Positions 1 to 64,000 of a DNA stretch of 64,000 nt are shown piece by piece (the first letter of the stretch is position 1; each line of letters begins with the position of its first letter). Source of the stretch: Alphaproteobacteria bacterium (GTDB lineage: Bacteria; Pseudomonadota; Alphaproteobacteria; JAEUKQ01); the NCBI GenBank assembly GCA_016794225.1, contig JAEUKQ010000001.1, positions 70,391-134,390 of the forward strand. Direction: 5' to 3'. Under the pieces are notes generated by a model. That model saw only the letters and a program-made list of their open reading frames with translations, was not told where the DNA came from and did no database searches. The position numbers and the translations under genes were made by a program.

Positions 1-21
1 TTAATTTTAAATAATTACCTA

Positions 22-1530
22 TTGGAGGAAACAATGCCTGGTTACATTTCACACTATATTAACGGTAAACTTGTCCAGGGACGACCAGATCATACATCCG
101 CCATCTACAACCCAGCAACGGGTGAAGAATTACGTAAGGTCTTCTTGGCTGGATCGTCCGAGGTCAATCAGGCCGTAGCGTCTGCAACAACTGCCCTGCA
201 ATCCTGGAGCCAAACCCCTGCTTTACAACGCGCGCGCATTTTGTTCCGTTTTAAGGCAATTCTTGAAGCTAATCTCGATAAATTAGCAGCAATTGTAACA
301 GAGGAACATGGTAAAACACTGAGCGATGCAAAAGGATCTTGCATGCGCGGACTAGAGGTTGTTGAGTTCGCTTGTGGAATACCTCATTTGCTAAAAGGTG
401 AATTTAGCGAAAATGTAGGCAAAGGTATCGACAGTTGGGCTATTCGTCAACCATTGGGCGTTTGTGCCGGCATTACCCCCTTTAACTTTCCAGTGATGAT
501 CGGTCTGTGGATGTTTCCGATGGCTATTGCCTGTGGTAACACTTTTATTCTAAAACCCTCTGAACGCGACCCTTCAGCATCACTTATGTTGGCACAATGG
601 ATGAAAGAAGCTGGCTTGCCAGATGGGGTTTTAAATGTTGTACAAGGTGATAAAAATACTGTTGATTTACTGCTAAACCATCCAGGAATTGCAGCAATTA
701 GCTTTGTTGGATCAACTGCGGTCGCCCAATCAATTTATACCAAAGCTTCATCAACTTATAAAAGGGTTCAGGCTTTGGGTGGAGCTAAAAATCATATGCT
801 GGTCATGCCTGATGCCGATTTAGATATGGTCGTTGATAGTTTAATTGGGTCTGCCTACGGTTCAGCTGGCGAGCGGTGCATGGCCATTTCTGTTGCTGTT
901 GCAATCGACAAAGTTGCAGACAAATTAGTCGAAAAACTAGCACCACGTGTTCGATCGCTGAAAATTGGCCCCGGAACAGATCCTGATGTTGAAATGGGTC
1001 CTTTAATATCGGGGCAACATCATCAGAAAGTTACATCTTATATTGAAGGTGGAATCAAAGAAGGTGCCAAGCTGGTGGTTGATGGCCGTGGTGTGAAACT
1101 GCAAGGTTATGAAAAAGGCTATTTTATGGGTGGTTCCTTATTTGATCACGTACAGCCACATATGCGTCTTTATCAGGATGAAATTTTTGGTCCTGTTCTG
1201 GCTGTTGTACGTGTTCCATCCTATGAACAGGGGGTTGAACTGATTAATAATCACCCATATGGTAACGGAACAGCCATCTTTACCCGTGACGGAGACACTG
1301 CCCGCGATTTTGCTAACCGTATAAAAATTGGCATGGTTGGTATTAATGTGCCCATTCCTGTACCAATGGCTTTTCACAGCTTTGGGGGCTGGAAACAATC
1401 GCTTTATGGTGATCATCACATGCACGGTATGGAAGGGGTACGATTCTACACAAAACTTAAAACTATGACTGGACGTTGGCCGACAGGTATTAGACAAGGC
1501 GCTGACTTTAACATTCCGACGCTGCGTTAG
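22..1530 (+). CDS. mmsA: methylmalonate-semialdehyde dehydrogenase (CoA-acylating), ALDH family
   Basis: 502 aa. ALDH catalytic motifs (GxxxxG NAD site, ELGGK-like, catalytic Cys region). GGAGG RBS 5 nt upstream. Length and sequence typical of MmsA. Confidence 0.8.
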   Translation: MEETMPGYISHYINGKLVQGRPDHTSAIYNPATGEELRKVFLAGSSEVNQAVASATTALQSWSQTPALQRARILFRFKAILEANLDKLAAIVTEEHGKTLSDAKGSCMRGLEVVEFACGIPHLLKGEFSENVGKGIDSWAIRQPLGVCAGITPFNFPVMIGLWMFPMAIACGNTFILKPSERDPSASLMLAQWMKEAGLPDGVLNVVQGDKNTVDLLLNHPGIAAISFVGSTAVAQSIYTKASSTYKRVQALGGAKNHMLVMPDADLDMVVDSLIGSAYGSAGERCMAISVAVAIDKVADKLVEKLAPRVRSLKIGPGTDPDVEMGPLISGQHHQKVTSYIEGGIKEGAKLVVDGRGVKLQGYEKGYFMGGSLFDHVQPHMRLYQDEIFGPVLAVVRVPSYEQGVELINNHPYGNGTAIFTRDGDTARDFANRIKIGMVGINVPIPVPMAFHSFGGWKQSLYGDHHMHGMEGVRFYTKLKTMTGRWPTGIRQGADFNIPTLR

Positions 1531-1560
1531 AGAAAACAAAATTTAACCAATTTATACCAT

Positions 1561-2091
1561 CTAACCAGCAGCCCTGGCGGTTGAGGCCTCAAATTTACAA
1601 AGTGGCCCGCTAACCTTGTTGATAAAGCCGGAAATTAATTGGCGTACCAAAAGTCTTTCTGGTTTTTCGTCTGGCATGAAAATACCATAGGCTATTGTCG
1701 GCTCAAAGCCAAGGCGATGGTAATAGGCATAATCACCAACTAAAAAAACCAGGTGGTAACAAAGTTTTTTGGCTATCTCTATTGTTTGATTAGTCAAACG
1801 TTGACCAAGCCCAGAACTTCGGTATTCCGGAGCAATAGCCAAAGGACCTAACAACAACGCCAAATGCTGCTGATTTATTGTTACAGGCCAATAGCGAATT
1901 GTACCAATAACCTGCTCTTGATGCATGGCCACCCAAGACAGCTCTTGAATTGCAGAAACATTTTGTCGATACCGGTATGATATTTTGCTGGTTCTATTAA
2001 CACCAAAAGCCTGATCCAACAGTTGCTCAATCTTTTGCTGGTATTCCATCTTCTCAGGAACCAGTTGAACATTATTCACAATAACCCTCAT
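1561..2091 (-). CDS. GNAT family N-acetyltransferase
   Basis: 176 aa. Acetyl-CoA binding motif region (Q/RxxGxG/A-like 'RSSGLGQRL'). Confidence 0.65.
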   Translation of the reverse strand: MRVIVNNVQLVPEKMEYQQKIEQLLDQAFGVNRTSKISYRYRQNVSAIQELSWVAMHQEQVIGTIRYWPVTINQQHLALLLGPLAIAPEYRSSGLGQRLTNQTIEIAKKLCYHLVFLVGDYAYYHRLGFEPTIAYGIFMPDEKPERLLVRQLISGFINKVSGPLCKFEASTARAAG

Positions 2092-2105
2092 AAGCTACTT
2101 ATGGC

Positions 2106-3458
2106 TTATTTTAAGTTTAGTCCGGCGAAAGCCATGGCCTGATTCTGCTTAAATGCCAGTTGCTCAACAGAAAATCCGTCAATTAATTCGTTAAATAATT
2201 TATACCAATTTGTTCGCACGCGCAAATAAATAAATATAGAACCCAAGCCAAGGGCTGCTCTATCCATCAATACAAAAGACTGTGGCAGTTTTACTGTACC
2301 GTGTTGTCGCAATTGTTGGCGTATGGCAATCGCAAGATCACGGGTATATGCCCCCCCATCCATATGGTCGGACAATAAACGATCTCGGTCTTCAAGAATT
2401 GGCCCATAAACAAAATGAGCCCACTTGTTCAAAATAGTAACCAGTTCCCTTGACAAATTATGAAAACCCCATTTTTCATAAGCCGCTGCTGCCTTATCTG
2501 TGTCATTAGCCTGTAAGGCTTGATAAAGATCAATCACTGCTTCAACAAAGGTAGGGGTAAAAACACGAATACACCCATAATCCAGCAAGTTCAAATCACC
2601 GTTTAATCTAATTGTATAATTCCCCGGGTGTGGATCGCCATGTAAAACTCCATAATGATAAAATGGTTTATACCAAGCCATAAACAGATTCTTAGCAACA
2701 GGTTGTAACAGCTGCTGCCGCTCAACATCTTTAAAAAAAATTTTAATTGGTGTTCCAGGTAGCCAGGTCATAGTCAACAATCGCGGAGTTGATAAAGAAG
2801 AAACAACCTGTGGAACATGAACTTGCTGAACGCTTTTAAGCAAATAATTGTAAAGCGTAATATGCTTTGCTTCACGTTGATAGTCTAATTCCTCGTAGAG
2901 ACGTTGTTGTAATTCGACCCAAGCTTCTTGTGTATCAACCGTTCCGTCAAGTTTTTCGAATAAGCCCAATATCAATTTTAACTGCTGAAGGTCTGCATCA
3001 ACGACAGACTTCATGTCAGGGTATTGAAGCTTACAGGCCAACAACTGGCCATCACGATCTTTTGCTTGGTGTACCTGCCCTAGTGAGGCAGCATTACAGG
3101 CCGTTTCAGAAAATTCATTAAAATGATTACGCCAATCAACACCCAGTTCACCCGTCATACGCCGTTGAACAAAGGACATTCCCATTGGTGGCGCATGTGC
3201 CTGTAATTCAGCCAATTTTTCTGCATATTCAGGCGGTAGAAGGTCAGGAACCATAGCCAATATTTGCGCGGCTTTGATAGCTGGCCCCTTTAATGTACCC
3301 AATAGCTTTGTTAATTGCTCTGCATGGGCTTTGGTATCAAAGCTGAAACCCAATTTGCTTCCAGCAACACGTGCGGCAATTCCACCCGTTGCCAAGCCCA
3401 GTTTTGTCCAACGTGTTACTTTAGGCAACCAACCATATTGATTATCGTTTTCTGCCAT
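2106..3458 (-). CDS. UbiB/ABC1 (AarF) atypical protein kinase family protein
   Basis: 450 aa. ABC1-family signature (KAAQILA, HGDPHPGN catalytic loop). Confidence 0.75.
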   Translation of the reverse strand: MAENDNQYGWLPKVTRWTKLGLATGGIAARVAGSKLGFSFDTKAHAEQLTKLLGTLKGPAIKAAQILAMVPDLLPPEYAEKLAELQAHAPPMGMSFVQRRMTGELGVDWRNHFNEFSETACNAASLGQVHQAKDRDGQLLACKLQYPDMKSVVDADLQQLKLILGLFEKLDGTVDTQEAWVELQQRLYEELDYQREAKHITLYNYLLKSVQQVHVPQVVSSLSTPRLLTMTWLPGTPIKIFFKDVERQQLLQPVAKNLFMAWYKPFYHYGVLHGDPHPGNYTIRLNGDLNLLDYGCIRVFTPTFVEAVIDLYQALQANDTDKAAAAYEKWGFHNLSRELVTILNKWAHFVYGPILEDRDRLLSDHMDGGAYTRDLAIAIRQQLRQHGTVKLPQSFVLMDRAALGLGSIFIYLRVRTNWYKLFNELIDGFSVEQLAFKQNQAMAFAGLNLK

Positions 3459-5262
3459 ATTCAGAGGTCACTGTGAGTTGTTCAAATTGATCAATCATCT
3501 TTTCAATAACCCCTATCCCCTGTTGCCAAAATTTGCCGTCCGCGACATCAATACCAAAAGGTAGCAGTAATTGTTGATAGGGTATAGCACCACCAGAGGA
3601 GAGTAAGTGGATATAATGTTCCATGAAAGAATGACTGGCATTCTGATAGATCCCATATAACGAGTTTACCAAACAATCTGCAAACGCATAAGCATATACA
3701 TAAAATGGGGTATGAATAAAATGTGGAATATATGACCAGTACCAGGAATATTCGGGTGCCAAATCAAAAGCAGGCCCTAGGCTTTCATTCTGAAACTCTA
3801 ACCATATTTCACCCAGCCTCTTTGGTGATAATTCACCCTGACGGCGTTCATGGTGAACTATAGTTTCGAATTGATGAAACGCAATTTGTCGAACAACAGT
3901 GTTAAGCATATCTTCAATTTTTCTGCTTAATAGCCCGGCTTTTTCATAAGAATTCTTGCACTGCCCAAGCAAATGTTGGAAGGTTAGCATTTCACCAAAA
4001 ATTGAAGCAGTTTCAGATAAGGGTAGTGAAGGTTCGGACATCAAAAACCCTTGTTGTGCAGACAGTGTTTGGTGCACCCCATGCCCTAGTTCATGCGCCA
4101 GGGTCATCACATCACGGATTGACCCATGAAAATTCACCAAAATATAAGGGTGCACGGACGGAACTGTCGGATGTGCGAAAGCACCCGCATCTTTTCCTGG
4201 ATAAACAGCCGCATCAATCCATCTATTATCAATAAATTTTTTGGCTATGTCCCTAAATTGCGGTGAAAAACTTGCAAAAGAATCGAGGACAAGATCACAA
4301 GCTTGAGGCCATGTAAATACCTGTTCTGTATCATGAAACAATGGGGTATTCCGATCCCAGTAAGCTAGTTTCTTAGCACCCATCAGCTGCTTTTTTAACT
4401 GATAATAACGATGTGCTGTTTTAGGGTACGATTGACGCACAGTTGCAACCAGAGTATCCACGACAGATGGTTCCACCTGATTTGCCAGATGCCTGGCCGA
4501 TGCTGGCGTATTGAAGCGACGCCATAGGTCTTCTGTTTCCTTGTCTTTTGCCAATGTATTTGTAATTAAGCTTAGCAAATTAATATTTTCCTGCAAAACA
4601 CGTGCTATTTCGCAAGCAGCTTCCTGACGTTCAGTTGCAATCGGACTTTGCAACATATGGAAAGCTTCACTTTGTGTTTTTGATTGTCCAGCAATATTAA
4701 ACCGTAGCTTGGCCATGGTTTCATCATACAACCGAATCCAAGCTTGCCGACCACTAAGCGATTTTTCCAGGGAAAATTTTTCTAGATCGTCAGAAAGCTG
4801 GTGGGGCGCAAATGCTCTAACCACTCGTAGCCACCCAGCAAATTTTTTTATGCCAACATCCTTCAGGATTTGTATAAAATTAGTTTCAGGGATTTTATTA
4901 ATTTCTAGCATAAAAAACAGGGTTTTAGATGATGCTTGGGTTGTTTTATCCTGTATGTTTTGTAAAAAACTGCCCGTTAATGGGTTGTTTGAATCTGTCG
5001 CATGCCTTAAATACGCATAAGACATTAATTTACCAGATATTTCTTCAATATGCTGATACGCGTGTATTGCAGCCAACAAATCGCTTTGAAGACTTGCTAT
5101 TTTCCCCTGGTATTTTTTTTGAAATGCATTTGCGTGTTCTAGCAACATGTTTAAATCACGAACTAAAGCGGGGTCATCTGGGGCTTCATATAAATCACCC
5201 AGGTGCCAGTGAGGTAAGTTTTGTTGCTTGAATTGTTTGGAATTTTGTTTTTTATTTATCAT
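3442..5262 (-). CDS. pepF: oligoendopeptidase F, M3B family metallopeptidase
   Basis: 606 aa. HELGH zinc-binding motif; length typical of PepF. Confidence 0.8.
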   Translation of the reverse strand: MINKKQNSKQFKQQNLPHWHLGDLYEAPDDPALVRDLNMLLEHANAFQKKYQGKIASLQSDLLAAIHAYQHIEEISGKLMSYAYLRHATDSNNPLTGSFLQNIQDKTTQASSKTLFFMLEINKIPETNFIQILKDVGIKKFAGWLRVVRAFAPHQLSDDLEKFSLEKSLSGRQAWIRLYDETMAKLRFNIAGQSKTQSEAFHMLQSPIATERQEAACEIARVLQENINLLSLITNTLAKDKETEDLWRRFNTPASARHLANQVEPSVVDTLVATVRQSYPKTAHRYYQLKKQLMGAKKLAYWDRNTPLFHDTEQVFTWPQACDLVLDSFASFSPQFRDIAKKFIDNRWIDAAVYPGKDAGAFAHPTVPSVHPYILVNFHGSIRDVMTLAHELGHGVHQTLSAQQGFLMSEPSLPLSETASIFGEMLTFQHLLGQCKNSYEKAGLLSRKIEDMLNTVVRQIAFHQFETIVHHERRQGELSPKRLGEIWLEFQNESLGPAFDLAPEYSWYWSYIPHFIHTPFYVYAYAFADCLVNSLYGIYQNASHSFMEHYIHLLSSGGAIPYQQLLLPFGIDVADGKFWQQGIGVIEKMIDQFEQLTVTSEYGRKR

Positions 5263-5373
5263 AATTGGCCTAAGTAATCTAAGACTTGCTTCTAATTTGA
5301 TTTACCTTAAATTAATCATATCATTCTTTTAAAGAATCACCACTTTTTTCCTAATAAAGGACTAAAAAAATAA

Positions 5374-7179
5374 ATGTTTCCTAAATGGTCAAGCTTGCCG
5401 GCAATGTTTTTTAACACATCAGCACAAAAAGTAGATCAGCCATTTTTATGGCGGCGAAAAGATGGGTCATGGCAAAGCATAAGTTGGCAAAAAGCGGCCG
5501 AACGAACCCGTAAAATTGCCAGTGCCTTACTTGAAATCGGCGTTAAAGAAGGTGACCGTATTATGCTGGTTGCAGAAAGCCGTCCGGAATGGCCAATGGC
5601 AGACTTAGCGATTATGACCGCAGGCTGTATTACAGTGCCCGCCTTTATTACCAATACTACCCAGGATCACCTTCATATTCTAAGACACAGTGGTGCACGA
5701 ATAGCCATTATATCGAACCAGTCGATTGCACAAAAATTTATGCCAGCAGCCCTAGAATCACCTGCGTTAGAAGCAATTATTTTTATCGATCCGGTACAAT
5801 TTGAACAACAATTGCCGTTGTCACAATTTTTGTGGTCTGACCTACTCGAAAAACCTGATAATTCTAAAAATATTGATTTGATTGCCAAGCGCATAGATGG
5901 CCTTAAAAGAACTGATTTAGCTTGTTTTATTTACACATCAGGCACTGGGGGAACACCTAAGGGGGTTATGTTGTCGCATGGGGCTGTTTTATCAAATTGC
6001 GAAGGTGCAGCGCATGTTTTGCAAGGATTAAACTTAAAGAACGAGCGTTTCCTAAGCTTTCTACCGCTATCACATGCTTATGAACACACAGCTGGCCAAT
6101 TTTTACCAATGCTGATTGGTGCCGATATTTATTATGCCGAAAGCGTTGAAAAAATTAGTGATAATCTCCGTGAAACAAAACCGACTATTATGACTGCTGT
6201 TCCAAGATTTTTTGAATTAATGCACCAACGAATTTTAAGATCAGTAGCTAAGGAAAAGCCCTGGAAACAACGTCTAATCCACAAAACAATTTCCCTAGGA
6301 CGTAAAGCTTACGAAAACAAAAAAGCTATGACCCTAGGTGAACGCCTACAAAACTTTTTTTGTACTTTGTTGGTGCGCCGAAAAATGCGGCAGCGTTTTG
6401 GGGGATATTTAAAGGCTCTGGTTTCTGGGGGGGCACCCCTTAATTATGATGTAGGATTATTTTTTCAGAGTCTTGGGATTCCTATATTACAGGGATATGG
6501 CCAGACCGAGGCCGCCCCAGTTATTAGCGTTAACTTACCTGCAAAAGTGAAAATGGATACCGTAGGTCCGGCTATGCCAGGTGTCAGCATAAAAATTGCT
6601 AATGATGGCGAAATTCTTGTTCAGGGCGAATGCGTTATGAACGGATACTGGCAAGATCCTGTGATCACCAATCAAACCATCAAAGATGGCTGGTTACATA
6701 CAGGTGATATTGGCGTTATTGATCAAGATGGTTACCTAAAAATCACAGATCGCAAAAAAGATATTATTGTACTTTCAGGTGGCGATAATGTTGCGCCAGC
6801 ACGTGTTGAAGGCTTTCTTGTCCTGGAACCAGAAGTAACCCAGGCCATGGTTTACGGTGATCGTCATTCTCATTTAGTTGCGCTTTTAGTACCACACCCA
6901 GATTTTATGGCTGAATATGCACGTAACAACGGAATTGCAAATAATCCAGTCGAACTGGTTGCCAACGATCACTTCAACAAGGTTTACAAATTGGTATTGA
7001 CCCGGGTTAATGAACGTTTATCAACCATTGAAAAAGTACGTAGCTTTATTTTAACATCCGAGCCATTCACTATAGATAATGGCATGCTAACACCGTCTTT
7101 TAAGATTCGCCGGCATAAAATTCGTGAAAAATACGGCGCGCGGCTGGAACAACTTTATAATAACAATGTGATATCATAA
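5374..7179 (+). CDS. long-chain fatty acid--CoA ligase (AMP-binding enzyme)
   Basis: 601 aa. AMP-binding signature YTSGTGGTPKGV. Domain order typical of FadD-like acyl-CoA synthetases. Confidence 0.8.
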   Translation: MFPKWSSLPAMFFNTSAQKVDQPFLWRRKDGSWQSISWQKAAERTRKIASALLEIGVKEGDRIMLVAESRPEWPMADLAIMTAGCITVPAFITNTTQDHLHILRHSGARIAIISNQSIAQKFMPAALESPALEAIIFIDPVQFEQQLPLSQFLWSDLLEKPDNSKNIDLIAKRIDGLKRTDLACFIYTSGTGGTPKGVMLSHGAVLSNCEGAAHVLQGLNLKNERFLSFLPLSHAYEHTAGQFLPMLIGADIYYAESVEKISDNLRETKPTIMTAVPRFFELMHQRILRSVAKEKPWKQRLIHKTISLGRKAYENKKAMTLGERLQNFFCTLLVRRKMRQRFGGYLKALVSGGAPLNYDVGLFFQSLGIPILQGYGQTEAAPVISVNLPAKVKMDTVGPAMPGVSIKIANDGEILVQGECVMNGYWQDPVITNQTIKDGWLHTGDIGVIDQDGYLKITDRKKDIIVLSGGDNVAPARVEGFLVLEPEVTQAMVYGDRHSHLVALLVPHPDFMAEYARNNGIANNPVELVANDHFNKVYKLVLTRVNERLSTIEKVRSFILTSEPFTIDNGMLTPSFKIRRHKIREKYGARLEQLYNNNVIS

Positions 7180-7303
7180 TATATTATGCGGAGGTGACGT
7201 TTTAAGACTTTTTTGGTGCAATTCTGTTGCCTGATAACAAAAACCCGGGTATAATTTTTGTATCTACCATTTTGTTAATCTTATTATTTTGTGGGGATGA
7301 CCA

Positions 7304-7594
7304 ATGAAAAAATTGTTCGTGGCAGCTTGTAGTTTGTTTTTTATCGTTTCTGGTGCTGTTCAGGCAGAAACCAAACCTTTGGACTTAACAAAGGTAACTT
7401 GTGCTGAATTGGCCAAACTAGACGAGTATAAAGCAGCGGTTATTATGTTCTGGTTGGATGGATATTTTTCTGCCGATGGACAACCAATTATTGATTTCGA
7501 TGGAATTGGCCGTGTTGTTGATGCTTTAGGCGCCCAGTGCGATAAAAATCCATCTCAAACGATCTTCCAGGCTATTAATAACCTGGGTAAATAG
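7304..7594 (+). CDS. small secreted protein, possibly HdeA/HdeB-like periplasmic chaperone family
   Basis: 96 aa. Signal peptide ending AVQA. Two Cys in TC.E..K.DE and C(D)KNP contexts, resembling the HdeA fold. Confidence 0.4.
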   Translation: MKKLFVAACSLFFIVSGAVQAETKPLDLTKVTCAELAKLDEYKAAVIMFWLDGYFSADGQPIIDFDGIGRVVDALGAQCDKNPSQTIFQAINNLGK

Positions 7595-7641
7595 ATAAGC
7601 GTACCTGTTGCATTCTGGAATAGTCAAAAAACAAGCCTTAT

Positions 7642-9330
7642 TCAAGGCTGTTTTCCCTTAATTATGGCTTCAGCTGTACCATTCCAGAATTGCAACTGAA
7701 TGGTTTCGCCAACCACCAGTTTGGTTATATCATCTAATAATCCCCCTGCCTGGTCATGCGCTAGTAGGAAGCCGCGTTTTAACAATCTGGTAACTGATAA
7801 TCCATCAAGCGTGGATGAAAGATTATCAATTCTTTGATCAAGTTCTTCCCATATGCGCTGTAGTTGTCGGATATTTACGTATTCTTGTGCGATATGAAAT
7901 TCTTGGTTCTTTTTTTGCACGACCTGTCGATACAAATAATTTTTAAAATGAATCTGTGTCTTTAAATTATTAAATAGTGAATCAACCAACGATAACGGAC
8001 TAACCAGTTGATAAGCATAAGTCGCTAAGCGCACCTGACTATCGTGTTGCCGACTAGTCCAATTCGATTTTAATTGCTGCTCGACCAGTATAAGATTGTC
8101 GCGTGCCTGATAAAAGCGCCACACTGCTGCCTGTGAAATGCTTATTCCCCCAGCTTGTTGTTGACGATGATAATAAAGTGTTTCAATGGATGACCGAAGA
8201 CGCTGACCTATTTGTTGGTAATGCTGGTCAACAAACCTGATTTGATTGGTACCATAATTCAATTTATCCGCCACTGCTAAAACATATTGCTTTTTATCAG
8301 AGCAAAATCGCTTGATAGCACGATGCAGCCTTTCATCAATTTCATCCAATTGCTGCAACTGGGTTTCATATAGGTTCTCGGGACGCTCAAAAACACGCCC
8401 CAAACCCGTCAGTAGAATATGCCCTTTATCAAATTTTTGCTGGAATAACAAATTTAACCGCACATATATTTCCTGCAGCTGTCTTAATAAATCCTGACGT
8501 GCTGGCACAATAATTTCTGCTGCTGCTGTAGGTGTTGGTGCCCGGTAGTCCGCAGCCAGGTCAATCAGCGTTGTGTCAGTTTCATGACCAATTGCTGAAA
8601 TAATTGGTATGGAACTTGCTGCAACAGAACGAACAAGCCTTTCATCATTAAATGGCCAAAGGTCTTCAAAACTACCGCCCCCGCGTGCAATAACTAAAAC
8701 ATCGGGTCTATACCCAAGTGATAAAGGCAAATTGTTAAACCCTTCAATAGCTTTTATAACTTGGTCTGCGGCCATGTTTCCTTGGACTGCAACAGGCCAT
8801 AATAATAACCGAACAGGGAAACGTTCTTGTAAGCGATGTAGGATGTCCTGAATAACTGCACCGGTTGGAGATGTTATTAAACCGACCGTTCGTGGTAAAA
8901 AAGGTAGTTTCTTTTTTCGCTCTTGAGAAAATAACCCTTCGACCTCTAATTTCTTTTTACGTTCAAGTAACTCTAATAATAAGGCACCCTGGCCAGCCAA
9001 ATCCATACTATCAACAATTAGTTGATACCTAGAACGCCCAGGATAGGTTGTCATACGCCCAGTGACAACCACCTGTGTACCATCAGTTACCGAAAAGGTT
9101 ATTCGTGCGGCAACAGGTCGCCAACATGCCGCATTTAATACCGCTACACTATCTTTAAGGTCGAAGTAAAGATGACCCGACGATTGCTTACTAAGATTAC
9201 TGATTTCACCACGCACGCGTACACGTTCCAAACCCTGTTCAAGACGGTTCCTTACTAGTGTGCTTATTTCACTGACCGTATATTCCTGAATGATTGGTGA
9301 TTGGCTAAATAAGTCGGGATTATTTGACAT
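7642..9330 (-). CDS. xseA: exodeoxyribonuclease VII large subunit
   Basis: 562 aa. N-terminal OB-fold region (GEISNLSK..SGHLYFDLKD) followed by the ExoVII catalytic domain and a long helical C-terminus. Confidence 0.8.
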   Translation of the reverse strand: MSNNPDLFSQSPIIQEYTVSEISTLVRNRLEQGLERVRVRGEISNLSKQSSGHLYFDLKDSVAVLNAACWRPVAARITFSVTDGTQVVVTGRMTTYPGRSRYQLIVDSMDLAGQGALLLELLERKKKLEVEGLFSQERKKKLPFLPRTVGLITSPTGAVIQDILHRLQERFPVRLLLWPVAVQGNMAADQVIKAIEGFNNLPLSLGYRPDVLVIARGGGSFEDLWPFNDERLVRSVAASSIPIISAIGHETDTTLIDLAADYRAPTPTAAAEIIVPARQDLLRQLQEIYVRLNLLFQQKFDKGHILLTGLGRVFERPENLYETQLQQLDEIDERLHRAIKRFCSDKKQYVLAVADKLNYGTNQIRFVDQHYQQIGQRLRSSIETLYYHRQQQAGGISISQAAVWRFYQARDNLILVEQQLKSNWTSRQHDSQVRLATYAYQLVSPLSLVDSLFNNLKTQIHFKNYLYRQVVQKKNQEFHIAQEYVNIRQLQRIWEELDQRIDNLSSTLDGLSVTRLLKRGFLLAHDQAGGLLDDITKLVVGETIQLQFWNGTAEAIIKGKQP

Positions 9331-9354
9331 GTTTTTCCTATCATATTGATAATT

Positions 9355-10071
9355 TTATGCCCGCGCAAATACACAAACAATAACCTGTCGCGCAGATGCT
9401 TGCAATAAAGCCTTTGTACAAGCCGAAACCGTGGCGCCAGTTGTCATGACATCATCAATCAATAAAACAGACCTATCGATTATTAATGAGTGACGATTTG
9501 CTGGAACAGTAAAAACGTTAGTTACGTTTTTGCGGCGCTGCTTTGCTGTCATTTTACCTTGTGGTGGTGTGGCTATAAGTCTTTTCAATCCAGATAATAA
9601 TAGCTTCTTACCAGTTTTTTGAGCAATCTTTTCCGCAATCAAACCAGCCTGATTATAGGTTCGTCTAAATAAGCGTTGCCAGTGCAGTGGAACAGGTACG
9701 ATCAAATCAATGGATGGCAATACATCATCCAAAGTTTTTAACATCAAACCAGCAATCAGGTTGGTTAAATCGGTACGGTCAGCATATTTTAAAGATAATA
9801 TAAGTTTTCGGCTATACTGATCATATAGGAATGGAACACGGGTTTGAGAAAAGTTGGGTGGATTTAAAATACAAGAACCGCATCTAAAACCACCAATATG
9901 TTCACCAGCCTTACCAAGCGGAAGACCGCAAGACCGACAATTATACCCATCAATAAAAACCAACAACTTAAAACAAGCTGGGCATAGGCTGTGATCTTCC
10001 ATAACAACTTGTCGACATTGCAAGCAACGTGGTGGTATGATACTACTTACTAATGTGCCGAGGGTAATCAT
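9355..10071 (-). CDS. ComF family protein (phosphoribosyltransferase domain)
   Basis: 238 aa. N-terminal Cys4 zinc-ribbon (CLQC..CPAC) and C-terminal PRTase motif (LLIDDVMTTGAT). Confidence 0.7.
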   Translation of the reverse strand: MITLGTLVSSIIPPRCLQCRQVVMEDHSLCPACFKLLVFIDGYNCRSCGLPLGKAGEHIGGFRCGSCILNPPNFSQTRVPFLYDQYSRKLILSLKYADRTDLTNLIAGLMLKTLDDVLPSIDLIVPVPLHWQRLFRRTYNQAGLIAEKIAQKTGKKLLLSGLKRLIATPPQGKMTAKQRRKNVTNVFTVPANRHSLIIDRSVLLIDDVMTTGATVSACTKALLQASARQVIVCVFARA

Positions 10072-11168
10072 TAAAAACCCTTCATCCCACTAGCCCTGAT
10101 ATACTGCCCACCTGATATTGGCTTGACTACACCGGTTGTTCCAGGATAGCTAATGGGTAATCCCCTCCACGATCTACAGGCAAGATAGGCAAAGGCCTCG
10201 GCCTCAAGAAAGTCTGCCGACCATCCCAGTTGATCCACAGGCTGAATCACACCACCCAAATACTTGGTCAAACAACGCATCATATAGGGGTTATGTCTAC
10301 CCCCACCCGCTATTAACCACCGAGCAACCGGTTTTGGGAAAAATTTCTGCGACAGAGCGATGGTCTTTGCTGTTAATGCTGTTAAGGTCGCTGCCCCATC
10401 ACTAACGGATAAATCATCAAAACCATCTAATGAAAAACTAAGCCGATCCAAGGATTTTGGCGGCAATTTGCTAAGGTAGAGATTTTCCATAAAACTGTCG
10501 ATGTGTCGCTCTGAAACAGACCCATAGCTTGCCAACAACCCATCGCGATCAATTGGCTCTTGTACATGCCTTAGACACCAATCATTCAGCAGGCCATTAC
10601 CAGGCCCTGTGTCAAAAGCAAGTAACTCTTCTTCTGTTGTTCCAATCCAGGTTACATTGGCAATACCACCAATATTAACAATTGCTATGGGTTTTTGCAG
10701 CGTTCTTGATAAAGCCGCGTGGTAGATAGGCACCAATGGTGCGCCTTGGCCACCATTAGTGACATCGCATTGACGAAAATTGTAAACAACATCAATACCC
10801 GTTTCCCTGGCAAGTAAGGCTGCATCACCAATTTGCCAGGTAAATTTTTTTAATGGTTGATGCGCAATGGTTTGGCCATGAAAACCAATCAAACGAATTT
10901 GATCTGGACGTAAAGAATATTTCTGTAATACCTGAAAAACAGCTTGAATATGATATTTAGTTAATTTTTTCTCGATATCTAAAATTTCAGGACTTTCGAC
11001 TGTTTGTCCCAGTATTTGTCGTAATTCTTTTTGAAAACTGATTGGATAAGGGCACAAAATTCCCCCATGTCGTGTTACAATTCCTAGACCATCTGTCTTG
11101 ATAATTGCGGCATCAACACCATCACAGCTTGTACCACTCATCAAACCGATCACATAAATAGGTTCCAT
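10071..11168 (-). CDS. anmK: anhydro-N-acetylmuramic acid kinase
   Basis: 365 aa. N-terminal GLMSGTS..DG(V)D motif characteristic of AnmK. Confidence 0.85.
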   Translation of the reverse strand: MEPIYVIGLMSGTSCDGVDAAIIKTDGLGIVTRHGGILCPYPISFQKELRQILGQTVESPEILDIEKKLTKYHIQAVFQVLQKYSLRPDQIRLIGFHGQTIAHQPLKKFTWQIGDAALLARETGIDVVYNFRQCDVTNGGQGAPLVPIYHAALSRTLQKPIAIVNIGGIANVTWIGTTEEELLAFDTGPGNGLLNDWCLRHVQEPIDRDGLLASYGSVSERHIDSFMENLYLSKLPPKSLDRLSFSLDGFDDLSVSDGAATLTALTAKTIALSQKFFPKPVARWLIAGGGRHNPYMMRCLTKYLGGVIQPVDQLGWSADFLEAEAFAYLACRSWRGLPISYPGTTGVVKPISGGQYIRASGMKGF

Positions 11169-11276
11169 GATTTATACCCGGTATTGTTGCATTCTTGGTC
11201 GTAAAATCTTGCAATCATCTAACAACATGTTACAAGATAGGTTTGTAATATTTGTTGGTTCATCTTAGGTTATATT

Positions 11277-12530
11277 ATGCAGCAAGTGCAATCACCTTTT
11301 CTTCATTTCTTACAAGAGCGCGGATTTATACACCAATCAACCGATCTTAAAGGGCTTGATGACCAGCTCAAACAAGGCATGGTTACCGCCTATATGGGTT
11401 TTGATGCTACGGGCGATAGTTTACATGTTGGCCATTTATTGGGGATTATGGTTTTACGGCATTTGCAAAAATTTGGTCACCGACCTATTATTTTACTTGG
11501 GGGTGGGACAACCAAAATTGGTGATCCATCCGGCAAGGATGAAAGCCGCAAGTTGCTTTCTGAAGATGATATTCAGCAAAATGTTACCCGGATTCAAGGA
11601 ATCTTCGGCCGCTTTATCAATATTGGGCAAAAAGACAATCAGGCTATTATGCTGAACAATGCAGATTGGCTTAATAGTCTGAATTATATAGACTTTCTTC
11701 GGGATTTTGGGCGTCACTTTTCCATAAACCGCATGTTGTCTTTTGACTCGGTTCGTCTACGCCTAGAACGGGAACAACCTCTAAGCTTTTTAGAGTTCAA
11801 TTATATGATCCTGCAAGCCTATGATTTTTTACATTTGGCGCGTCATCATCATTGTATTCTTCAGTTGGGTGGTTCTGACCAGTGGGGAAATATCGTAAAC
11901 GGCATTGAACTGGCACGTCGGGTCGATAACCGGGAACTTTTCGGGTTATGCACACCCCTTCTCATGACATCAGCAGGAACAAAAATGGGGAAAACAGCTA
12001 ATGGTGCTGTTTGGTTAGACGCAGTTAAATTAAGCCCTTATGAATATTGGCAATATTGGCGTAACTGTAGCGATCAGGATGTTGGTCGTTTCTTAAAGCT
12101 ATTTACAGAAATCCCATTAAACGAAATTCGTCGTCTGGAAAAATTACATGGTGCCGAGCTTAATGAAGCTAAGATTGTTCTGGCCAATGCGGCAACAGCT
12201 TTGGCACATGGTAATCAAGAAGCCGAAAAATCGGCCGAGACCGCGCGAAAAACTTTTGAACAAGGCGATATTGGGGATACGTTGCCAACTTTAATTATCA
12301 ATCTGTCGCAATTAAAACAAGGCATTCACTTATATGATTTGTTACGTCAAAGCAATTTATCGACAAGCAATAGCGAAGCGCGACGGTTGATCAAAGGTGG
12401 GGGAGCACGTCTAAACGATAAACCCGTTCAAGATGAACTACATATTGTTACAATCGAAGATTTGCAAAAAGACAGTATTATCAAAATATCAGCTGGCCGC
12501 AAACGGCATGTTATTGTTCGGATTGCTTGA
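11277..12530 (+). CDS. tyrS: tyrosine--tRNA ligase
   Basis: 417 aa. HIGH motif (HVGH), KMGKT (KMSKS-type) motif and a C-terminal S4 domain. Confidence 0.9.
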   Translation: MQQVQSPFLHFLQERGFIHQSTDLKGLDDQLKQGMVTAYMGFDATGDSLHVGHLLGIMVLRHLQKFGHRPIILLGGGTTKIGDPSGKDESRKLLSEDDIQQNVTRIQGIFGRFINIGQKDNQAIMLNNADWLNSLNYIDFLRDFGRHFSINRMLSFDSVRLRLEREQPLSFLEFNYMILQAYDFLHLARHHHCILQLGGSDQWGNIVNGIELARRVDNRELFGLCTPLLMTSAGTKMGKTANGAVWLDAVKLSPYEYWQYWRNCSDQDVGRFLKLFTEIPLNEIRRLEKLHGAELNEAKIVLANAATALAHGNQEAEKSAETARKTFEQGDIGDTLPTLIINLSQLKQGIHLYDLLRQSNLSTSNSEARRLIKGGGARLNDKPVQDELHIVTIEDLQKDSIIKISAGRKRHVIVRIA

Positions 12531-12578
12531 TAAGCAAGACAATATTTCTTGCACCATTTTGCCAGATTTTTTAATAAT

Positions 12579-15500
12579 TTACTGTTCAGGAAACGAAAAA
12601 ATTTCACGCAGAAATCCCGGTGCAACAGCACTTAAAGCCGAGAATTGGAAAGTTGGTTTTTCAATCAAACCACTTACAAGATATTTGGCAGAAAAAATCC
12701 CTTTGCCTGGCCCCCCGGTTAAAATATGTCCCAATATTGGAATATTACTTAATAACCCGTTAACAGCGTAAAATGGCACAAAATCTCCTTCCAACCGTAA
12801 TTGTCCCTGATCAAAGTCCAACCACCCATCGGCAGTAAGGCCAATTGTAACACCGTTTGTTCGTAACTTGGATAAACTTAATTTTTGATCTTGCAGTACA
12901 AAATTGCCTAATAATTGATCCATAACAATTAATTTGTCAGCATTGGCAAAACCCAACAGTGCAGCACCTTCCTTATCACCAAAAGCCTGAAGTGGATTGA
13001 TCAAAAAACGATCAATCGATAATTTTCCTGCCAATTTTTGTACCGCCCCTACCCGCACACCCTCAGCACTAAGGCGCATATTACCACCCGCAAGCCCTTT
13101 CATGATGCCCAAAATTCTGGCAAGTTCGCCAGCGTTATCAGTGAAAATATCAAGCATATAATTTGCTGAACCCACTGATAACCCATAACGCAATGAAAAG
13201 CGCCCAACAGTACCAACCGCCGATTCGACTGATATTAAATGCCATCTATTTTCTTCCCAAACCAAATTAACGTAACTGTTGCCCAAACGTCGCCCAGACC
13301 CAATTAATAAATCTAGGGGCTGATTATTAAGTATGCGAATCAATCGTTTGCTTGGTGAAGTTTTTGTTTGATCACCTAGCGATTCAACAATATGGCGGAT
13401 TACTGGGACATCAACCTGCCCTCCCCCCAAGGCAATAACTATTTCTTTTTCAGACCACATAATTTCAGATAATTGTAGGTTTGTTTCCTGAATTTTAAAG
13501 GCGGTGAAAACAAGTTTTCCCTGGACAAAACTGTTGGTTATTTTCAGGTTACCCTTTGCGCGCATATTTAATAAGGGTGCAATTAACGATGCATCATCTA
13601 CTACAAGAAGTTGTGCGTCTTGCAACCTACCTTTTATCTGCAGCTCTGCCTGCACCCCGGCTTTTTTCAACGCCACTGAAAGCTTTGGATAAAACGCCAT
13701 ATTGGTTAAATTGCTGCGTAAAGCAAAACTAACTTGACCAGTAGCATCGCGTTTTAAGTTAACCTGTACCGGTACACTTCGACCATCAAGTGTATTTTCC
13801 GGTAATTGCAACCATTTTTTTAGAACTGTTGTGGATACGTCAAATTGTACAATAACATCATCATCAGCCTTGGCAACATCAAGCCTTCTTTTCCAGACAA
13901 AACTAGCTGGTATTTTATTAAAAATCATGTTGCCTGTTATCGTAAGCATATCTTTGGTGACTTCTAGAATAAGACCCTCTGCAGCAACCCGAAGTTCGTT
14001 CGTTGCAAGATTTTGAAATTGTAGTTCAGATAATTTGGCTTTCACGGAAAACTGTACGTCATCCCAAGTTAAATTACGCCTTAATGGAAAGGCCATTTCC
14101 AAATCGCCAGAAGATATACCCTCCTTTACATAGGATCCCGACTTTAATAACCCAGCATCACGTACAATTGGCTGAATCGTTGGCAATATTCTTGAAAGTG
14201 GTCCTTTAAACCCTGCACGAATAGAAACGGTTTGGGTGTTTTCTTGAAAACCCTTGATTTCCAAACTGCCCGAAGACACCTGTACACCATTACTTAACCC
14301 ATCAAAAAAATCGACCTTCATCGCCTGATGGCTAAATTCTACAGAAGCGCTCTTGGCTTGAAACAAAGGCATTGCTGCATGATATCCAACTAAGATATCC
14401 CGCCCTTCGGCAACTCCTTCAAGAAAAGTTACTTTACTTTTTGCAGGTTCAGGTAGGAAAATTTCTGCAGTCGTTTGCATTTTAGCATTCTGAATAACAG
14501 CTTGATGTAAATTTTTCTGAACCCATAATTTAACATTTGGAAGCATGCCTTCTGGCCACAATTCAAGAATTGAACCGAGGTATAATTTCTGAAAAACCAA
14601 ATTAGCAGCTACCCCTACCCGTCGCGATGGGTTAATTGCCTTACGTAACCCAACAAGATCTAGTGTACCATCTATTACACCATGGTTGGTTGCTAGTTGG
14701 AATGATGACAGAAGTAATTTGTTACCCTGTTCAGATATTTCGCCAATTACCAGGCCGTTCTGAACATTAACCTGCTGTAGAAGCCCCTCGAGTGGCAGAT
14801 TAATCATGCCTGCACCAATTTTAATTTGAAAGATTCCAGACTCAGCCCTTCCTTTGGCATTAAGCAATAGTTTAATGTCCCCGGTAACTTTAATGTCCGT
14901 TTGCTGAAAAAACATGATGCGTTCGTCAAAATTGCCTAGCAAATCCAAAGGAAAATTATCCATAGATCCACTGATTTGGATTTTTTGACTAGGTTGGTCA
15001 TAAAAAATAGCAAGATCAAACGTACTAGAGATATTTTTATAAATAAGTTCTAGCTTAACATTTGCTTGTAAGCCATTTGTTATACGCTCAATTGTGATGT
15101 CGGCCTTGGGGATATCAAGCCATAATCCGGTTCTCTCGTCAAAGATCGATACTTTAGAATCTAGAATCTTTAATTGTCTTAGAAAACTAATGGGATTTTG
15201 ATAGTTTCTATTCTTCAGCATATCTTCAATAAATTTATGAATGACTGCTAGGGCATTGTCCGAAGATTTTGTTTGGCTTGTATTGGGGTCAGTTGTCGAT
15301 TCAATTAGGTTATTGATATCGACACGCCCTTCTTTATTACGATACAAAGATAATTTTGGGTTGAAAAAGGTTATTTTCTCGGGTGCTAAAACACCATAAA
15401 AAAAACTTGTTGGTGCAATTTCTATTAAAAGATTAGGTATCAAAGCCATTCTTTGGCCATTTTTATGAAATATTTCTGTATCAAAAACTTGAAGTGATAA

Positions 15501-15725
15501 ATTACTGCTGCTTTCTAGGTTCCATCCTGCCTGCACCGTACCAGGTTGGACGCGTACATCCTGGTTTTGATAGCTAAGTAACTCGCGAACATATGGGTTA
15601 AGAAAGGCTGCGTTAATCCGCTCACCGGTTGAAAGACGCCAGGCTATAATTGCGGCTGCAACCAAAAGCAAACTTATTGCAAAGGCTAAAACCGAGCGAA
15701 TAATCTTTGCTACCTGAGTAAGCAA
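12579..15725 (-). CDS. AsmA-family large envelope protein (AsmA-like C-terminal domain)
   Basis: 1048 aa. N-terminal signal-anchor followed by a long beta-rich sequence, typical of the AsmA/TamB-like family. Confidence 0.65.
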   Translation of the reverse strand: MLTQVAKIIRSVLAFAISLLLVAAAIIAWRLSTGERINAAFLNPYVRELLSYQNQDVRVQPGTVQAGWNLESSSNLSLQVFDTEIFHKNGQRMALIPNLLIEIAPTSFFYGVLAPEKITFFNPKLSLYRNKEGRVDINNLIESTTDPNTSQTKSSDNALAVIHKFIEDMLKNRNYQNPISFLRQLKILDSKVSIFDERTGLWLDIPKADITIERITNGLQANVKLELIYKNISSTFDLAIFYDQPSQKIQISGSMDNFPLDLLGNFDERIMFFQQTDIKVTGDIKLLLNAKGRAESGIFQIKIGAGMINLPLEGLLQQVNVQNGLVIGEISEQGNKLLLSSFQLATNHGVIDGTLDLVGLRKAINPSRRVGVAANLVFQKLYLGSILELWPEGMLPNVKLWVQKNLHQAVIQNAKMQTTAEIFLPEPAKSKVTFLEGVAEGRDILVGYHAAMPLFQAKSASVEFSHQAMKVDFFDGLSNGVQVSSGSLEIKGFQENTQTVSIRAGFKGPLSRILPTIQPIVRDAGLLKSGSYVKEGISSGDLEMAFPLRRNLTWDDVQFSVKAKLSELQFQNLATNELRVAAEGLILEVTKDMLTITGNMIFNKIPASFVWKRRLDVAKADDDVIVQFDVSTTVLKKWLQLPENTLDGRSVPVQVNLKRDATGQVSFALRSNLTNMAFYPKLSVALKKAGVQAELQIKGRLQDAQLLVVDDASLIAPLLNMRAKGNLKITNSFVQGKLVFTAFKIQETNLQLSEIMWSEKEIVIALGGGQVDVPVIRHIVESLGDQTKTSPSKRLIRILNNQPLDLLIGSGRRLGNSYVNLVWEENRWHLISVESAVGTVGRFSLRYGLSVGSANYMLDIFTDNAGELARILGIMKGLAGGNMRLSAEGVRVGAVQKLAGKLSIDRFLINPLQAFGDKEGAALLGFANADKLIVMDQLLGNFVLQDQKLSLSKLRTNGVTIGLTADGWLDFDQGQLRLEGDFVPFYAVNGLLSNIPILGHILTGGPGKGIFSAKYLVSGLIEKPTFQFSALSAVAPGFLREIFSFPEQ

Positions 15726-15941
15726 TTCGTTATATTCCCTTCAGAAACCCTTGACAACCGGGTAAAAAACCAAAAATTTTACCGAATCTTGCAATAATTA
15801 CCATGACGCACAGTAGTCAGGGTATCCAGTCACTGATAAAGTGATTTACTCTAATATAATTTTTTATAATAGCAGAATTACTTAAAATTGCAAAGATGAT
15901 ACCTCTTGAAGTTTGATCTAAAAATCCTAGATTAGGGTTTA

Positions 15942-16427
15942 TTGTCAACAATGAAAGGCTTAGACATGTTATTGGAAGTTGGGATGAACGCCCCAGATTT
16001 TTCCCTGTTGAGTGATCTTAATGAACAGGTTGTTTTATCCAAACTACGCGGTAAAAAAGTTGTTCTTTATTTCTACCCAAAAGATGATACTCCAGGATGT
16101 ACACAGGAATCTTGCGATTTCCGTGATAGGATAGCCAATTTTCAGAATGCAAAAAGTTGGGTTTTTGGTGTTTCAAAAGATGATATTACAAGCCACAAAA
16201 AATTTAAAAATAAGTACAATCTGAACTTTCCACTACTAGCTGATACCGATGGAAAAGTATGCGAACAGTATGGTGTTATTGTAGAAAAATCAATGTATGG
16301 TAAAAAGTATATGGGTGTTGAGCGTACAACTTTTTTAATTGATGAAAAAGGCATAATTAAAAAAATCTGGAATAAGGTTAAGGTTCCTGGTCATGTTGAT
16401 GAAGTGATGGCAGCATTAAAAAGTTAG
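15942..16427 (+). CDS. bcp: thioredoxin-dependent thiol peroxidase (peroxiredoxin Bcp)
   Basis: 161 aa. PKDDTPGCT peroxidatic-Cys motif. The start may be the internal Met at about 15966. Confidence 0.8.
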   Translation: MSTMKGLDMLLEVGMNAPDFSLLSDLNEQVVLSKLRGKKVVLYFYPKDDTPGCTQESCDFRDRIANFQNAKSWVFGVSKDDITSHKKFKNKYNLNFPLLADTDGKVCEQYGVIVEKSMYGKKYMGVERTTFLIDEKGIIKKIWNKVKVPGHVDEVMAALKS

Positions 16428-16435
16428 ATGCTATG

Positions 16436-17200
16436 CTAACCAACCAAACTAATCGCCGATAATTGACACCCATAATCTTCCTCGGAACGTAGCCAAGAGC
16501 GACGATAGCTGAAAAAGCTGTGTTCTTCGGAACAAGTGTCGTTATCAACAATAGATATATTGGAAACACCGTTTGCTTGAAAACAGCTTTTTGCATATTC
16601 AGGCAAGTTAAACTGAAAATAACCGGTCTTTTTTGATTTTTTGAAGAACCTATCGGTATTAATTTCCTTAGAAGAAAAATTACCAGGAAACTCTGGGCCA
16701 ACTTCGTAACTTTTTTGTTGAATACAAGGTCCAATAACAGCGCGTATTTCGGAATTATCACAGCCTAGATTATTCATGGCATTGAGCGTTTTTTGGATTA
16801 TTCCCTGCGATGCCCCCCTCCAACCTGCATGAATTGCCGCAATAACCTTGTTTCTAATATCTACCATGAGAATGGGCATACAATCCGCCGTTAATATTCC
16901 TAAACAAAGACCGATTGTCTTAGTTACCATTGCATCTGCACGTATTAATGGTGTGTTTAGGTTTGTGCGATCAACAACTACAACATCAGCACTATGTATT
17001 TGTGCTAGGGTTATCAGTGAATCCCTAGACAATGATATATTCTCCATTGCACGCGCTCTGTTCTCTTGAACAGCACTGGGTTTATCTTTTGAAGAAAGAC
17101 GGCAGTTCAAGGAGGCGTAAGGTCCTTCGCTAATGCCACCTTGCCTTGTGAAAAAAGCATGCTTAATAAACGGAAGATTCAGGCTTTCTGAATGAATCAT
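16436..17200 (-). CDS. pgeF: peptidoglycan editing factor PgeF (YfiH/laccase-domain protein)
   Basis: 254 aa. DUF152 family motifs (HSADVVVV, TADCMP, HAGWRG). Confidence 0.75.
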   Translation of the reverse strand: MIHSESLNLPFIKHAFFTRQGGISEGPYASLNCRLSSKDKPSAVQENRARAMENISLSRDSLITLAQIHSADVVVVDRTNLNTPLIRADAMVTKTIGLCLGILTADCMPILMVDIRNKVIAAIHAGWRGASQGIIQKTLNAMNNLGCDNSEIRAVIGPCIQQKSYEVGPEFPGNFSSKEINTDRFFKKSKKTGYFQFNLPEYAKSCFQANGVSNISIVDNDTCSEEHSFFSYRRSWLRSEEDYGCQLSAISLVG

Positions 17201-18282
17201 GACTGTGGTACTCCACCTACAAATCCGGCTGGGGAAAAATCTGCCTCAGAACTGATAGCAATGGCCTGAAAATTTTTACCCATTTTCTGTGGTGATAACA
17301 ACCAATCTGCAGCCCTAAGCAACGTATCTCGTTGAGCAGCATTAGCAGTAGCAAGCAACATAGACATGCGTTGATTAAAACCCATATTAATGAGCCACTC
17401 TGGCTGCGAAACTGGCCCCCATGATACCAGTTGGTGAGATTTTGCCACCTGGTCAATCATACTAAAATCAACCAGGGCCGTCATATCACACAACCCTGGA
17501 AAAACTAGGGGATCAACAGATTTGTGCTGTTTTAGTGCATGTAAACTTGGCCCCACCATCCCCCAACGACCATAATCGATAATTAAAGCAGCTGATTGAT
17601 TTTTGCGCATCAAAGAACTTAATGCCACCATATAGCCATGGCCTGAAGGCGAATACTCAACTATTGTTTCGTTTGGGTATGACAAATTGCTTAAGATCAT
17701 TGTATGTAATCCAGCAGGCTGCAAAACCCAACATAAATTTCCGCTTTCATCAATTGAAATAGCCCTCTCGAACCACCCTGTAGCTGTTTTTTGATATTGA
17801 TGAATAGGAAATACATCAAAAAATTCATTTCCAACAACCAACAGAACCTGATCCTGAAAATCGGGTAATTGGTTATGCCAAAATACGGGAAGTTCTTTTA
17901 AGGTATTTTGCTGTAGAAGTTGTAATGACTGGTTTTTTTCAACAATGTGTATGCGCAAAGCCTGTTGAAAAGATGGTCTTAAATTGGAGACACGCCATAT
18001 ATGATATAATAATGTACCCCGACCTGGCCCAAGTTCAAGTAAATTTAATATCTTTGGTTCACCTAATTTCTGCCAAGAATCGATAAGCCAAAAAGCAATA
18101 ATTTCATTAAAAATTTGGCTCATTTCAGGCGCTGTTATAAAATCTTCGTCTCTACCCACGGCTAACTGGTGACGATAATAGCCATATTGCTCATCAAAAA
18201 GGCAAATTTGCATGAAGGTCGCCAATGTTATGGGGCCTTCCCTTCTAATATTGCTTTTGATTTTATGTGAAAGCTTATCCAT
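17197..18282 (-). CDS. class I SAM-dependent methyltransferase, MidA/NDUFAF7-like (DUF185)
   Basis: 361 aa. LELGPGRGTL motif. The pgeF / methyltransferase / lgt synteny is conserved in Alphaproteobacteria. Confidence 0.65.
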   Translation of the reverse strand: MDKLSHKIKSNIRREGPITLATFMQICLFDEQYGYYRHQLAVGRDEDFITAPEMSQIFNEIIAFWLIDSWQKLGEPKILNLLELGPGRGTLLYHIWRVSNLRPSFQQALRIHIVEKNQSLQLLQQNTLKELPVFWHNQLPDFQDQVLLVVGNEFFDVFPIHQYQKTATGWFERAISIDESGNLCWVLQPAGLHTMILSNLSYPNETIVEYSPSGHGYMVALSSLMRKNQSAALIIDYGRWGMVGPSLHALKQHKSVDPLVFPGLCDMTALVDFSMIDQVAKSHQLVSWGPVSQPEWLINMGFNQRMSMLLATANAAQRDTLLRAADWLLSPQKMGKNFQAIAISSEADFSPAGFVGGVPQS

Positions 18283-19084
18283 TTGCCTGGAGTGGTCGCT
18301 TCAAAGCTATTATTATCGTCGTTATGCCCACCAACATCATGGGGATACACAGCAATTGGCCCATGGTAAAAAAATCAATAATGTAACCAAGTTGGCTATC
18401 AGGTTCACGAAAAAACTCAACGAAGAATCGGGCAAGGCTATAACCCAAAATAAACACACCTGCAAGCAATCCTGGTCGTACACGCCATGATGGACGCCGT
18501 ACCAGAACTGCCAATACAACAAAAAGCACGACCCCCTCAAGAAACGCCTCATAGAGCTGGCTTGGGTGTCTAGGATTTCCATCAGATCCTGGGAAAATCA
18601 TAGCCCAAGGTACATTGGTTTCACGTCCATACAACTCACCATTTACAAAATTAGCTAACCGACCCAGAAAAATACCAATTGGTGCCGCACAAGCTAAAAT
18701 ATCAAAAAGTGGCAACATCGTGATATGATGTAACCGTGCATATATAATGACAACAGCAATAACCCCCAATAATCCGCCATGAAATGACATACCACCATGC
18801 CAAAGCTTTAAAATATCCCCTGGGTTTTCATAAAAATAATCAAAGTTATAAAAAAATACATATCCCAACCTACCACCAAGAATGATACCCATAGTTACCC
18901 AAAGAACAATATTTTCAAACTGTGGCGCCGTAACAAAACTGGGCTTTAAGCCTACTAAAGCCAGGCCATAGCGCCAACCTGCAATAATCCCAACAATATA
19001 TGCCAGTGAATACCAACGAATCACTAGCGGGCCTAATTCAAGCAGCACAGGGTCAATATTAGGGAAGGGTATAACATTGATCAT
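18275..19084 (-). CDS. lgt: prolipoprotein diacylglyceryl transferase
   Basis: 269 aa. Polytopic membrane protein carrying the Lgt signature region (GRLANFVNGELYG). Confidence 0.85.
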   Translation of the reverse strand: MINVIPFPNIDPVLLELGPLVIRWYSLAYIVGIIAGWRYGLALVGLKPSFVTAPQFENIVLWVTMGIILGGRLGYVFFYNFDYFYENPGDILKLWHGGMSFHGGLLGVIAVVIIYARLHHITMLPLFDILACAAPIGIFLGRLANFVNGELYGRETNVPWAMIFPGSDGNPRHPSQLYEAFLEGVVLFVVLAVLVRRPSWRVRPGLLAGVFILGYSLARFFVEFFREPDSQLGYIIDFFTMGQLLCIPMMLVGITTIIIALKRPLQANG

Positions 19085-19323
19085 TTCAACGGTTTACTTT
19101 TTTAATTTCAGATTGCTAGACTTGTTTTAAGGAACTAATTTTACATCAACTTTTTCTACCAAATACCCCTCAATAATTAATGGAATAAGGTAACGAGAGA
19201 AAAGGTTAACATTTTAATATATAAATGTCACAGATAAATTAATGACCTAGATTGATTATTTTAAAATAGCAATATAGATTATCCCTAACTTAAACTATTG
19301 ACATTATTTTGTGCTAGAGCATC

Positions 19324-21072
19324 GTGAGTTCTAAAAAAGTATCCAGAGTTTCTTTTGGTTTGTTTCGGAACATTATAAAAACCAGCTGGGGTTACAATAA
19401 GACTAATACATTAATTATTATTGTCCTAATTCTTATAGGAAGCATTGTAAGTGGCTTTGGCTTTGCTACCCTGATACCAGCACTTGAAATAGCCTCCTAT
19501 AATATGGGTAATAGCCAGCTGGTTCAAAAATCAGACCTCGGAAACTTTATCATTGACATCTTTAACACATTAAATATCCCACTGGAAATATCTTTTATTC
19601 TTGGGGTATTTTTACTTGCTATCGTTCTCAAAACAATGTTTATGAGCTCTTCAACAATTTATATTGGCCGAACTGTCGCAAATATGACAACACACCTGCG
19701 TTTAGAGCTTTCTACAAGCATCCAACAAGCAGCATGGGATCACTACAAGCGTGTTCCACTTGTGGTGATTGGTAGTACCTTTGGGAAAGATGCCGGGCGC
19801 GCTGGTAATGCCTATAAAGTTGCTACCCAATTTTGGAGTTTGGTCGTTCAAACCTCGGTTTACTTAGTATTAGCTATGCTCATATCCTGGCAATTGGCGT
19901 TTGTTTCGCTGGTAATTGGCATACTCATATCTTCAATACTGAGTTATTTTGTTAAAATGGTTAGAGACTTAACCCAACAACAGAACAAAATTGGTGATAA
20001 AATGACGAAAGAAATGTCAGATTTTTTAATAAATATAAAACCTATTAAAGCCATGGGGCGTCATTCTAACTTCGGCGATTTATTTGCCAAAATTATTTTA
20101 AAAATTAATAAAAACCTCAGAAAGGTTACAGTAATCCGTGAAGTTAGAAAAATACTTCAAGAGCCTATTTCTGCCATTTTTCTAGTCATTTTTTTCTACC
20201 TTTCGCTAGTCGTTTGGCAAATATCTTTAGCCGAAACAATTATTTTAGGTGTAGTTCTTCAGAATGTTATTTCCAATTTTGATAAATGCCAAGAATCCAT
20301 GCAACAATTTGCCGAGGTGGAGCCCTACTATTCTAGAACAATAAAAATGATTAACCAGCTGAACTCATCAAAAGAAACATGGGAAGGTATGGAAACACCC
20401 ATATTTCTTAAAGAAATCTTTTTTGATAATGTCTGCTTTTCTTATAATAATGGAAAACAAGTACTTAATAATATGGCACTAAAAATACCTACTGGTAGGA
20501 TTGTAACTCTTATTGGTTCTACTGGTGCAGGGAAGACAACATTAATAGATTTATTGTTGGGCTTTTATCACCCCCAACATGGTGCAATTGAGGTCGATGG
20601 AGTCCCATTGAAAAAAATTGATATTCTTTTGTGGCGGCAGAAAATAGGCTATGTACCCCAAGAAGTTATCTTGATTAATGATACTATTTTAAGAAATTTA
20701 ACTTTGTCTGACCCTAAGTTAGGCACCAAAGATGCCGAGGATGCTTTAATAATAGCCGGCCTTGACGAGTTTGTCCGTTCATTACCTGATGGTCTTAATA
20801 CAATTGTTGGGGAACGGGGCGGCTTATTATCCGGCGGACAACGTCAACGCATGGCTATTGCCCGAGCTTTGATTCATAAACCGCGCTTGTTAATTTTAGA
20901 CGAAGCAACCAGTGCACTCGATCCACAAACCGAGCTAGATATATACCAAAGAATTGCAGCACTATTACCTTCTGTTACGGTTATTGCTATTTCCCATCAA
21001 TCCCTTTGGAAAGAAAAGGCACACCAAGTCTATGAACTATCTGGTGGCAAGGCCACCAAAATAAAAGGTTAG
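19324..21072 (+). CDS. ABC transporter permease/ATP-binding protein (type I exporter, no peptidase domain)
   Basis: 582 aa. N-terminal 6-TM domain. Walker A GSTGAGKTT, signature LSGGQRQR, Walker B LILDEATSALD. GTG start. Markedly AT-rich. Confidence 0.8.
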   Translation: MSSKKVSRVSFGLFRNIIKTSWGYNKTNTLIIIVLILIGSIVSGFGFATLIPALEIASYNMGNSQLVQKSDLGNFIIDIFNTLNIPLEISFILGVFLLAIVLKTMFMSSSTIYIGRTVANMTTHLRLELSTSIQQAAWDHYKRVPLVVIGSTFGKDAGRAGNAYKVATQFWSLVVQTSVYLVLAMLISWQLAFVSLVIGILISSILSYFVKMVRDLTQQQNKIGDKMTKEMSDFLINIKPIKAMGRHSNFGDLFAKIILKINKNLRKVTVIREVRKILQEPISAIFLVIFFYLSLVVWQISLAETIILGVVLQNVISNFDKCQESMQQFAEVEPYYSRTIKMINQLNSSKETWEGMETPIFLKEIFFDNVCFSYNNGKQVLNNMALKIPTGRIVTLIGSTGAGKTTLIDLLLGFYHPQHGAIEVDGVPLKKIDILLWRQKIGYVPQEVILINDTILRNLTLSDPKLGTKDAEDALIIAGLDEFVRSLPDGLNTIVGERGGLLSGGQRQRMAIARALIHKPRLLILDEATSALDPQTELDIYQRIAALLPSVTVIAISHQSLWKEKAHQVYELSGGKATKIKG

Positions 21073-21093
21073 ATTAGATGGCTAAAAGCATCA

Positions 21094-21363
21094 CTACTCT
21101 GATGTTGATGAGCGCCAGCGCCATGGCTTATTCGATTTTTTACGTGCAATCCAGACAAGTCCGCCTAAAGCCAATAAAAATACAGCAATTGCCACCAATA
21201 TTTTGGTAATTGTTATTGAATCTTGGCTGACTATCCAAAAAATATCGGCAAAATATATGCCCAGGAACATTAATAAACACAACCAGCCCTGAATGCTTAC
21301 AGGATAAGCCCCATAGCCATATTCCTTCACCCTAAACCAATATTGCTGTTGGTTACTTTGCAT
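21094..21363 (-). CDS. small two-helix membrane protein, unknown function
   Basis: 89 aa. Two hydrophobic helices and a basic C-terminus. Located immediately downstream (convergent) of the ABC exporter. Confidence 0.4.
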   Translation of the reverse strand: MQSNQQQYWFRVKEYGYGAYPVSIQGWLCLLMFLGIYFADIFWIVSQDSITITKILVAIAVFLLALGGLVWIARKKSNKPWRWRSSTSE

Positions 21364-21427
21364 GTTGCCTCACCTCATTAAAAATAGTGATTCGGGCCTA
21401 TTTTATCCCGTACGTCAAATAACATCG

Positions 21428-22942
21428 TCAATTCTTACCTGGCAAGTTAAACTGGATACCTTGTGCTAATGGTAATTCGCGCGAATAATTAATAGTATTT
21501 GTTGCGCGACGCATATAATTGCGCCAGCTATCCGACCCTGATTCGCGACCACCCCCGGTTTCCTTTTCACCACCAAATGCACCGCCAATTTCTGCACCAC
21601 TTGGCCCGATATTAACGTTGGCAATCCCACAATCACTGCCAACAGCTGATAAAAACATTTCGGCCTGACGTAAATCATTTGTAAAAATGCAAGATGATAA
21701 CCCTTGCGGCACATCGTTATGCATGGCTATCGCCTCTTCAAATGAATGATAGGACATAACATAAAGAATAGGTGCGAAGGTTTCATGACGCACGATTTCG
21801 GTTTGACGTGGCATCTCAATCAAAGCAGGCCGTACATAGTAGGCATTAGGGTATTCCTTTTCAAATAGTCGTTCGCCACCAATTACGTGCCCACCTTCTT
21901 TTTTGGCTAATTCAATAGATTTTTGCATATTTGAAAACGCTGCCTGATCGATCAATGGCCCAATCAAAACTTTGCTGTTCAGTGGATGACCAACGGTAAC
22001 CTGTTGATATAGTTTTGCCAGTTGGTTTATGGTTGTAGACATTATGCTCTGCTCAACAATTAGTCGGCGTAATGTTGTACATCTCTGTCCGGTTGTCCCA
22101 ACCGCACTAAACAAAATAGCCCGCATGGCAAGGTCAATATCAGCCGAACTTGTTAGAATCATGGCATTATTTCCACCAAGTTCTAACAATAATTTACCAA
22201 AACGGCCGGCAACCTTTGGGGCTATAGCTTTACCCATTCTGGTACTTCCTGTTGCGCTAATAAGGGCAATTTTGGGGTGATCGACCAATATCTCGCCAAT
22301 CTTTGCATCACCCAATATCACATATGATATAGCAGGTATCTTCTGGGAAAATCTTAACACAGCCTGTTCCCATAGTTTTTGACAAGCTAAGGCTGTGAGT
22401 GGAGTTTTTTCAGAAGGCTTCCACACAACACTATTGCCACAAACAATTGCCAAAGCAAAATTCCATGCCCAAACAGCCGCCGGAAAATTAAAAGCACTGA
22501 TAACACCAACAACACCTAACGGATGCCACGTTTCCATCATCCGATGACCCGGTCTTTCTGAAGCAATTGTCAACCCATAAAGTTGTCGCGACAACCCAAC
22601 TGCAAAATCACAGATATCGATCATTTCTTGAACTTCGCCACGCCCTTCCTCTAGAATCTTACCACATTCTAGTGTTATAAGCTGACCTAATATATCTTTA
22701 TGTTGACGTAATTCCTGGCCAAAAAGACGGATAAGCTCGCCCCGCTTAGGGGCAGGAATTTTTCTCCATTCCTGAGAAGCTGCATAGGCGCTTTTAATAA
22801 TATCTGTCGTCTGCTTGGTGGTATGGGTTACAACCTTTGCAATCTCCCGCCCATCAAGCGGTGAACGAACCTGAAGATCGCCTTTTGATACTTCCTGTTC
22901 GGTAAATCCAAGTTTTGTCAATATATCACGAAATTCAGTCAT
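21428..22942 (-). CDS. aldehyde dehydrogenase, ALDH7 (piperideine-6-carboxylate / aminoadipic semialdehyde dehydrogenase)-like
   Basis: 504 aa. ALDH catalytic motifs. Overall similarity to the antiquitin/AmaB type (VWKPSEKTPLTA, EL GGNNA). Confidence 0.65.
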   Translation of the reverse strand: MTEFRDILTKLGFTEQEVSKGDLQVRSPLDGREIAKVVTHTTKQTTDIIKSAYAASQEWRKIPAPKRGELIRLFGQELRQHKDILGQLITLECGKILEEGRGEVQEMIDICDFAVGLSRQLYGLTIASERPGHRMMETWHPLGVVGVISAFNFPAAVWAWNFALAIVCGNSVVWKPSEKTPLTALACQKLWEQAVLRFSQKIPAISYVILGDAKIGEILVDHPKIALISATGSTRMGKAIAPKVAGRFGKLLLELGGNNAMILTSSADIDLAMRAILFSAVGTTGQRCTTLRRLIVEQSIMSTTINQLAKLYQQVTVGHPLNSKVLIGPLIDQAAFSNMQKSIELAKKEGGHVIGGERLFEKEYPNAYYVRPALIEMPRQTEIVRHETFAPILYVMSYHSFEEAIAMHNDVPQGLSSCIFTNDLRQAEMFLSAVGSDCGIANVNIGPSGAEIGGAFGGEKETGGGRESGSDSWRNYMRRATNTINYSRELPLAQGIQFNLPGKN

Positions 22943-23071
22943 AAAATCTTGCCTTTTAAAACAAAGTTACCCACAATATTTACGTTACATCATGACTGTT
23001 CCATACCGCTTTTGCAAGGGAAAGTCTAATGTGATAAAAACCAACAATATAAACATTTTAACAATCATAAT

Positions 23072-23509
23072 TTGGGAAATAATTTGGATATATTCGATCA
23101 GCGTTTACTACAAAACAGCACTTGGCTGTGGGACAGTAGCTTGTGCCATTTTCGGTTGAAACACGAAAAAGAATGGCCATGGTTGATGTTAATACCCAAC
23201 CTGGCAGATCTTAGGGAAATTCATGAATTATCTGTGCGTGACCAACGCCAATTAATGGATGAAATTACATGGTGCAGTAAAGCAATTAAATATATATTTA
23301 ATCCTGATAAAATAAACATTGGCGCTTTAGGCAACATTGTGCCGCAATTGCATATTCATATTATTGGAAGGTACACCAATCCTTCCCTTGATCCAGCTTG
23401 GCCAGGACCTGTTTGGGGGTATTCACCAACAACTTTTCTAGGGAAAAACGAAATTCAGCTACGCAGGCAGCTTCTGATCGATTACCGTGCACACAATCCT
23501 ATAAGTTAA
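23072..23509 (+). CDS. HIT family hydrolase
   Basis: 145 aa. Histidine triad HIHIIGR. Confidence 0.8.
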   Translation: MGNNLDIFDQRLLQNSTWLWDSSLCHFRLKHEKEWPWLMLIPNLADLREIHELSVRDQRQLMDEITWCSKAIKYIFNPDKINIGALGNIVPQLHIHIIGRYTNPSLDPAWPGPVWGYSPTTFLGKNEIQLRRQLLIDYRAHNPIS

Positions 23510-23531
23510 GCCTATGAGTTAATTAAGGCTA

Positions 23532-24812
23532 TTACTGCTTATTTTCAGAAACAGGTTTACTATAAAGCCTTATCTTTCTTTCAACCATCAGCATGATAGC
23601 TGGTAATAACAAACTTAAAACAATAGAGATCATGGCAATAATATCCATATAGATAAAAGCCCCCTGCTCATCATTTTTTAACAACATTGAAGAGAAGAAA
23701 GCACCACAAGCACCTGCAAGATGCTGCACCGCTGAAACAATCGACATATAGCTTGCCCGGTCACGGGGCGCGGTTATCTTAGATAAAACTGTACCGTTAC
23801 CTACCATTCGTGCCGAGCTAAAAAGCATAAACATTGGGAATAAGGCCAACACGGGTAGAGCAATAAAATTTGGGTTAATAAAACAAAGATATATCACTGC
23901 GGCCATGCACAACGTTGTTACAGTGGTAACCGGGGTTGAACCGAATCGATCCACAAAACGCCCAGCAATAATTACCGAAAAAAAACTCAGCCCACCACCA
24001 ATCAAGTACAACAAACTCATCTGATTTCTTGGAAATCCTAGATTATGCTGAACATATGTTGCGATATTTGGAACAATCATAAACATAGATAGCATGGTAA
24101 ATAACGCAATACTTAGACCACCAATAGCGCCAGGATACCGCAGAACATTAATCATATTCAAAAAGGGATTGCTACTTTTAAGATGCGCAATACCTTCGCG
24201 CACCAGGTGGGCACGTTGTGCTGGTAACAAGGTAATAACACCGCCAACAATAAGCAATCCAAGACCGGCAACGACGAAAAATGGAATACGCCATCCCCCT
24301 ATTAAAGCAAGTTCCAAGCCAAGAGGAACACCAAAAATAGAAGCCATTGAAAATGATCCCATCACAATACCTAATGCACGTCCCCGCCGCGAAGGGTGGA
24401 TGTTATCTGCAACACAAGAAATTGCAAGCGCTGTGGCCGGCCCGCCACAAAAACCTGCAAGAACACGGGTTATAATTAGTTGCTCGAAATTTTGTGACAA
24501 TCCGCCAAGCGCAGTTGTTGCTACCAACCCAAACAAAGCAACAGCTAAGGCTTGACGACGATCAAATCGATCTAAAAACATTCCCCCGACTAGCCCGGCA
24601 ACACAAGCGGCAGCTGTATAACTACCCCCTAAATACCCAATATGGCTTGGTGAAAACAACATGGCGCGGGCAATATCCTCACCTAAAGGCATCACCATCA
24701 TAAAATCAAGAATATTAACGAATTGAACCGCGGCCATCAGCAAAATGATTTTCCATTCTGTCTTGGTAAATAAAGCGTTATCACTTTTGATGTCGTTGGT
24801 TGGCTGTGCCAT
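23532..24812 (-). CDS. MFS transporter
   Basis: 426 aa. 12 predicted TM helices. MFS motif GxxxDRxGRR-like (LDRFDRRQAL). Confidence 0.75.
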   Translation of the reverse strand: MAQPTNDIKSDNALFTKTEWKIILLMAAVQFVNILDFMMVMPLGEDIARAMLFSPSHIGYLGGSYTAAACVAGLVGGMFLDRFDRRQALAVALFGLVATTALGGLSQNFEQLIITRVLAGFCGGPATALAISCVADNIHPSRRGRALGIVMGSFSMASIFGVPLGLELALIGGWRIPFFVVAGLGLLIVGGVITLLPAQRAHLVREGIAHLKSSNPFLNMINVLRYPGAIGGLSIALFTMLSMFMIVPNIATYVQHNLGFPRNQMSLLYLIGGGLSFFSVIIAGRFVDRFGSTPVTTVTTLCMAAVIYLCFINPNFIALPVLALFPMFMLFSSARMVGNGTVLSKITAPRDRASYMSIVSAVQHLAGACGAFFSSMLLKNDEQGAFIYMDIIAMISIVLSLLLPAIMLMVERKIRLYSKPVSENKQ

Positions 24813-24841
24813 TACTCTTTGCCTAATGTCAAAATTTCGCT

Positions 24842-26308
24842 TTACTGAAAAGCTGTTTCTGAAAAACTGCGTAGCTTGCGGCTATGTAAACTCTCTAACC
24901 CAAGATTAGCAAGTAATTCCATGGTGTGAATCCCAATTTTTAGATGCTGGGACACTTGTTGGTTATAAAAAGCACTTGCCATTCCTGGCAGCTTCATTTC
25001 ACCGTGTAATGGTTTATCGGAAACACATAGCAATGTGCCATAAGGAACGCGAAAACGAAAGCCATTTGCTGCAATTGTCGCGCTTTCCATATCCAGGGCA
25101 ATTGCACGACTTTGACTAAATTGCTGAATTTGTTCGGATTGCGGGCGAATTTCCCAATTACGATCTGCAACAGTAGCCACAGTTCCTGTACGCATAATTT
25201 TCTTTAGGTCATATCCTTGTAGCCCGGTAATAGCCCCTACCGCCTGTTGCAAAGCAACCTGAATTTCGGCAAGCGGAGGCAACGGCACCCATGTAGGTAA
25301 ATCGGCATCTAACACGTGATCCATTCTGACATAGCCATGTGCCAAAACATAATCTCCCAAACGCTGACTATTGCGCAACCCGGCACAATGCCCCAACATA
25401 ATCCATGCATGTGGCCTTAAAACAGCAACATGGTCTGTGATGGTTTTAGCATTAGATGGACCAACACCAATATTGATAAGTGTAACACCATGATCTTGAG
25501 GTGCAACCAAGTGATATGCTGGCATCTGCGGTAACCGGCTTAGCGTTTTTTGGGTATTTCTTTCAGCCGGCTGTGATAGTGAAGTTATTATATCCCCTGG
25601 TTCAACAAAAGCTGTGTATCGGCTTTTTCCAGTTTTTACCAAATCTCGACCATATTTAACAAACTCATCAACATAAAACTGATAATTGGTAAAAAGTACA
25701 AAATTTTGGAAGTGATCGCATGATGTTGCTGTATAATGCTTAAGACGAAATAAGGAATAATCAACCCGCGGTGCTGTAAATAAAGATAATGGCCTATTAT
25801 CTTCATCATTTGTTGGATAAGTTCCATTAGCAATACTATCATTGACAACCGCTAGATCCGGAACATCAAATATCTCGCGTAGCAACTGAAGGCTTTCTGA
25901 ACCTAATCCACCCTCTAAATGAATACCTTCTTCAAACGCAAAGTGTATTGGTATAGGCGTTGTGCTTAATCCCACTTCTAGAGGAATATGATGGTTACGT
26001 AACAACAGCGAAAATTGTTCGTGTAAATACCGCCGGAAAAGTTTAGGGCGTGTTAGGGTTGTATAATAGGTACCAGGATTATAAATAAAACCATAACTTA
26101 GACGGGTATCGTGTTGTGCAAAATGCTTATTCTGTAACCGTACATAGGGGTAATAGGCGCGGTGGCGTTCCGTAAGCCCGAATGTCGAGAACTTCTTGAA
26201 CGACCGACGTAAAAAATCTGTCTGCGTTTCATAGATTTTAATAATCTGTTCACAAGCCTTATCCGGATCTTTTAGAAAAACCGGTGCAATTTTTTCAGCT
26301 TCTATCAT
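24842..26308 (-). CDS. amn: AMP nucleosidase
   Basis: 488 aa. N-terminal Amn domain plus C-terminal PNP/UDP phosphorylase fold. Length typical. Confidence 0.75.
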   Translation of the reverse strand: MIEAEKIAPVFLKDPDKACEQIIKIYETQTDFLRRSFKKFSTFGLTERHRAYYPYVRLQNKHFAQHDTRLSYGFIYNPGTYYTTLTRPKLFRRYLHEQFSLLLRNHHIPLEVGLSTTPIPIHFAFEEGIHLEGGLGSESLQLLREIFDVPDLAVVNDSIANGTYPTNDEDNRPLSLFTAPRVDYSLFRLKHYTATSCDHFQNFVLFTNYQFYVDEFVKYGRDLVKTGKSRYTAFVEPGDIITSLSQPAERNTQKTLSRLPQMPAYHLVAPQDHGVTLINIGVGPSNAKTITDHVAVLRPHAWIMLGHCAGLRNSQRLGDYVLAHGYVRMDHVLDADLPTWVPLPPLAEIQVALQQAVGAITGLQGYDLKKIMRTGTVATVADRNWEIRPQSEQIQQFSQSRAIALDMESATIAANGFRFRVPYGTLLCVSDKPLHGEMKLPGMASAFYNQQVSQHLKIGIHTMELLANLGLESLHSRKLRSFSETAFQ

Positions 26309-26342
26309 AGAATCCCCTTTATCAACTTTTCATTGCCCCACT

Positions 26343-29069
26343 CTAGCTAATTAACCGCCGCCACCATCCTTTGCGTGGTTTTTCAGCTGTTTTATCAGTA
26401 GAAATAATATTTGACGCGTTTTCTTGGACGGGCGACTCTTGCCTAGGCTGATCGGTACGGTCGGCCACCAGCAAAACATCACCGTGATGGTGCTGGCTAG
26501 ATGCCTCATTTTGCTGCGTGGGCGATATTTGGTTATGAGAAATATCCGGTGAATACAAAACCTTTAATACTTCCCCGCGCTCTTGATTAACATGCGGCTT
26601 TTTGGGTTCATTGTGAATATTATCTACAGGATTTACCAATACATTCTCAGATGCAGAAGTATCTGTTGTACCTCCACCTAACGGCCGTTTCGATTCTTGG
26701 CCATTCCTACGTCGGTCACGCCGATGGCGGCCACCGCGACCCGAACCCTGGTACCGTTCGTCACGATTACGCTGATCCCGATGACGTCGGCCTTTTGGAT
26801 GACGTTGTTGTCTCTTAGAATCACCAGTGACTTCATCAGCAATTACTTCTGGGTCATTATGTAAAACATCGTCGGGTTGGTTTTGTTTCATTTCTTGCGC
26901 ATCGAGTTTTTGCTTCGCCTTACTGATGAAGGCTGGTTTTTCTTGATTTGAAGAATCACCAACATCTAAACCATCATTACCAATTGCTTCTTGATCTATA
27001 TGTTCATTACCGTTGCTTTCTTCTATAATGCCATCTTGCTTGTTAGCTGATTCGGCAACCCTAGCGACCCGATGTTCAGGTGTTATCTGCCGCGTATAAG
27101 CAATATTAAACCCTATCGGGGATGATTTTTCGTTAATAGCCCATGTAACCACCAGCTGGTGCCGTTTTTCAATATCCGCTAACATGTGTCTTTTATTATT
27201 CAAGACATAGGTGGCAACCTCTGGGGCTACTGTAACTTCTATTTCAAAACCCGGCTTCTTTAGGCCATCTGACTCAATTTGACGTAAAATATCAAGGCAC
27301 ACTGCCTCGGTCGAACGTAGGTGGCCAGTTCCGCCACAATAGTGACATATCTCTGAATTAGTTTCAAGCAGGCTTGGGCGCATGCGTTGACGTGATAACT
27401 CTAACAATCCAAAAGAACTAATTCGCCCAATTTGAATGCGTGCACGATCGGCACGCATCGCCTCTTTTAACCTTTTTTCTACCGCCTGATTATGAGATGT
27501 GGTTTCCATATCGATAAAATCAATAACTATCAATCCGGAAAGATCGCGCAGTCGAATCTGACGCGCAATTTCATCGGCAGCTTCAAGGTTTGTTTTTAAA
27601 GCTGTTTCTTCAATGTGACGTTCACGGGTAGCACGGCCTGAATTGACATCAATAGCAACTAAAGCCTCTGTATGATTAATCACTATATAGCCTCCAGAGC
27701 GCAACTGAACCCTGGGGGTCAGAAGTGCCAGCAACTGGCTTTCAACATCATATTGCTGAAACAAGGGTATTTTATCATCACGGTGAATCTGAACGCGTCT
27801 GGCATGGCTTGGAACCATGACTCGCATAAAAGATTTAGCTGTCTTGTAGGCTTCCTCGCCTGAAACAATCACTTCCTCTATTTCTTTGGAATAAAGGTCA
27901 CGCACGGCTCTTTTAATAAGATTTGCTTCTTCATAAACTAACGCAGGGGCAGATGAATGGATGGTAAGTTCACGAATCTCTTCCCAAAGACGCGTCAGAT
28001 ATTCGCAATCACGCCTAATTTCTGATTTTGAACGCTCACTACCCGCTGTTCTGATAATAATTGCCATCCCCTTTGGCATTTCCAGTTCATCAATAATTGA
28101 TTTTAATCTCTTACGGTCAGCAGCTGATGTTATTTTGCGGCTGACCCCACCGCCACTGCGGCCGGCATTAGGCATCAATACGCAATATCGCCCCGCAAGC
28201 GATATATAGGTGGTGATGGCAGCACCTTTGTTGGCTTTCTCTTCCTTAGTAACCTGCACCAACATAACTTGACGGCGTTTGATGACTTCCTGAATTTTAT
28301 AGCGGCGTAACAATCGTTGATAAATAATCCTGCGATTTGCCTCAATTTCTTCTACACCGCCGATAATTTCAACATCTGATGCTTCTTGAGAACTGCTGTC
28401 GACAGCTAAGTTATCGGCTACCAGAGCACCCTTATCGTGCGTTTCTTGCAATAATACCGCTGCTTCCGCCGGATCAGATGTATTTTCTTTCTGATCTGTG
28501 GATAACATATCGCCCATTGGAACAACTGAACTTTCCTGTATTTGCTGTACTGCCTTAGGGCTTGTTGCATCTAGGGTGGCTTGCTCTAAAAGACGATCAC
28601 TACCTTCTGCATGAGGTGCAACATAGGACTGTTCTGATCCTTCTGATTGTTGCAGATTAATTGCGTTATCTTCTGTTTCTGGCTGTTGATCAATTAAATT
28701 TAAAACCGGTTGGTTATTTTGCTGCACTTGTGGCGATAAAGATACATCGGTGTCGGCATGTTCGCTGCTTTCTGGAAGCCTGTCAGCCTCTAATTCTCTT
28801 TGTAAGGCTAAACGATCTTCAACAGGTATCCGATAATAATCGGGATGAATTTCGCTAAAAGGCAAAAAACCATGCTTGTTGCCACCATATTCAACAAAGG
28901 CAGCCTGCAACGATGGCTCTATTCGAATAACCTTAGCTAAATATATATTGCCCTTGATTAATTTTTTATGAGTTGTTTCAACGTCAAAATCTTCTAATTT
29001 CTTGCCTTCAAGAACAACAACTCGTGTTTCTTCGGGATGCGATGCATCGATTAACATTCTTTTGGTCAT
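26343..29069 (-). CDS. rne: ribonuclease E
   Basis: About 908 aa from Met at 29069 (MTKRMLID...). S1 domain carrying an acidic/Ser-rich insertion. DNase-I-like and Zn-link (CxxC) regions. Arg-rich degradosome-scaffold C-terminus. The ORF-track start at 29135 adds an implausible 22-aa hydrophobic extension. Confidence 0.85.
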   Translation of the reverse strand: MTKRMLIDASHPEETRVVVLEGKKLEDFDVETTHKKLIKGNIYLAKVIRIEPSLQAAFVEYGGNKHGFLPFSEIHPDYYRIPVEDRLALQRELEADRLPESSEHADTDVSLSPQVQQNNQPVLNLIDQQPETEDNAINLQQSEGSEQSYVAPHAEGSDRLLEQATLDATSPKAVQQIQESSVVPMGDMLSTDQKENTSDPAEAAVLLQETHDKGALVADNLAVDSSSQEASDVEIIGGVEEIEANRRIIYQRLLRRYKIQEVIKRRQVMLVQVTKEEKANKGAAITTYISLAGRYCVLMPNAGRSGGGVSRKITSAADRKRLKSIIDELEMPKGMAIIIRTAGSERSKSEIRRDCEYLTRLWEEIRELTIHSSAPALVYEEANLIKRAVRDLYSKEIEEVIVSGEEAYKTAKSFMRVMVPSHARRVQIHRDDKIPLFQQYDVESQLLALLTPRVQLRSGGYIVINHTEALVAIDVNSGRATRERHIEETALKTNLEAADEIARQIRLRDLSGLIVIDFIDMETTSHNQAVEKRLKEAMRADRARIQIGRISSFGLLELSRQRMRPSLLETNSEICHYCGGTGHLRSTEAVCLDILRQIESDGLKKPGFEIEVTVAPEVATYVLNNKRHMLADIEKRHQLVVTWAINEKSSPIGFNIAYTRQITPEHRVARVAESANKQDGIIEESNGNEHIDQEAIGNDGLDVGDSSNQEKPAFISKAKQKLDAQEMKQNQPDDVLHNDPEVIADEVTGDSKRQQRHPKGRRHRDQRNRDERYQGSGRGGRHRRDRRRNGQESKRPLGGGTTDTSASENVLVNPVDNIHNEPKKPHVNQERGEVLKVLYSPDISHNQISPTQQNEASSQHHHGDVLLVADRTDQPRQESPVQENASNIISTDKTAEKPRKGWWRRLIS

Positions 29070-29632
29070 GTAGTTTTTTTCCTTGATCGCAACCAACACC
29101 AACAAGGCGATTACACCTATAATCAACTGTATCATGCCAGTTTTTAGGCAGTGATTGCTTTATAAAGTTTATATTAAACAATTTCGTCATTAAATTTGTA
29201 ATAAAATGGCTTTCACCATAAAAATTCCGATAACCTGCAGATATGCAATACCGCAAAGACGACACCATCAATTGCCTTTTTTTTGCCACATTTATGTGCA
29301 AGAAAATGACCGGGGTCGCAATCAGGTTAGTAAGGAAAATTTTTAAATCCATAAGGTTCAATAGCAATAGCCAATGGTAAAAACAGTTATTTATTCTTCG
29401 TCAATCATGTATGATGACAATTGTTATATACAAGCGATACCGATAAAATATCAAGAAGGCAAGTTGGATTTATTGTAAAACGAAAAAAGTTATTTAGAAA
29501 TCTAGGAGATGCGTTAATTTTAGGAAATATTTATTCCGGTTTAGTGCTATAGAAAATATTTATAGCAACCGGGATTTTGATGTTATGTGCATTTTGATTA
29601 ACTTTCAAACTGGATAATATTAAGATTTAAGG

Positions 29633-30943
29633 TTGGCAAATAATATAGGTTTTTGGATGTTTTTTTATATGTTAGCGAAACGCTTATTGATTCTTTTAGG
29701 TTGCTGCTTGTGTACCAGCCAGGTTGTTGCTCAGCATATGGCCGAACTAAAAAACATAAGAATTGGTCAGCACCCAGATAAAATCCGCTTGGTAATCGAA
29801 TTATCATCTTCAACCCCTTTTGTTATATTTGCACTTAATAATCCCAGTAGGCTGATGATTGGCCTTGAGAAAGCAACCACCACACTTCAAGACAAAATCA
29901 TTAAGCAAAGTTTTTTACAGCAAATATCCTATTACCGGGATAACAACGGCTTATATGCTGTTATAAATTTAAACACCCCCGCATGGATAACCGGATCAGA
30001 ATTTATTCCCCCCAGCAGCAATAACCCTGCTCGATTGGTTCTTGATGTATCTTCAATATCGGACAGTCAATTCCAGCAGATCATAACAACAGGACTAACA
30101 ATTTCTTCTACAAATAAACCAAGTTTGGTTGGCTTTAAACATTGGACAAGTTTAAACGCAAAGCCATACACATTATGGTTTGATGAAATAGGTTTGCCAC
30201 CCTTTAAACCGCAACAAACCTACCAACAACAGATTGAACCTGTAACCAGAATGGTTATTGTTTTAGATGCAGGCCATGGGGGTATTGATTCTGGTGCGAT
30301 TGGCGTTAAGGGGACTGAAGAGAAAAAAATAACACTTGATTTGGTCAAAAGATTAAAGAAACTGTTAGAGAACGACCCTAAATACCAAATTTATCTGACC
30401 AGAGAAGATGACCGTTTTTTATCATTGGGCGAGCGGGTAAATTTTGCTAGGTCAGTCAAAGCTGACCTTTTTATTTCGTTTCATGCCGATTCGCATGGTG
30501 ATTCTTCGCTTGCTGGCGTTTCCGTTTATACCCTTTCCGACAAAGCATCCGACGCTGAAGCTCAGGTTCTGGCTAATAAAGAAAATAAATCAGACATCAT
30601 AGGTGGGGTAACATGGTCAGAACAAAACCCAGAAATTAATGCTATTTTGATTGACCTGTTACAGCATGAAACAAATACAAGATCCGTTCTTTTTGCTAAT
30701 TTCTTGCTTAAGGAATTGGGTAAAAAAGTCATTTTACTAAGAAATAGTCATCGTTCGGCAGGTTTTTTAGTATTGCGAGCAGTTGATGTTCCATCGGTAT
30801 TGATTGAAGGTGGCTATCTATCAAACGCACGCGAGGAGACATTATTAAATACAGCCGAACACCAAGATAAACTTGCTAAAGCCATTTATCAGGCTATTTA
30901 TCAGTATCACCAGTGGTTATATCAATCATTATTAGGTAACTAA
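29633..30943 (+). CDS. amiC: N-acetylmuramoyl-L-alanine amidase (AmiC-like, N-terminal AMIN domain)
   Basis: 436 aa. Signal peptide, then an Amidase_3 catalytic domain (VVLDAGHGG..DSGA, ISFHAD). The start may be the internal Met at 29669. Confidence 0.75.
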   Translation: MANNIGFWMFFYMLAKRLLILLGCCLCTSQVVAQHMAELKNIRIGQHPDKIRLVIELSSSTPFVIFALNNPSRLMIGLEKATTTLQDKIIKQSFLQQISYYRDNNGLYAVINLNTPAWITGSEFIPPSSNNPARLVLDVSSISDSQFQQIITTGLTISSTNKPSLVGFKHWTSLNAKPYTLWFDEIGLPPFKPQQTYQQQIEPVTRMVIVLDAGHGGIDSGAIGVKGTEEKKITLDLVKRLKKLLENDPKYQIYLTREDDRFLSLGERVNFARSVKADLFISFHADSHGDSSLAGVSVYTLSDKASDAEAQVLANKENKSDIIGGVTWSEQNPEINAILIDLLQHETNTRSVLFANFLLKELGKKVILLRNSHRSAGFLVLRAVDVPSVLIEGGYLSNAREETLLNTAEHQDKLAKAIYQAIYQYHQWLYQSLLGN

Positions 30944-30967
30944 GATGTTGCGTTTTAACTGAGTCGC

Positions 30968-33442
30968 ATGAAGGTAATTATGATACGCAAAATATGGACT
31001 GTCTTTGCTTATATTATTATGTTATCAATTAGCGGTATTGGACTTGGCAGCTTGGCCCTGTATCAGCTTTATGTAAAAGGCATACCAAATTATCAAGAAT
31101 TGCAGGAATACTACCCCGCAGTTACCAGCCGCGTTTATGCTGGAAATGGCGTCCTTTTGGCCGAGTATGCAAAAGAAAAACGGGTTTTTGTGCCAATATC
31201 ATCAATACCCAAGCAGATAGTTTATGCATTTTTATCGGCAGAAGATAAAACCTTTTACAATCACTCTGGCGTTGATTTTCCTGGAATGCTACGTGCGGTT
31301 TTTACCAATTTACTTAACAGTGTTCAAGGTAATGAACGCCGTCCTATCGGTGCTTCAACAATCACACAGCAGGTAGCTAAAACATTTTTTTTAACCAGCG
31401 AAGTTGCCCTGGAACGCAAAATTAAAGAAATTATTTTGGCTTTCCGTATCGAACAGGCCTATTCTAAGGATCGTATTCTTGAACTATACTTAAACGAAAT
31501 TTACTTTGGGTTACGCAGTAACGGGATTGCGGCGGCGGCACTGAATTACTTTAACAAATCTTTAGACGAACTAACAATTGCCGAGACTGCCTATTTAGCT
31601 GCTTTACCAAAAGGTCCTGAAAACTACCATCCTATTCGCCATGCACGTGCAGCTAAGGACCGCCGTGATTGGGTAATTTTAAAAATGGAGGAAAACGGCT
31701 ATATCTCTCACAGCGAGGCCGAACTGGCGGTGCGCGAACCGCTGGTTATACGACCACAACAGCAGGAACAATTTATCGATGCGGCGTATTTTTTGGCTGA
31801 AGTCCGAAGAACAGCTATCAGCCAATTTGGCGAGAAAGAACTTTACGAACAAGGACTTACTATAAAAACATCCCTGGACTGGCACCTACAACAGATTGCC
31901 AATCAAGCTTTGTGGAATGGTTTAGTCCAATATGATTTACGCCACGGATATCGGGGACCGATTACAACGATTGTCTTTAACCAAGAACAAGATTGGATAA
32001 AAGAACTAAAAAAAATTCCAACAAACTCTGATTTGCATGACTGGATATTAGCAGTTGTACTGGAGACACAAGAAAAGCATGCGATTATTGGTCTTAAAAA
32101 CGGCCAGAAAGGTCAAATACAGCTTGATGAAATGAAATGGGCCCGGCTGATCCTGGCTAATGGTTCGTTATCCCCATCCCCTAAAAAAACAGCCGATGTA
32201 TTGAAACGCGGCGATGTTATTATTGTTGAACAAATCGTTTCACAAGAAGGTACAAACAACACGACTACCCTTCCTTTTTTCCGGCTGCGCCAGATTCCAA
32301 AAGTAAGTGGTGGCATCATTGCCCTTGACCCACATACTGGCCGTGTTCTGGCAATGACTGGCGGATGGGATTTCAATAGCAGCCAATTTAACCGTGTAAC
32401 CCAAGCACAACGACAACCAGGATCAGCTTTTAAACCATTTGTTTACATGGCGGCCTTAGACAATGGCTATACCCCAGCCACAATTTTGTTAGATGCCCCT
32501 ATTTTAATTGATCAAGGCCCTGGGCAACCAAAGTGGCGACCTGAAAACTATAGCCAGCAATATTATGGCCCTAGTACGATGCGCCTTGGTATCGTCAAAT
32601 CGCGAAACCTAATGACCATTCGCCTAGCTCAGGCCATCGGTATGGATAAAATTGTAGATTACGCTAAAAAGTTTGGCATTAATGATCAATTATCCCCTGT
32701 TCTTGCCATGTCTCTTGGGGCTGGTGAAACAACACTTATAAAACTAACAACCGCTTATGCAATGATTGTAAACGGTGGGCGTCAAATTATTCCCTCTGTG
32801 ATTGACCGAGTGCAAGATCGGTTTGGGCGCACGCTTTATCGTCATGACCAGCGAAGCTGCGTATCCTGTACACCTGACAAGCCAGGCGATATGCCCTTAA
32901 TTGAAGATAACAGAGTGCAACTTATTGCCCCGACAACAGCTTACCAAATGGTTTCTTTATTAGAGGGTGTTGTTCAAAACGGCACGGGGGTAGTGATTAA
33001 ATCAATTGGCAAACCTTTGGCTGGTAAAACCGGTACAACAAACGACCATCACGATGCTTGGTTTATCGGCTTTTCACCAGATTTGGTTGTTGGTGTTTAT
33101 ATCGGGTACGACCAACCCACTAGTCTTGGTGGACGTGAAGAAGGTGGAACATTAGCAGCCCCTATTTTCAAAAACTTTATGGAACAAGCCCTGCAAGACA
33201 AGCCTGCGATACCTTTTCGCATTCCACCTGGCATTCGATTCGTACGGATCGATAGCAAAACTGGCAAACTTACCAATAGCAATAACCCCGATGCAATTTT
33301 AGAAGTTTTTAAAGCAGGTACTGAACCAACACCTGATGGACAACCCCGTATCCTTGATAATAATCAGCAAAATGTCCAACCCTTAAACAATAATCCGGTA
33401 ACCACAGATGGGGTTGACAGTTCAGATGATGGTCTTTACTAA
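30968..33442 (+). CDS. mrcA: penicillin-binding protein 1A (bifunctional transglycosylase/transpeptidase)
   Basis: 824 aa. N-terminal TM helix. GT51 motifs ([28 protein letters not shown]). Transpeptidase SxxK (SAFKP) and KTGT motifs. Confidence 0.85.
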
Positions 33443-33487
33443 AGAAAATCACGCATTTTATATAAAAGTTATAAGAGCTTTAAAGCC

Positions 33488-34598
33488 ATGCAAACAGAAA
33501 TTTCTGTTGTCATTCATGATATTCAGCAAGCCTTGGATGTCCTGCGGAGGTATCTTTGACCCTGATCATTCATTGCGTCGGATTGACGAATTAAATAGTT
33601 TGAGCGAGGAACCAGGTTTATGGGATAACCCTGCTAAGGCACAGAAAATACTTAAGGAACGGACAAAGCTGCAACAATCACTGGATGGTTATTTTACTTT
33701 ACAAAACCAACTGACTGACTTGGTTGCCCTACTTGAATTAGCAAAACAAGAAAATGATCTCGTGGTTTTGTCGGAAACGACAGATTCTCTTGTAAAGTTG
33801 CAAGGATTAGCGCAAAAACGCAAGTTAGAAAGCCTGCTGTCAGGTGAAGCAGACAGTAATGATTGTTATGTCGAAGTTCATGGTGGTGCGGGTGGCACAG
33901 AAGCACAAGATTGGGCTGAATTAGTTTTGCGCATGTATCTAAGATGGGCTGAACAGCATGGGTATAAAACAGAAACTTTAGATGAAAGCCCCGGGGAAGA
34001 GGCAGGATTAAAATCAGCCACCGTGCGAATATCGGGATTTCGTGCATATGGCTGGCTTAAATATGAAAGCGGCGTCCATCGTCTGGTGCGGATTTCTCCT
34101 TTTGATAGCCAATCGCGCCGACATACAAGTTTTTGTTCTGTTTGGGTTTATCCGGTTGTTGATGATACAATTGATATTGAAATTCTAGATAAAGATTTGC
34201 GTGTTGATACATTCCGTTCATCAGGAGCTGGTGGTCAGCATGTTAATAAAACAGATAGTGCTATTCGTATTACACACTTGCCGACTAATATTGTTGTTCA
34301 ATGTCAGTCAGACCGTTCGCAACACCGAAATCGTGCAACTGCTATGGATATGCTGCGCGCACGACTTTACGAACTTGAGTTGCAAAAACGCGAAGAAAAA
34401 GCTGCTGCCGAACAGGCACAAAAAACCCAAATTGGATGGGGACATCAAATTCGTTCTTATGTACTACATCCTTATCAAATGATTAAAGATTTAAGAACAC
34501 AAGAAGAAACAACCGACACAATGGGTGTGCTGAACGGTGACATAGACCGTTTCTTATACGCATCACTTGCACAACGATTGGGGGATCAAAAAAAATGA
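33488..34598 (+). CDS. prfB: peptide chain release factor 2, requires programmed +1 ribosomal frameshift at 33557/33558
   Basis: Frame-1 ORF ATG 33488 encodes [23 protein letters not shown] and then an in-frame TGA at 33557-33559. The +1 frame continues DPDHSLRR...GGQHVN... (SPF and GGQ motifs) to the stop at 34596-34598. The site CGGAGG-TAT-CTT-TGA-C matches the canonical RF2 autoregulatory shift site. Confidence 0.9.
33545..33560 (+). promoter_or_regulatory. RF2 +1 frameshift cassette (internal SD-like GGAGG, slippery CUU, UGA stop, C context)
   Basis: Sequence cggagg tat ctt tga c. Spacing and composition match the E. coli prfB recoding site (AGGGGG TAT CTT TGA C). Confidence 0.85.
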
Positions 34599-35587
34599 CA
34601 AATTCAAGACAACAATTTTCTAAGACTTATGAAAAATCTTTTGTTTGGGATGCCCACAGCTGCTTACCGCTTAAAACAGGCATTGATCTTTCACCACTGG
34701 AAAGACATCACAAAGCAGGCATTAATTATGTTTCGATCAATGTCGGTATGGATTTTAATCCTTGGACCGATTGTATCAGGTTTTTAGCATATTTTCGTAG
34801 CTGGATTCGTGAACACCATAATCACTATATGCTGATTGAACGGTTTGAAGATTTGGCGTTCGCTAAAAAAACCGGTAGGCTTGGCATTACTTTTGACCTT
34901 GAAGGCTCGGTTATGCTTGATACAGACTTCGATATGCTTTCCTTATACTATGACCTTGGCGTTCGCCAAATTCATTTTGCCTATAACCGTGATAACCAAG
35001 CGGCAGGTGGATGTCATGGTTACGATATTAATCTAACACCGTATGGACGGCAGCTGGTTACTGCCGTAAACAAGGTTGGTATGATTATGGACTGTTCCCA
35101 CACAGGCTATCGAAGTAGCATGGAAATTATGGAAATATCTAAAAAACCCGTGGTATTTTCGCACGCAAATTGTTACACGCTTAAACCTCATCCCCGCAAT
35201 ATTCGTGATGATCAAATTGATCTGTGCGCAAAAACAGGTGGTGTGATCGGTGTTAATGGCATTGGCATTTTCCTAAGCGACAAACCAGCCAGTGCCGAAA
35301 CCATGGTACCCCACATCGATTATTTGGTGCAACGTGTTGGTGCACAACATGTTGGTATAGGTCTTGATTTTAGCTTTATACGTGGGATCGACGATAATCC
35401 ACCTAATTTTGAACCAGCTTTATGGTGGCCTCCTGAAGCAGGTTATGGAAAAGGTATGACCTATGCACCTCCCGAATCATTTCCAGCAATAGCCGAAACT
35501 CTAGCAAAAAAAGGCTACGCAGAAACAGATATTATGGCTATTTTGGGTGGCAATTTCCTAAGAATTGCACAACAAAGCTGGGCATAA
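34595..35587 (+). CDS. membrane dipeptidase, peptidase M19 family
   Basis: 330 aa. M19 (renal dipeptidase-like) motif pattern (WDAHSCLP, HxD metal ligands). Start overlaps the prfB stop (ATGA). Confidence 0.7.
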
Positions 35588-35603
35588 TTACAATAACAAC
35601 TAT

Positions 35604-36155
35604 TTAAAGTTGTCGGTCTTCTAACTTCATTTCTAAATCAGCAATAGTTTGTCTGACCGACGTTAAATAGGGATTGATTGCTAAAGCCCGGCGAAAAAAA
35701 TCCAAGGCCAGTTGTTCATTACCTTCAAATATATAGATATATCCCAACCGAGTTAGTGCCGAAAAATGGCGTGGTTCTAGGGTCAGGGCTTTTTCTAAGT
35801 CGCTTTTTGCCTGGGAATATTGTTGCATGAACATCATTAAAGTCCCACGCTTGTGCCAAGCTTCAGCAAAGTCTGGATTAATTTTAATTAGTTCGTCAAA
35901 CTTCTTAATGGCCGTGGCATAATCGTGCGTTACCATGGCTTGCGTACCATCCATAAGCAAATTATCAGCAAGTGGGGTAGCCGCCTGATACCATATATCC
36001 CAGATAAGCTTCTCTGCTGTGCGGGCGGCAACTGGCTCGGTAGTTAACTTCAATTGTTCAAAAAGATCTGCTAATCTGCTGTCATACTGGTCAGCTTGTG
36101 GTGCCGTAAAAACAGCAAAGCTCATGATACAACCGAAAACGACCTTTTTTAGCAA
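35604..36155 (-). CDS. TPR-repeat protein (secreted)
   Basis: 183 aa. Signal peptide plus several TPR-like repeats (AxxYxxxG patterns). Confidence 0.6.
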   Translation of the reverse strand: MLKKVVFGCIMSFAVFTAPQADQYDSRLADLFEQLKLTTEPVAARTAEKLIWDIWYQAATPLADNLLMDGTQAMVTHDYATAIKKFDELIKINPDFAEAWHKRGTLMMFMQQYSQAKSDLEKALTLEPRHFSALTRLGYIYIFEGNEQLALDFFRRALAINPYLTSVRQTIADLEMKLEDRQL

Positions 36156-36225
36156 GACCAGCTCCTGTTATTGGTTAGCAAACTGGTTGATGATAGCAAA
36201 TTATTTCAAAGATGAAAAGCAACAA

Positions 36226-36246
36226 GGGAAGGTCACGTGCCTTCCC
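36226..36246 (-). terminator. hairpin downstream of rpmJ (gggaagg-tcacgtg-ccttccc)
   Basis: Perfect 7-bp GC-rich inverted repeat 30 nt past the rpmJ stop, followed on the minus strand by a U-rich tract (uuguugcuuuuc). Confidence 0.45.
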
Positions 36247-36275
36247 CTGCAAAAACCGCTAACTAAAACAGCAAA

Positions 36276-36401
36276 CTAACCTTGACGAACCTTATACCGT
36301 GGATCCGTCTTGTTGATAACATAGGTGCGGCCACGACGGCGTACAACACGACAATCTTTATGACGTCCTTTAGCCGCCTTTAACGAGTTTGACACGCGCA
36401 T
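36276..36401 (-). CDS. rpmJ: 50S ribosomal protein L36, zinc-independent (YkgO/RpmJ2) type
   Basis: 41 aa: [41 protein letters not shown]. This is a near-canonical alphaproteobacterial L36. SD-like AAGGGA 8 nt upstream. Absent from the ORF track because it is below the length cutoff. Confidence 0.8.
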
Positions 36402-36516
36402 AATAATATCCCTTTATTCCAAAATAATCATAAAAGACCAGTTCTTGTAAAATATTGTTGGCTTGCTGTCAATGCCGTTTATGGATTTTTACAGCAACTA
36501 AATACGAATATACCCC

Positions 36517-38163
36517 CTACATCTCGGAATATCCAGGCCCACCACCACCCTGAGGTGTTGTCCAAACAATGTTTTGGCCTGGGTCTTTAATATCACATGT
36601 TTTACAATGAATACAATTTTGCGCGTTAATGCGCAATCTTGGCTTGCTATCTTCAGCCACGATTTCATAAACCCCCGCTGGGCAATACCTCTGTTCAGGT
36701 GCATCATATAAAGCTAAGTTATATTGCACTGGAACATCAGCGTCTTTAAGTTTTAAATGGCAGGGTTGATTTTCTTCGTGCATGGTGTTTGATAAATAAA
36801 CCGATGACATTAAATCAAAGGTTAAACGGCCATCTGGCTTGGGATATACAATTTTTGGTGCTTGCGCAGCCAAGAACATATGCTCATGATCATGATGGTT
36901 ACGAAATGTCCAAAAAGTGCGCCCACGTAGCAGATAATGATCAAAAGCAGCATAAGCAATTCCACCCAATAATCCAAGCCGGAAAGCTGGCCTGATATTA
37001 CGCACCCTTTTTAATTCCTTAAATACCCAAGACTTTTTTAATTTCTTTGGATATTCGGTTAATATTGGAAATTCAAGCGCTGATGCAGATTTTTTAGATT
37101 GTAACAATGCATCAGCAACTGCTTCCGCAGCAAGCATTCCCGATTTCATGGCCGTATGGGTGCCCTTAATTTTGGGGACGTTCAAGAAACCCGCTGCACA
37201 CCCAATAATAGCCCCTCCCGCAAAAGTCAGCTGTGGTATTGATTGCCATCCCCCTTCATTTAAGGCGCGTGCACCATATGCCAGGCGGCGTCCTTGCTCT
37301 AAAACAGGTCGAATTAAGGGATGGGTTTTAAACCGTTGTAACTCTTGATATGGATTTAAATGCGGATTTCGGTAATCAAGGCCAACAACCAACCCCAGTG
37401 CTATAAGTTTTTTATCAAGGTGATAAACAAAAGAACCACCATATGTCGCATGATCAAGCGGCCAACCCACGGTATGGACAACAAGGCCACTTTTATGTAA
37501 TGCCTCTGGAATCTCCCATAATTCCTTAAGACCTATGGCATAGGTTTGCGGATCAGATCTTCGGCGCAGATTAAACTTTTTCATTAATTGCTCGCTTAGT
37601 GAACCACGACAACCCTCGGCAAATAAAGTATATGTCGCATTAATCCGCACGCCAGGCTGGTATAGGCTGGTTTTCTGGCCATTTTTATCAAGGCCTTGTG
37701 GGCCAGTTATGATACCCCCCACCTTATCCTGATGATTAAAAATAACATCTGCAGCCGCAAAGCCAGGATAAATCTCAACACCGTAACCTTCAGCTTTCTG
37801 GGCTAACCAGCGACATAATTGTGACAAACTAACAATATAGTTCCCATGATTATTCATAGGCCCCGGGGTTGGAAGACGAACCGATTTTTTTGTGGTCAAC
37901 CAATAAAACATATCCTTACGCACAGGTGTTGTAAGAGGTGGTGGCGCATTTAACCAATCGGGGATTAACTCGTTTAAGGCAGTTGGCTGAAGAACAGCCC
38001 CTGATATAATGTGACCGCCAATTTCACTAGCTTTTTCAACAACACAAACCGATATATCTTGACCACGCTGTTGGGTTAATTGCTTTAATCGAATAGCCGC
38101 TGATAGACCGGCAGGGCCAGCACCAACAACAACAACATCATAGTTTAATTCTTCTTGCGTCAT
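36517..38163 (-). CDS. etfD: electron transfer flavoprotein-ubiquinone oxidoreductase
   Basis: About 548 aa from Met at 38163 (MTQEELNYDVVVVGAGPAG FAD motif). C-terminal 4Fe-4S ferredoxin motif CIHCKTCDIKDP. The ORF-track start at 38286 is likely an artifact. Confidence 0.85.
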   Translation of the reverse strand: MTQEELNYDVVVVGAGPAGLSAAIRLKQLTQQRGQDISVCVVEKASEIGGHIISGAVLQPTALNELIPDWLNAPPPLTTPVRKDMFYWLTTKKSVRLPTPGPMNNHGNYIVSLSQLCRWLAQKAEGYGVEIYPGFAAADVIFNHQDKVGGIITGPQGLDKNGQKTSLYQPGVRINATYTLFAEGCRGSLSEQLMKKFNLRRRSDPQTYAIGLKELWEIPEALHKSGLVVHTVGWPLDHATYGGSFVYHLDKKLIALGLVVGLDYRNPHLNPYQELQRFKTHPLIRPVLEQGRRLAYGARALNEGGWQSIPQLTFAGGAIIGCAAGFLNVPKIKGTHTAMKSGMLAAEAVADALLQSKKSASALEFPILTEYPKKLKKSWVFKELKRVRNIRPAFRLGLLGGIAYAAFDHYLLRGRTFWTFRNHHDHEHMFLAAQAPKIVYPKPDGRLTFDLMSSVYLSNTMHEENQPCHLKLKDADVPVQYNLALYDAPEQRYCPAGVYEIVAEDSKPRLRINAQNCIHCKTCDIKDPGQNIVWTTPQGGGGPGYSEM

Positions 38164-38319
38164 GGCTTTTTTGTCTGAACAGTTAATTGATTGATAAAAT
38201 AATACGCTTTTCCATAAAAGACATTCTGCATCTTTTTGTTTGCCTTTCAAGCCCAAGCCATTAATATTTTGTTTATCAACATGCAATTTCTAGAACTAAG
38301 TCAATCTGATACTTTTACA

Positions 38320-39144
38320 ATGTCTGAAAGAAAAAATATCGCCAATCTTTGGGAAAGGCTGCTTGAACACTGGCAGATTGCCGGTGTTGAATATTTTGTT
38401 GATGCCCTAAATGGTGGAATAATGAAAAAAACAGCAATAGCTTCTAAACAACAAAACGGTATCATTGATACACCACAATCTCATACTAACATCGCAACAA
38501 AAAATTTTACCGCCGGTAATGCAGAAATCCCTAATCCCGACAATACCTATCAGCAGGTAAGAGATTGTCGCAATCTTGACGATTTGCGCAATTTGGTTAG
38601 TAATTTTGAAGGTTGTCCTTTGAAAAATACCGCAACCAACCTGGTATTTAGTGACGGAAACCCAAAGTCTAAAATTATGTTTGTGGGTGAAGCCCCGGGG
38701 GCAGATGAAGACAGAATGGGTAAACCTTTTGTTGGATTAAGTGGACAGTTACTTGATACGATGATTCGCTGGATTAACCTGGATCGTGAAAACGTTTATA
38801 TAAGTAATGTTATCTATTGGCGTCCCCCAGGCAATCGAGCACCTACAACTGCTGAAATTTCCAGTTGTATGCCTTTTGTTGAAAAACAAATTGCCCTGGT
38901 TAATCCCAAATTACTTATTTTAGTGGGTGGGATAGCTGCAAAAGCTGTTCTTCAAAAGGCAGACGGTATTATGAAAATCCGCGGACAGTGGTTTTCATAT
39001 CAAAACATGTATCTGCAAAATCCTATACCTGCTATGGCAATATACCATCCGGCTTTTTTGCTAAGACAACCGGGACAAAAACGCCAGGTGTGGCGTGATT
39101 TGCTGGCAATTGAAGAAAAAATTTCTACCTTTTCCCGCGAATAA
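38320..39144 (+). CDS. uracil-DNA glycosylase, family 4 (SPO1 DNA-polymerase-related type) with N-terminal extension
   Basis: Family-4 motifs GEAPGADED and a HP-like region (YHPAFLLR). Start uncertain; 38236 is also possible. Confidence 0.7.
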   Translation: MSERKNIANLWERLLEHWQIAGVEYFVDALNGGIMKKTAIASKQQNGIIDTPQSHTNIATKNFTAGNAEIPNPDNTYQQVRDCRNLDDLRNLVSNFEGCPLKNTATNLVFSDGNPKSKIMFVGEAPGADEDRMGKPFVGLSGQLLDTMIRWINLDRENVYISNVIYWRPPGNRAPTTAEISSCMPFVEKQIALVNPKLLILVGGIAAKAVLQKADGIMKIRGQWFSYQNMYLQNPIPAMAIYHPAFLLRQPGQKRQVWRDLLAIEEKISTFSRE

Positions 39145-39269
39145 AAATTAGAATGAAGCTTGCATTCGTGATAATCGCTTGCAAAGCAAGGCAAGAAAAG
39201 ATAAAAAATGATACAAAATTGTATTAAATAATTTTATCCAATCCGTTTGTTTGGGAGATTGTTGACAAA

Positions 39270-40835
39270 ATGATTGACGTAGGTAAACTTTCAATTGTGG
39301 CAATTTTTGCACCAATCAGAAACTTTATGGCTTGTTGCCTAATACTTACTGGTGCTTTGCCCTTACATGCTCAATCAGCAACCAATCAGTCGGGCTTACT
39401 TAGCGATTTACCAGCTGTTGATGTCCTGGATGCCCAACATATTAAAATTTACCGGCAAATTTTTGCTGCCCAAGACAAGGGTGACTGGGCAAGCTCTAAA
39501 CGATTACAGCAGCAGTTAACGAATAATCTTTTGCTTGGCCATGTTGAAGCGCATCGTCTTTTACACCCAAAATACAAATCAAGTTACCAAGAACTAACTA
39601 ACTGGTTAAAGAAATACAATGATCACCCGCAAGCTACCCTGATTTACAAACTTGCCTTAGGCCGTAAGCCTAATCATGTTAGTACACCCCCAATAAAAGC
39701 CTTGCACCAGGTTATTAAAGGTGGCAATCCTGATATGGGTCAGGCCAATAATATTCCTGCATGGAAAAGTGCCCTTGATACTTGGATAAAGGGAAATTTT
39801 GCAACCGCTACCAGGCTTTTTGAAAAAATTGCCCAAAACTATATAAACAACCCTTGGGTTGCATCGGCAGCTTATTTTTGGGCTGGACGCGGTTACTTGA
39901 AAATGGGCAATCCGCAGCAATATATCACATCAATGCAACACGCGGCTGGGTACCCGCGTACATTTTATGGACAATTAGCTATTCAAATTCTTGGAATTAA
40001 ACCAACCTTTGATTGGTCTGAGCCGGTTGTAACATCAGAAGATTTACACTTGATTGGCAGTTATAATCATGGAAAACGTGCATTAGCGTTGTTGCAAATT
40101 GGTCAGCTAGACCTAGCCGAGGAAGAGCTTTTAATTTTAAGATCTCAGGCAAATCATGCTACAACCAGGGCATTGGTTGGGCTTTCTCAGAAAATTGACT
40201 TTTCAGGATTAAGCTTTCAAACCGGTGTGCGGAATCAAAATTTGCTGCCCGATGACAACCATATTATGATTAGCCTATACCCAGTGCCTGATTGGGCACC
40301 TAAGGGGGGTTTTAAAATTGATCCCGCCCTGATTTATGCAGTTATGCGTCAAGAATCAAGCTTTAATCCGTCAGCCTCAAGCCATAAAGGAGCTAGCGGG
40401 CTGATGCAGGTAATGCCAAGCACCGCCGCCTTTGTACGTAATAAAAAGTCCGGACACTATAACAAAAATGACTTATTAATACCCGAAGTAAATTTGTCGA
40501 TTGCGCAAGATTATTTGGCCAATCTGTTGATCGACGAACACGTTAATGGTGACCTAATCCTAGCGATGATTGCTTATAATGCCGGCCCATCGCATGTTCC
40601 CTTGTGGAAAAAGCGTTTTTCTTACAGTAATGACCCGTTGCTTTTTATTGAACGCATTCCGTACCGGGAAACCCGTTTATATGTTCAACGTGTTTTGGCT
40701 AATTTATGGATTTATCGAAATAGGCTTGGCCAGGAATCGGCTTCGTTAAAGGAACTTGCATCGGGCACAACACCTGTATACCAAAGCCAAGACCCGCGCA
40801 TTACACCACATCAATTGGCCTTCAGGACTAGGTGA
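39270..40835 (+). CDS. soluble lytic murein transglycosylase (Slt domain)
   Basis: 521 aa. Signal peptide, a superhelical N-terminal region, and a C-terminal SLT catalytic motif (ESSFNPSASSHKGASGLMQVMPSTA). Confidence 0.7.
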   Translation: MIDVGKLSIVAIFAPIRNFMACCLILTGALPLHAQSATNQSGLLSDLPAVDVLDAQHIKIYRQIFAAQDKGDWASSKRLQQQLTNNLLLGHVEAHRLLHPKYKSSYQELTNWLKKYNDHPQATLIYKLALGRKPNHVSTPPIKALHQVIKGGNPDMGQANNIPAWKSALDTWIKGNFATATRLFEKIAQNYINNPWVASAAYFWAGRGYLKMGNPQQYITSMQHAAGYPRTFYGQLAIQILGIKPTFDWSEPVVTSEDLHLIGSYNHGKRALALLQIGQLDLAEEELLILRSQANHATTRALVGLSQKIDFSGLSFQTGVRNQNLLPDDNHIMISLYPVPDWAPKGGFKIDPALIYAVMRQESSFNPSASSHKGASGLMQVMPSTAAFVRNKKSGHYNKNDLLIPEVNLSIAQDYLANLLIDEHVNGDLILAMIAYNAGPSHVPLWKKRFSYSNDPLLFIERIPYRETRLYVQRVLANLWIYRNRLGQESASLKELASGTTPVYQSQDPRITPHQLAFRTR

Positions 40836-41023
40836 TGACCATTTATACATCAAAAATATTGCTGTTGGTTTTATCTTAACGCGTGTTTTTGTGTAGAACA
40901 GCGCTCAACATAATTGGCTTGCTGAAAAAATTTACCATTTTAGAATAGCACAAACGTATATCACCCAGAAAGTAAGGCTACAACGAACAGATTTTTATTG
41001 GCAAGGCCATTTGAGGGGCTTTT

Positions 41024-42010
41024 GTGTACAAAAATTCTCAGATATTTTTTGAAATTCTTAACGAATTACCCACGATGGGCATCGGGCATCGCCACTGGTT
41101 CGTTAAAAGTACCTATCGTAGAAACCAGAAGTTAATTTTACGCACACCAACCTCATTAAAAGCAGGCTTTACAAGCTATAAACAATATATTGAATATCAA
41201 GAAGCTTGCTACAAATTGTTGGAAAGCTCTTGCCATACCCCTCCGCTCATTAGCGCTGTTTATGAACATCCGCTACATCAATTTGGTGGCCTACTAATAC
41301 AGTATATTGAAGGTCGATTACCGCAAAAAAATCACGACTGGCCAAGGATTGCAAGCTGCCTAGCTTCGATACATCGCCTACCTACCCACACAATATCCCC
41401 CCTGATTCCTGCACCAAAATCAATTTGGCAGGAAATTATAGGTACGATTCAACGTCGGCAACCTTATTTTCAACAACCTTTTATTCCCACAGCAATACAA
41501 AATTATCTAAAACTTGAATTGGATTGGGCCATAAAATTTTTTCAACAGCATCAGCATAAAAACCAGCCAAGAACAATTATGTTATATGACTGCCATCCTG
41601 CTAACTTTTTGATAGACCAACATGACAAAGCCTGGTTCTTAGATTTAGAAAAGGTAACACTTGGCCACCCTGCTTTAGACTTGGCACATGCCACCATTAT
41701 TACATCAAGATCATGGCATCCCTATTTGGAAATTAATCTTTCTCCTGAAGATGAGACAAAGTTTTATGAAACATATTTTCAAGACCATTCCCATCAATCT
41801 ATACAAGATATAACTTTTTTTATTCAACCAGCACGACGCCTAGTTTGGCTGAGAACACTATCATGGGCAGCAGAATGGCTTGCGCAAAAAAAAGATCACC
41901 CACCCTCTAACATATTTGATACAAAACTTATGGCGCAGTTGGTGCAATGGTTTAAGACAGATTTTTTTTACAATATGATTGGGGAAATTAATTCTCCGCC
42001 CGCCATCTAA
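41024..42010 (+). CDS. phosphotransferase (APH/choline-kinase-like) family protein, substrate unknown
   Basis: 328 aa. Catalytic-loop equivalent YDCHPANFLI (D..HPxN) and FLDLE (D-x-E) motif. GTG start. Confidence 0.6.
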   Translation: MYKNSQIFFEILNELPTMGIGHRHWFVKSTYRRNQKLILRTPTSLKAGFTSYKQYIEYQEACYKLLESSCHTPPLISAVYEHPLHQFGGLLIQYIEGRLPQKNHDWPRIASCLASIHRLPTHTISPLIPAPKSIWQEIIGTIQRRQPYFQQPFIPTAIQNYLKLELDWAIKFFQQHQHKNQPRTIMLYDCHPANFLIDQHDKAWFLDLEKVTLGHPALDLAHATIITSRSWHPYLEINLSPEDETKFYETYFQDHSHQSIQDITFFIQPARRLVWLRTLSWAAEWLAQKKDHPPSNIFDTKLMAQLVQWFKTDFFYNMIGEINSPPAI

Positions 42011-42063
42011 GCCCGTATCAGTATCAAGCTTGACAAACACTTTGTTCTTTATATGTTCTTTAC

Positions 42064-43143
42064 ATGAGCAAGCAAATATCGCCACAGCAAACAATCAAGG
42101 GACGCGGGTCGCTAAGCAATAAAAGCGGGCGATTTGAAATTTTATCTTACGAATCACAACCAGATGCATGGGCAAGTAACAGTGATTTCTTGGCTTCACC
42201 TAATGTTGCTACAACCCTATATAACGATAGCAGCCGTTCGGCAATAACCTATAATGATTCGCCTGATATCCCCTTTGACCGATCAATTAACCCATACCGG
42301 GGTTGTGAGCACGGTTGCATATATTGCTACGCACGCCCAAGTCATGCCTGGTTGGGATTATCGCCTGGTATCGATTTTGAAAGTAAAATTTTCGCTAAAT
42401 CTTCTGCAGCAAGTTTGTTAACTAAAGAATTATCGAGCAAAAATTATAAGGTTCAACCAATCGCATTAGGTTCAAATACAGACCCTTATCAACCTGTCGA
42501 ACGCACCCAACAAATTACCCGACAGATTTTATCTGTGTTACTTAGATTTCGCCATCCGGTAACTATTGTTACTAAATCAACTCTTATCTTGCGTGATGTT
42601 GATTTGTTAGAAGCACTGGCAACCCAAAACCTGGTTAAGGTTTTTATTTCTTTGGGTACACTTAATGCGCAGCTTGCGCGGATGCTTGAGCCGCGAGCAC
42701 CACAGCCAAGAAAAAGGTTGCAAGCCATTTTGAATTTGGTGAAACAAAAAATTCCAACCGGTGTTTTGATTGCGCCAATAATACCTGGTCTTAATGATTA
42801 CGAATTGGAAGAAATTATTCAAACGGTGGCAGGTACAGGTATAACAAACATACGTTATAACCTGCTGCGCTTACCTTATGAGCTTGGCGAATTATTTGAA
42901 GAATGGCTGCAAAAACATTATCCAAATAGAAAAAATAAAATTTTATCCTTGATTCGTCAAAGCCGCGACGGCAAGCTGAACGACAGTGCTTATTCGCAGC
43001 GAATGATTGGACAGGGAAATTATGCACATCTAATTCAACAGCGCTTTCGGCTTATATGTCAGCGGTTGGGCGTTAATAGAACGTTTTTCAAATTGCGTAC
43101 CGACCTTTTTGAACAACCGCAACAACAACTTTCTTTATTGTAA
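42064..43143 (+). CDS. radical SAM protein, PA0069/Rv2578c (SplB-like 'DNA repair photolyase') family
   Basis: 359 aa. CEHGCIYC (Cx3Cx2C) cluster motif. Family members are about 350 aa with an N-terminal unstructured lead. Confidence 0.7.
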   Translation: MSKQISPQQTIKGRGSLSNKSGRFEILSYESQPDAWASNSDFLASPNVATTLYNDSSRSAITYNDSPDIPFDRSINPYRGCEHGCIYCYARPSHAWLGLSPGIDFESKIFAKSSAASLLTKELSSKNYKVQPIALGSNTDPYQPVERTQQITRQILSVLLRFRHPVTIVTKSTLILRDVDLLEALATQNLVKVFISLGTLNAQLARMLEPRAPQPRKRLQAILNLVKQKIPTGVLIAPIIPGLNDYELEEIIQTVAGTGITNIRYNLLRLPYELGELFEEWLQKHYPNRKNKILSLIRQSRDGKLNDSAYSQRMIGQGNYAHLIQQRFRLICQRLGVNRTFFKLRTDLFEQPQQQLSLL

Positions 43144-43171
43144 CCTTTTTTGAAAAACAAGTTCGTTAGAA

Positions 43172-43783
43172 ATGCCTAATTTTGCCATTGAAACAAAGCT
43201 GTCTGGCTCTGTTGCTGGAATTGATGAAGCAGGCCGTGGTCCATGGGCAGGGCCTGTTGTTGCAGCGGCCGTTATATTTCCAGATAAAAAAGTTAGTGAT
43301 TTTTTGCTCAAGGAATTAGATGATTCTAAAAAGCTGTCTTCTAAAAAACGACAAATACTTTACCCCATGATTCATGAACAAGGATTGGTGGGAATTGGCT
43401 TAGCAACCGTTGCAGAGATAGACAAGTTTAATATTCTGCGCGCCACAATGCTTGCCATGCAGCGCGCAGTTGCAGATATTTCTGAGCAGCCACAGAATCT
43501 GATCATTGATGGCAATCAAGTATTTAATACAGGGATTCCAGCCTATCCCATAATTAAAGGGGATAGTTTAAGTTATAGTATAGCGGCAGCTTCGATAGTG
43601 GCCAAGGTACGGCGTGACTGCTTGATGCAGGAATTATCGGCTGATTTTCCAGTGTACCAATGGCACAAAAATGTCGGATATGGAACCGCCGAACATCAAA
43701 AAGCACTTGGTAAATACGGGGTTTCACCTCATCACCGCCGTTCTTTTAGACCTATTCGTGATTTCTTGGAACATCTGCCCTAA
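43172..43783 (+). CDS. rnhB: ribonuclease HII
   Basis: 203 aa. N-terminal GIDEAGRGP motif with D/E catalytic residues. Confidence 0.85.
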   Translation: MPNFAIETKLSGSVAGIDEAGRGPWAGPVVAAAVIFPDKKVSDFLLKELDDSKKLSSKKRQILYPMIHEQGLVGIGLATVAEIDKFNILRATMLAMQRAVADISEQPQNLIIDGNQVFNTGIPAYPIIKGDSLSYSIAAASIVAKVRRDCLMQELSADFPVYQWHKNVGYGTAEHQKALGKYGVSPHHRRSFRPIRDFLEHLP

Positions 43784-43876
43784 TAAGTTTAAAGGTAGAT
43801 ATAGGTTAGCTGCCATTAAGCCAAAGTTTATAATGAACCACCGCTATGGTGCTATTATCTCCTTCATTTACTACAC

Positions 43877-44962
43877 CTACTCCAAAAGCGTTTGATTGAC
43901 TATTTTAATTACTTTTTTCATCAGGGTTGGAAAAGCCTGTTGATTAAAGTATTGCGGTAAGCACCAAAATTCCTGATTAAGGGTAGTGATATGCTGATCT
44001 TTGATATTTGCCGATACCACCTGCAATTCAAGATCAAAATGTGTAAAACGGTGCCGAATAGAGCCTGGAATATGGTGCCAATTTAATTTAACAGGGGCAT
44101 AGTCAAAAATTTCATGATGTTGGACCCATGCTTCTGTACGCCATGGGGTGGATGGTATTTCAATCATTCCAGCAAGCAGACCTTTTAACGGCCGGCGACG
44201 CAGTAAAACTGCTTTACTTTCCTGTTGCTGCAACCAAAAAACCACCCCATACTTTTTGGGAATTGCGGACTTTGCTATTTTAATTGGATATGCTTCCACC
44301 ATACCATGTTGCCGCGCCTGACACACTTGCGATAATGGACAATCTAAACACGTCGGTTGTCTAGGTGTACAGATCATTGCACCTAAATCCATCAAAGCCT
44401 GAACAAAATCTCCTGGTCTTTTGGTGGGGACTAGATCATTCATTATTGTACGTGCATCTTGCCTTAATTTGGGTGGAGACACCGTAAGTGCAAATAATCG
44501 CGCCACAACACGTTCAATGTTTGTGTCAACAACTGATGCTGGCTGCTGAAAAGCTATGGCTGCAATTGCTGATGCGCTATATGGACCGATACCTGGCAAC
44601 CCTTCTAAAGCATCAACTGTTGTTGGAAACTGTCCTTGATATGATTGAACAACCTTGACCGCACAGGCATGAAGATTGCGGGCCCTGGCATAATAACCAA
44701 GCCCCTGCCAAGCATGCAGAACCTGATCAAGAGTTGCGCCAGCAAGATCGTGAACCGTTGGCCACCGATTAATAAATGTCTCAAAATATTTTTTAACTGT
44801 TGCAACGGTAGTTTGTTGTAACATCATTTCACTAAGCCAAACATGATAGGGATCTGGATTATTTAATACACGCCATGGCAAAGCACGGCCATAGCGGTAA
44901 AACCACGGCAACAACAGACTGGCTATATCAATTCGGTAAGAATGGTGATATAATTTAGGCAT
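43877..44962 (-). CDS. mutY: A/G-specific adenine DNA glycosylase
   Basis: 361 aa. HhH-GPD motif. 4Fe-4S Cys ligands (C..C..C..C in CTPRQPTCLDCPLSQVC). C-terminal NUDIX-like domain. Confidence 0.85.
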   Translation of the reverse strand: MPKLYHHSYRIDIASLLLPWFYRYGRALPWRVLNNPDPYHVWLSEMMLQQTTVATVKKYFETFINRWPTVHDLAGATLDQVLHAWQGLGYYARARNLHACAVKVVQSYQGQFPTTVDALEGLPGIGPYSASAIAAIAFQQPASVVDTNIERVVARLFALTVSPPKLRQDARTIMNDLVPTKRPGDFVQALMDLGAMICTPRQPTCLDCPLSQVCQARQHGMVEAYPIKIAKSAIPKKYGVVFWLQQQESKAVLLRRRPLKGLLAGMIEIPSTPWRTEAWVQHHEIFDYAPVKLNWHHIPGSIRHRFTHFDLELQVVSANIKDQHITTLNQEFWCLPQYFNQQAFPTLMKKVIKIVNQTLLE

Positions 44963-45030
44963 ATGATGGTTATAGTCAGAATTTTTAACAAATCTATAGT
45001 AAATTTTCTAGTCTGGTGGATGGGTAATTC

Positions 45031-45501
45031 GTGCAAATATCGGCCAAAAATCTAAAGCAGTTAATGCGCCAAGTTTTAAAACCGGTTTTAGAGAAACGTG
45101 GGTTTAGCGAGCGTCGCCTGCTGCAAAATTGGGCTGAAATTGCCGGCCCGGATTTCTCCAGTCGTTGCACCCCGCTTAAATTATCATATCCTGGACCAGA
45201 AAATAAAAATGGCCAATTACATTTGGGGGCTTTCCACGCCCATAATACAGAGTTACTTCATCAAACACCGCAATTGCTTGAGCGTGTAAATCGTTTTTTA
45301 GGCTATGAAGCGGTTACTTCAATCCGGTTACATCCTTTAAAATCACTAGATTCAATCGTACATCAACAAAAATTAACCCCAACCACATCCGGCGAATTAC
45401 CAAAGCATGTTGAACAGTTTTTAAACGATCAAATAAGTGACCCCAAATTACGCGAAAACCTAAAGACCCTTGGCCAATATATTCGTAGCGAACAATCGTA
45501 A
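45031..45501 (+). CDS. DUF721 (DciA-like) domain protein
   Basis: 156 aa. Divergent from mutY, as in many Alphaproteobacteria. DUF721-like core (WAEIAGPDF..). Confidence 0.5.
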   Translation: MQISAKNLKQLMRQVLKPVLEKRGFSERRLLQNWAEIAGPDFSSRCTPLKLSYPGPENKNGQLHLGAFHAHNTELLHQTPQLLERVNRFLGYEAVTSIRLHPLKSLDSIVHQQKLTPTTSGELPKHVEQFLNDQISDPKLRENLKTLGQYIRSEQS

Positions 45502-45600
45502 TATTTTATAAATATTAAGGATTGATACAAAAGCCGTAACTCTGCTATACTGACATTAGTTGAATATGCAATAAATTATTTATTACACCTGGAGAACAAC

Positions 45601-46272
45601 GTGAGAATCAATTTCTGGAATCGTTTGGGAAGCCTGAAAAACCAGCTGTTGGCCGTTTTATCGTTCGCTATATTAATCGCTTCAGGGCAAGCTTATAGCC
45701 AGGACAAATGGTCGGCCGAGCCCATAACTCTACCTAATGCCCCCGATGCCGGTTTTTATAAAGATGATTACTATATTGGGAATTTAGATGCACGGGTGGT
45801 TATAATCGAATACGCATCACTCACTTGTCCACATTGCGCTAATTTTCATGTCAATTTCTTACCGTCCTTGAAAAAAGATTTTGTTGATACTGGTAAGGTT
45901 TTATTTGTTTTTCGCGACTTTCCGCTTGACGAATACGCATTTCAAGCAACCATGATTGCCCAATGCGCACCGCGCGACAGTTATTTTGCAATACTTGATC
46001 AGCTGTTTACCAATCAACAAACATGGGTTCGTGCTGAAAATATATCTGACGCTCTTGATGGTTTTGCAAAAAATATCGGTATAGACTCGGAAAAACTAAC
46101 TTCCTGTTATGCAGACGAAAAGATTATAGACCGTACCGTATATTTATATACAGAAGCTTATAATAAGTATGGAGTACGCGGAACACCCAGCCTGGTAATT
46201 AATGGCCAGTTAAAATCAGGTTTTCGTACGTATGAAGAGCTGCAAGGTTTTTTAAACACTCTTCTTAAATAA
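45601..46272 (+). CDS. DsbA-family thiol:disulfide oxidoreductase
   Basis: 223 aa. Signal peptide. CPHC active site in a thioredoxin fold. GTG start. Confidence 0.75.
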   Translation: MRINFWNRLGSLKNQLLAVLSFAILIASGQAYSQDKWSAEPITLPNAPDAGFYKDDYYIGNLDARVVIIEYASLTCPHCANFHVNFLPSLKKDFVDTGKVLFVFRDFPLDEYAFQATMIAQCAPRDSYFAILDQLFTNQQTWVRAENISDALDGFAKNIGIDSEKLTSCYADEKIIDRTVYLYTEAYNKYGVRGTPSLVINGQLKSGFRTYEELQGFLNTLLK

Positions 46273-46301
46273 GAATTTTTTGTTTTGGTAAAAAATGCTT
46301 T

Positions 46302-46333
46302 AAAAATAGCGCTGAATTGGCGCTATTTTTTTT
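46302..46333 (+). terminator. rho-independent terminator after dsbA
   Basis: aaaaatagcgc-tgaattg-gcgctattttttttt: 10-bp stem followed by a T-run. Confidence 0.7.
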
Positions 46334-46436
46334 AGCCTGCCACACAACATTAGCAAACTTTAACCACGTTATTATATTCAAATTTTGTGGATAACAGGGT
46401 TGACATCAACCTTCTTTAACCGTATTTTTCCTGCGG

Positions 46437-46802
46437 TTGTGTTTTAACAATGTTACTGTAGTTTTGAAATGGTGTGTGTCTTTGTCCTCTGAGCTCGAGA
46501 AATTTGATCAGCAAATGTCTGCACTGCAAAAGAAGGCTTTTCCTGATCAAAATATCACCAAAGAGGGCGAACAACTTCGGCAAAAATCGGCACGCCAATT
46601 CAGCTTGGCTATTCGGATTGCCGTTGAAATGATTGCGGCACTAGCGGGTAGCGCTGTCTTGGGTTGGTTTATTGACCGGTGGAGTGGGACAAAACCTATT
46701 TTTTTGGTTATTTTTTGTATATTAGGAATTGGTGTGGCAATCTTAAATATTGTCAAAATCATTCGGCGGGTACAAAGTGAGTTAAACGACAAACCTGAAT
46801 AA
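46437..46802 (+). CDS. atpI: ATP synthase protein I (AtpI/AtpZ family)
   Basis: Small 2-TM protein directly upstream of atpB. The start may be the internal ATG at 46515. Confidence 0.6.
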   Translation: MCFNNVTVVLKWCVSLSSELEKFDQQMSALQKKAFPDQNITKEGEQLRQKSARQFSLAIRIAVEMIAALAGSAVLGWFIDRWSGTKPIFLVIFCILGIGVAILNIVKIIRRVQSELNDKPE

Positions 46803-46856
46803 CAACAAATGTTTGGATCAGGTAAATAGATTGATATTAGGTTAGGGAATATAACA

Positions 46857-47609
46857 ATGGCAACCGGCAGTGATCATGGCCATAGTCCGCTTGAACAATT
46901 TAAGATTAACCGTGTTATTGATCTTAAGATTGGCGATTTTGATATATCGCTGACAAACTCAGCCATATGGATGATGGTGGCTATTACCCTGGCTAGTGTA
47001 TTTATTGCTGGTGGCGTTGCACGCAAATCCATTATTCCTGGTCGATGGCAGGCTTTTGTTGAAATGGCATATGAATTTATTGCTAACCTGCTGCGTGACA
47101 ACGTTGGCAGGGAAGGATTGCGCTTCTTTCCACTTGTATTCAGCCTGTTTTTGTTTATCCTGTTTTGCAATTTAAGTGGCATGTTGCCATTTTCCTTTAC
47201 ACCGACCAGCCATATTATTGTTACTTTTGCCTTGGCTTTTGCCGTGTTCATTGGTGTAACAATTATTGGAATTATACGTCACGGTTTTCATTTTTTCTCT
47301 CTATTCGTACCGGCTGGTTTGCCAGGGTGGCTTTTGCCATTGATAATTCCTATTGAAGTTCTATCCTACATGACACGTCCTGTTAGTTTGTCTTTACGTC
47401 TTTTTGTGAATATGATGGCTGGCCATACAATGCTTAAGCTTATTGCGGGCTTTGTTATTGGGCTTGGAGTACTTGGTGGATGGGCGCCACTTCTGTTCCT
47501 AACTGCCCTTACAGGTCTTGAAATTTTAATTGCTTTTTTACAGGCTTATGTTTTTACAGTTTTGACTTGCATTTATCTTAATGATGCAATTAATTTGCAT
47601 CACGAATAA
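46857..47609 (+). CDS. atpB: F0F1 ATP synthase subunit a
   Basis: 250 aa. Conserved Arg-containing helix (LSLRLFVNMMAGH). Confidence 0.9.
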   Translation: MATGSDHGHSPLEQFKINRVIDLKIGDFDISLTNSAIWMMVAITLASVFIAGGVARKSIIPGRWQAFVEMAYEFIANLLRDNVGREGLRFFPLVFSLFLFILFCNLSGMLPFSFTPTSHIIVTFALAFAVFIGVTIIGIIRHGFHFFSLFVPAGLPGWLLPLIIPIEVLSYMTRPVSLSLRLFVNMMAGHTMLKLIAGFVIGLGVLGGWAPLLFLTALTGLEILIAFLQAYVFTVLTCIYLNDAINLHHE

Positions 47610-47669
47610 ATCAGGTTGTTTTGTTGGTTGGTTAAATGTTGTTTTTAAAATTTTATTAAAGAAAGGAAT

Positions 47670-47903
47670 ATGATAATGGATCCGTTAGCCGCAAAATATC
47701 TTGCTGTGGGTATAGCCACCTTAGCACTTTGGGGTATTGGTATTGGGTTAGGTAATTTATTTTCAAGCTATTTATCCGGTGCTTTACGTAACCCCTCTGC
47801 TGCGCCAAAAGTTTTTGGTGCTCTGATGATTAGCTTTGCTCTAACCGAAGCTTTGGCATTGTTTGCCTTGTTGATTGCCCTGTTGTTGCTTTTTGCAGTT
47901 TAA
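47670..47903 (+). CDS. atpE: F0F1 ATP synthase subunit c
   Basis: 77 aa. Two TM helices with the conserved Glu in the ALTEA motif. Confidence 0.9.
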   Translation: MIMDPLAAKYLAVGIATLALWGIGIGLGNLFSSYLSGALRNPSAAPKVFGALMISFALTEALALFALLIALLLLFAV

Positions 47904-47929
47904 TAGGCGCCCCAAGAATTCAATGGCTT

Positions 47930-47960
47930 AACCCCGCACGTCTTGTCGATAAGCGGGGTT
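47930..47960 (+). other. stable GC hairpin between atpE and atpF' (aaccccgc...gcggggtt)
   Basis: 8-bp perfect stem with a 15-nt loop and no downstream T-run. The atpF' SD sequence (AGGAG) follows at 47971. Confidence 0.5.
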
Positions 47961-47984
47961 AGCTTTCGTAGGAGTTGTCAATAA

Positions 47985-48476
47985 ATGCCACAGCTAGAAG
48001 TAGCCGATTTTCTGCCCCAGATTTTCTGGCTGTTTGTTATTTTTATCTTATTTTACTCGATCATGGCTTATGGTTTGCTGCCAAAAATGTCAAAAACGCT
48101 TGACAAGCGTCAGCAATTAATTGAAACACAGCTGCAAGAAGCCCAGATAATGCGGGATAAAGCCGAAAAACTGCAAAAGCATTACCAGCAGTCTTTGGCA
48201 CAAGCGCGCCAGACAGCTCAGGAACAGCTGCAACAAACTGCGCTGCAACTCAAGCAGCAATTGACCGAACGAGAACATCAGGTTAATCAGCGCTTGGCTA
48301 AGATTTTGCAAGAATCAGAGGCAGGACTTGCTAGGTTGAAAGCTCAATTACAGGCTGATGCACGGTCCTTGGTACCTGAAGTTGTTCAAGGAATTATGCA
48401 CCGCTTAACCGGCTTATCGGTTGGCACGCAGGACGTAATCGGCTATCTCAATCAGACAGACAGCAAAGGCTTTTAG
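47985..48476 (+). CDS. atpF2: F0F1 ATP synthase subunit b'
   Basis: 163 aa. Single N-terminal TM helix followed by a long coiled coil. Having two b-type subunits is the alphaproteobacterial/photosynthetic arrangement. Confidence 0.8.
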   Translation: MPQLEVADFLPQIFWLFVIFILFYSIMAYGLLPKMSKTLDKRQQLIETQLQEAQIMRDKAEKLQKHYQQSLAQARQTAQEQLQQTALQLKQQLTEREHQVNQRLAKILQESEAGLARLKAQLQADARSLVPEVVQGIMHRLTGLSVGTQDVIGYLNQTDSKGF

Positions 48477-48477
48477 C

Positions 48478-48969
48478 ATGGATATTTTCTTAAATCCTAC
48501 CTTATGGGTTGGTGTTGCGTTTGTTTTATTTGTTGTTCTGGTTGGTAGAAACCTCTACAAAATGGTTGGATCTATGCTGGATCAACGGATAGCACGTGTG
48601 AAATCGACAATTTCCGAGGCCGAGAATCTTCGTCAGCAGGCTGAAAAAATTTTAAAGGAATATCAGGAAAAATTTGGACAAGCCGAGTACGAAGCACGTG
48701 AAATGGTTTTGCGTGCCCAGGCCGAGGCAGAACTTTTAAAAGAGCAATCGTTTAAAAATTTGGAATTAACCCTCGAGCGTCGCCAACGCGATGCTATTGC
48801 CAAAATGGAACAAGCCCAACAGCAATTGTTACAACAAACAAAAACAGAAATTGCACATATGGCTACACATGCTGTTTATGCTCTATTATCAGAAAAAATG
48901 ACTGCTAAGCTTGACGAACAACTTTTTGAACATTCTTTAGAAGAAGTACAATCGCAAATTAAGGTTTGA
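48478..48969 (+). CDS. atpF: F0F1 ATP synthase subunit b
   Basis: 163 aa. N-terminal TM helix followed by a coiled coil. Confidence 0.8.
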   Translation: MDIFLNPTLWVGVAFVLFVVLVGRNLYKMVGSMLDQRIARVKSTISEAENLRQQAEKILKEYQEKFGQAEYEAREMVLRAQAEAELLKEQSFKNLELTLERRQRDAIAKMEQAQQQLLQQTKTEIAHMATHAVYALLSEKMTAKLDEQLFEHSLEEVQSQIKV

Positions 48970-49783
48970 TGTTGTTAGTTTGTATACCTTGCTTTGGGAC
49001 ATTTTTTAGCCATTCATGCATGTGGTAGGCTATTATTCTTTGCCGTAGGGCAGTTGGAATTACGCCAGCTATCCTGACCGATAGTCGATTGGTAATACCG
49101 TTAATATAATAGCTTCGTCGCCCAAGATATTTTACTGCCTCCCTTACCACTTTATCCGGGTCTGCTGCCCGGTCTAAAAGCTTTTTAGGCATACGTGCTT
49201 TATCAATGAAGGGTGTTTTCACTAACCCAGGACATAAAGCTAAAAAATCAATTGGTTTGTTACGGTATTCCCCCTGTAAAGCTATTGTCAACGCATATAG
49301 ATAGCTTTTGCTGGCGGCATATACTGCAAAATAGGGCATGGGGAAAAAAGCTGCCATGCTGGCAACCATAATTACCCCTGCTCGTTCGTTTACCGTGGCG
49401 CGCTTATTCATACCTGGCAGCACAGCGTATAGCAAATCTGTTGCGGCTGTTATATTAACGTCTAACATTTCAAGTGTTTGATGTTGTGATATATGTGTAA
49501 AATTATCTAAATAACCCAAACCCGCATTATTAATAAATAAATCAACAGCATGCTGGTTGGCAATTTTCGCTACCTCTTTTCTATCAGTTGGATTTTGTAG
49601 ATCGGCAATAACAGGAACGATATGCGCACTAGAAGAACTTAGCTGCTTTGCCAAATCATTCAGTTTTTCCTGATTCCGACCCGTTATAATCAAGGTTCTT
49701 TGGGATTTTGCCAACGCTTTGGCAAATGAACGCCCAATACCGCTATTAGCACCTGTTATTAATATGGATTTGTACGATTTCAT
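48959..49783 (-). CDS. SDR family oxidoreductase
   Basis: 274 aa. TGANSGIG Rossmann motif and YxxxK catalytic motif. The 3' end overlaps atpF by 11 nt (convergent). Confidence 0.75.
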   Translation of the reverse strand: MKSYKSILITGANSGIGRSFAKALAKSQRTLIITGRNQEKLNDLAKQLSSSSAHIVPVIADLQNPTDRKEVAKIANQHAVDLFINNAGLGYLDNFTHISQHQTLEMLDVNITAATDLLYAVLPGMNKRATVNERAGVIMVASMAAFFPMPYFAVYAASKSYLYALTIALQGEYRNKPIDFLALCPGLVKTPFIDKARMPKKLLDRAADPDKVVREAVKYLGRRSYYINGITNRLSVRIAGVIPTALRQRIIAYHMHEWLKNVPKQGIQTNNIKP

Positions 49784-49883
49784 TTTTTATTCTTGGCAAA
49801 AATTTTATTAACAATCATCCTTAATTACTTTATAATATTATAAAAATTTATATCAATATTTCCTTATTAATCGGATCACGCTT

Positions 49884-51092
49884 ATGCCCCAGATGCAGCA
49901 ATTAAAAGATATTAAAAACCTGTCCCATAAAACGGTTATTGTCCGCGCTGATTTCAATGTCCCCTTGGATAAAGGAATGGTTACCGATGCAACCCGTATC
50001 AATCGCGGTTCAGCCACAATTCAGTACTTGTTGCAACAAAAAGCCAAGGTTGTGATCATTTCTCATCTGGGCAGACCGGATGGTCAACCTAACCCAGCTT
50101 ATTCGTTGCAGCACGTAATACCAAGCCTAAAAAAAAGCCTACATGGTCATGATGTATTTTTTGTGGACGATTGTGTTGGCACGAAAGTGGAAGAAAAAGT
50201 TAAGGGATTGAAAAATGGCCAGGTTCTATTACTTGAAAATCTACGTTTTTATGCTGCAGAGGAAAAGAACGATCCCCTTTTCGCACAAAAACTTGCTTTG
50301 TTGGGTGATATTTATGTTAATGACGCCTTTTCCTGTGCGCACCGCGCGCATGCTTCCATCGATAGAATCACTCAATTGCTACCAAGTGTAGCAGGATTGT
50401 TACTATCTGAAGAAATCAACGCCTTAGAGCAAATTTTGCATAATCCTAAACGCCCATTAATGGCTATTGTTGGTGGGGCAAAAATATCAAGCAAACTTTT
50501 GTTATTACAAAATTTGCTGTCCAAAGTTGATTACCTAGTAGTTGGGGGGGCGATGGCAAATACCTTCCTGCTTGGCCAAGGGTATAAAATTGGTAAGTCA
50601 TTGGTTGAACCCACCATGGTAGCAACAGCCTTAGACGTTATAAAGTTAGCTGCAAATACCCGCAAAACCTTGCTTTTGCCAGTCGATGCAGTCCTTGCCA
50701 AAGCACTCGTTCCCCATACACCAACACGTATCTCTGCTGTAACCGATATCAACTCTGATGAAATGATTTTGGATATAGGCCCTAAAACAATCGATTTAAT
50801 TATTAAAACAATCCGTCTTAGCAAAAATGTTGTGTGGAATGGACCACTTGGGGCTTTTGAAACGAAACCTTTTGACCGAGGAACAATAACGGTTGCCCAA
50901 GCCATAGCTGATGCAACTAAACAAGGTACTTTAACAAGCGTTGCCGGCGGGGGGGATACGGTATCTGCTCTTGTAGGTGCTGATGTTGAGGACAAATTCT
51001 CTTATGTTTCCAGTGCTGGAGGGGCATTCTTAGAATGGCTGGAAGGCAAAGAGTTGCCTGGTATTATAGCCTTAAAGAATTCTAGAAAATAA
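49884..51092 (+). CDS. pgk: phosphoglycerate kinase
   Basis: 402 aa. PGK signature motifs (RADFNVP, GGGDT). Confidence 0.9.
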   Translation: MPQMQQLKDIKNLSHKTVIVRADFNVPLDKGMVTDATRINRGSATIQYLLQQKAKVVIISHLGRPDGQPNPAYSLQHVIPSLKKSLHGHDVFFVDDCVGTKVEEKVKGLKNGQVLLLENLRFYAAEEKNDPLFAQKLALLGDIYVNDAFSCAHRAHASIDRITQLLPSVAGLLLSEEINALEQILHNPKRPLMAIVGGAKISSKLLLLQNLLSKVDYLVVGGAMANTFLLGQGYKIGKSLVEPTMVATALDVIKLAANTRKTLLLPVDAVLAKALVPHTPTRISAVTDINSDEMILDIGPKTIDLIIKTIRLSKNVVWNGPLGAFETKPFDRGTITVAQAIADATKQGTLTSVAGGGDTVSALVGADVEDKFSYVSSAGGAFLEWLEGKELPGIIALKNSRK

Positions 51093-51114
51093 ATATAAGA
51101 TTTGTGGCGGTTGG

Positions 51115-51702
51115 CTAAATAATTCTAGCCAACAATGCCCCAGCTAACGAAGTAATAAATAGACCAATAAACCCATCAAGAAAGAGGAATATCAAAGGCA
51201 TTATACCCCCAAGTTTTAAGCCAAAACGAACAATATTCCACTCAGTCACCACTGTTATCAATACAATTAAAAGATTTGCGGTCATAAAAAAATATTCGTG
51301 CATGTCAATATTCGATGCGCCGTATAATAATAATGCAACCAGCAAAATTTGAACGCCCTTCAGGTAATTATACATAATGATGTAAGTTGAATAATATTGC
51401 TGCCGGTGCCAATAACCGATTAGCCGTTCGACAACAACCGGGTACGCACACCAATAAATAACATACGAAGATATCTGAATAATAATAAAGGCAATAAGAT
51501 TACCTGTTGAACCTACCGCTGCAATTTGCAGTTTGTACATTGTATAGAAATAAATTGGGAAAAGCCACACAGCTAGCCAAAATGATTGACGCAGCTTTAT
51601 GATACTATTCGAGAAATAAAAAATGCCATTGGCTTTTCCCCGTAAAATTAACCATAACCCTTTTAAATACTGAAGCACGCTTTCCCCTTTCGTGATAACC
51701 AC
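51115..51702 (-). CDS. polytopic membrane protein, unknown function (Tyr/Ile-rich)
   Basis: 195 aa. 5-6 predicted TM helices. Starts 2 nt after the stop of the upstream HAD gene, so probably co-transcribed with it. Confidence 0.45.
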   Translation of the reverse strand: MVITKGESVLQYLKGLWLILRGKANGIFYFSNSIIKLRQSFWLAVWLFPIYFYTMYKLQIAAVGSTGNLIAFIIIQISSYVIYWCAYPVVVERLIGYWHRQQYYSTYIIMYNYLKGVQILLVALLLYGASNIDMHEYFFMTANLLIVLITVVTEWNIVRFGLKLGGIMPLIFLFLDGFIGLFITSLAGALLARII

Positions 51703-51703
51703 A

Positions 51704-52357
51704 TTAACCCTGATTAAGAATTTGTTTTAATCCATCAGTCACGTCAGACATATGGTAGTGAATGTATGGTATTAAATTTTGTCTGCTGGATTCTGGTGCA
51801 ACCAAAACCGTAGTCATCCCAAAAGCAGCAGCGGGTATTAAATTAATTGCCGTATCTTCAAAAAAGATAGCTTCTTCAGCCTTAATACCGTAGTGTCTTA
51901 TAAACTCCTGATACGCTTCATCTTGTGGTTTTGGTATATATCCAGCACAGCGAACATCAAATATTCCATCAAAACAATCATTTAAGTCTAATTTTGCAAG
52001 AACATTATTGGCATGCTTGATGGTGCTGTTAGTAAAAATATATTTATTTCCAGGTATTTCTCTTATGATATAAGCCAACTCTTGGTTGGTTTCTAATGCT
52101 GCAAGATCAACTTGATGAACATACTCTAAAAATTCGTCCGCTGATATTTGATGATGTAACATTAGTCCCCTAAGAGATGTTCCATATTTTTTCTTGTATT
52201 CTTCTTGTAACCTAGCTGCTATAATCATATCTACATCCAAATATTGCTGGATAAAGCTGCGAATACGCTGGCCAACCTGTTTCATCACCAAGGATGATGG
52301 GGGATATAAGGTATTATCTAAATCAAAAATCCAGTAATTAAAGGAAAACCGGCCCAT
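51704..52357 (-). CDS. HAD-family hydrolase, pyrimidine 5'-nucleotidase-like
   Basis: 217 aa. HAD motif I FDLDNTLY plus the downstream HAD motifs. Confidence 0.65.
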   Translation of the reverse strand: MGRFSFNYWIFDLDNTLYPPSSLVMKQVGQRIRSFIQQYLDVDMIIAARLQEEYKKKYGTSLRGLMLHHQISADEFLEYVHQVDLAALETNQELAYIIREIPGNKYIFTNSTIKHANNVLAKLDLNDCFDGIFDVRCAGYIPKPQDEAYQEFIRHYGIKAEEAIFFEDTAINLIPAAAFGMTTVLVAPESSRQNLIPYIHYHMSDVTDGLKQILNQG

Positions 52358-52502
52358 TCGGAATATTACTTTCGCAATTAAATTTCTTTTTTAATATTAA
52401 GCTTTTGTTCATCAATAATATGTATTCCAATAACCAATTTTTTCCATTAGTTTGTTTTGAAAATAAGCTATATTATTACTCCACCAAAAATCAGGATAAT
52501 CC

Positions 52503-53882
52503 TTGATGAAAAAAATCTCGTCTTCTGGTAAAAAGAATCAATACACATTAACGTCAATCAGCAATGTTTTGCAAGATGCACTATCTTACGCAAAAAAGAA
52601 AGGTGCCGACCAAACCGATTTAATGTTAGTTGAAGGAATAGGCATTCAATATATTCAGCGGATGGGTAAGCTTGAAAAACTTGAACGAGCAGAAACAGCA
52701 GATCTCGGTATTAGGTTATTTCAAGGACAGCGTCAGGTGATGGTATCAACATCAGACCTTTCATCAGCTAATATTAAAAACTTGATAGATCGTGGCTTAT
52801 CGACAGTGCAACTGGTACCCGAAGACAAATATTGTGGATTAGCTACCTCAGATCAATTAGTGAAGGATGTCCCTATCCTGAAAACTGTTGATCCTGTAGA
52901 ACCTACAATTGCGTTATTACAAGAACGCGCTGCTGCTTGTGAAGAAGCGGCCTTATCTGTTCCTAAAATAACAAATTCAGAAGGCGTGGAAAGCACATGG
53001 TCGCACACAACCATGCATTTTTTGGCAAGCAATGGCTTTTCACAATCCTACAGCAATACGCGACATGCTCTAAGCATTTCAGTGATTGCACGTGATGGTG
53101 ATGGAATGGAACGTGATTATGAATCCAATACCGTTATTTTTGCTGATCATTTAAAGAACCCTGTTACCCTGGGCAGAAAAGCCGCGTTGCAAGCAGTACA
53201 GCGCCTAAACCCCAAAAGAATTGGGTCACAAAAAAAACCTGTCATTTTTCATCCCCGTGTAGGTAGCAGCTTTTTATCACATTTAGCAGCGGCAATTAAT
53301 GGGGCTGCTGTCAACCAAGGGGCTAGTTTTCTTAAAAACAAACTGGGCCAAAAAATTTTTACAAAAAACATTACGGTAATTGACAACCCATCCCTTAGCA
53401 ATGGCCTTGGATCGCGCCCATTTGATGCAGAAGGACTGGCCTGTAAAAACCAAGCTATTATTGATGAAGGTGTTCTAACTTCTTGGTTACTTGACCTGCG
53501 GTCTGCGCGACAGATGGGCAAGAATCCTACAGGACATGGTGTTCGCAATGTAACCTCGCTTCCTAGTGCAGGGATTAGCAACTTTTACATGCAGGCAGGA
53601 CAACAAACCCCGGATCAATTAATTAAGGATGTGCGGCAAGGGTTATACATAACAGAACTTATTGGTAATGGCGTTAATCAGATTACTGGCGATTACAGCC
53701 GTGGTGCCACCGGATTTTGGATCGAAGATGGTACTTTGGCCTATCCAGTTAGCGAAATTACGATTGCCGGCAATTTAAATGATATCTTTGCTAACCTGAT
53801 TGTTGCCAATGATCTTCAGTTCGATTACCGAATAAATACACCAACCTTGATGGTTGAATCGCTGATGATTGCTGGGCAATAG
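52503..53882 (+). CDS. pmbA: TldD/PmbA family metalloprotease (PmbA/TldE)
   Basis: 459 aa. PmbA_TldD family length and conserved C-terminal region. Confidence 0.75.
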   Translation: MMKKISSSGKKNQYTLTSISNVLQDALSYAKKKGADQTDLMLVEGIGIQYIQRMGKLEKLERAETADLGIRLFQGQRQVMVSTSDLSSANIKNLIDRGLSTVQLVPEDKYCGLATSDQLVKDVPILKTVDPVEPTIALLQERAAACEEAALSVPKITNSEGVESTWSHTTMHFLASNGFSQSYSNTRHALSISVIARDGDGMERDYESNTVIFADHLKNPVTLGRKAALQAVQRLNPKRIGSQKKPVIFHPRVGSSFLSHLAAAINGAAVNQGASFLKNKLGQKIFTKNITVIDNPSLSNGLGSRPFDAEGLACKNQAIIDEGVLTSWLLDLRSARQMGKNPTGHGVRNVTSLPSAGISNFYMQAGQQTPDQLIKDVRQGLYITELIGNGVNQITGDYSRGATGFWIEDGTLAYPVSEITIAGNLNDIFANLIVANDLQFDYRINTPTLMVESLMIAGQ

Positions 53883-53907
53883 CTTTCAACAAATTAAAAA
53901 ATAAAAC

Positions 53908-54486
53908 TTATTTTTTATAATATTGCCAAACGGATGCAGGGGGAATGTTATTAAATATACGTTCTAACCTCTGCCCCGTTAGGCTAAATTCTTGCCGATT
54001 TAGTGGTGAGAAAAGGCTATATGTAAACTGAACGAATGGCGACTGGGTACCCATAAGGGCTTTGCATTCATCCATAATTTTATGTTGAACCGGCTTGGGC
54101 ATACCAATTAAAGGCAAACCAGAAACAATAGCAGACGCTTGTCGAATACCTGCTGCAGAGGCAACAAGTTTGGTTAAATCCGTTGCGTTACCATTAATAA
54201 TTGCCAAATTTGGGAAACGCTTAATCAATAGGTTATAAAAGGTTGGATCACGCTCGATAACAATTAGTTTTTTAGGATCTACCCCTCGATTAAGCAGGGC
54301 TTGGGTGATAACCCCTGTTCCTCCACCAAGCTCAATAACGTAACCGTCTGCTAATGGCACAGCACGGGCCATAGCAGCAGCTAGGGCTTCGCTACTCGGT
54401 ACAACAGCCCCAACGGTTTTTGGGGATTGCAACCAACGCCAAAAAAAAAGACCATTTTTTTTAACCATATGTTTGCTACTTTCCAT
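53908..54486 (-). CDS. class I SAM-dependent methyltransferase (possibly PmtA-like phospholipid N-methyltransferase)
   Basis: 192 aa. SAM-binding motif VIELGGGTG. The size matches small alphaproteobacterial PmtA-type enzymes. Functional assignment is tentative. Confidence 0.45.
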   Translation of the reverse strand: MESSKHMVKKNGLFFWRWLQSPKTVGAVVPSSEALAAAMARAVPLADGYVIELGGGTGVITQALLNRGVDPKKLIVIERDPTFYNLLIKRFPNLAIINGNATDLTKLVASAAGIRQASAIVSGLPLIGMPKPVQHKIMDECKALMGTQSPFVQFTYSLFSPLNRQEFSLTGQRLERIFNNIPPASVWQYYKK

Positions 54487-54646
54487 TATGTCTTACAATG
54501 TCTTTTGTCTTAGAAGGCTTAATAACAGCCTTAACATAAACCTATTTCCTAAAATGTCCAGCCAGACTTAACGACATAAATGATTAAAATCCCACCATTT
54601 TTGTATATGAATTGTTGAATGGCATATCTTTGTTTTTGGTTGTTTG

Positions 54647-55660
54647 TTAACGAATCTCTCCTACCTTAAGACCCGCACGATTTTTGATGATAGGATGAAG
54701 AAATTTTTCTAACGCTGGATAATCAGCCTTGGTTAAGGCGCCAACCTCCAGCAAGATTTTTATCATTCCCATTTCAGCAGCCCGAATTGCCCCATCGGCT
54801 GTTTTTAGGGTAATTCCCAAACCTTGTTTTGGTAAAACGGCTATATAAACCCCCTCTGCCCCTACTTTTACAAAGCCGCGATCGTGCAATTGCTGTGTAA
54901 CTAAACTGCAAAAACGCCCATGCCCAGCAATCATCAGCGGATTTGCTTGAATAGCGCGTGTAATACGCTGAATAGCCTGTTGCCGCTTGATCGGAATATC
55001 GAGCGGATTTGCAAAACGCGCCATGGCCAGTGCTGTATGCCTTAAAGAGATTCCAACAACCGGAATGCCACAACCATCAACCCCCTTAGGTGCTTCTGCC
55101 AGGGAAATGCCTGCCATCTCTTCTAACACGGTGACAATTCGTTGTTGCACTGGGTGTTGATAATTTACATAACCCTTGAGTTCTTCTTGATAAAATTTTG
55201 CTGTCGTTAAAAAACCAGTGTGTTTGCCAGAACAGTTATTATGTATAGGGCTCGGTTTACGGCCTGTTCGAATCAGTTCTTCGGCTACACCACTATGATA
55301 AGGGGCATGTACGCCACAGCATAAATCATGTTCAGAACAGCCAATTTTCTGCAGCCAGGCAGTGACAGCATTGGTGTGTGTTTCCTCTCCCTCATGCGAG
55401 GCACAAGCCAAGGCAATTTCATGATCTGCCAACCCAAAATGATCAACAGCACCACTTTCAATTAAGGGTAATGCTTGCAATGGTTTAATTGCAGAACGTG
55501 CATAGACAATCTTTTCAGGATCCCCCCAACTTTTAAGCACCTGATTATCATAACGAACAACAGCCGCATGAATTGAATGAACGCTTTCAACCATATTGCC
55601 GCGTGTAACCTCAACCACTAGGGGAGAGGGTAATTGTTGGGATGTTTTTTGTTTCATCAT
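54647..55660 (-). CDS. asparaginase family protein (Asparaginase_II, Rhizobium AnsA type)
   Basis: 337 aa. Resembles thermolabile L-asparaginase II-family proteins of about 330 aa. Not the classical type I/II periplasmic enzyme. Confidence 0.5.
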   Translation of the reverse strand: MMKQKTSQQLPSPLVVEVTRGNMVESVHSIHAAVVRYDNQVLKSWGDPEKIVYARSAIKPLQALPLIESGAVDHFGLADHEIALACASHEGEETHTNAVTAWLQKIGCSEHDLCCGVHAPYHSGVAEELIRTGRKPSPIHNNCSGKHTGFLTTAKFYQEELKGYVNYQHPVQQRIVTVLEEMAGISLAEAPKGVDGCGIPVVGISLRHTALAMARFANPLDIPIKRQQAIQRITRAIQANPLMIAGHGRFCSLVTQQLHDRGFVKVGAEGVYIAVLPKQGLGITLKTADGAIRAAEMGMIKILLEVGALTKADYPALEKFLHPIIKNRAGLKVGEIR

Positions 55661-55836
55661 CGAATCACATCGTTTTTGTTGGTTGAATAAAACACTGCAG
55701 CAGATTTATAATACAAGAATGTTAATTCCGCCAGATAATCTTGGCTGTTCTGGTGGTTAAATTTTTACAAAAAATTAATGTTACGGCAAATATAAATAGC
55801 CTTTTTTCCGAATCAGCACATGATAAGTAATTATTT

Positions 55837-56406
55837 TTGATAGCAAAATGCAGGAGACTATCGACGATGAAAAAACTTTTACAATCTATTTCCGTTATAT
55901 CTATGATTTTTTTATCAACCGGTCTTGTTGCCCAACAACCCAAACCAACCATGACTGACTTGGGCAAATTCGACAACTGGCAAGCTGCTTCTTTTGAGGA
56001 AAATGGCAAAACTGGCTGCTTCATGGTTAGTGATGCTGTGAAGTCGGAAGCGGTTGAGGGCAGCTACAGCAGTCGTGGGCGTGTTTATATGATGATCACA
56101 CACCGTCCGGCTAATAATACATTAGATACCGTAACTTTTTTCACAGGCTATCCATACAAGCTTAATAGTGAAGTAACAATCCAGGTTGATAATGGCGCAA
56201 AACATATTTTATTCACCCAAGATGACAAGGCATGGGTAAAAGATGCTAATGGCGACAAAATTTTAGTTGATGCCATGCGGCGCGGTAAAAATTTGACTGT
56301 TCTTGGAACCTCAGCACGCAACACAAAGACCCGTGACACATTCTCATTAACTGGTTTTTCAAAAGCTTATGCAGCAATCAATACCGCTTGTAACGTGACC
56401 CGTTAA
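55837..56406 (+). CDS. secreted protein, unknown function (possibly invasion-associated-locus-B-like)
   Basis: 189 aa. Signal peptide (LVAQQ). Two conserved Cys. Size and composition are reminiscent of IalB-family proteins. Weak call. Confidence 0.4.
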   Translation: MIAKCRRLSTMKKLLQSISVISMIFLSTGLVAQQPKPTMTDLGKFDNWQAASFEENGKTGCFMVSDAVKSEAVEGSYSSRGRVYMMITHRPANNTLDTVTFFTGYPYKLNSEVTIQVDNGAKHILFTQDDKAWVKDANGDKILVDAMRRGKNLTVLGTSARNTKTRDTFSLTGFSKAYAAINTACNVTR

Positions 56407-56507
56407 TGTTCTTGTACACCCGTTGGCAATTGCTTACACAGCTGATCTGTGGTATCGTTACAGGGTGGAGAACTTGTTTTTAATAATTAATAAGCATCGA
56501 TAGGCTT

Positions 56508-57665
56508 GTGATGGGTACAGCAACACATGCAATTCAGTTTGCGCCACCTGCAACGGTTAATGGCAAAATAAATTTGGTTGGGTTAAGTCGGCCTGAAATT
56601 ATTACCGCCTTAAAAGATTATAGCTTGCCTGGATTTCGTGCCAAACAATTGTGGCACTGGATTTATCACCATGGGGTTATTCACTTTGAACAGATGAATA
56701 ACTTATCCAAAGATGTTCGTTATTTGTTAGACCAGCATTTTGTTATTTCTCGTCCCAGTGTTAGCCGTTCTCTACATTCAACGGACAATACCCGCAAATG
56801 GTTGTTAAAAATGGTGGATGGACAAGAGATTGAATCTGTTTATATACCAGAAGAAGATAGGGGTACTTTGTGCGTATCATCGCAGGTAGGGTGTACGCTA
56901 ACTTGCAAATTTTGCCATACAGGCACCCAACGTTTGGTTCGGAACCTATCTACTGCCGAAATTGTTGGGCAAGTACTTAATGCACGCGATCAACTGGGCG
57001 AATGGCCATCTCCCCAGGATGGACGGCTGTTGTCAAATATTGTGATGATGGGAATGGGGGAACCCCTATATAATTATGATAATGTTGCCAAGGCCTTGAC
57101 GATTGTTATGGATGGCGAAGGCATATCATTGTCACGGCGTCGCATTACACTGTCAACTGCCGGTGTTGTACCCATGATCGAACGTTGTGGGGCCGAACTT
57201 AATGTTAACTTGGCTATATCACTGCACGCCGTTCATAACGAGTTGCGCGATTATTTGGTGCCAATTAACAAAAAATACCCTATTGAAGATCTTTTACAAG
57301 CATGCCGCAATTACCCGGGTGCCAGCAACGCCCGACGTATCACTTTTGAGTATGTTATGTTAAAAGATGTTAATGACTCGACCGCAGAAGCAAAAGAATT
57401 AGTACGCTTGATCCGTGGCATTCCTGCCAAGGTTAATCTGATACCTTTTAACCCCTGGCCTGGTGCCCCTTTTGAACGATCCAGCGACGAATCTATTCGC
57501 AAATTTAGCCAAATTGTTTTAGATGCTGGTTACGCATCGCCCATTCGAACACCACGCGGTGAAGATATTATGGCTGCATGCGGACAACTTAAATCTGATA
57601 GTATTCGCCAACGACGCGAACAACAAGTTGTATCAGCCATTGCAGCAGCAATTAATCAATCGTGA
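56508..57665 (+). CDS. rlmN: 23S rRNA (adenine2503-C2)-methyltransferase, radical SAM
   Basis: 385 aa. [11 protein letters not shown] radical-SAM cluster motif and conserved RlmN C-terminal Cys. Confidence 0.85.
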
Positions 57666-57715
57666 TTGTCTTTGGATAATCAAGCCTTTTATTTATTAGG
57701 CTAATCGAATTGGGT

Positions 57716-57743
57716 TTGATCTTTTGCCTAGATTATTTATAAT
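57716..57743 (+). promoter_or_regulatory. sigma70-like promoter TTGATC-N16-TATAAT upstream of VOC paralog 1
   Basis: -35 at 57716-57721 and -10 at 57738-57743. Embedded in a 21-bp block (gaattgggtttgatcttttgc) that is repeated identically upstream of paralog 2. Confidence 0.55.
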
Positions 57744-57799
57744 GCTATATGATTGATAAAGCATTATCTTCTAAAACACAACCTTTGTTGGAGGAATAA

Positions 57800-58177
57800 A
57801 TGGATTCAGTAATGCATTTTGAAGTTGTTTTTGACAATAAAGAACGTGCTAAAAAATTTTACCAAAGTGCTTTTGGCTGGCAGTTCCAAGAAATGCCGGG
57901 TATGGATTATGTAATGGCTATGACCGCCGAAAGCGATAAACAGGGTGCCCCTAAGGAAACAGGTCGGATTAATGGCGGCATGATGAAGAAAGACCCAAGT
58001 GCTGGCTATCCGTTATTGGTAGTTACTGTTAAATCTATTGAGGCTGCGCTTAAAAAGGTAGAAAGCAGTGGCGGGAAAACAGTTTTGGCTAAACAATCTG
58101 TTGGTAACTTTGGTTATTATGCCCGCGTCAAAGATACAGAAGGTAATGTCTTAGGCCTTTGGGAAAGTAAAAAATAG
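57800..58177 (+). CDS. VOC (glyoxalase/bleomycin-resistance fold) family protein, paralog 1
   Basis: 125 aa. Single VOC domain. GGAGGA SD sequence 5 nt upstream. Confidence 0.7.
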   Translation: MDSVMHFEVVFDNKERAKKFYQSAFGWQFQEMPGMDYVMAMTAESDKQGAPKETGRINGGMMKKDPSAGYPLLVVTVKSIEAALKKVESSGGKTVLAKQSVGNFGYYARVKDTEGNVLGLWESKK

Positions 58178-58197
58178 TTTTGATACCCTTTAGATAT

Positions 58198-58231
58198 AAA
58201 ACAGGGTATGCCTCACGACATACCCTGTTTA
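58198..58231 (+). terminator. hairpin terminator after VOC paralog 1
   Basis: aaacagggtatg-cctcacgac-ataccctgttt: 11-bp stem followed by a T-containing tail. Confidence 0.55.
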
Positions 58232-58578
58232 CTGGCATTTGTCTTATTGCCTCTAAGTTTAGTAGATTTGGGTAAAAAGTTCAGCGCCTTGTTTGTGTTT
58301 GGTACAAGTACAACACAAGCTATTCCTTTACCAACAACCCAACACACCCGGAATAACCCAAAATCTTTCTAGCCAAATATAGCTTTTTTGGTAAAAGCCC
58401 CCCTACATTCACAACGAACAACCTAATAAATTGCCATGGGCAAAATTTGACTTTGGAATATATTAGATAGTGTAAATTCAAACCTATGTCTGTTTTCAAT
58501 AAACCGCGCAAAAAACAGACCTCTTGGATCATTCTATCATCATAAACTATAGCTCTTTGTATTGTAATAGAATTGGGT

Positions 58579-58606
58579 TTGATCTTTTGCTAAGAGGATT
58601 TATAAT
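58579..58606 (+). promoter_or_regulatory. sigma70-like promoter TTGATC-N16-TATAAT upstream of VOC paralog 2
   Basis: Same hexamers and spacing as at 57716. Shares the 21-bp identical block at 58570-58590. Confidence 0.55.
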
Positions 58607-58660
58607 ACAGCCAAAGTTCATCAATTATTACTTTTGACGCACTCTTTCTAGGAGGAATAT

Positions 58661-59035
58661 ATGGACTCGGTAACCCATTTCGAGATTATTTTTGATAATA
58701 AAGAACGCGCTAAAAAATTTTACCAAAATACCTTTGGCTGGCAATTTCAAGAAGTTGGTAAGGGGTATGTCATGGCAATAACCGCAGAAAGCAATGCACA
58801 TGGCACTCCCAAAGAGGCAGGACGTATTAACGGTGGTATGATGCCCAAAGATCAAAATACCAACTATCCGTTATTAGTAGTTACCGTTACCTCCATTGAT
58901 GCCGCACTTAAAAAGGTAGAAAGCAGTGGTGGAAAAACAGTTTTGGCTAAACAATCTGTTGGTAACTTTGGTTATTATGCCCGCATTAAAGATACGGAAG
59001 GTAACGTTTTGGGCCTTTGGGAAAACATAAAATAA
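58661..59035 (+). CDS. VOC (glyoxalase/bleomycin-resistance fold) family protein, paralog 2
   Basis: 124 aa. About 80% identical to paralog 1 overall. The 3' about 150 nt are nearly identical at the DNA level. Confidence 0.7.
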   Translation: MDSVTHFEIIFDNKERAKKFYQNTFGWQFQEVGKGYVMAITAESNAHGTPKEAGRINGGMMPKDQNTNYPLLVVTVTSIDAALKKVESSGGKTVLAKQSVGNFGYYARIKDTEGNVLGLWENIK

Positions 59036-59124
59036 TTTACAGGCAATTTAGAACAATCATTTTATGTAATACTTTGTGTAACAGTTTTAGTTTTATCACT
59101 TAATTTTAAGACATCGGATTTCGA

Positions 59125-60252
59125 ATGAAAAATTATATTCCCTTTCCTGTACGTGCCGGCAAAACTTCGCGCCAGGCACACACCAATTTACCGGAAGGTT
59201 CTTACGAGCGTGAAATTGGCAAAGATGGTTTTTTTGGTCCAGCCAGCCACATGTACCACAAACATCCGCCAACTGGCTGGGTTGATTGGCAGGGTCCCTT
59301 GCGACCACGGGCTTTTGACCTAAACAAACTACCAAATTTGTCAACTTGTCCTTGGCAAATACCCGATGTTTTATATAATGCCCATACCCGTATCCGTTTT
59401 TGGCGTTTATCACAAAAAATGGACCACCTCGTGCGTAACGGTGATGGGGATGAATTATTGTTTGTTCATCAGGGGACAGCAGAACTTTATTGTGATTTTG
59501 GTCATCTTAGCATTCGTGCAGGTGATTATATTATGGTGCCGCGAAGCACAATGTGGCGCCTTGAACCCACCAAGGGTGAATTACAATTGTTGCTGATAGA
59601 GGCCACAAACAGCAGTTATCAACTTCCGGATAAAGGGTTGCTTGGACCGCATGCCATTTTTGATCCAGCCATGCTTGACGTTCCAGCGCTTGATGAAGCT
59701 TTCTTAGCCCAACAAAACGAAAAGAAATGGCAGGTGCGGATTAAGCGGCGGCAAGCCATTTCAACTGTAACATACCCCTTCAACCCCTTGGATGCCGTGG
59801 GCTGGAAAGGTGATCTTGCCCCCGTACGAATTAATGTTGCGGATATACGGCCCCTCTTAAGCCATCGCTATCATCTACCACCATCAGCGCATACCACGTT
59901 TGTGGCTAATCGTTTTGTTGTATGCACTTTTGCCCCAAGACCTTTTGAAACAGATGCAGATGCAATCAAAATTCCCTTCTTTCATAATAATGATGATTAT
60001 GATGAAGTGTTATTTTACCATGCCGGAGATTTTTTCAGCCGCGATAACATCAAGGCCGGAATGATGACCTTTCATCCTTGCGGCTTTACGCATGGACCAC
60101 ACCCCAAGGCCCTCCAAAATATGATGGTTCAAAAAAAACCCGCCACAGACGAGTATGCGGTTATGATTGACACGCGGGATGCCCTAGAACTTGGAACTTT
60201 GCCCGATGGCATTGAGAACATGGCCTATGTCGACAGTTGGAAGAAAACCTAA
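59125..60252 (+). CDS. hmgA: homogentisate 1,2-dioxygenase family protein (short N-terminus form)
   Basis: 375 aa. C-terminal HGD active-site region is conserved (PFFHNND..., FHPCGFTHGPHPKA, compare human PYYHRN/TPHGPD). Lacks about 60 N-terminal residues found in canonical HGD. Confidence 0.6.
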   Translation: MKNYIPFPVRAGKTSRQAHTNLPEGSYEREIGKDGFFGPASHMYHKHPPTGWVDWQGPLRPRAFDLNKLPNLSTCPWQIPDVLYNAHTRIRFWRLSQKMDHLVRNGDGDELLFVHQGTAELYCDFGHLSIRAGDYIMVPRSTMWRLEPTKGELQLLLIEATNSSYQLPDKGLLGPHAIFDPAMLDVPALDEAFLAQQNEKKWQVRIKRRQAISTVTYPFNPLDAVGWKGDLAPVRINVADIRPLLSHRYHLPPSAHTTFVANRFVVCTFAPRPFETDADAIKIPFFHNNDDYDEVLFYHAGDFFSRDNIKAGMMTFHPCGFTHGPHPKALQNMMVQKKPATDEYAVMIDTRDALELGTLPDGIENMAYVDSWKKT

Positions 60253-60261
60253 ACTAATCTA

Positions 60262-61260
60262 TTGGGACTAAGAATTAATATGAAACTTGCCACGCTTAAA
60301 AACGGCCGCCGCGACGGTCAACTTGTTGTTGTAAGCAGCGACTTAAAATTTTGTGTTCCTGTAGAAATTCCTACTTTACAAGAAGCACTAGATAATTGGG
60401 GCAAAATCAGCCCACAATTAGCAAAAATGTTTCAACAGCTGCAACAGGGTCAAGCAAAAAACGCTGTTCCATTTAAGGCAGAAAACTGTTTATCCCCCCT
60501 GCCCCGAGCATATCAATGGGCTGATGGTTCGGCTTATGTTAATCATGTTGAACTTGTTCGTAAAGCCCGTGGTGCAGACATGCCAGCCAGCTTCTGGACT
60601 GACCCGTTGATGTACCAGGGAGGTTCAGATAGTTTTTTAGCACCGCTTGAGGATATCGCCCTGGCACAGGAAGAATGGGGCATCGATTTTGAGGCTGAGG
60701 TAGCGGTTATAACAGACGATGTTCCCATGGGCATATCTGCTGTAGAAGCTGTAGATCATATTAAATTGATTATGTTGGTTAACGATGTTTCTTTACGCAA
60801 TTTAATTCCTGCAGAACTGGCAAAAGGTTTTGGCTTTTTTCAAAGCAAACCGTCTTCATCCTTTTCACCCGTTGCCGTCACCCCGGATGAACTTGGTAGT
60901 AATTGGGATGGCCGAAGGTTGCATTTGCCCCTTTATAGCTATGTTAATGATCAGTTATTTGGCAAACCAAATGCAGGCATTGATATGACCTTTGATTTTT
61001 GCCAATTAATTGCCCATGCGGCGAAAACAAGGCCTTTAGCGGCTGGAACGATTATTGGCTCGGGAACAGTTTCTAATAAAAACCCAGAGGCTGGTTCTTC
61101 TTGTATTGCGGAACGACGCGTTCTTGAAACTTTAAAAGAAGGTAAACCTATAACATCTTTCTTGCGTTTTGGTGACCGGATACGTATTGAGATGCTTGAT
61201 TTAAAAGGCCATTCTATCTTCGGCGCCATTAATCAGCATGTGCAGCCATATAAACGGTAA
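60262..61260 (+). CDS. fumarylacetoacetate hydrolase (FAH) family protein
   Basis: 332 aa. FAH-fold metal and substrate motifs. Immediately downstream of the hmgA-like gene. Confidence 0.65.
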   Translation: MGLRINMKLATLKNGRRDGQLVVVSSDLKFCVPVEIPTLQEALDNWGKISPQLAKMFQQLQQGQAKNAVPFKAENCLSPLPRAYQWADGSAYVNHVELVRKARGADMPASFWTDPLMYQGGSDSFLAPLEDIALAQEEWGIDFEAEVAVITDDVPMGISAVEAVDHIKLIMLVNDVSLRNLIPAELAKGFGFFQSKPSSSFSPVAVTPDELGSNWDGRRLHLPLYSYVNDQLFGKPNAGIDMTFDFCQLIAHAAKTRPLAAGTIIGSGTVSNKNPEAGSSCIAERRVLETLKEGKPITSFLRFGDRIRIEMLDLKGHSIFGAINQHVQPYKR

Positions 61261-61487
61261 TAAGGATATGACTTCGCCACAAAAAACAAAACAGCAAAAA
61301 CATGCCCAAAAGTTGATTATTCTTGATGGTTAACCTCTTTCAGGGTAGTATAAGTCCCTGAAGCAAAGCAATTTCTGGTAATTCTGATATATGAATAAAC
61401 CGCACCTTCGTGGATGTCGGTAGTGTGATTTTGTTTTGCCTCAATATGGCTTCCATTTTCGTATATCTTTTTCTAAAGGAGGATACA

Positions 61488-61691
61488 TTGGCAACAGGAA
61501 CAGTAAAATGGTTTAACTTCAAAAAAGGATATGGTTTTATTCAACCAGAAGATAATACTCAAGATATTTTTGTACATATTTCAGCTTTACAAAAAGCTGG
61601 TATTCATCAATTACTCGATGGCCAAAAAGTTAGTTATGAACTGGCTGCATACCGGGAAAAAGTATCGGCAGTAAATATTCAAATACTTTAA
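61488..61691 (+). CDS. cspA: cold-shock protein CspA family, TTG start
   Basis: 67 aa, (M)ATGTVKWFNFKKGYGFIQPED... RNP1 motif. AAAGGAGG SD sequence 5 nt upstream of TTG 61488. The GTG 61410 extension in the ORF track is inconsistent with the family N-terminus. Confidence 0.8.
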   Translation: MATGTVKWFNFKKGYGFIQPEDNTQDIFVHISALQKAGIHQLLDGQKVSYELAAYREKVSAVNIQIL

Positions 61692-61711
61692 GCTAGATAC
61701 TATCTGTTTTT

Positions 61712-61745
61712 AAAATAGGGCGGTTAAACCGCCCTATTTTTTCAC
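61712..61745 (+). terminator. rho-independent terminator after cspA
   Basis: aaaatagggcgg-ttaaa-ccgccctatttttt: 12-bp stem followed by a T-run. Confidence 0.75.
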
Positions 61746-61817
61746 CTGCGGCAATATGGTTTTTATCAGCTTGTTGCCTTTTTATTTTAGGTTTTTTATA
61801 AAGAATGTAACGGATTC

Positions 61818-62042
61818 TTGCTTAAGGAATTTTTTGTGTTTTCACCACTATCAAAACCTTATATTCAACCACGCAGCCCTTTATCTAGCTTGGGTCGGAA
61901 GATTGTTATTTTATTGTTAGCAAAGTTTTTCATAATTGCAGCTATGCGCTTTTGGTGGTTTAGTGGTGAGCAACGCCCCAAAATTAATCCCGGCCATATT
62001 GAACAACAATTTTTTTTAACCAACCAGGTGCCTCATGATTGA
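61818..62042 (+). CDS. small single-TM membrane protein ORF overlapping cydA start (hypothetical)
   Basis: 74 codons from TTG (or 66 from GTG 61842). Hydrophobic helix IVILLLAKFFIIAAMRFWWF. Its TGA stop lies within ATGATTGATATG of cydA. Confidence 0.35.
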   Translation: MLKEFFVFSPLSKPYIQPRSPLSSLGRKIVILLLAKFFIIAAMRFWWFSGEQRPKINPGHIEQQFFLTNQVPHD

Positions 62043-63588
62043 TATGGAAGTTGTTAACCTTTCCCGTCTTCAGTTTGCTTTAACTGCTTTGTATCACTTT
62101 CTTTTTGTGCCACTGACCTTAGGTTTATCAATCCTGATCGCCATTATGGAAAGTGTTTATGTGATGACCGGTAAAGAAATTTGGCGACAAATGACCAAAT
62201 TTTGGGGTGTCTTATTCGGTATTAACGTTGCAATGGGCGTGGCAACTGGTGTTACCATGGAATTTCAGTTCGGCACAAACTGGGCCTATTATTCACATTA
62301 TGTTGGTGATATTTTTGGTGTTCCACTTGCCGTTGAGGGTTTGATGGCTTTCTTTCTTGAGTCAACCTTCATTGGGCTATTTTTCTTTGGCTGGAGGCGG
62401 CTATCTAGAGTAGGGCATTTGGTTGCTACCTGGTTAATGGCAATCGGGGCTAATTTTTCAGCCTTATGGATTTTAATTGCAAATGGCTGGATGCAAAATC
62501 CTGTTGGTGCCGCCTTTAATATGGATACCATGCGTATGGAGTTAACGTCTTTAAGTGATGTGTTTTTTAATCCGGTTGCCCAGGCTAAATTCGTACACAC
62601 CGTTAGTGCTGGTTATGTTACAGGTGCGGTTTTTGTTCTGGCTATTAGCGCTTGGTACCTGTTACGTAAGAGACATTATGAATTTGCCAAAAGATCGTTC
62701 ACTGTAGCCGCCAGCTTTGGTCTTGCCTCTGCTTTGTCGGTGGTTGTTCTCGGTGACGAAAGTGGTTATGTAGCAACAGAACATCAGAAAATGAAACTTG
62801 CAGCTATCGAGGCCATGTGGGAGACAGAGCCAGCTCCAGCAGGATTTACCATTTTTGGCCTGCCAGATGTTGAAGCCAAAAAAACCCACTATGAAGTAAA
62901 AATTCCTTGGTTGCTTGGTGTTATTACAACTCGCTCGCTAAGCCAGGAACTACCCGGTATCAATCAACTTGTTCAACACGGTGCTGAACGTATCAAGTCT
63001 GGGTTAATTGCATACCGGGCTTTGCAAATTTTAAAACAAGATCGTAATAATCAAGCCGCCCTTGAGGATTTTAAAAAACACCAACAGGATATGGGTTATG
63101 CTTTATTACTGCGCAAATCTTTAAATGACATTACGCAAGCAGCAGAAACAGATATAGCAGCAGCGGCAGATAGTTTGGTGCCAGATGTACCTGTTTTATT
63201 CTGGTCCTTCCGGATTATGGTTGGATTAGGCTTCTTTTTTATTTTCTTATTTGCTGCTGCCTTCTATTTATCAGCCAAACAACGCTTCGACCGCCGTTGG
63301 TTCTTAAAATTGGCTATCTATAGCCTGCCCCTGCCCTGGATCGCAGCTGAACTGGGCTGGATTGTTGCAGAATATGGACGCCAGCCTTGGATTATTGAAG
63401 GGATTCTTCCAACATTTTTAGGTGCCTCATCGGTTAGTGCCAGCCAGGTTTGGACCAGTTTAATTGGCTTTGTGGTTTTTTATTCTGCTTTGGCAATTAT
63501 TGACCTGTTTTTAATGATAAAATATGCCCGCCTTGGTCCTGACCAAGTAACACCCCTATCAAAACCTATAGCTCTAAACCCCATGTAA
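62035..63588 (+). CDS. cydA: cytochrome bd ubiquinol oxidase subunit I
   Basis: 517 aa. CydA family. Q-loop region and heme ligands conserved. Confidence 0.9.
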   Translation: MIDMEVVNLSRLQFALTALYHFLFVPLTLGLSILIAIMESVYVMTGKEIWRQMTKFWGVLFGINVAMGVATGVTMEFQFGTNWAYYSHYVGDIFGVPLAVEGLMAFFLESTFIGLFFFGWRRLSRVGHLVATWLMAIGANFSALWILIANGWMQNPVGAAFNMDTMRMELTSLSDVFFNPVAQAKFVHTVSAGYVTGAVFVLAISAWYLLRKRHYEFAKRSFTVAASFGLASALSVVVLGDESGYVATEHQKMKLAAIEAMWETEPAPAGFTIFGLPDVEAKKTHYEVKIPWLLGVITTRSLSQELPGINQLVQHGAERIKSGLIAYRALQILKQDRNNQAALEDFKKHQQDMGYALLLRKSLNDITQAAETDIAAAADSLVPDVPVLFWSFRIMVGLGFFFIFLFAAAFYLSAKQRFDRRWFLKLAIYSLPLPWIAAELGWIVAEYGRQPWIIEGILPTFLGASSVSASQVWTSLIGFVVFYSALAIIDLFLMIKYARLGPDQVTPLSKPIALNPM

Positions 63589-63600
63589 TAAGGAGGCAAA

Positions 63601-64000
63601 ATGCATATTCTATTGGATTATGAAACACTGCGCCTAATCTGGTGGCTTTTGTTAGGTGTTTTGTTGATTGGATTTGCTGTGATGGATGGTTTTGATCTTG
63701 GGGTGGCCGCCTTATTGCCATTCGTGGCTAAAAGTGATGATGAGCGTCGTGTTTTATTAAACACTATCGGACCTGTGTGGGAGGGAAATCAAGTCTGGTT
63801 TATACTTGGTGGTGGAGCAATTTTTGCGGCTTGGCCAGCAATTTATGCCGTTGCATTCTCGGGATTTTATTTGGCATTATTTGCAGTGTTAATCACGCTT
63901 ATTATACGTCCAGTTGGGTTTAAATTTCGATCAAAACTATCTTATAAAGTCTGGCGTCAAAGTTGGGATACTGCCTTGTTTATTGGCGGCTTTGCTGCCG
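63601..64000 (+). CDS. cydB: cytochrome bd ubiquinol oxidase subunit II (5' part; truncated by window end)
   Basis: AAGGAGG SD sequence followed by ATG 63601. N-terminal CydB sequence (WWLLLG..DGFDLG). Confidence 0.85.
   Translation, partial: MHILLDYETLRLIWWLLLGVLLIGFAVMDGFDLGVAALLPFVAKSDDERRVLLNTIGPVWEGNQVWFILGGGAIFAAWPAIYAVAFSGFYLALFAVLITLIIRPVGFKFRSKLSYKVWRQSWDTALFIGGFAA

Follow-up and report, generated by a model that had tools for sequence, protein, structure and literature searches.

Two small VOC-fold genes in tandem in an uncultured alphaproteobacterium: a likely rare two-copy haplotype of old paralogues with short-tract gene conversion

In a 64-kb stretch of DNA from an uncultured alphaproteobacterium (the whole stretch analysed here, hereafter the window), two small VOC-fold genes (c1 and c2, encoding VOC1 and VOC2) lie in tandem upstream of a homogentisate-1,2-dioxygenase-like (hmgA-like) gene and an FAH-family hydrolase gene. 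Each is preceded by the same 21-nt block, and the two share a nearly identical tract in their 3' parts. This raises the question of whether the pair forms a two-part enzyme serving its neighbours under common control, or reflects duplication and recombination of a more ordinary kind. The explanation that we consider likely is that the window carries a rare two-copy haplotype of a small VOC gene of the 2R6U type, in which old paralogues have undergone short-tract gene conversion and which has moved on a recombined patch. The ancestral order of the clade would be rlmN, promoter, one VOC gene, hmgA-like gene and FAH gene; in the window haplotype, an 863-nt segment made up of the rest of the promoter, c1, a hairpin and a 370-nt spacer would lie upstream of the resident c2, so that each copy comes with a conserved sigma-70 promoter and a ribosome-binding site of its own.

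The two open reading frames were found as the original prediction had described them, as tandem VOC-fold paralogues of 124-125 aa with a 483-bp gap between them and a GGAGGA ribosome-binding site before each gene, and the copies stand 861 nt apart. The features of the locus are the following:

57626-59157, no strand: haplotype patch divergent from the nearest relative (L087), holding the whole tandem pair
57707-57727, plus strand: 21-nt shared block, copy 1 (-35 hexamer plus approximately 9 nt upstream)
57716-57743, plus strand: predicted sigma-70 promoter of c1, TTGATC-N16-TATAAT (10/12 consensus positions)
57790-57795, plus strand: GGAGGA ribosome-binding site of c1, read off the sequence
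57800-58177, plus strand: VOC1 gene (c1), 125 aa, MBL8685961.1, intact, PF00903 and PF22677
58049-58126, plus strand: gene-conversion tract in c1, covering codons 84-109 (helix 2 end plus strands 6 and 7)
58195-58564, no strand: spacer of 370 nt, unique and non-coding, starting with the hairpin
58199-58230, plus strand: hairpin 3' of c1, 12-bp perfect inverted repeat, probable intrinsic terminator
58570-58590, plus strand: 21-nt shared block, copy 2, exact repeat of copy 1
58579-58606, plus strand: predicted sigma-70 promoter of c2, TTGATC-N16-TATAAT (10/12 consensus positions)
58651-58656, plus strand: GGAGGA ribosome-binding site of c2, read off the sequence
58661-59035, plus strand: VOC2 gene (c2), 124 aa, MBL8685962.1, intact, PF00903 and PF22677
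58907-58984, plus strand: gene-conversion tract in c2, partner of 58049-58126
59125-60252, plus strand: short-form homogentisate-1,2-dioxygenase-like gene, 375 aa, PF20510 (HgmA_N-type), outside the duplicated unit
60262-61260, plus strand: FAH-family hydrolase gene, PF18288 and PF01557

From their sequences, both products can be assigned to the small VOC-fold proteins of the uncharacterized 2R6U (RHA04853) type. VOC1 and VOC2 score 36.3 and 37.4 bits against PF00903 (cut-off 20.6) and 45.6 and 34.9 bits against PF22677 (cut-off 24.5). The AF2 model of VOC1 (pLDDT 94.7) contains two modules, b1-a1-b2-b3-b4 and b5-a2-b6-b7-b8, as in the VOC superfamily, and its Foldseek matches are exclusively VOC structures. 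RHA04853 from Rhodococcus sp. RHA1 (PDB 2R6U), a single-domain VOC protein equal in size, gives a full-length profile match (E = 1.6e-43), superposes on the model with a TM-score of 0.94 and an rmsd of 1.2 A at 48% identity, and has the INGG and DTEGN motifs in common with the window proteins. Source names in its family include 'predicted enzyme related to lactoylglutathione lyase', and function is uncharacterized on both sides. In contrast to RHA04853, the window genes belong to an alphaproteobacterial MAG and lie beside the hmgA-like and FAH genes, a context specific to this clade. The modelled fold matches the non-swapped VOC arrangement, in which the pocket would be formed within one chain. 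Rv0577 of M. tuberculosis (PDB 3OXH) and KbpA of Streptomyces have the same non-swapped pocket topology, and each of their domains resembles VOC1 and VOC2 (E = 1.2e-16; NF053614, 3e-10); however, they are fused two-domain proteins of approximately 230-280 aa, whereas the window has two separate genes with their own promoters, and since NF053614 gives 40 bits against a cut-off of 250, c1 and c2 are not members of that family. Glyoxalase I (E. coli GloA, PDB 1F9Z) is of the same superfamily and size, but its domain-swapped chain superposes poorly on the model (TM 0.42). In an hhalign family alignment with GloA, H5 of GloA corresponds to H6, E56 to T54 (with E53 adjacent), H74 to L72 and E122 to the invariant G119. 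The metal ligands of glyoxalase I are thus lacking, two of the His/Glu/His/Glu quartet being replaced, by L72 and G119.

Relatives of the window were located through members of the protein clusters. One VOC gene stands between rlmN and the hmgA-like gene at all relatives' loci sampled from the same species-level clade (19/19), and the sister clade, represented by L005, L006 and a fully syntenic L007, likewise has a single VOC gene; only the window has two. c2 is orthologous to the lone VOC gene that every close relative carries and shares a 90% cluster with P0002 and P0115-P0121, and c1 is a singleton 90% cluster that has no relative at 90% identity or above among approximately 15 billion proteins. 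The two-copy haplotype was seen once only, in one MAG contig, and scans of JGI metagenomes for a degenerate version of EMPGMDYVMAMT, a peptide specific to c1, and for the junction between spacer and c2 block, returned no second example. The junction sequence at the two-copy locus is TGTAATAGAATTGGG.

Compared with L087, the window is 0-1% different over 54800-57600 and 59160-62100 and 4-6% different across 57626-59115, the dense differences beginning at 57626 and finishing at 59115-59157. Correspondingly, dS between the two is 0.02 for rlmN, 0.01 for the hmgA-like gene and 0.24 for the VOC gene. Because the 863-nt insertion of c1 and spacer falls within this divergent stretch, the pair sits on a recombined haplotype patch. 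The two-copy haplotype occupies a patch of approximately 2.4 kb, which was probably moved by homologous recombination, with breakpoints at the 3' end of rlmN and the start of the hmgA-like gene.

With a dS of approximately 1.5, c1 and c2 would be old paralogues, which postdate the split from the L007 clade and long predate the divergence of the strains. c1 is the conservative copy and retains ancestral features, e.g., EMPGMDYVMAMTAE, so that its product may be near the ancestral protein. c2 is the derived, faster-evolving copy, with one codon deleted and substitutions clustered at residues 32-69. Measured against L007, dN is 0.161 in c1 and 0.232 in c2, and with L007 as outgroup the nonsynonymous branches are approximately 0.04 and 0.11, respectively, such that c2 would have accumulated about three times more amino-acid change, mostly in loops at residues 32-69. 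This asymmetry points to residues 32-69 as a possible seat of specificity. Both copies are probably still under purifying selection, and dN/dS of c2 against Group I, a set of single-copy strains, is approximately 0.09. GC3 is 0.344 in c1 and 0.347 in c2; since the neighbouring genes range from 0.34 to 0.42 (the L007 clade is at approximately 0.51), the composition of c1 is native-like.

The spacer is unlike the product of a simple tandem duplication, with one weak local match and otherwise negative comparisons, so an in situ origin of c1 is at most a tentative reading. BLAST of the spacer against the window and 86 loci found no match elsewhere, its semi-global alignment with the region downstream of c2 gave z = -0.7, an nhmmer profile built on six genomes, covering the intergenic and hmgA-like 5' region, yielded nothing better than shuffles, and its three-frame translation scored at the shuffle mean against the hmgA-like N-terminus. 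An Rfam scan of 57500-59300 (E <= 1) returned only a chance-level BTnc231 match (21 bits versus a cut-off of 80.4), so that neither the spacer nor the tract contains a known RNA. The weak local match joins 58374-58423 to 59220-59268 in the hmgA-like 5' region (36/50 nt, reached in 0/1000 shuffles), at an offset of 846 nt that is near the collinear 858-863 nt. At nonsynonymous sites, a four-point test gave sums of 0.391 for (c1,c2) and 0.380 for (c1,L005), and c1 and c2 are favoured as nearest relatives by synonymous sites and codon composition only.

Alternatively, c1 could be a xenologue from an unsampled sister lineage, at a dS of about 1.5 and with similarly AT-rich codon usage, which was inserted beside the resident c2; the later exchanges would then be homologous recombination between alleles. 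We regard this as a serious possibility, though on balance an unlikely one. The sampled relatives are all single-copy and of c2 type, and c1 is without a close relative anywhere, as would be expected of a foreign gene, but its GC3 is native-like and the faster evolution of c2 is the expectation after duplication. The same ambivalence applies to the spacer, for which global alignment and nhmmer show no relation to the region downstream of c2, whereas its one significant local match lies near the collinear offset in the hmgA-like 5' region. The locus is clearly a recombination hot spot, and the c1-like patch of Group I described below could derive directly from such a lineage; however, a syntenic donor should bring recognisable hmgA-like coding sequence after c1, and none is present.

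The 21-nt block (GAATTGGGTTTGATCTTTTGC), which the original prediction had reported before each gene, is indeed identical at the two sites and occurs exactly twice in the 64-kb window, where 0.02 occurrences are expected by chance; no further copy was found in the window with up to 3 mismatches, which gives no support for a regulon-wide operator within the 64 kb. The promoter had been placed inside the block. TTGATC-N16-TATAAT is present twice, but only the -35 hexamer falls within the block. The predicted promoter of c2 differs from that of the single gene of Group I at 1 position in 28 nt. Across nine promoters, including those of single-copy orthologues at saturating divergence, the block core G.ATT.G.TTTGATCT.T and a TATAAT 16 nt downstream are invariant, the core being unchanged in L005, L006, L007 and Groups I and II; the hexamers and their spacing are likewise invariant in the 9 sequences, and the sequence between -35 and -10 varies freely. 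This fits a conserved ancestral -35/upstream promoter element, and what had looked like a duplicated block turns out, in this interpretation, to be an ancestral one.

It had also been suggested that the block is a shared operator, i.e., a transcription-factor site whose duplication puts both copies under one regulator. The conservation is in line with such a site, as it extends past the -35 hexamer by approximately 9 nt on the upstream side (G.ATT.G.), at saturating divergence and with a variable -35/-10 spacer, but an UP-like element would equally give conservation there. Moreover, the block is not palindromic, does not recur in the window even at 3 mismatches, and has no regulator gene adjoining. 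The conservation in nine promoters agrees with a promoter element, and we consider the operator improbable.

A haplotype that occurs once, in a MAG, might also be an assembly artefact, in which two diverged alleles of co-occurring strains were joined in one contig. On either side, the sequence is near-identical to that of a common single-copy strain, the 21-nt and 51-nt exact repeats between the copies could confuse a de Bruijn graph, and the JGI scans gave no second example. However, a false duplication should leave flank-like sequence between the copies, where we find a unique, non-coding spacer opening with a well-formed hairpin, and c1, at approximately 20% nucleotide divergence from every c2 allele, is too far removed for a strain bubble. 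Both genes are intact with complete expression signals, and Group I strains from many independent samples have a c1-derived patch, so c1-type sequence exists in the gene pool. An artefact is thus very unlikely.

If the two-copy haplotype is taken as real, its transcripts are probably of two kinds. c1 is followed by a stable hairpin (z = -3.9 at a centroid energy of -17.6 kcal/mol, with 0/200 shuffles folding as well), and its transcript is probably monocistronic; a consensus terminator scan made no call at this hairpin because its T-run is weak. No stable structure was found between c2 and the hmgA-like gene, which suggests that c2 is probably co-transcribed with it.

The order of these downstream genes was confirmed, with an HgmA_N-type protein followed by an FAH-family protein, the latter probably starting at the ATG at 60280, because the products of its relatives are 326 aa long. 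The hmgA-like protein reaches 74 bits against TIGR01015, far below the equivalog threshold (510.75), and its best match to a homogentisate dioxygenase in the PDB is only 1.2e-11. A phmmer alignment with P. putida HmgA pairs its FHNN, DE and TFH with FHRN, E and SLH, respectively; the aligned His, Glu and His are the Fe(II) ligands in the P. putida structure. Over 8000 homologues that are 70-75% identical bear the name homogentisate 1,2-dioxygenase. Bacterial homogentisate clusters comprise hmgA, an FAH gene and a regulator, and the window likewise has a short-form HgmA-like dioxygenase followed by an FAH-family hydrolase; in this clade, however, the upstream place taken elsewhere by MarR is occupied by a small VOC gene. 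No isomerase gene (maleylacetoacetate isomerase included) and no HPPD gene was found next to the pair. Where the hmgA-like/FAH pair occurs in three other Alphaproteobacteria (Indioceanicola, Azospirillum and a JGI MAG), it has a divergent MarR gene alongside and no VOC gene. Conversely, 79 of the 80 VOC loci from GTDB species genomes are without hmgA-like/FAH neighbours, the adjacency being confined to the sister clade (L007). In the literature, a search for VOC genes within homogentisate or FAH clusters found nothing relevant. The small VOC protein is thus no general partner of the short-form hmgA-like/FAH module.

A functional role for the two-copy state can nevertheless be imagined. The haplotype might be a maintained functional polymorphism, in which c2 has taken on a new role tied to the hmgA-like/FAH pathway, c1 keeps the ancestral activity of the 2R6U family, both together provide a distinct capability, and repeated conversion keeps the C-terminal modules compatible. 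c2 could then act between ring cleavage and hydrolysis, in a step that needs no glutathione, within a cluster that is without a maleylacetoacetate isomerase. We give this scenario only a slight chance.

The original prediction had also raised the possibility that c1 and c2 together make up a heteromeric VOC enzyme, whose substrate would be an aromatic ring-cleavage intermediate handled in company with the hmgA-like and FAH proteins. Dimers are frequent among small VOC proteins, the VOC gene is directly upstream of the hmgA-like/FAH pair in this clade and its sister clade, c2 runs on to the hmgA-like gene without stable intervening structure, and a maleylacetoacetate isomerase gene was not seen beside the pair. 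But subunits should co-occur, whereas one copy suffices in every relative (the 19 clade loci and the sister clade) and c1 is a singleton. The fold, with its match to non-swapped 2R6U and its distance from swapped GlxI, and the replacement of two of the four GlxI metal ligands speak against it as well, as do the MarR-associated pairs without VOC and the 79 VOC loci of other species without hmgA-like/FAH neighbours. A heteromer is highly improbable, and the idea should not be carried on. As the extra copy is rare and found only in this genome, the locus speaks for ordinary duplication and recombination rather than for a new two-part enzyme.

The near-identity of the 3' parts is best followed in the mapped alignment of the two copies, along which divergence is not uniform. 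The last 150 nt, described at the outset as almost identical, contain 18 differences; what does exist is a discrete 78-nt tract (58049-58126 versus 58907-58984) with 2 mismatches, including a perfect run of 51 nt at 58076-58126, and the homogenised share of the gene is only about 20%. dS between c1 and c2 is 1.46 over codons 1-83, 0.12 over codons 84-109 and 1.46 over codons 110-125, i.e., the last 16 codons are as diverged synonymously as the 5' part. In permutation tests, the longest identical run has p = 8e-4 and the run of 19 unchanged degenerate codons p = 4e-3. The peptide encoded by the tract is identical in c1 and c2. The 51-nt run is the same in all c2-type genes, including the single-copy groups, and L007 differs at 14 of the 51 nt; the tract is synonymously saturated in this sister-clade orthologue (pS 0.78-0.83 versus L007), which excludes constraint at the level of nucleotides or codon bias and removes the need to invoke selection on a C-terminal interaction surface. 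A local collapse of dS flanked by normally diverged sequence supports gene conversion as the source of the tract, in agreement with one of the two causes first proposed. Most parsimoniously, the 78-nt tract would have been copied from c2 into c1, a direction judged by parsimony over a short tract. An antisense ORF or promoter was rejected as the cause of the tract, since the minus-strand promoter-like sites and ORFs sit outside it, in the 5' parts of the two genes.

A second, separate exchange is seen as well, probably in the other direction. Group I genes are c2-like overall and c1-like at six consecutive informative sites (58127-58153; run-length permutation p = 7e-4), and codon 110 is ATT in the window c2, in Group II and in the outgroups. 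The single-copy Group I strains accordingly carry a c1-derived patch of at least 27 nt (58127-58153), so that short-tract conversion has acted at the 3' end at least twice. The other cause first proposed, purifying selection holding the tract without recombination, whether for a protein interaction surface or an embedded nucleic-acid element, is largely refuted and scarcely credible: the tract does code the conserved end of helix 2 and strands 6 and 7 with the same peptide in both copies, but selection on protein cannot hold synonymous sites (dS 0.12 versus 1.46), the sister-clade orthologue differs in the tract in nucleotides and also at the protein level, an Rfam match or predicted signal is absent there, and the displaced c1-like patch of Group I represents a real transfer of sequence.

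The tufA/tufB genes of Salmonella exemplify concerted evolution of duplicated genes by short-tract gene conversion. As in that type of concerted evolution, the window has patchy identity, synonymous sites included, between diverged paralogues, with exchange in both directions; by contrast, its copies lie in tandem and the pair itself is a presence/absence polymorphism on a recombined patch. In our interpretation, the locus offers a clean, well-bounded natural case of two-directional short-tract gene conversion between old tandem paralogues, and the pair a rare presence/absence haplotype moving by homologous recombination in a species-level population of uncultured Alphaproteobacteria. Its significance outside the locus is small, and the finding is an ordinary one.

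The 21-nt block is the exact point at which the single- and two-copy states differ, so that interconversion by recombination across the block is possible. Were the two-copy state ancestral, Group I and Group II would each have lost c1, or else recombination would have spread a deletion allele.

The two VOC-fold genes of the window, c1 (VOC1) and the downstream c2 (VOC2), form a real tandem pair with a shared upstream block, as originally predicted: both are intact plus-strand open reading frames, and the block occurs exactly twice. They lie 483 bp apart, each with GGAGGA upstream of its ATG, and both proteins match PF00903 and PF22677 above the Pfam gathering scores. The 370-nt stretch between the two copies of the repeated unit has no counterpart. 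The window belongs to a MAG labelled Alphaproteobacteria bacterium. Its VOC locus is a two-copy haplotype, rare and recombination-borne, of a gene that is uncharacterized, and this single MAG is the one place where it was seen. It combines asymmetric divergence with repeated short-tract conversion, and is of low interest because the event is of a known kind.

Features of the VOC locus
57800-58177, +, c1 (VOC1), intact ORF, 125 aa, MBL8685961.1
58661-59035, +, c2 (VOC2), intact ORF, 124 aa, MBL8685962.1
about 57702-58194 and 58565-59052, two copies of the repeated unit
57707-57727 and 58570-58590, 21-nt block GAATTGGGTTTGATCTTTTGC, exact repeat, two occurrences in the window
57716-57743 and 58579-58606, TTGATC-N16-TATAAT, 10 of 12 consensus positions matched
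58049-58126 (c1) and 58907-58984 (c2), near-identical tract, 78 nt, 2 mismatches, 51-nt perfect run
58127-58153, six c1/c2-informative sites, c1-like at 6/6 in Group I (14 loci), c2-like at 5/6 in Group II (L093-L097)
58199-58230, hairpin 3' of c1, perfect 12 bp, -17.6 kcal/mol, z = -3.9

The 70 nucleotide differences in the c1-c2 codon alignment are unevenly distributed, with a Nei-Gojobori dS of 1.46 over codons 1-83, 0.12 over codons 84-109 and 1.46 over codons 110-125. The original prediction of near-identity over the last about 150 nt was too broad, as these contain 18 differences; what holds is the discrete 78-nt tract. Both the longest identical run (permutation p = 8e-4) and a run of 19 unchanged degenerate codons (p = 4e-3) exceed chance. 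In the orthologue of L007, a sister-clade locus, synonymous sites of the same tract are saturated (pS 0.78-0.83) and 14 of 51 positions differ, and therefore codon bias or nucleotide-level constraint cannot explain the c1-c2 identity. Purifying selection, one of the two reasons proposed for the tract, found no support; the other, gene conversion, accounts for it, the collapse of dS being confined to a tract that is saturated in L007. Over 58076-58126, c1 is identical to all c2-type genes, with a single difference in Group II, and by parsimony c1 would most likely be the recipient there.

Clustering of about 15 billion proteins at 90% identity leaves VOC1 on its own and groups VOC2 with eight other variants. 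Contigs retrieved for four of these (P0002, P0115, P0116 and P0117) yielded 19 loci, drawn from assemblies in ENA, Logan, JGI and NCBI; some of the contigs reach 228 kb. The order at all 19 is ialB, rlmN, one VOC gene, a homogentisate-dioxygenase-like (hmgA-like) gene, an FAH-family hydrolase gene and csp, with 130-131 nt from the rlmN end to the VOC start where rlmN was called. L007, the only close locus among the GTDB species genomes (amino-acid identity to the window 82% for RlmN and 86% for HmgA-like), has the same order with one VOC gene, and the short sister-clade contigs L005 and L006 agree with it. These loci show one copy to be the common state, and the outgroups make it the ancestral one. 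In the close relatives the gene is c2-type, with a one-codon deletion and the EV-GKG motif; the sister-clade gene is c1-like and retains EMPGMDYVMAMT. In the unconverted 5' part, nonsynonymous distances are 0.161 (c1-L007), 0.232 (c2-L007) and 0.148 (c1-c2), and taking L007 as the outgroup assigns a branch of about 0.04 to c1 and one of about 0.11 to c2. The rate of c2 is thus roughly three times that of c1, with the changes mainly at residues 32-69; in the AF2 model these make up the b2-b3 and b3-b4 loops and the linker between the modules. With dN/dS of about 0.1 for c1 vs c2 and about 0.09 for c2 vs Group I, purifying selection still acts on both copies. GC3 is the same in c1 (0.344) and c2 (0.347) and in line with the neighbours (0.34-0.42), not with the L007 clade (about 0.51), so c1 is native to the AT-rich clade of the window or to a close relative of it.

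The relatives, single-copy members of the same species-level clade, were sorted into Groups I and II, with window c2 as the reference state at the informative sites. Group I carries a run of six c1-like sites, with 13 of 70 sites c1-like (permutation p = 7e-4), and codon 110 is ATT in the outgroups, c2 and Group II. The parsimonious reading is that c1-type sequence donated the 58127-58153 patch to the Group I ancestor, so that c1-type DNA would have circulated in this gene pool and c1 would not be an assembly phantom. At least two exchanges in opposite directions would have occurred, the directions resting on parsimony.

The window with 57728-58590 removed was aligned to its nearest relative, L087. 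Divergence is 0-1% over 54800-57600 and 59160-62100 and 4-6% across the VOC locus, where the densely differing stretch runs from 57626 to 59115-59157; dS is 0.02 for rlmN, 0.01 for the hmgA-like gene and 0.24 for the VOC gene. High divergence at the locus against low divergence in the flanks indicates that the two-copy haplotype sits in a patch of about 2.4 kb within an otherwise L087-like background. The patch appears to carry the signature of homologous recombination, with a donor that would be diverged and unsampled. Between L087 and L098, divergence is 4-6% in parts of the flanks and about 1% in the VOC gene, and recombination at this locus is, from these alignments, evidently frequent. 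Along 7 kb (window 54800-62100), the divergence of these two Group I loci alternates between about 0.3% and 4-6%, a pattern that points to frequent homologous recombination across the whole region in this population of uncultured bacteria. At 57626-57696, which spans the final 40 nt of rlmN and the 30 intergenic nt that follow, the window has 15 differences in 70 nt from L087, a 3-nt indel among them. As it is closer here to Group II than to Group I, the patch has the look of a mosaic.

The 21-nt block has a chance expectation of 0.02 matches in the window, and no further copies with up to three mismatches were found elsewhere in the 64 kb. Across nine aligned promoters (those of c1 and c2, of Groups I and II, and of L005, L006 and L007), G.ATT.G.TTTGATCT.T and TATAAT do not vary, and the -35/-10 spacer, though variable in sequence, is 16 nt in all nine. 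These invariant columns identify the block as the -35 region of the ancestral promoter, conserved together with about 9 bases upstream of it. Selection has kept it in both copies, and recent duplication alone does not explain its presence; the operator role suggested earlier may apply but gained no positive support. In the single-copy relatives, a c1-type upstream flank meets a c2-type promoter exactly within the block, and therefore the one-copy and two-copy states can interconvert via recombination across it.

A hairpin follows c1, and no stable structure is present in the 89 nt that separate c2 from the hmgA-like gene (z = +0.5); c1 is probably monocistronic and c2 co-transcribed with the hmgA-like and FAH genes. 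The remaining spacer has no Rfam family and no match in the window or the fetched loci apart from one local match of 58374-58423 to 59220-59268, the hmgA-like 5' end (36/50 identities; score reached by 0 of 1000 shuffles). The match is offset by 846 nt, near the repeat period of 858-863 nt, as expected of a decayed tandem duplicate extending into the hmgA-like gene; global alignment (z = -0.7) and an nhmmer profile, however, detected nothing. We lean towards c1 as an in-situ duplicate over a xenologue inserted in tandem.

Among solved structures 2R6U, a Rhodococcus protein that is itself uncharacterized, comes closest (profile E = 1.6e-43), and the AF2 model (pLDDT 94.7) superposes on it at TM 0.94; Rv0577, AbxF and methylmalonyl-CoA epimerases follow at TM about 0.6-0.7. 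The domain-swapped chain of E. coli glyoxalase I fits poorly (TM 0.42), and in the profile alignment to GloA His5 alone is kept (H74 aligns with L72, and E122 with an invariant Gly), so a glyoxalase I identity is rejected. Both proteins are members of an uncharacterized subfamily of the VOC superfamily. This family has a scattered distribution that takes in Nitrosopumilaceae, CPR, DPANN and Acidobacteriota, among others. The next-closest homologue, P0004 (68% identity; L001, GCA_019695395.1, 6001-6384), lies between a MoCF_biosynth gene and a DUF6622 gene and not beside an hmgA-like gene; its region is syntenic with window 36.5-43 kb, which has no VOC paralogue, so the gene's location has changed between the two lineages. 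A Bacteroidia MAG (L075, 6001-6762) and a Micrarchaeota MAG (L083, 6001-6789, the second copy as two tblastn pieces) likewise have two VOC genes side by side on one strand, so tandem duplication of this family recurs in unrelated taxa.

The 375-aa neighbour protein matches HgmA_N, scores 74 against the hmgA equivalog cut-off of 510.75 bits and yet retains His/Glu/His in an alignment with P. putida HmgA. Its short-form family is large and highly conserved (>8000 matches) and is named homogentisate 1,2-dioxygenase at source, with 70-75% identity to homologues in Azospirillum, Indioceanicola and Rhodovibrionaceae. An hmgA-like or FAH neighbour is absent at 79 of 80 genome-contig VOC loci, and Indioceanicola profundi, Azospirillum halopraeferens and a JGI MAG have a divergently transcribed MarR gene, hmgA-like and FAH without a small VOC gene. 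The adjacency of VOC and hmgA-like genes is clade-specific and a weak ground for a shared pathway, and the proposed heteromeric VOC enzyme is unsupported, the relatives having a single VOC gene. In these three other Alphaproteobacteria (L104, L105 and L106, about 4350-4900 in each), the MarR-family gene is conserved directly upstream of hmgA-like/FAH; the window's clade lacks it and has the VOC gene in its position.

Among the surrounding genes, FAH probably starts at ATG 60280 and not TTG 60262 (326 aa in relatives), and RlmN at ATG 56511 and not GTG 56508 (384 aa in relatives). A small ORF at 61818-62042, overlapping the cydA start, corresponds to the CydP upstream of cydA in relatives (weak PF28236 match). 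Downstream of csp, L093, L095 and L096 lose similarity to the window from about 61650 (37-57% mismatch) and, in place of the cydP-cydA of the window, Group I and L094, have a 376-aa gene on the minus strand; this synteny break is polymorphic. In L093 (4593-4890), FAH was called at 277 aa, with a start about 270 nt downstream of that in its relatives and no FAA_hydro_N_2 match, and there may be a disruption or insertion between the hmgA-like gene and FAH.

Follow-up and report, generated by a model that had tools for sequence, protein, structure and literature searches.

Introduction

Cytochrome bd oxidases are important for survival at low oxygen and are drug targets, and their small subunits have repeatedly turned out to be essential, as with CydX, or mechanistically relevant, as with CydH. 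CydX (AppX, CydS; PF08173, YbgT_YccB), the third bd subunit, is a small single-helix protein of the cyd operon that starts with MWYF and is encoded downstream of cydB. It contacts helices 1 and 4-7 of CydA and is needed for assembly (PMC8951039). CydH, also termed CydY (YnhF), is the fourth subunit of Escherichia coli bd-I and occupies the cleft between CydA helices 1 and 9, where it blocks an oxygen route (PMC8951039). This single-helix subunit beyond CydABX comprises about 29 residues; its orphan gene is located outside the operon. Furthermore, CydZ (DUF2474, PF10617) and the CydY of Allen et al. (2014) are small hydrophobic proteins tied to clades of cydAB operons, and they are encoded downstream of cydB in operons without cydX (PMC4325964). 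The same study mentions an upstream hydrophobic sORF in long-Q-loop operons without cydX, with data not reported (PMC4325964).

A gene located upstream of cydA was named in 2022, when I35_RS14430 of Burkholderia cenocepacia H111, which precedes cydA in a cydPABX operon, was designated cydP (PMC9104464; see also PMC11742914). In this strain, cydP, cydA, and cydB are Tn-seq fitness determinants for anoxic survival with nitrate, while a clean deletion was made of cydA only (PMC9104464). Based on BLAST, the authors concluded that cydP is confined to Burkholderiales (PMC9104464).

Here, we analyze a 64,000-nucleotide stretch of an alphaproteobacterial genome (contig JAEUKQ010000001.1), referred to as the window, in which a small hydrophobic ORF overlaps the start of cydA. 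We conclude with high confidence that this ORF corresponds to cydP, a conserved protein-coding member of the CydP family that opens a cydP-cydA-cydB-cydX operon.

Results

Reading frame and start codon of cydP

According to the ORF list and the sequence, the cydP ORF extends on the + strand, which carries all features described below, from TTG 61818 to the TGA at 62040-62042 (74 codons). From stop to stop the frame covers 83 codons, beginning at 61791. The TTG at 61818 and the hydrophobic helix (IVILLLAKFFIIAAMRFWWF) had been noted in a sequence-only reading of the window, and both hold on recheck. The GTG that it placed at 61842 does not, as this position reads TCA; the in-frame GTG is at 61836-61838, and the short form consequently has 68 rather than 66 codons. 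A third in-frame start is TTG 61890.

We prefer the GTG, which gives a coding sequence at 61836..62042 (68 codons plus TGA). It is preceded, at a spacing of 6 nt, by the Shine-Dalgarno-like AAGGAA (61824..61829), and reading the sequence revealed no comparable motif in front of TTG 61818 or TTG 61890. The same 68-aa product, P0001, was picked by a metagenome gene caller in three contigs of the window species. Moreover, two relatives, the nearest genome L004 and the protein P0122, have an ATG at the position equivalent to GTG 61836. A BLASTP alignment with P0122, the nearest relative, opens at S14, which is encoded at 61875 and hence upstream of TTG 61890. Translation thus begins upstream of 61875, and TTG 61890 is ruled out as the sole start. 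From these sequence comparisons, GTG 61836 is the most likely start of cydP, with TTG 61818 as a less likely alternative. The low confidence formerly placed in the ORF owing to its non-AUG start is unwarranted, given that the closest relative uses ATG at the equivalent position.

Homology of the upstream ORF

The window has a G+C content of 41%, and its ORF list contains many spurious ORFs of 50-100 aa, so the length of the cydP ORF is uninformative. A word-indexed search of 5.8 billion proteins returned P0001 as the sole match, a 68-aa protein from the same species whose gene differs from the window ORF by a single nucleotide. Beyond P0001, exhaustive phmmer against 1.84 billion representatives yielded just one further sequence, the relative P0122 with 56% identity. 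Single-sequence searches alone would suggest an orphan, and profile methods were required.

The comparison set comprised the 80 genome loci closest to the window by CydA, without any from Burkholderia. From these loci, we collected the ORFs that terminate at the start of cydA. In most loci, such ORFs share a pattern in which a basic flank at the N-terminus precedes a helix with a lysine at its center, followed by the motif F-F-x-P-x-x-R-P-x-x-(T/S)-P-x-x-I-E-x-H-L-L. With a seed profile of 12 ORFs, matches at E<1e-5 were obtained in 55 loci and a weak one (E 0.0026) in L053. All of them lie directly upstream of cydA and on the same strand, and the first off-target match had an E of 0.04. Among the 1375 six-frame ORFs of the window, the seed profile matched exactly one, the cydP ORF (E 1.3e-10).

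A second profile was built from 55 upstream-of-cydA ORFs of other genomes, leaving the window sequence out. With this profile, the cydP ORF scores 51.4 bits (E 5e-14), while none of the remaining ORFs among the 1375 six-frame window ORFs reaches E<0.08 and the next best has an E of about 0.09. In the shuffle control, the real sequence scored 48.8 bits against a maximum of 7.6 bits in 2000 global shuffles and of 26.2 bits in 2000 shuffles in which residues stayed within the N-terminal, helix, or C-terminal segment. At E below 0.01, the 55-member profile finds CydP in 57 of the 80 loci, every match being immediately upstream of cydA on the + strand; 23 related loci have no CydP. The significance of the cydP ORF therefore stems from homology and not from its length. 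The profile E of 5e-14 and the recurrence at the same place in 57 of 80 loci bear out the view that a translated small membrane-protein gene is tied to cydA.

Divergence from the nearest genome

The nearest genome, L004, is a membrane-bioreactor MAG labeled "Alphaproteobacteria bacterium", and its CydA is 84% identical to that of the window. In cydP, 43 core codons were compared, at which L004 and the window differ in 13, 8, and 25 first, second, and third codon positions, respectively. The corresponding pN and pS are 0.27 and 0.72 for cydP, and 0.11 and 0.80 for cydA. The tripeptide S14-P-L is kept between both genomes despite the codon pairs AGC/TCC, CCT/CCC, and TTA/CTG. Both the bias toward third positions and these codon switches point to selection on the CydP protein.

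Membership in the CydP family

A search of the whole NCBIfam library yielded a single match, NF045611 "cytochrome oxidase putative small subunit CydP". The 74-aa ORF reaches 25.8 bits (E 7.3e-6) and its 50-aa core 27.3 bits (E 2.5e-6), with residues 1-42 aligned to positions 1-42 of the 45-position profile. Both matches are statistically significant, but their scores do not reach the 29.6 bits set as the curated equivalog cutoff, so that automatic annotation would not name this copy CydP. When the window ORF is taken together with those of the 55 loci, 50 of the 56 match NF045611 at E<=0.01, with a best E of 1.4e-14. Precomputed Pfam annotation assigns P0001 to PF28236:CydP, graded "weak"; our local Pfam copy, which predates PF28236, gave no match to the cydP ORF at E<=10. 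Further, a profile search of the 5.8-billion-protein collection returned 256 matches, and PF28236 is annotated on all 120 that were listed.

RefSeq already uses the product name CydP in Dyella, Luteibacter, Dokdonella, and Methylocystis, and the loci with CydP include Lysobacterales, Steroidobacter, a Coxiella MAG, Methylocystis, Stellaceae, Rhizomicrobium, and others. Hence, the ORF is not a novel element, a possibility raised earlier, and belongs to a family known as NF045611, PF28236, and CydP in RefSeq; its link to the founding I35_RS14430 rests on the shared NCBIfam and Pfam name. We suspect that the restriction of cydP to Burkholderiales reflects the weakness of single-sequence searches. 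Burkholderia and Ralstonia matches listed from a plasmid collection are 31-38% identical; we read them as CIO-type and dropped them as cydPABX loci.

The window copy agrees with the family in its position directly upstream of cydA on the same strand, followed by cydB and cydX, in its size within the family range of 50-90 residues, and in its single TM helix with the invariant lysine and R-P...P after the helix. It differs in its score (25.8-27.3 bits, below the 29.6-bit cutoff), in residues R38 and F60 where the family has W38 and L60, in its GTG start, and in its low-G+C host lineage outside Burkholderiales. The window cydP is thus an ordinary though divergent operon member and no new kind of element.

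Among the other small cyd proteins, CydP shows no match to PF08173 (CydX) at E<=10 and none to PF10617 (CydZ) in the local Pfam, and no detectable similarity to CydH in the NCBIfam and PDB chain searches. A profile search of all PDB chains of at least 20 residues found no homologue of CydP, the best hit being an unrelated ubiquitin factor (E 0.58). This search included the chains of solved bd oxidase structures, none of which contains a CydP homologue.

Anatomy and predicted topology of CydP

In the numbering of the 68-aa product, the predicted transmembrane helix comprises I23-F42 (61902..61961). AlphaFold2, run on a 122-sequence alignment, models a helix at residues 15-43, with a pLDDT of 94 for residues 21-40, and a short helix at 55-61; confidence is low elsewhere. 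Inside the TM helix lies K30 (AAG at 61923-61925). The helix lysine is invariant in all 56 locus ORFs and in all 120 database members listed. The helix is followed by the post-membrane motif R47-P48-x3-P52-x2-I-E-x2-F-F-L (61974..62018), which is predicted to be periplasmic and in which R47 and P52 are nearly invariant: the arginine position holds R or K in 120 of the 120 listed members, and the proline is found in 119. While the window copy retains K30, R47, and P52, the near-invariant W38 is replaced by R, as it is in L004 and L005. Beyond the conserved motif, the family is variable, with 0 to 23 residues to the stop.

The flanks of the helix carry 204 K+R residues in total on the N-terminal and 106 on the C-terminal side, with an N-terminal excess in 51 of 58 ORFs. 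By the positive-inside rule, CydP is predicted to be a single-pass protein with the N-terminus inside and the C-terminus outside. Compared with CydX, CydP is twice as long and has a tail predicted to be periplasmic.

The cydA overlap and the cydPABX operon

The cydP stop is located within the start region of cydA (cctcATGATTGAtATG), where the ATG of cydA is at 62035. As described earlier from the sequence, the TGA is thereby embedded in the cydA initiation region, and we confirm an 8-nt overlap (ATGATTGA, 62035..62042). A Shine-Dalgarno-like AGGTG for cydA (62026..62030) lies within the 3' end of cydP. The DNA around this element, CAGGTGCC(T/C)CATGATTGATATGGAA, is kept in L004 although the cydP frame differs there.

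Of 55 family loci, 43 have a cydP stop that overlaps the start of cydA, in 29 of them by ATGA/GTGA, in five by a window-like 8-nt overlap, and in the remainder by 1, 11, or 14 nt. The recurrent C-terminal "HD(R)" of the family corresponds to cATGAt... read in the cydP frame. In the other 12 loci, the two genes are 0-83 nt apart, and the protein is still conserved. RNA folding around the cydA start (61960-62080; z 0.02) and around the cydP start (61805-61900; z +1.2) revealed no more structure than in shuffled sequences.

Downstream, cydA (62035..63588) encodes the 517-aa cytochrome bd oxidase subunit I (Pfam PF01654, E 2.5e-174) and is followed by the 5' part of cydB (63601..64000), which runs off the window. 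This part was recognized by its translation, whose 133 residues show one difference from the start of cydB in L001, a contig of the same species. L001 carries the complete cydB (2145..3293; PF02322 match) and, downstream of it, cydX (3334..3444; MWYFSWILG..., PF08173, E 2.8e-17). Hence, the window species has a bona fide cydX of its own besides cydP, and the operon of the window is cydPABX.

Downstream of cydB, cydX is present in 78 of the 80 loci and in 55 of the 57 CydP-positive ones, the window species included. CydP thus adds to CydX and does not replace it. A small membrane protein gene upstream of cydA had been thought an unusual arrangement; it is not, as the same gene occupies this place in 57 of 80 loci, with cydX also present in 55 of them.

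Upstream boundary and promoter region

The next gene upstream is the cold-shock gene csp (61488..61691; Pfam CSD over 61488..61688), with a likely start at TTG 61488 and AAGGAGG in front. It ends in an intrinsic terminator (61712..61742) formed by the hairpin AAAAUAGGGCGG-UUAAA-CCGCCCUAUUUU and a subsequent U run. The 69 nt around the terminator fold with -22.6 kcal/mol (z -3.5). A consensus promoter/terminator scan had overlooked this terminator, which the folding confirmed. In Rfam, the window gave nothing at gathering thresholds, with sub-threshold terminator-like matches only, near 61661-61748.

The cydP-cydA transcription unit is delimited on its 5' side by the csp terminator, leaving about 90 nt between terminator and cydP for promoter and leader. 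Read by eye, the sequence TTGCCT-17 nt-TATAAA (61774..61802) is a weak candidate for a sigma-70-like cydP promoter. The consensus scan called no promoter on the + strand; this element escaped the scan owing to the final A of its -10 hexamer. We also looked upstream for an FNR/Anr-type box (TTGAT-N4-ATCAA); the best match has 2 mismatches, is located inside the ORF, and is unconvincing. An echo of the post-helix motif in the untranslated/N-terminal part (FFVFSPLSKPYIQPR) scores 4 bits (E 3.8) and was treated as chance.

CydA residues contrasted by CydP presence

We contrasted CydA and CydB between CydP-positive and CydP-negative loci. The top CydA positions fall in helix 9 (462, 463, 467, 482, 485, 490, and 497), and helix 2 also contributes (74 and 84). 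The CydP-negative loci belong mainly to one clade, and the contrast fails phylogenetic control: in L029/L078, an independently CydP-negative pair, the CydP-positive residues are retained. We therefore rejected it as evidence for a contact site, and co-variation lends no support to a CydP-CydA contact.

Discussion

Taken as a whole, our analysis is probably best explained by a cydP gene that heads cydPABX and encodes a putative accessory membrane protein of cytochrome bd-I. Since the cydP stop overlaps the cydA start, both proteins are made from one mRNA, probably in a coupled manner, and the products would arise in the same place. CydP would consist of a short, positively charged cytoplasmic N-terminus, a TM helix at residues 23-42, and a periplasmic tail of about 25 residues, with the invariant lysine located in the helix roughly eight residues from its cytoplasmic end. 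It would insert with its N-terminus in and its C-terminus out next to nascent CydA and may then associate in the membrane with cytochrome bd-I, either as an extra small subunit or as an assembly or stability factor. Through its buried lysine, CydP might make a specific polar contact, the partner being CydA/CydB, the head group of a lipid, or a haem propionate.

CydP could well be a subunit or an assembly factor of cytochrome bd-I, a putative role that fits its place in the operon. An accessory subunit or assembly factor had already been suggested from the sequence alone and stands as the most plausible role, while the leader peptide that was offered beside it is disfavored by conservation at the amino-acid level, by cydA's own AGGTG, and by the lack of RNA structure at the two starts. 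CydH, as another single-helix subunit beyond CydABX, is a plausible functional analogue, with the difference that CydP is an operon gene.

In the leader or uORF explanation, the act of translation or the nascent chain would matter, and the peptide, once released, would not contribute to the enzyme in any lasting way. The TM segment might bring the ribosome-mRNA complex to the membrane via SRP before re-initiation on cydA, or it might act as a membrane-insertion-sensitive arrest peptide that sets cydA translation. Such a device would agree with the stop/start overlap being a family rule (43/55 loci), with a TM helix that ends about 26 codons before the stop and would just be emerging at termination and re-initiation, and with the observation that window and L004 differ in reading frame and sequence at the extreme C-terminus but share the ribosome-binding DNA of cydA. 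Further, insertions upstream of cydA in the H111 Tn-seq may simply be polar on cydAB, and these sole genetic data cannot separate the product from polar effects. However, cydA has an AGGTG of its own at proper spacing, neither the cydA start (z 0.02) nor the cydP start (z +1.2) is masked by a stable RNA structure, and the protein is conserved even in the 12 of 55 loci with a gap of 0-83 nt. Arrest peptides of the SecM, MifM, and VemP type are characterized by a masked downstream ribosome-binding site and a fixed arrest point; folding revealed no such masking for cydP, and a motif-to-stop distance of 0 to 23 residues is unlike a fixed point. Moreover, an invariant mid-helix lysine together with R47 and P52 across three proteobacterial classes fits a folded partner interaction better. 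We thus regard a leader function as unlikely.

It is somewhat less likely still that cydP encodes a genuine small membrane protein that serves a purpose other than bd, for example as a stress or transport modulator, and that only shares the promoter. While 23 of 80 close CydA relatives do without it, all 57 matches in the 80 loci (E below 0.01) are immediately upstream of cydA, 43 of 55 with an overlap. This linkage holds across Alpha- and Gammaproteobacteria and, by the literature, in Burkholderiales too, and it is typical of subunits and dedicated assembly factors. Least probable by far is a chance open frame in the promoter or 5' untranslated region of cydA that is not translated. The window frame indeed lacks an AUG start, similarly long ORFs often arise by chance in the window, the consensus scan called no promoter upstream, and the local Pfam copy gave no match. 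Against this stand the profile E of 5e-14 with clean controls and the recurrence of the gene in 57 of 80 related loci, where it has the same place and orientation. The divergence from L004 is concentrated at third codon positions and includes synonymous codon switches. The NCBIfam CydP match, independent gene calls in metagenome contigs, and the ATG of the nearest relative also speak against a chance frame. As judged from sequence, these comparative data effectively exclude a chance ORF.

If CydP is indeed an accessory bd-I protein, as we favor, a bolder but tentative proposal is that it forms a stoichiometric fourth subunit of bd-I besides CydX in many Alpha-, Beta-, and Gammaproteobacteria. 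The lysine and the R-P...P tail would then touch CydA, possibly in the cleft between helix 1 and helix 9, and CydP might tune oxygen or quinol access or haem stability. Within this proposal, divergent copies in low-G+C intracellular or amoeba-associated lineages (the window, the Coxiella MAG, a Legionella lytica plasmid, and Odyssella) would have been missed by annotation.

For the window, the practical outcome is a corrected annotation to cydPABX, with the cydP start at GTG 61836. New are the divergent low-G+C copy under the annotation cutoff, the corrected start codon, and several observations at the level of the family, namely a range beyond that given in the naming paper, the co-occurrence with CydX, the invariant lysine, and the conserved overlap with cydA. 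Divergent copies such as that of the window escape annotation cutoffs. CydP is a widespread, already named third kind of small bd partner gene, and its single invariant buried lysine offers a mutable target for a direct test.

Apparent sequence constraint at the cydP–cydA junction

The last six to seven codons of cydP, the small single-helix membrane-protein gene directly upstream of cydA, are read in different frames in the window (62020..62042, …TNQVPHD) and in L004, the locus of the nearest genome (2985..3004, …NPAGAP), because of a 1-nt indel. Between these same two intervals, the DNA CAGGTGCCyCATGATTGATATGG is kept. The cydP 3′ stretch seems to be constrained as the ribosome-binding site of cydA and not as CydP protein. 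The frequent C-terminus "HD(R)" of the family likewise originates in this stretch of DNA.

Upstream neighborhood of cydP

The cold-shock-domain gene csp precedes cydP and is listed at 61410..61691 in the mechanical ORF list. Its start is most likely TTG 61488, which is preceded by AAGGAGG, rather than the listed GTG 61410. The gene is ended by a strong terminator at 61712-61742 that was overlooked by the consensus terminator scan. Further upstream, the region 59125..61260 holds a fumarylacetoacetate-hydrolase-family gene, immediately upstream of csp, and a homogentisate-dioxygenase-like gene that matches Pfam HgmA_N at model positions 126-270 only; the two look like a tyrosine/homogentisate catabolism pair. 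Across the whole 64 kb (1..64000), we found no tRNA gene, and no Rfam family reached its gathering threshold.

Loci with and without CydP

CydP is missing from the related loci L029, L031, L045, L050-L052, L055, L056, L059-L061, L066-L071, L073, L077-L079, L081, and L083. Most of these belong to a single CydA clade of mixed composition, comprising Lysobacterales (Pseudoxanthomonas, Luteimonas), Hyphomicrobiales, and one member of the Burkholderiales (Pigmentiphaga), a pattern which suggests that the CydP-less operon type spread horizontally. In three of these loci, L052, L055, and L077, the ORF adjoining cydA upstream looks, from its translation alone, like the 3′ part of a cydC-like gene for an ABC transporter.

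In their discussion, Allen et al. (2014) mention, without reported data, that a hydrophobic small ORF, which may or may not be related to CydP, precedes cydAB in every long-Q-loop operon without cydX, in Delta- and Epsilonproteobacteria (PMC4325964). Among our loci, the CydP profile matches an ORF between ompW and cydA on the Legionella lytica plasmid pLlyPCM2298_1 (L084 2295..2489, + strand; NZ_CP071528.1, ~331181-331375). The match (E 1.9e-7) is confined to the helix and includes the family-invariant intramembrane lysine, and the ORF overlaps the cydA start by ATGA. At this locus, RefSeq annotates cydA, cydB, and cydX, while cydP is absent from the annotation. Weaker CydP-like ORFs lie directly upstream of cydA in Candidatus Odyssella thessalonicensis (L024 2849..2989, E 4e-3) and in a Binataceae MAG (L053 2801..2995, E 9e-4), which suggests that additional divergent CydP members occur in other lineages.
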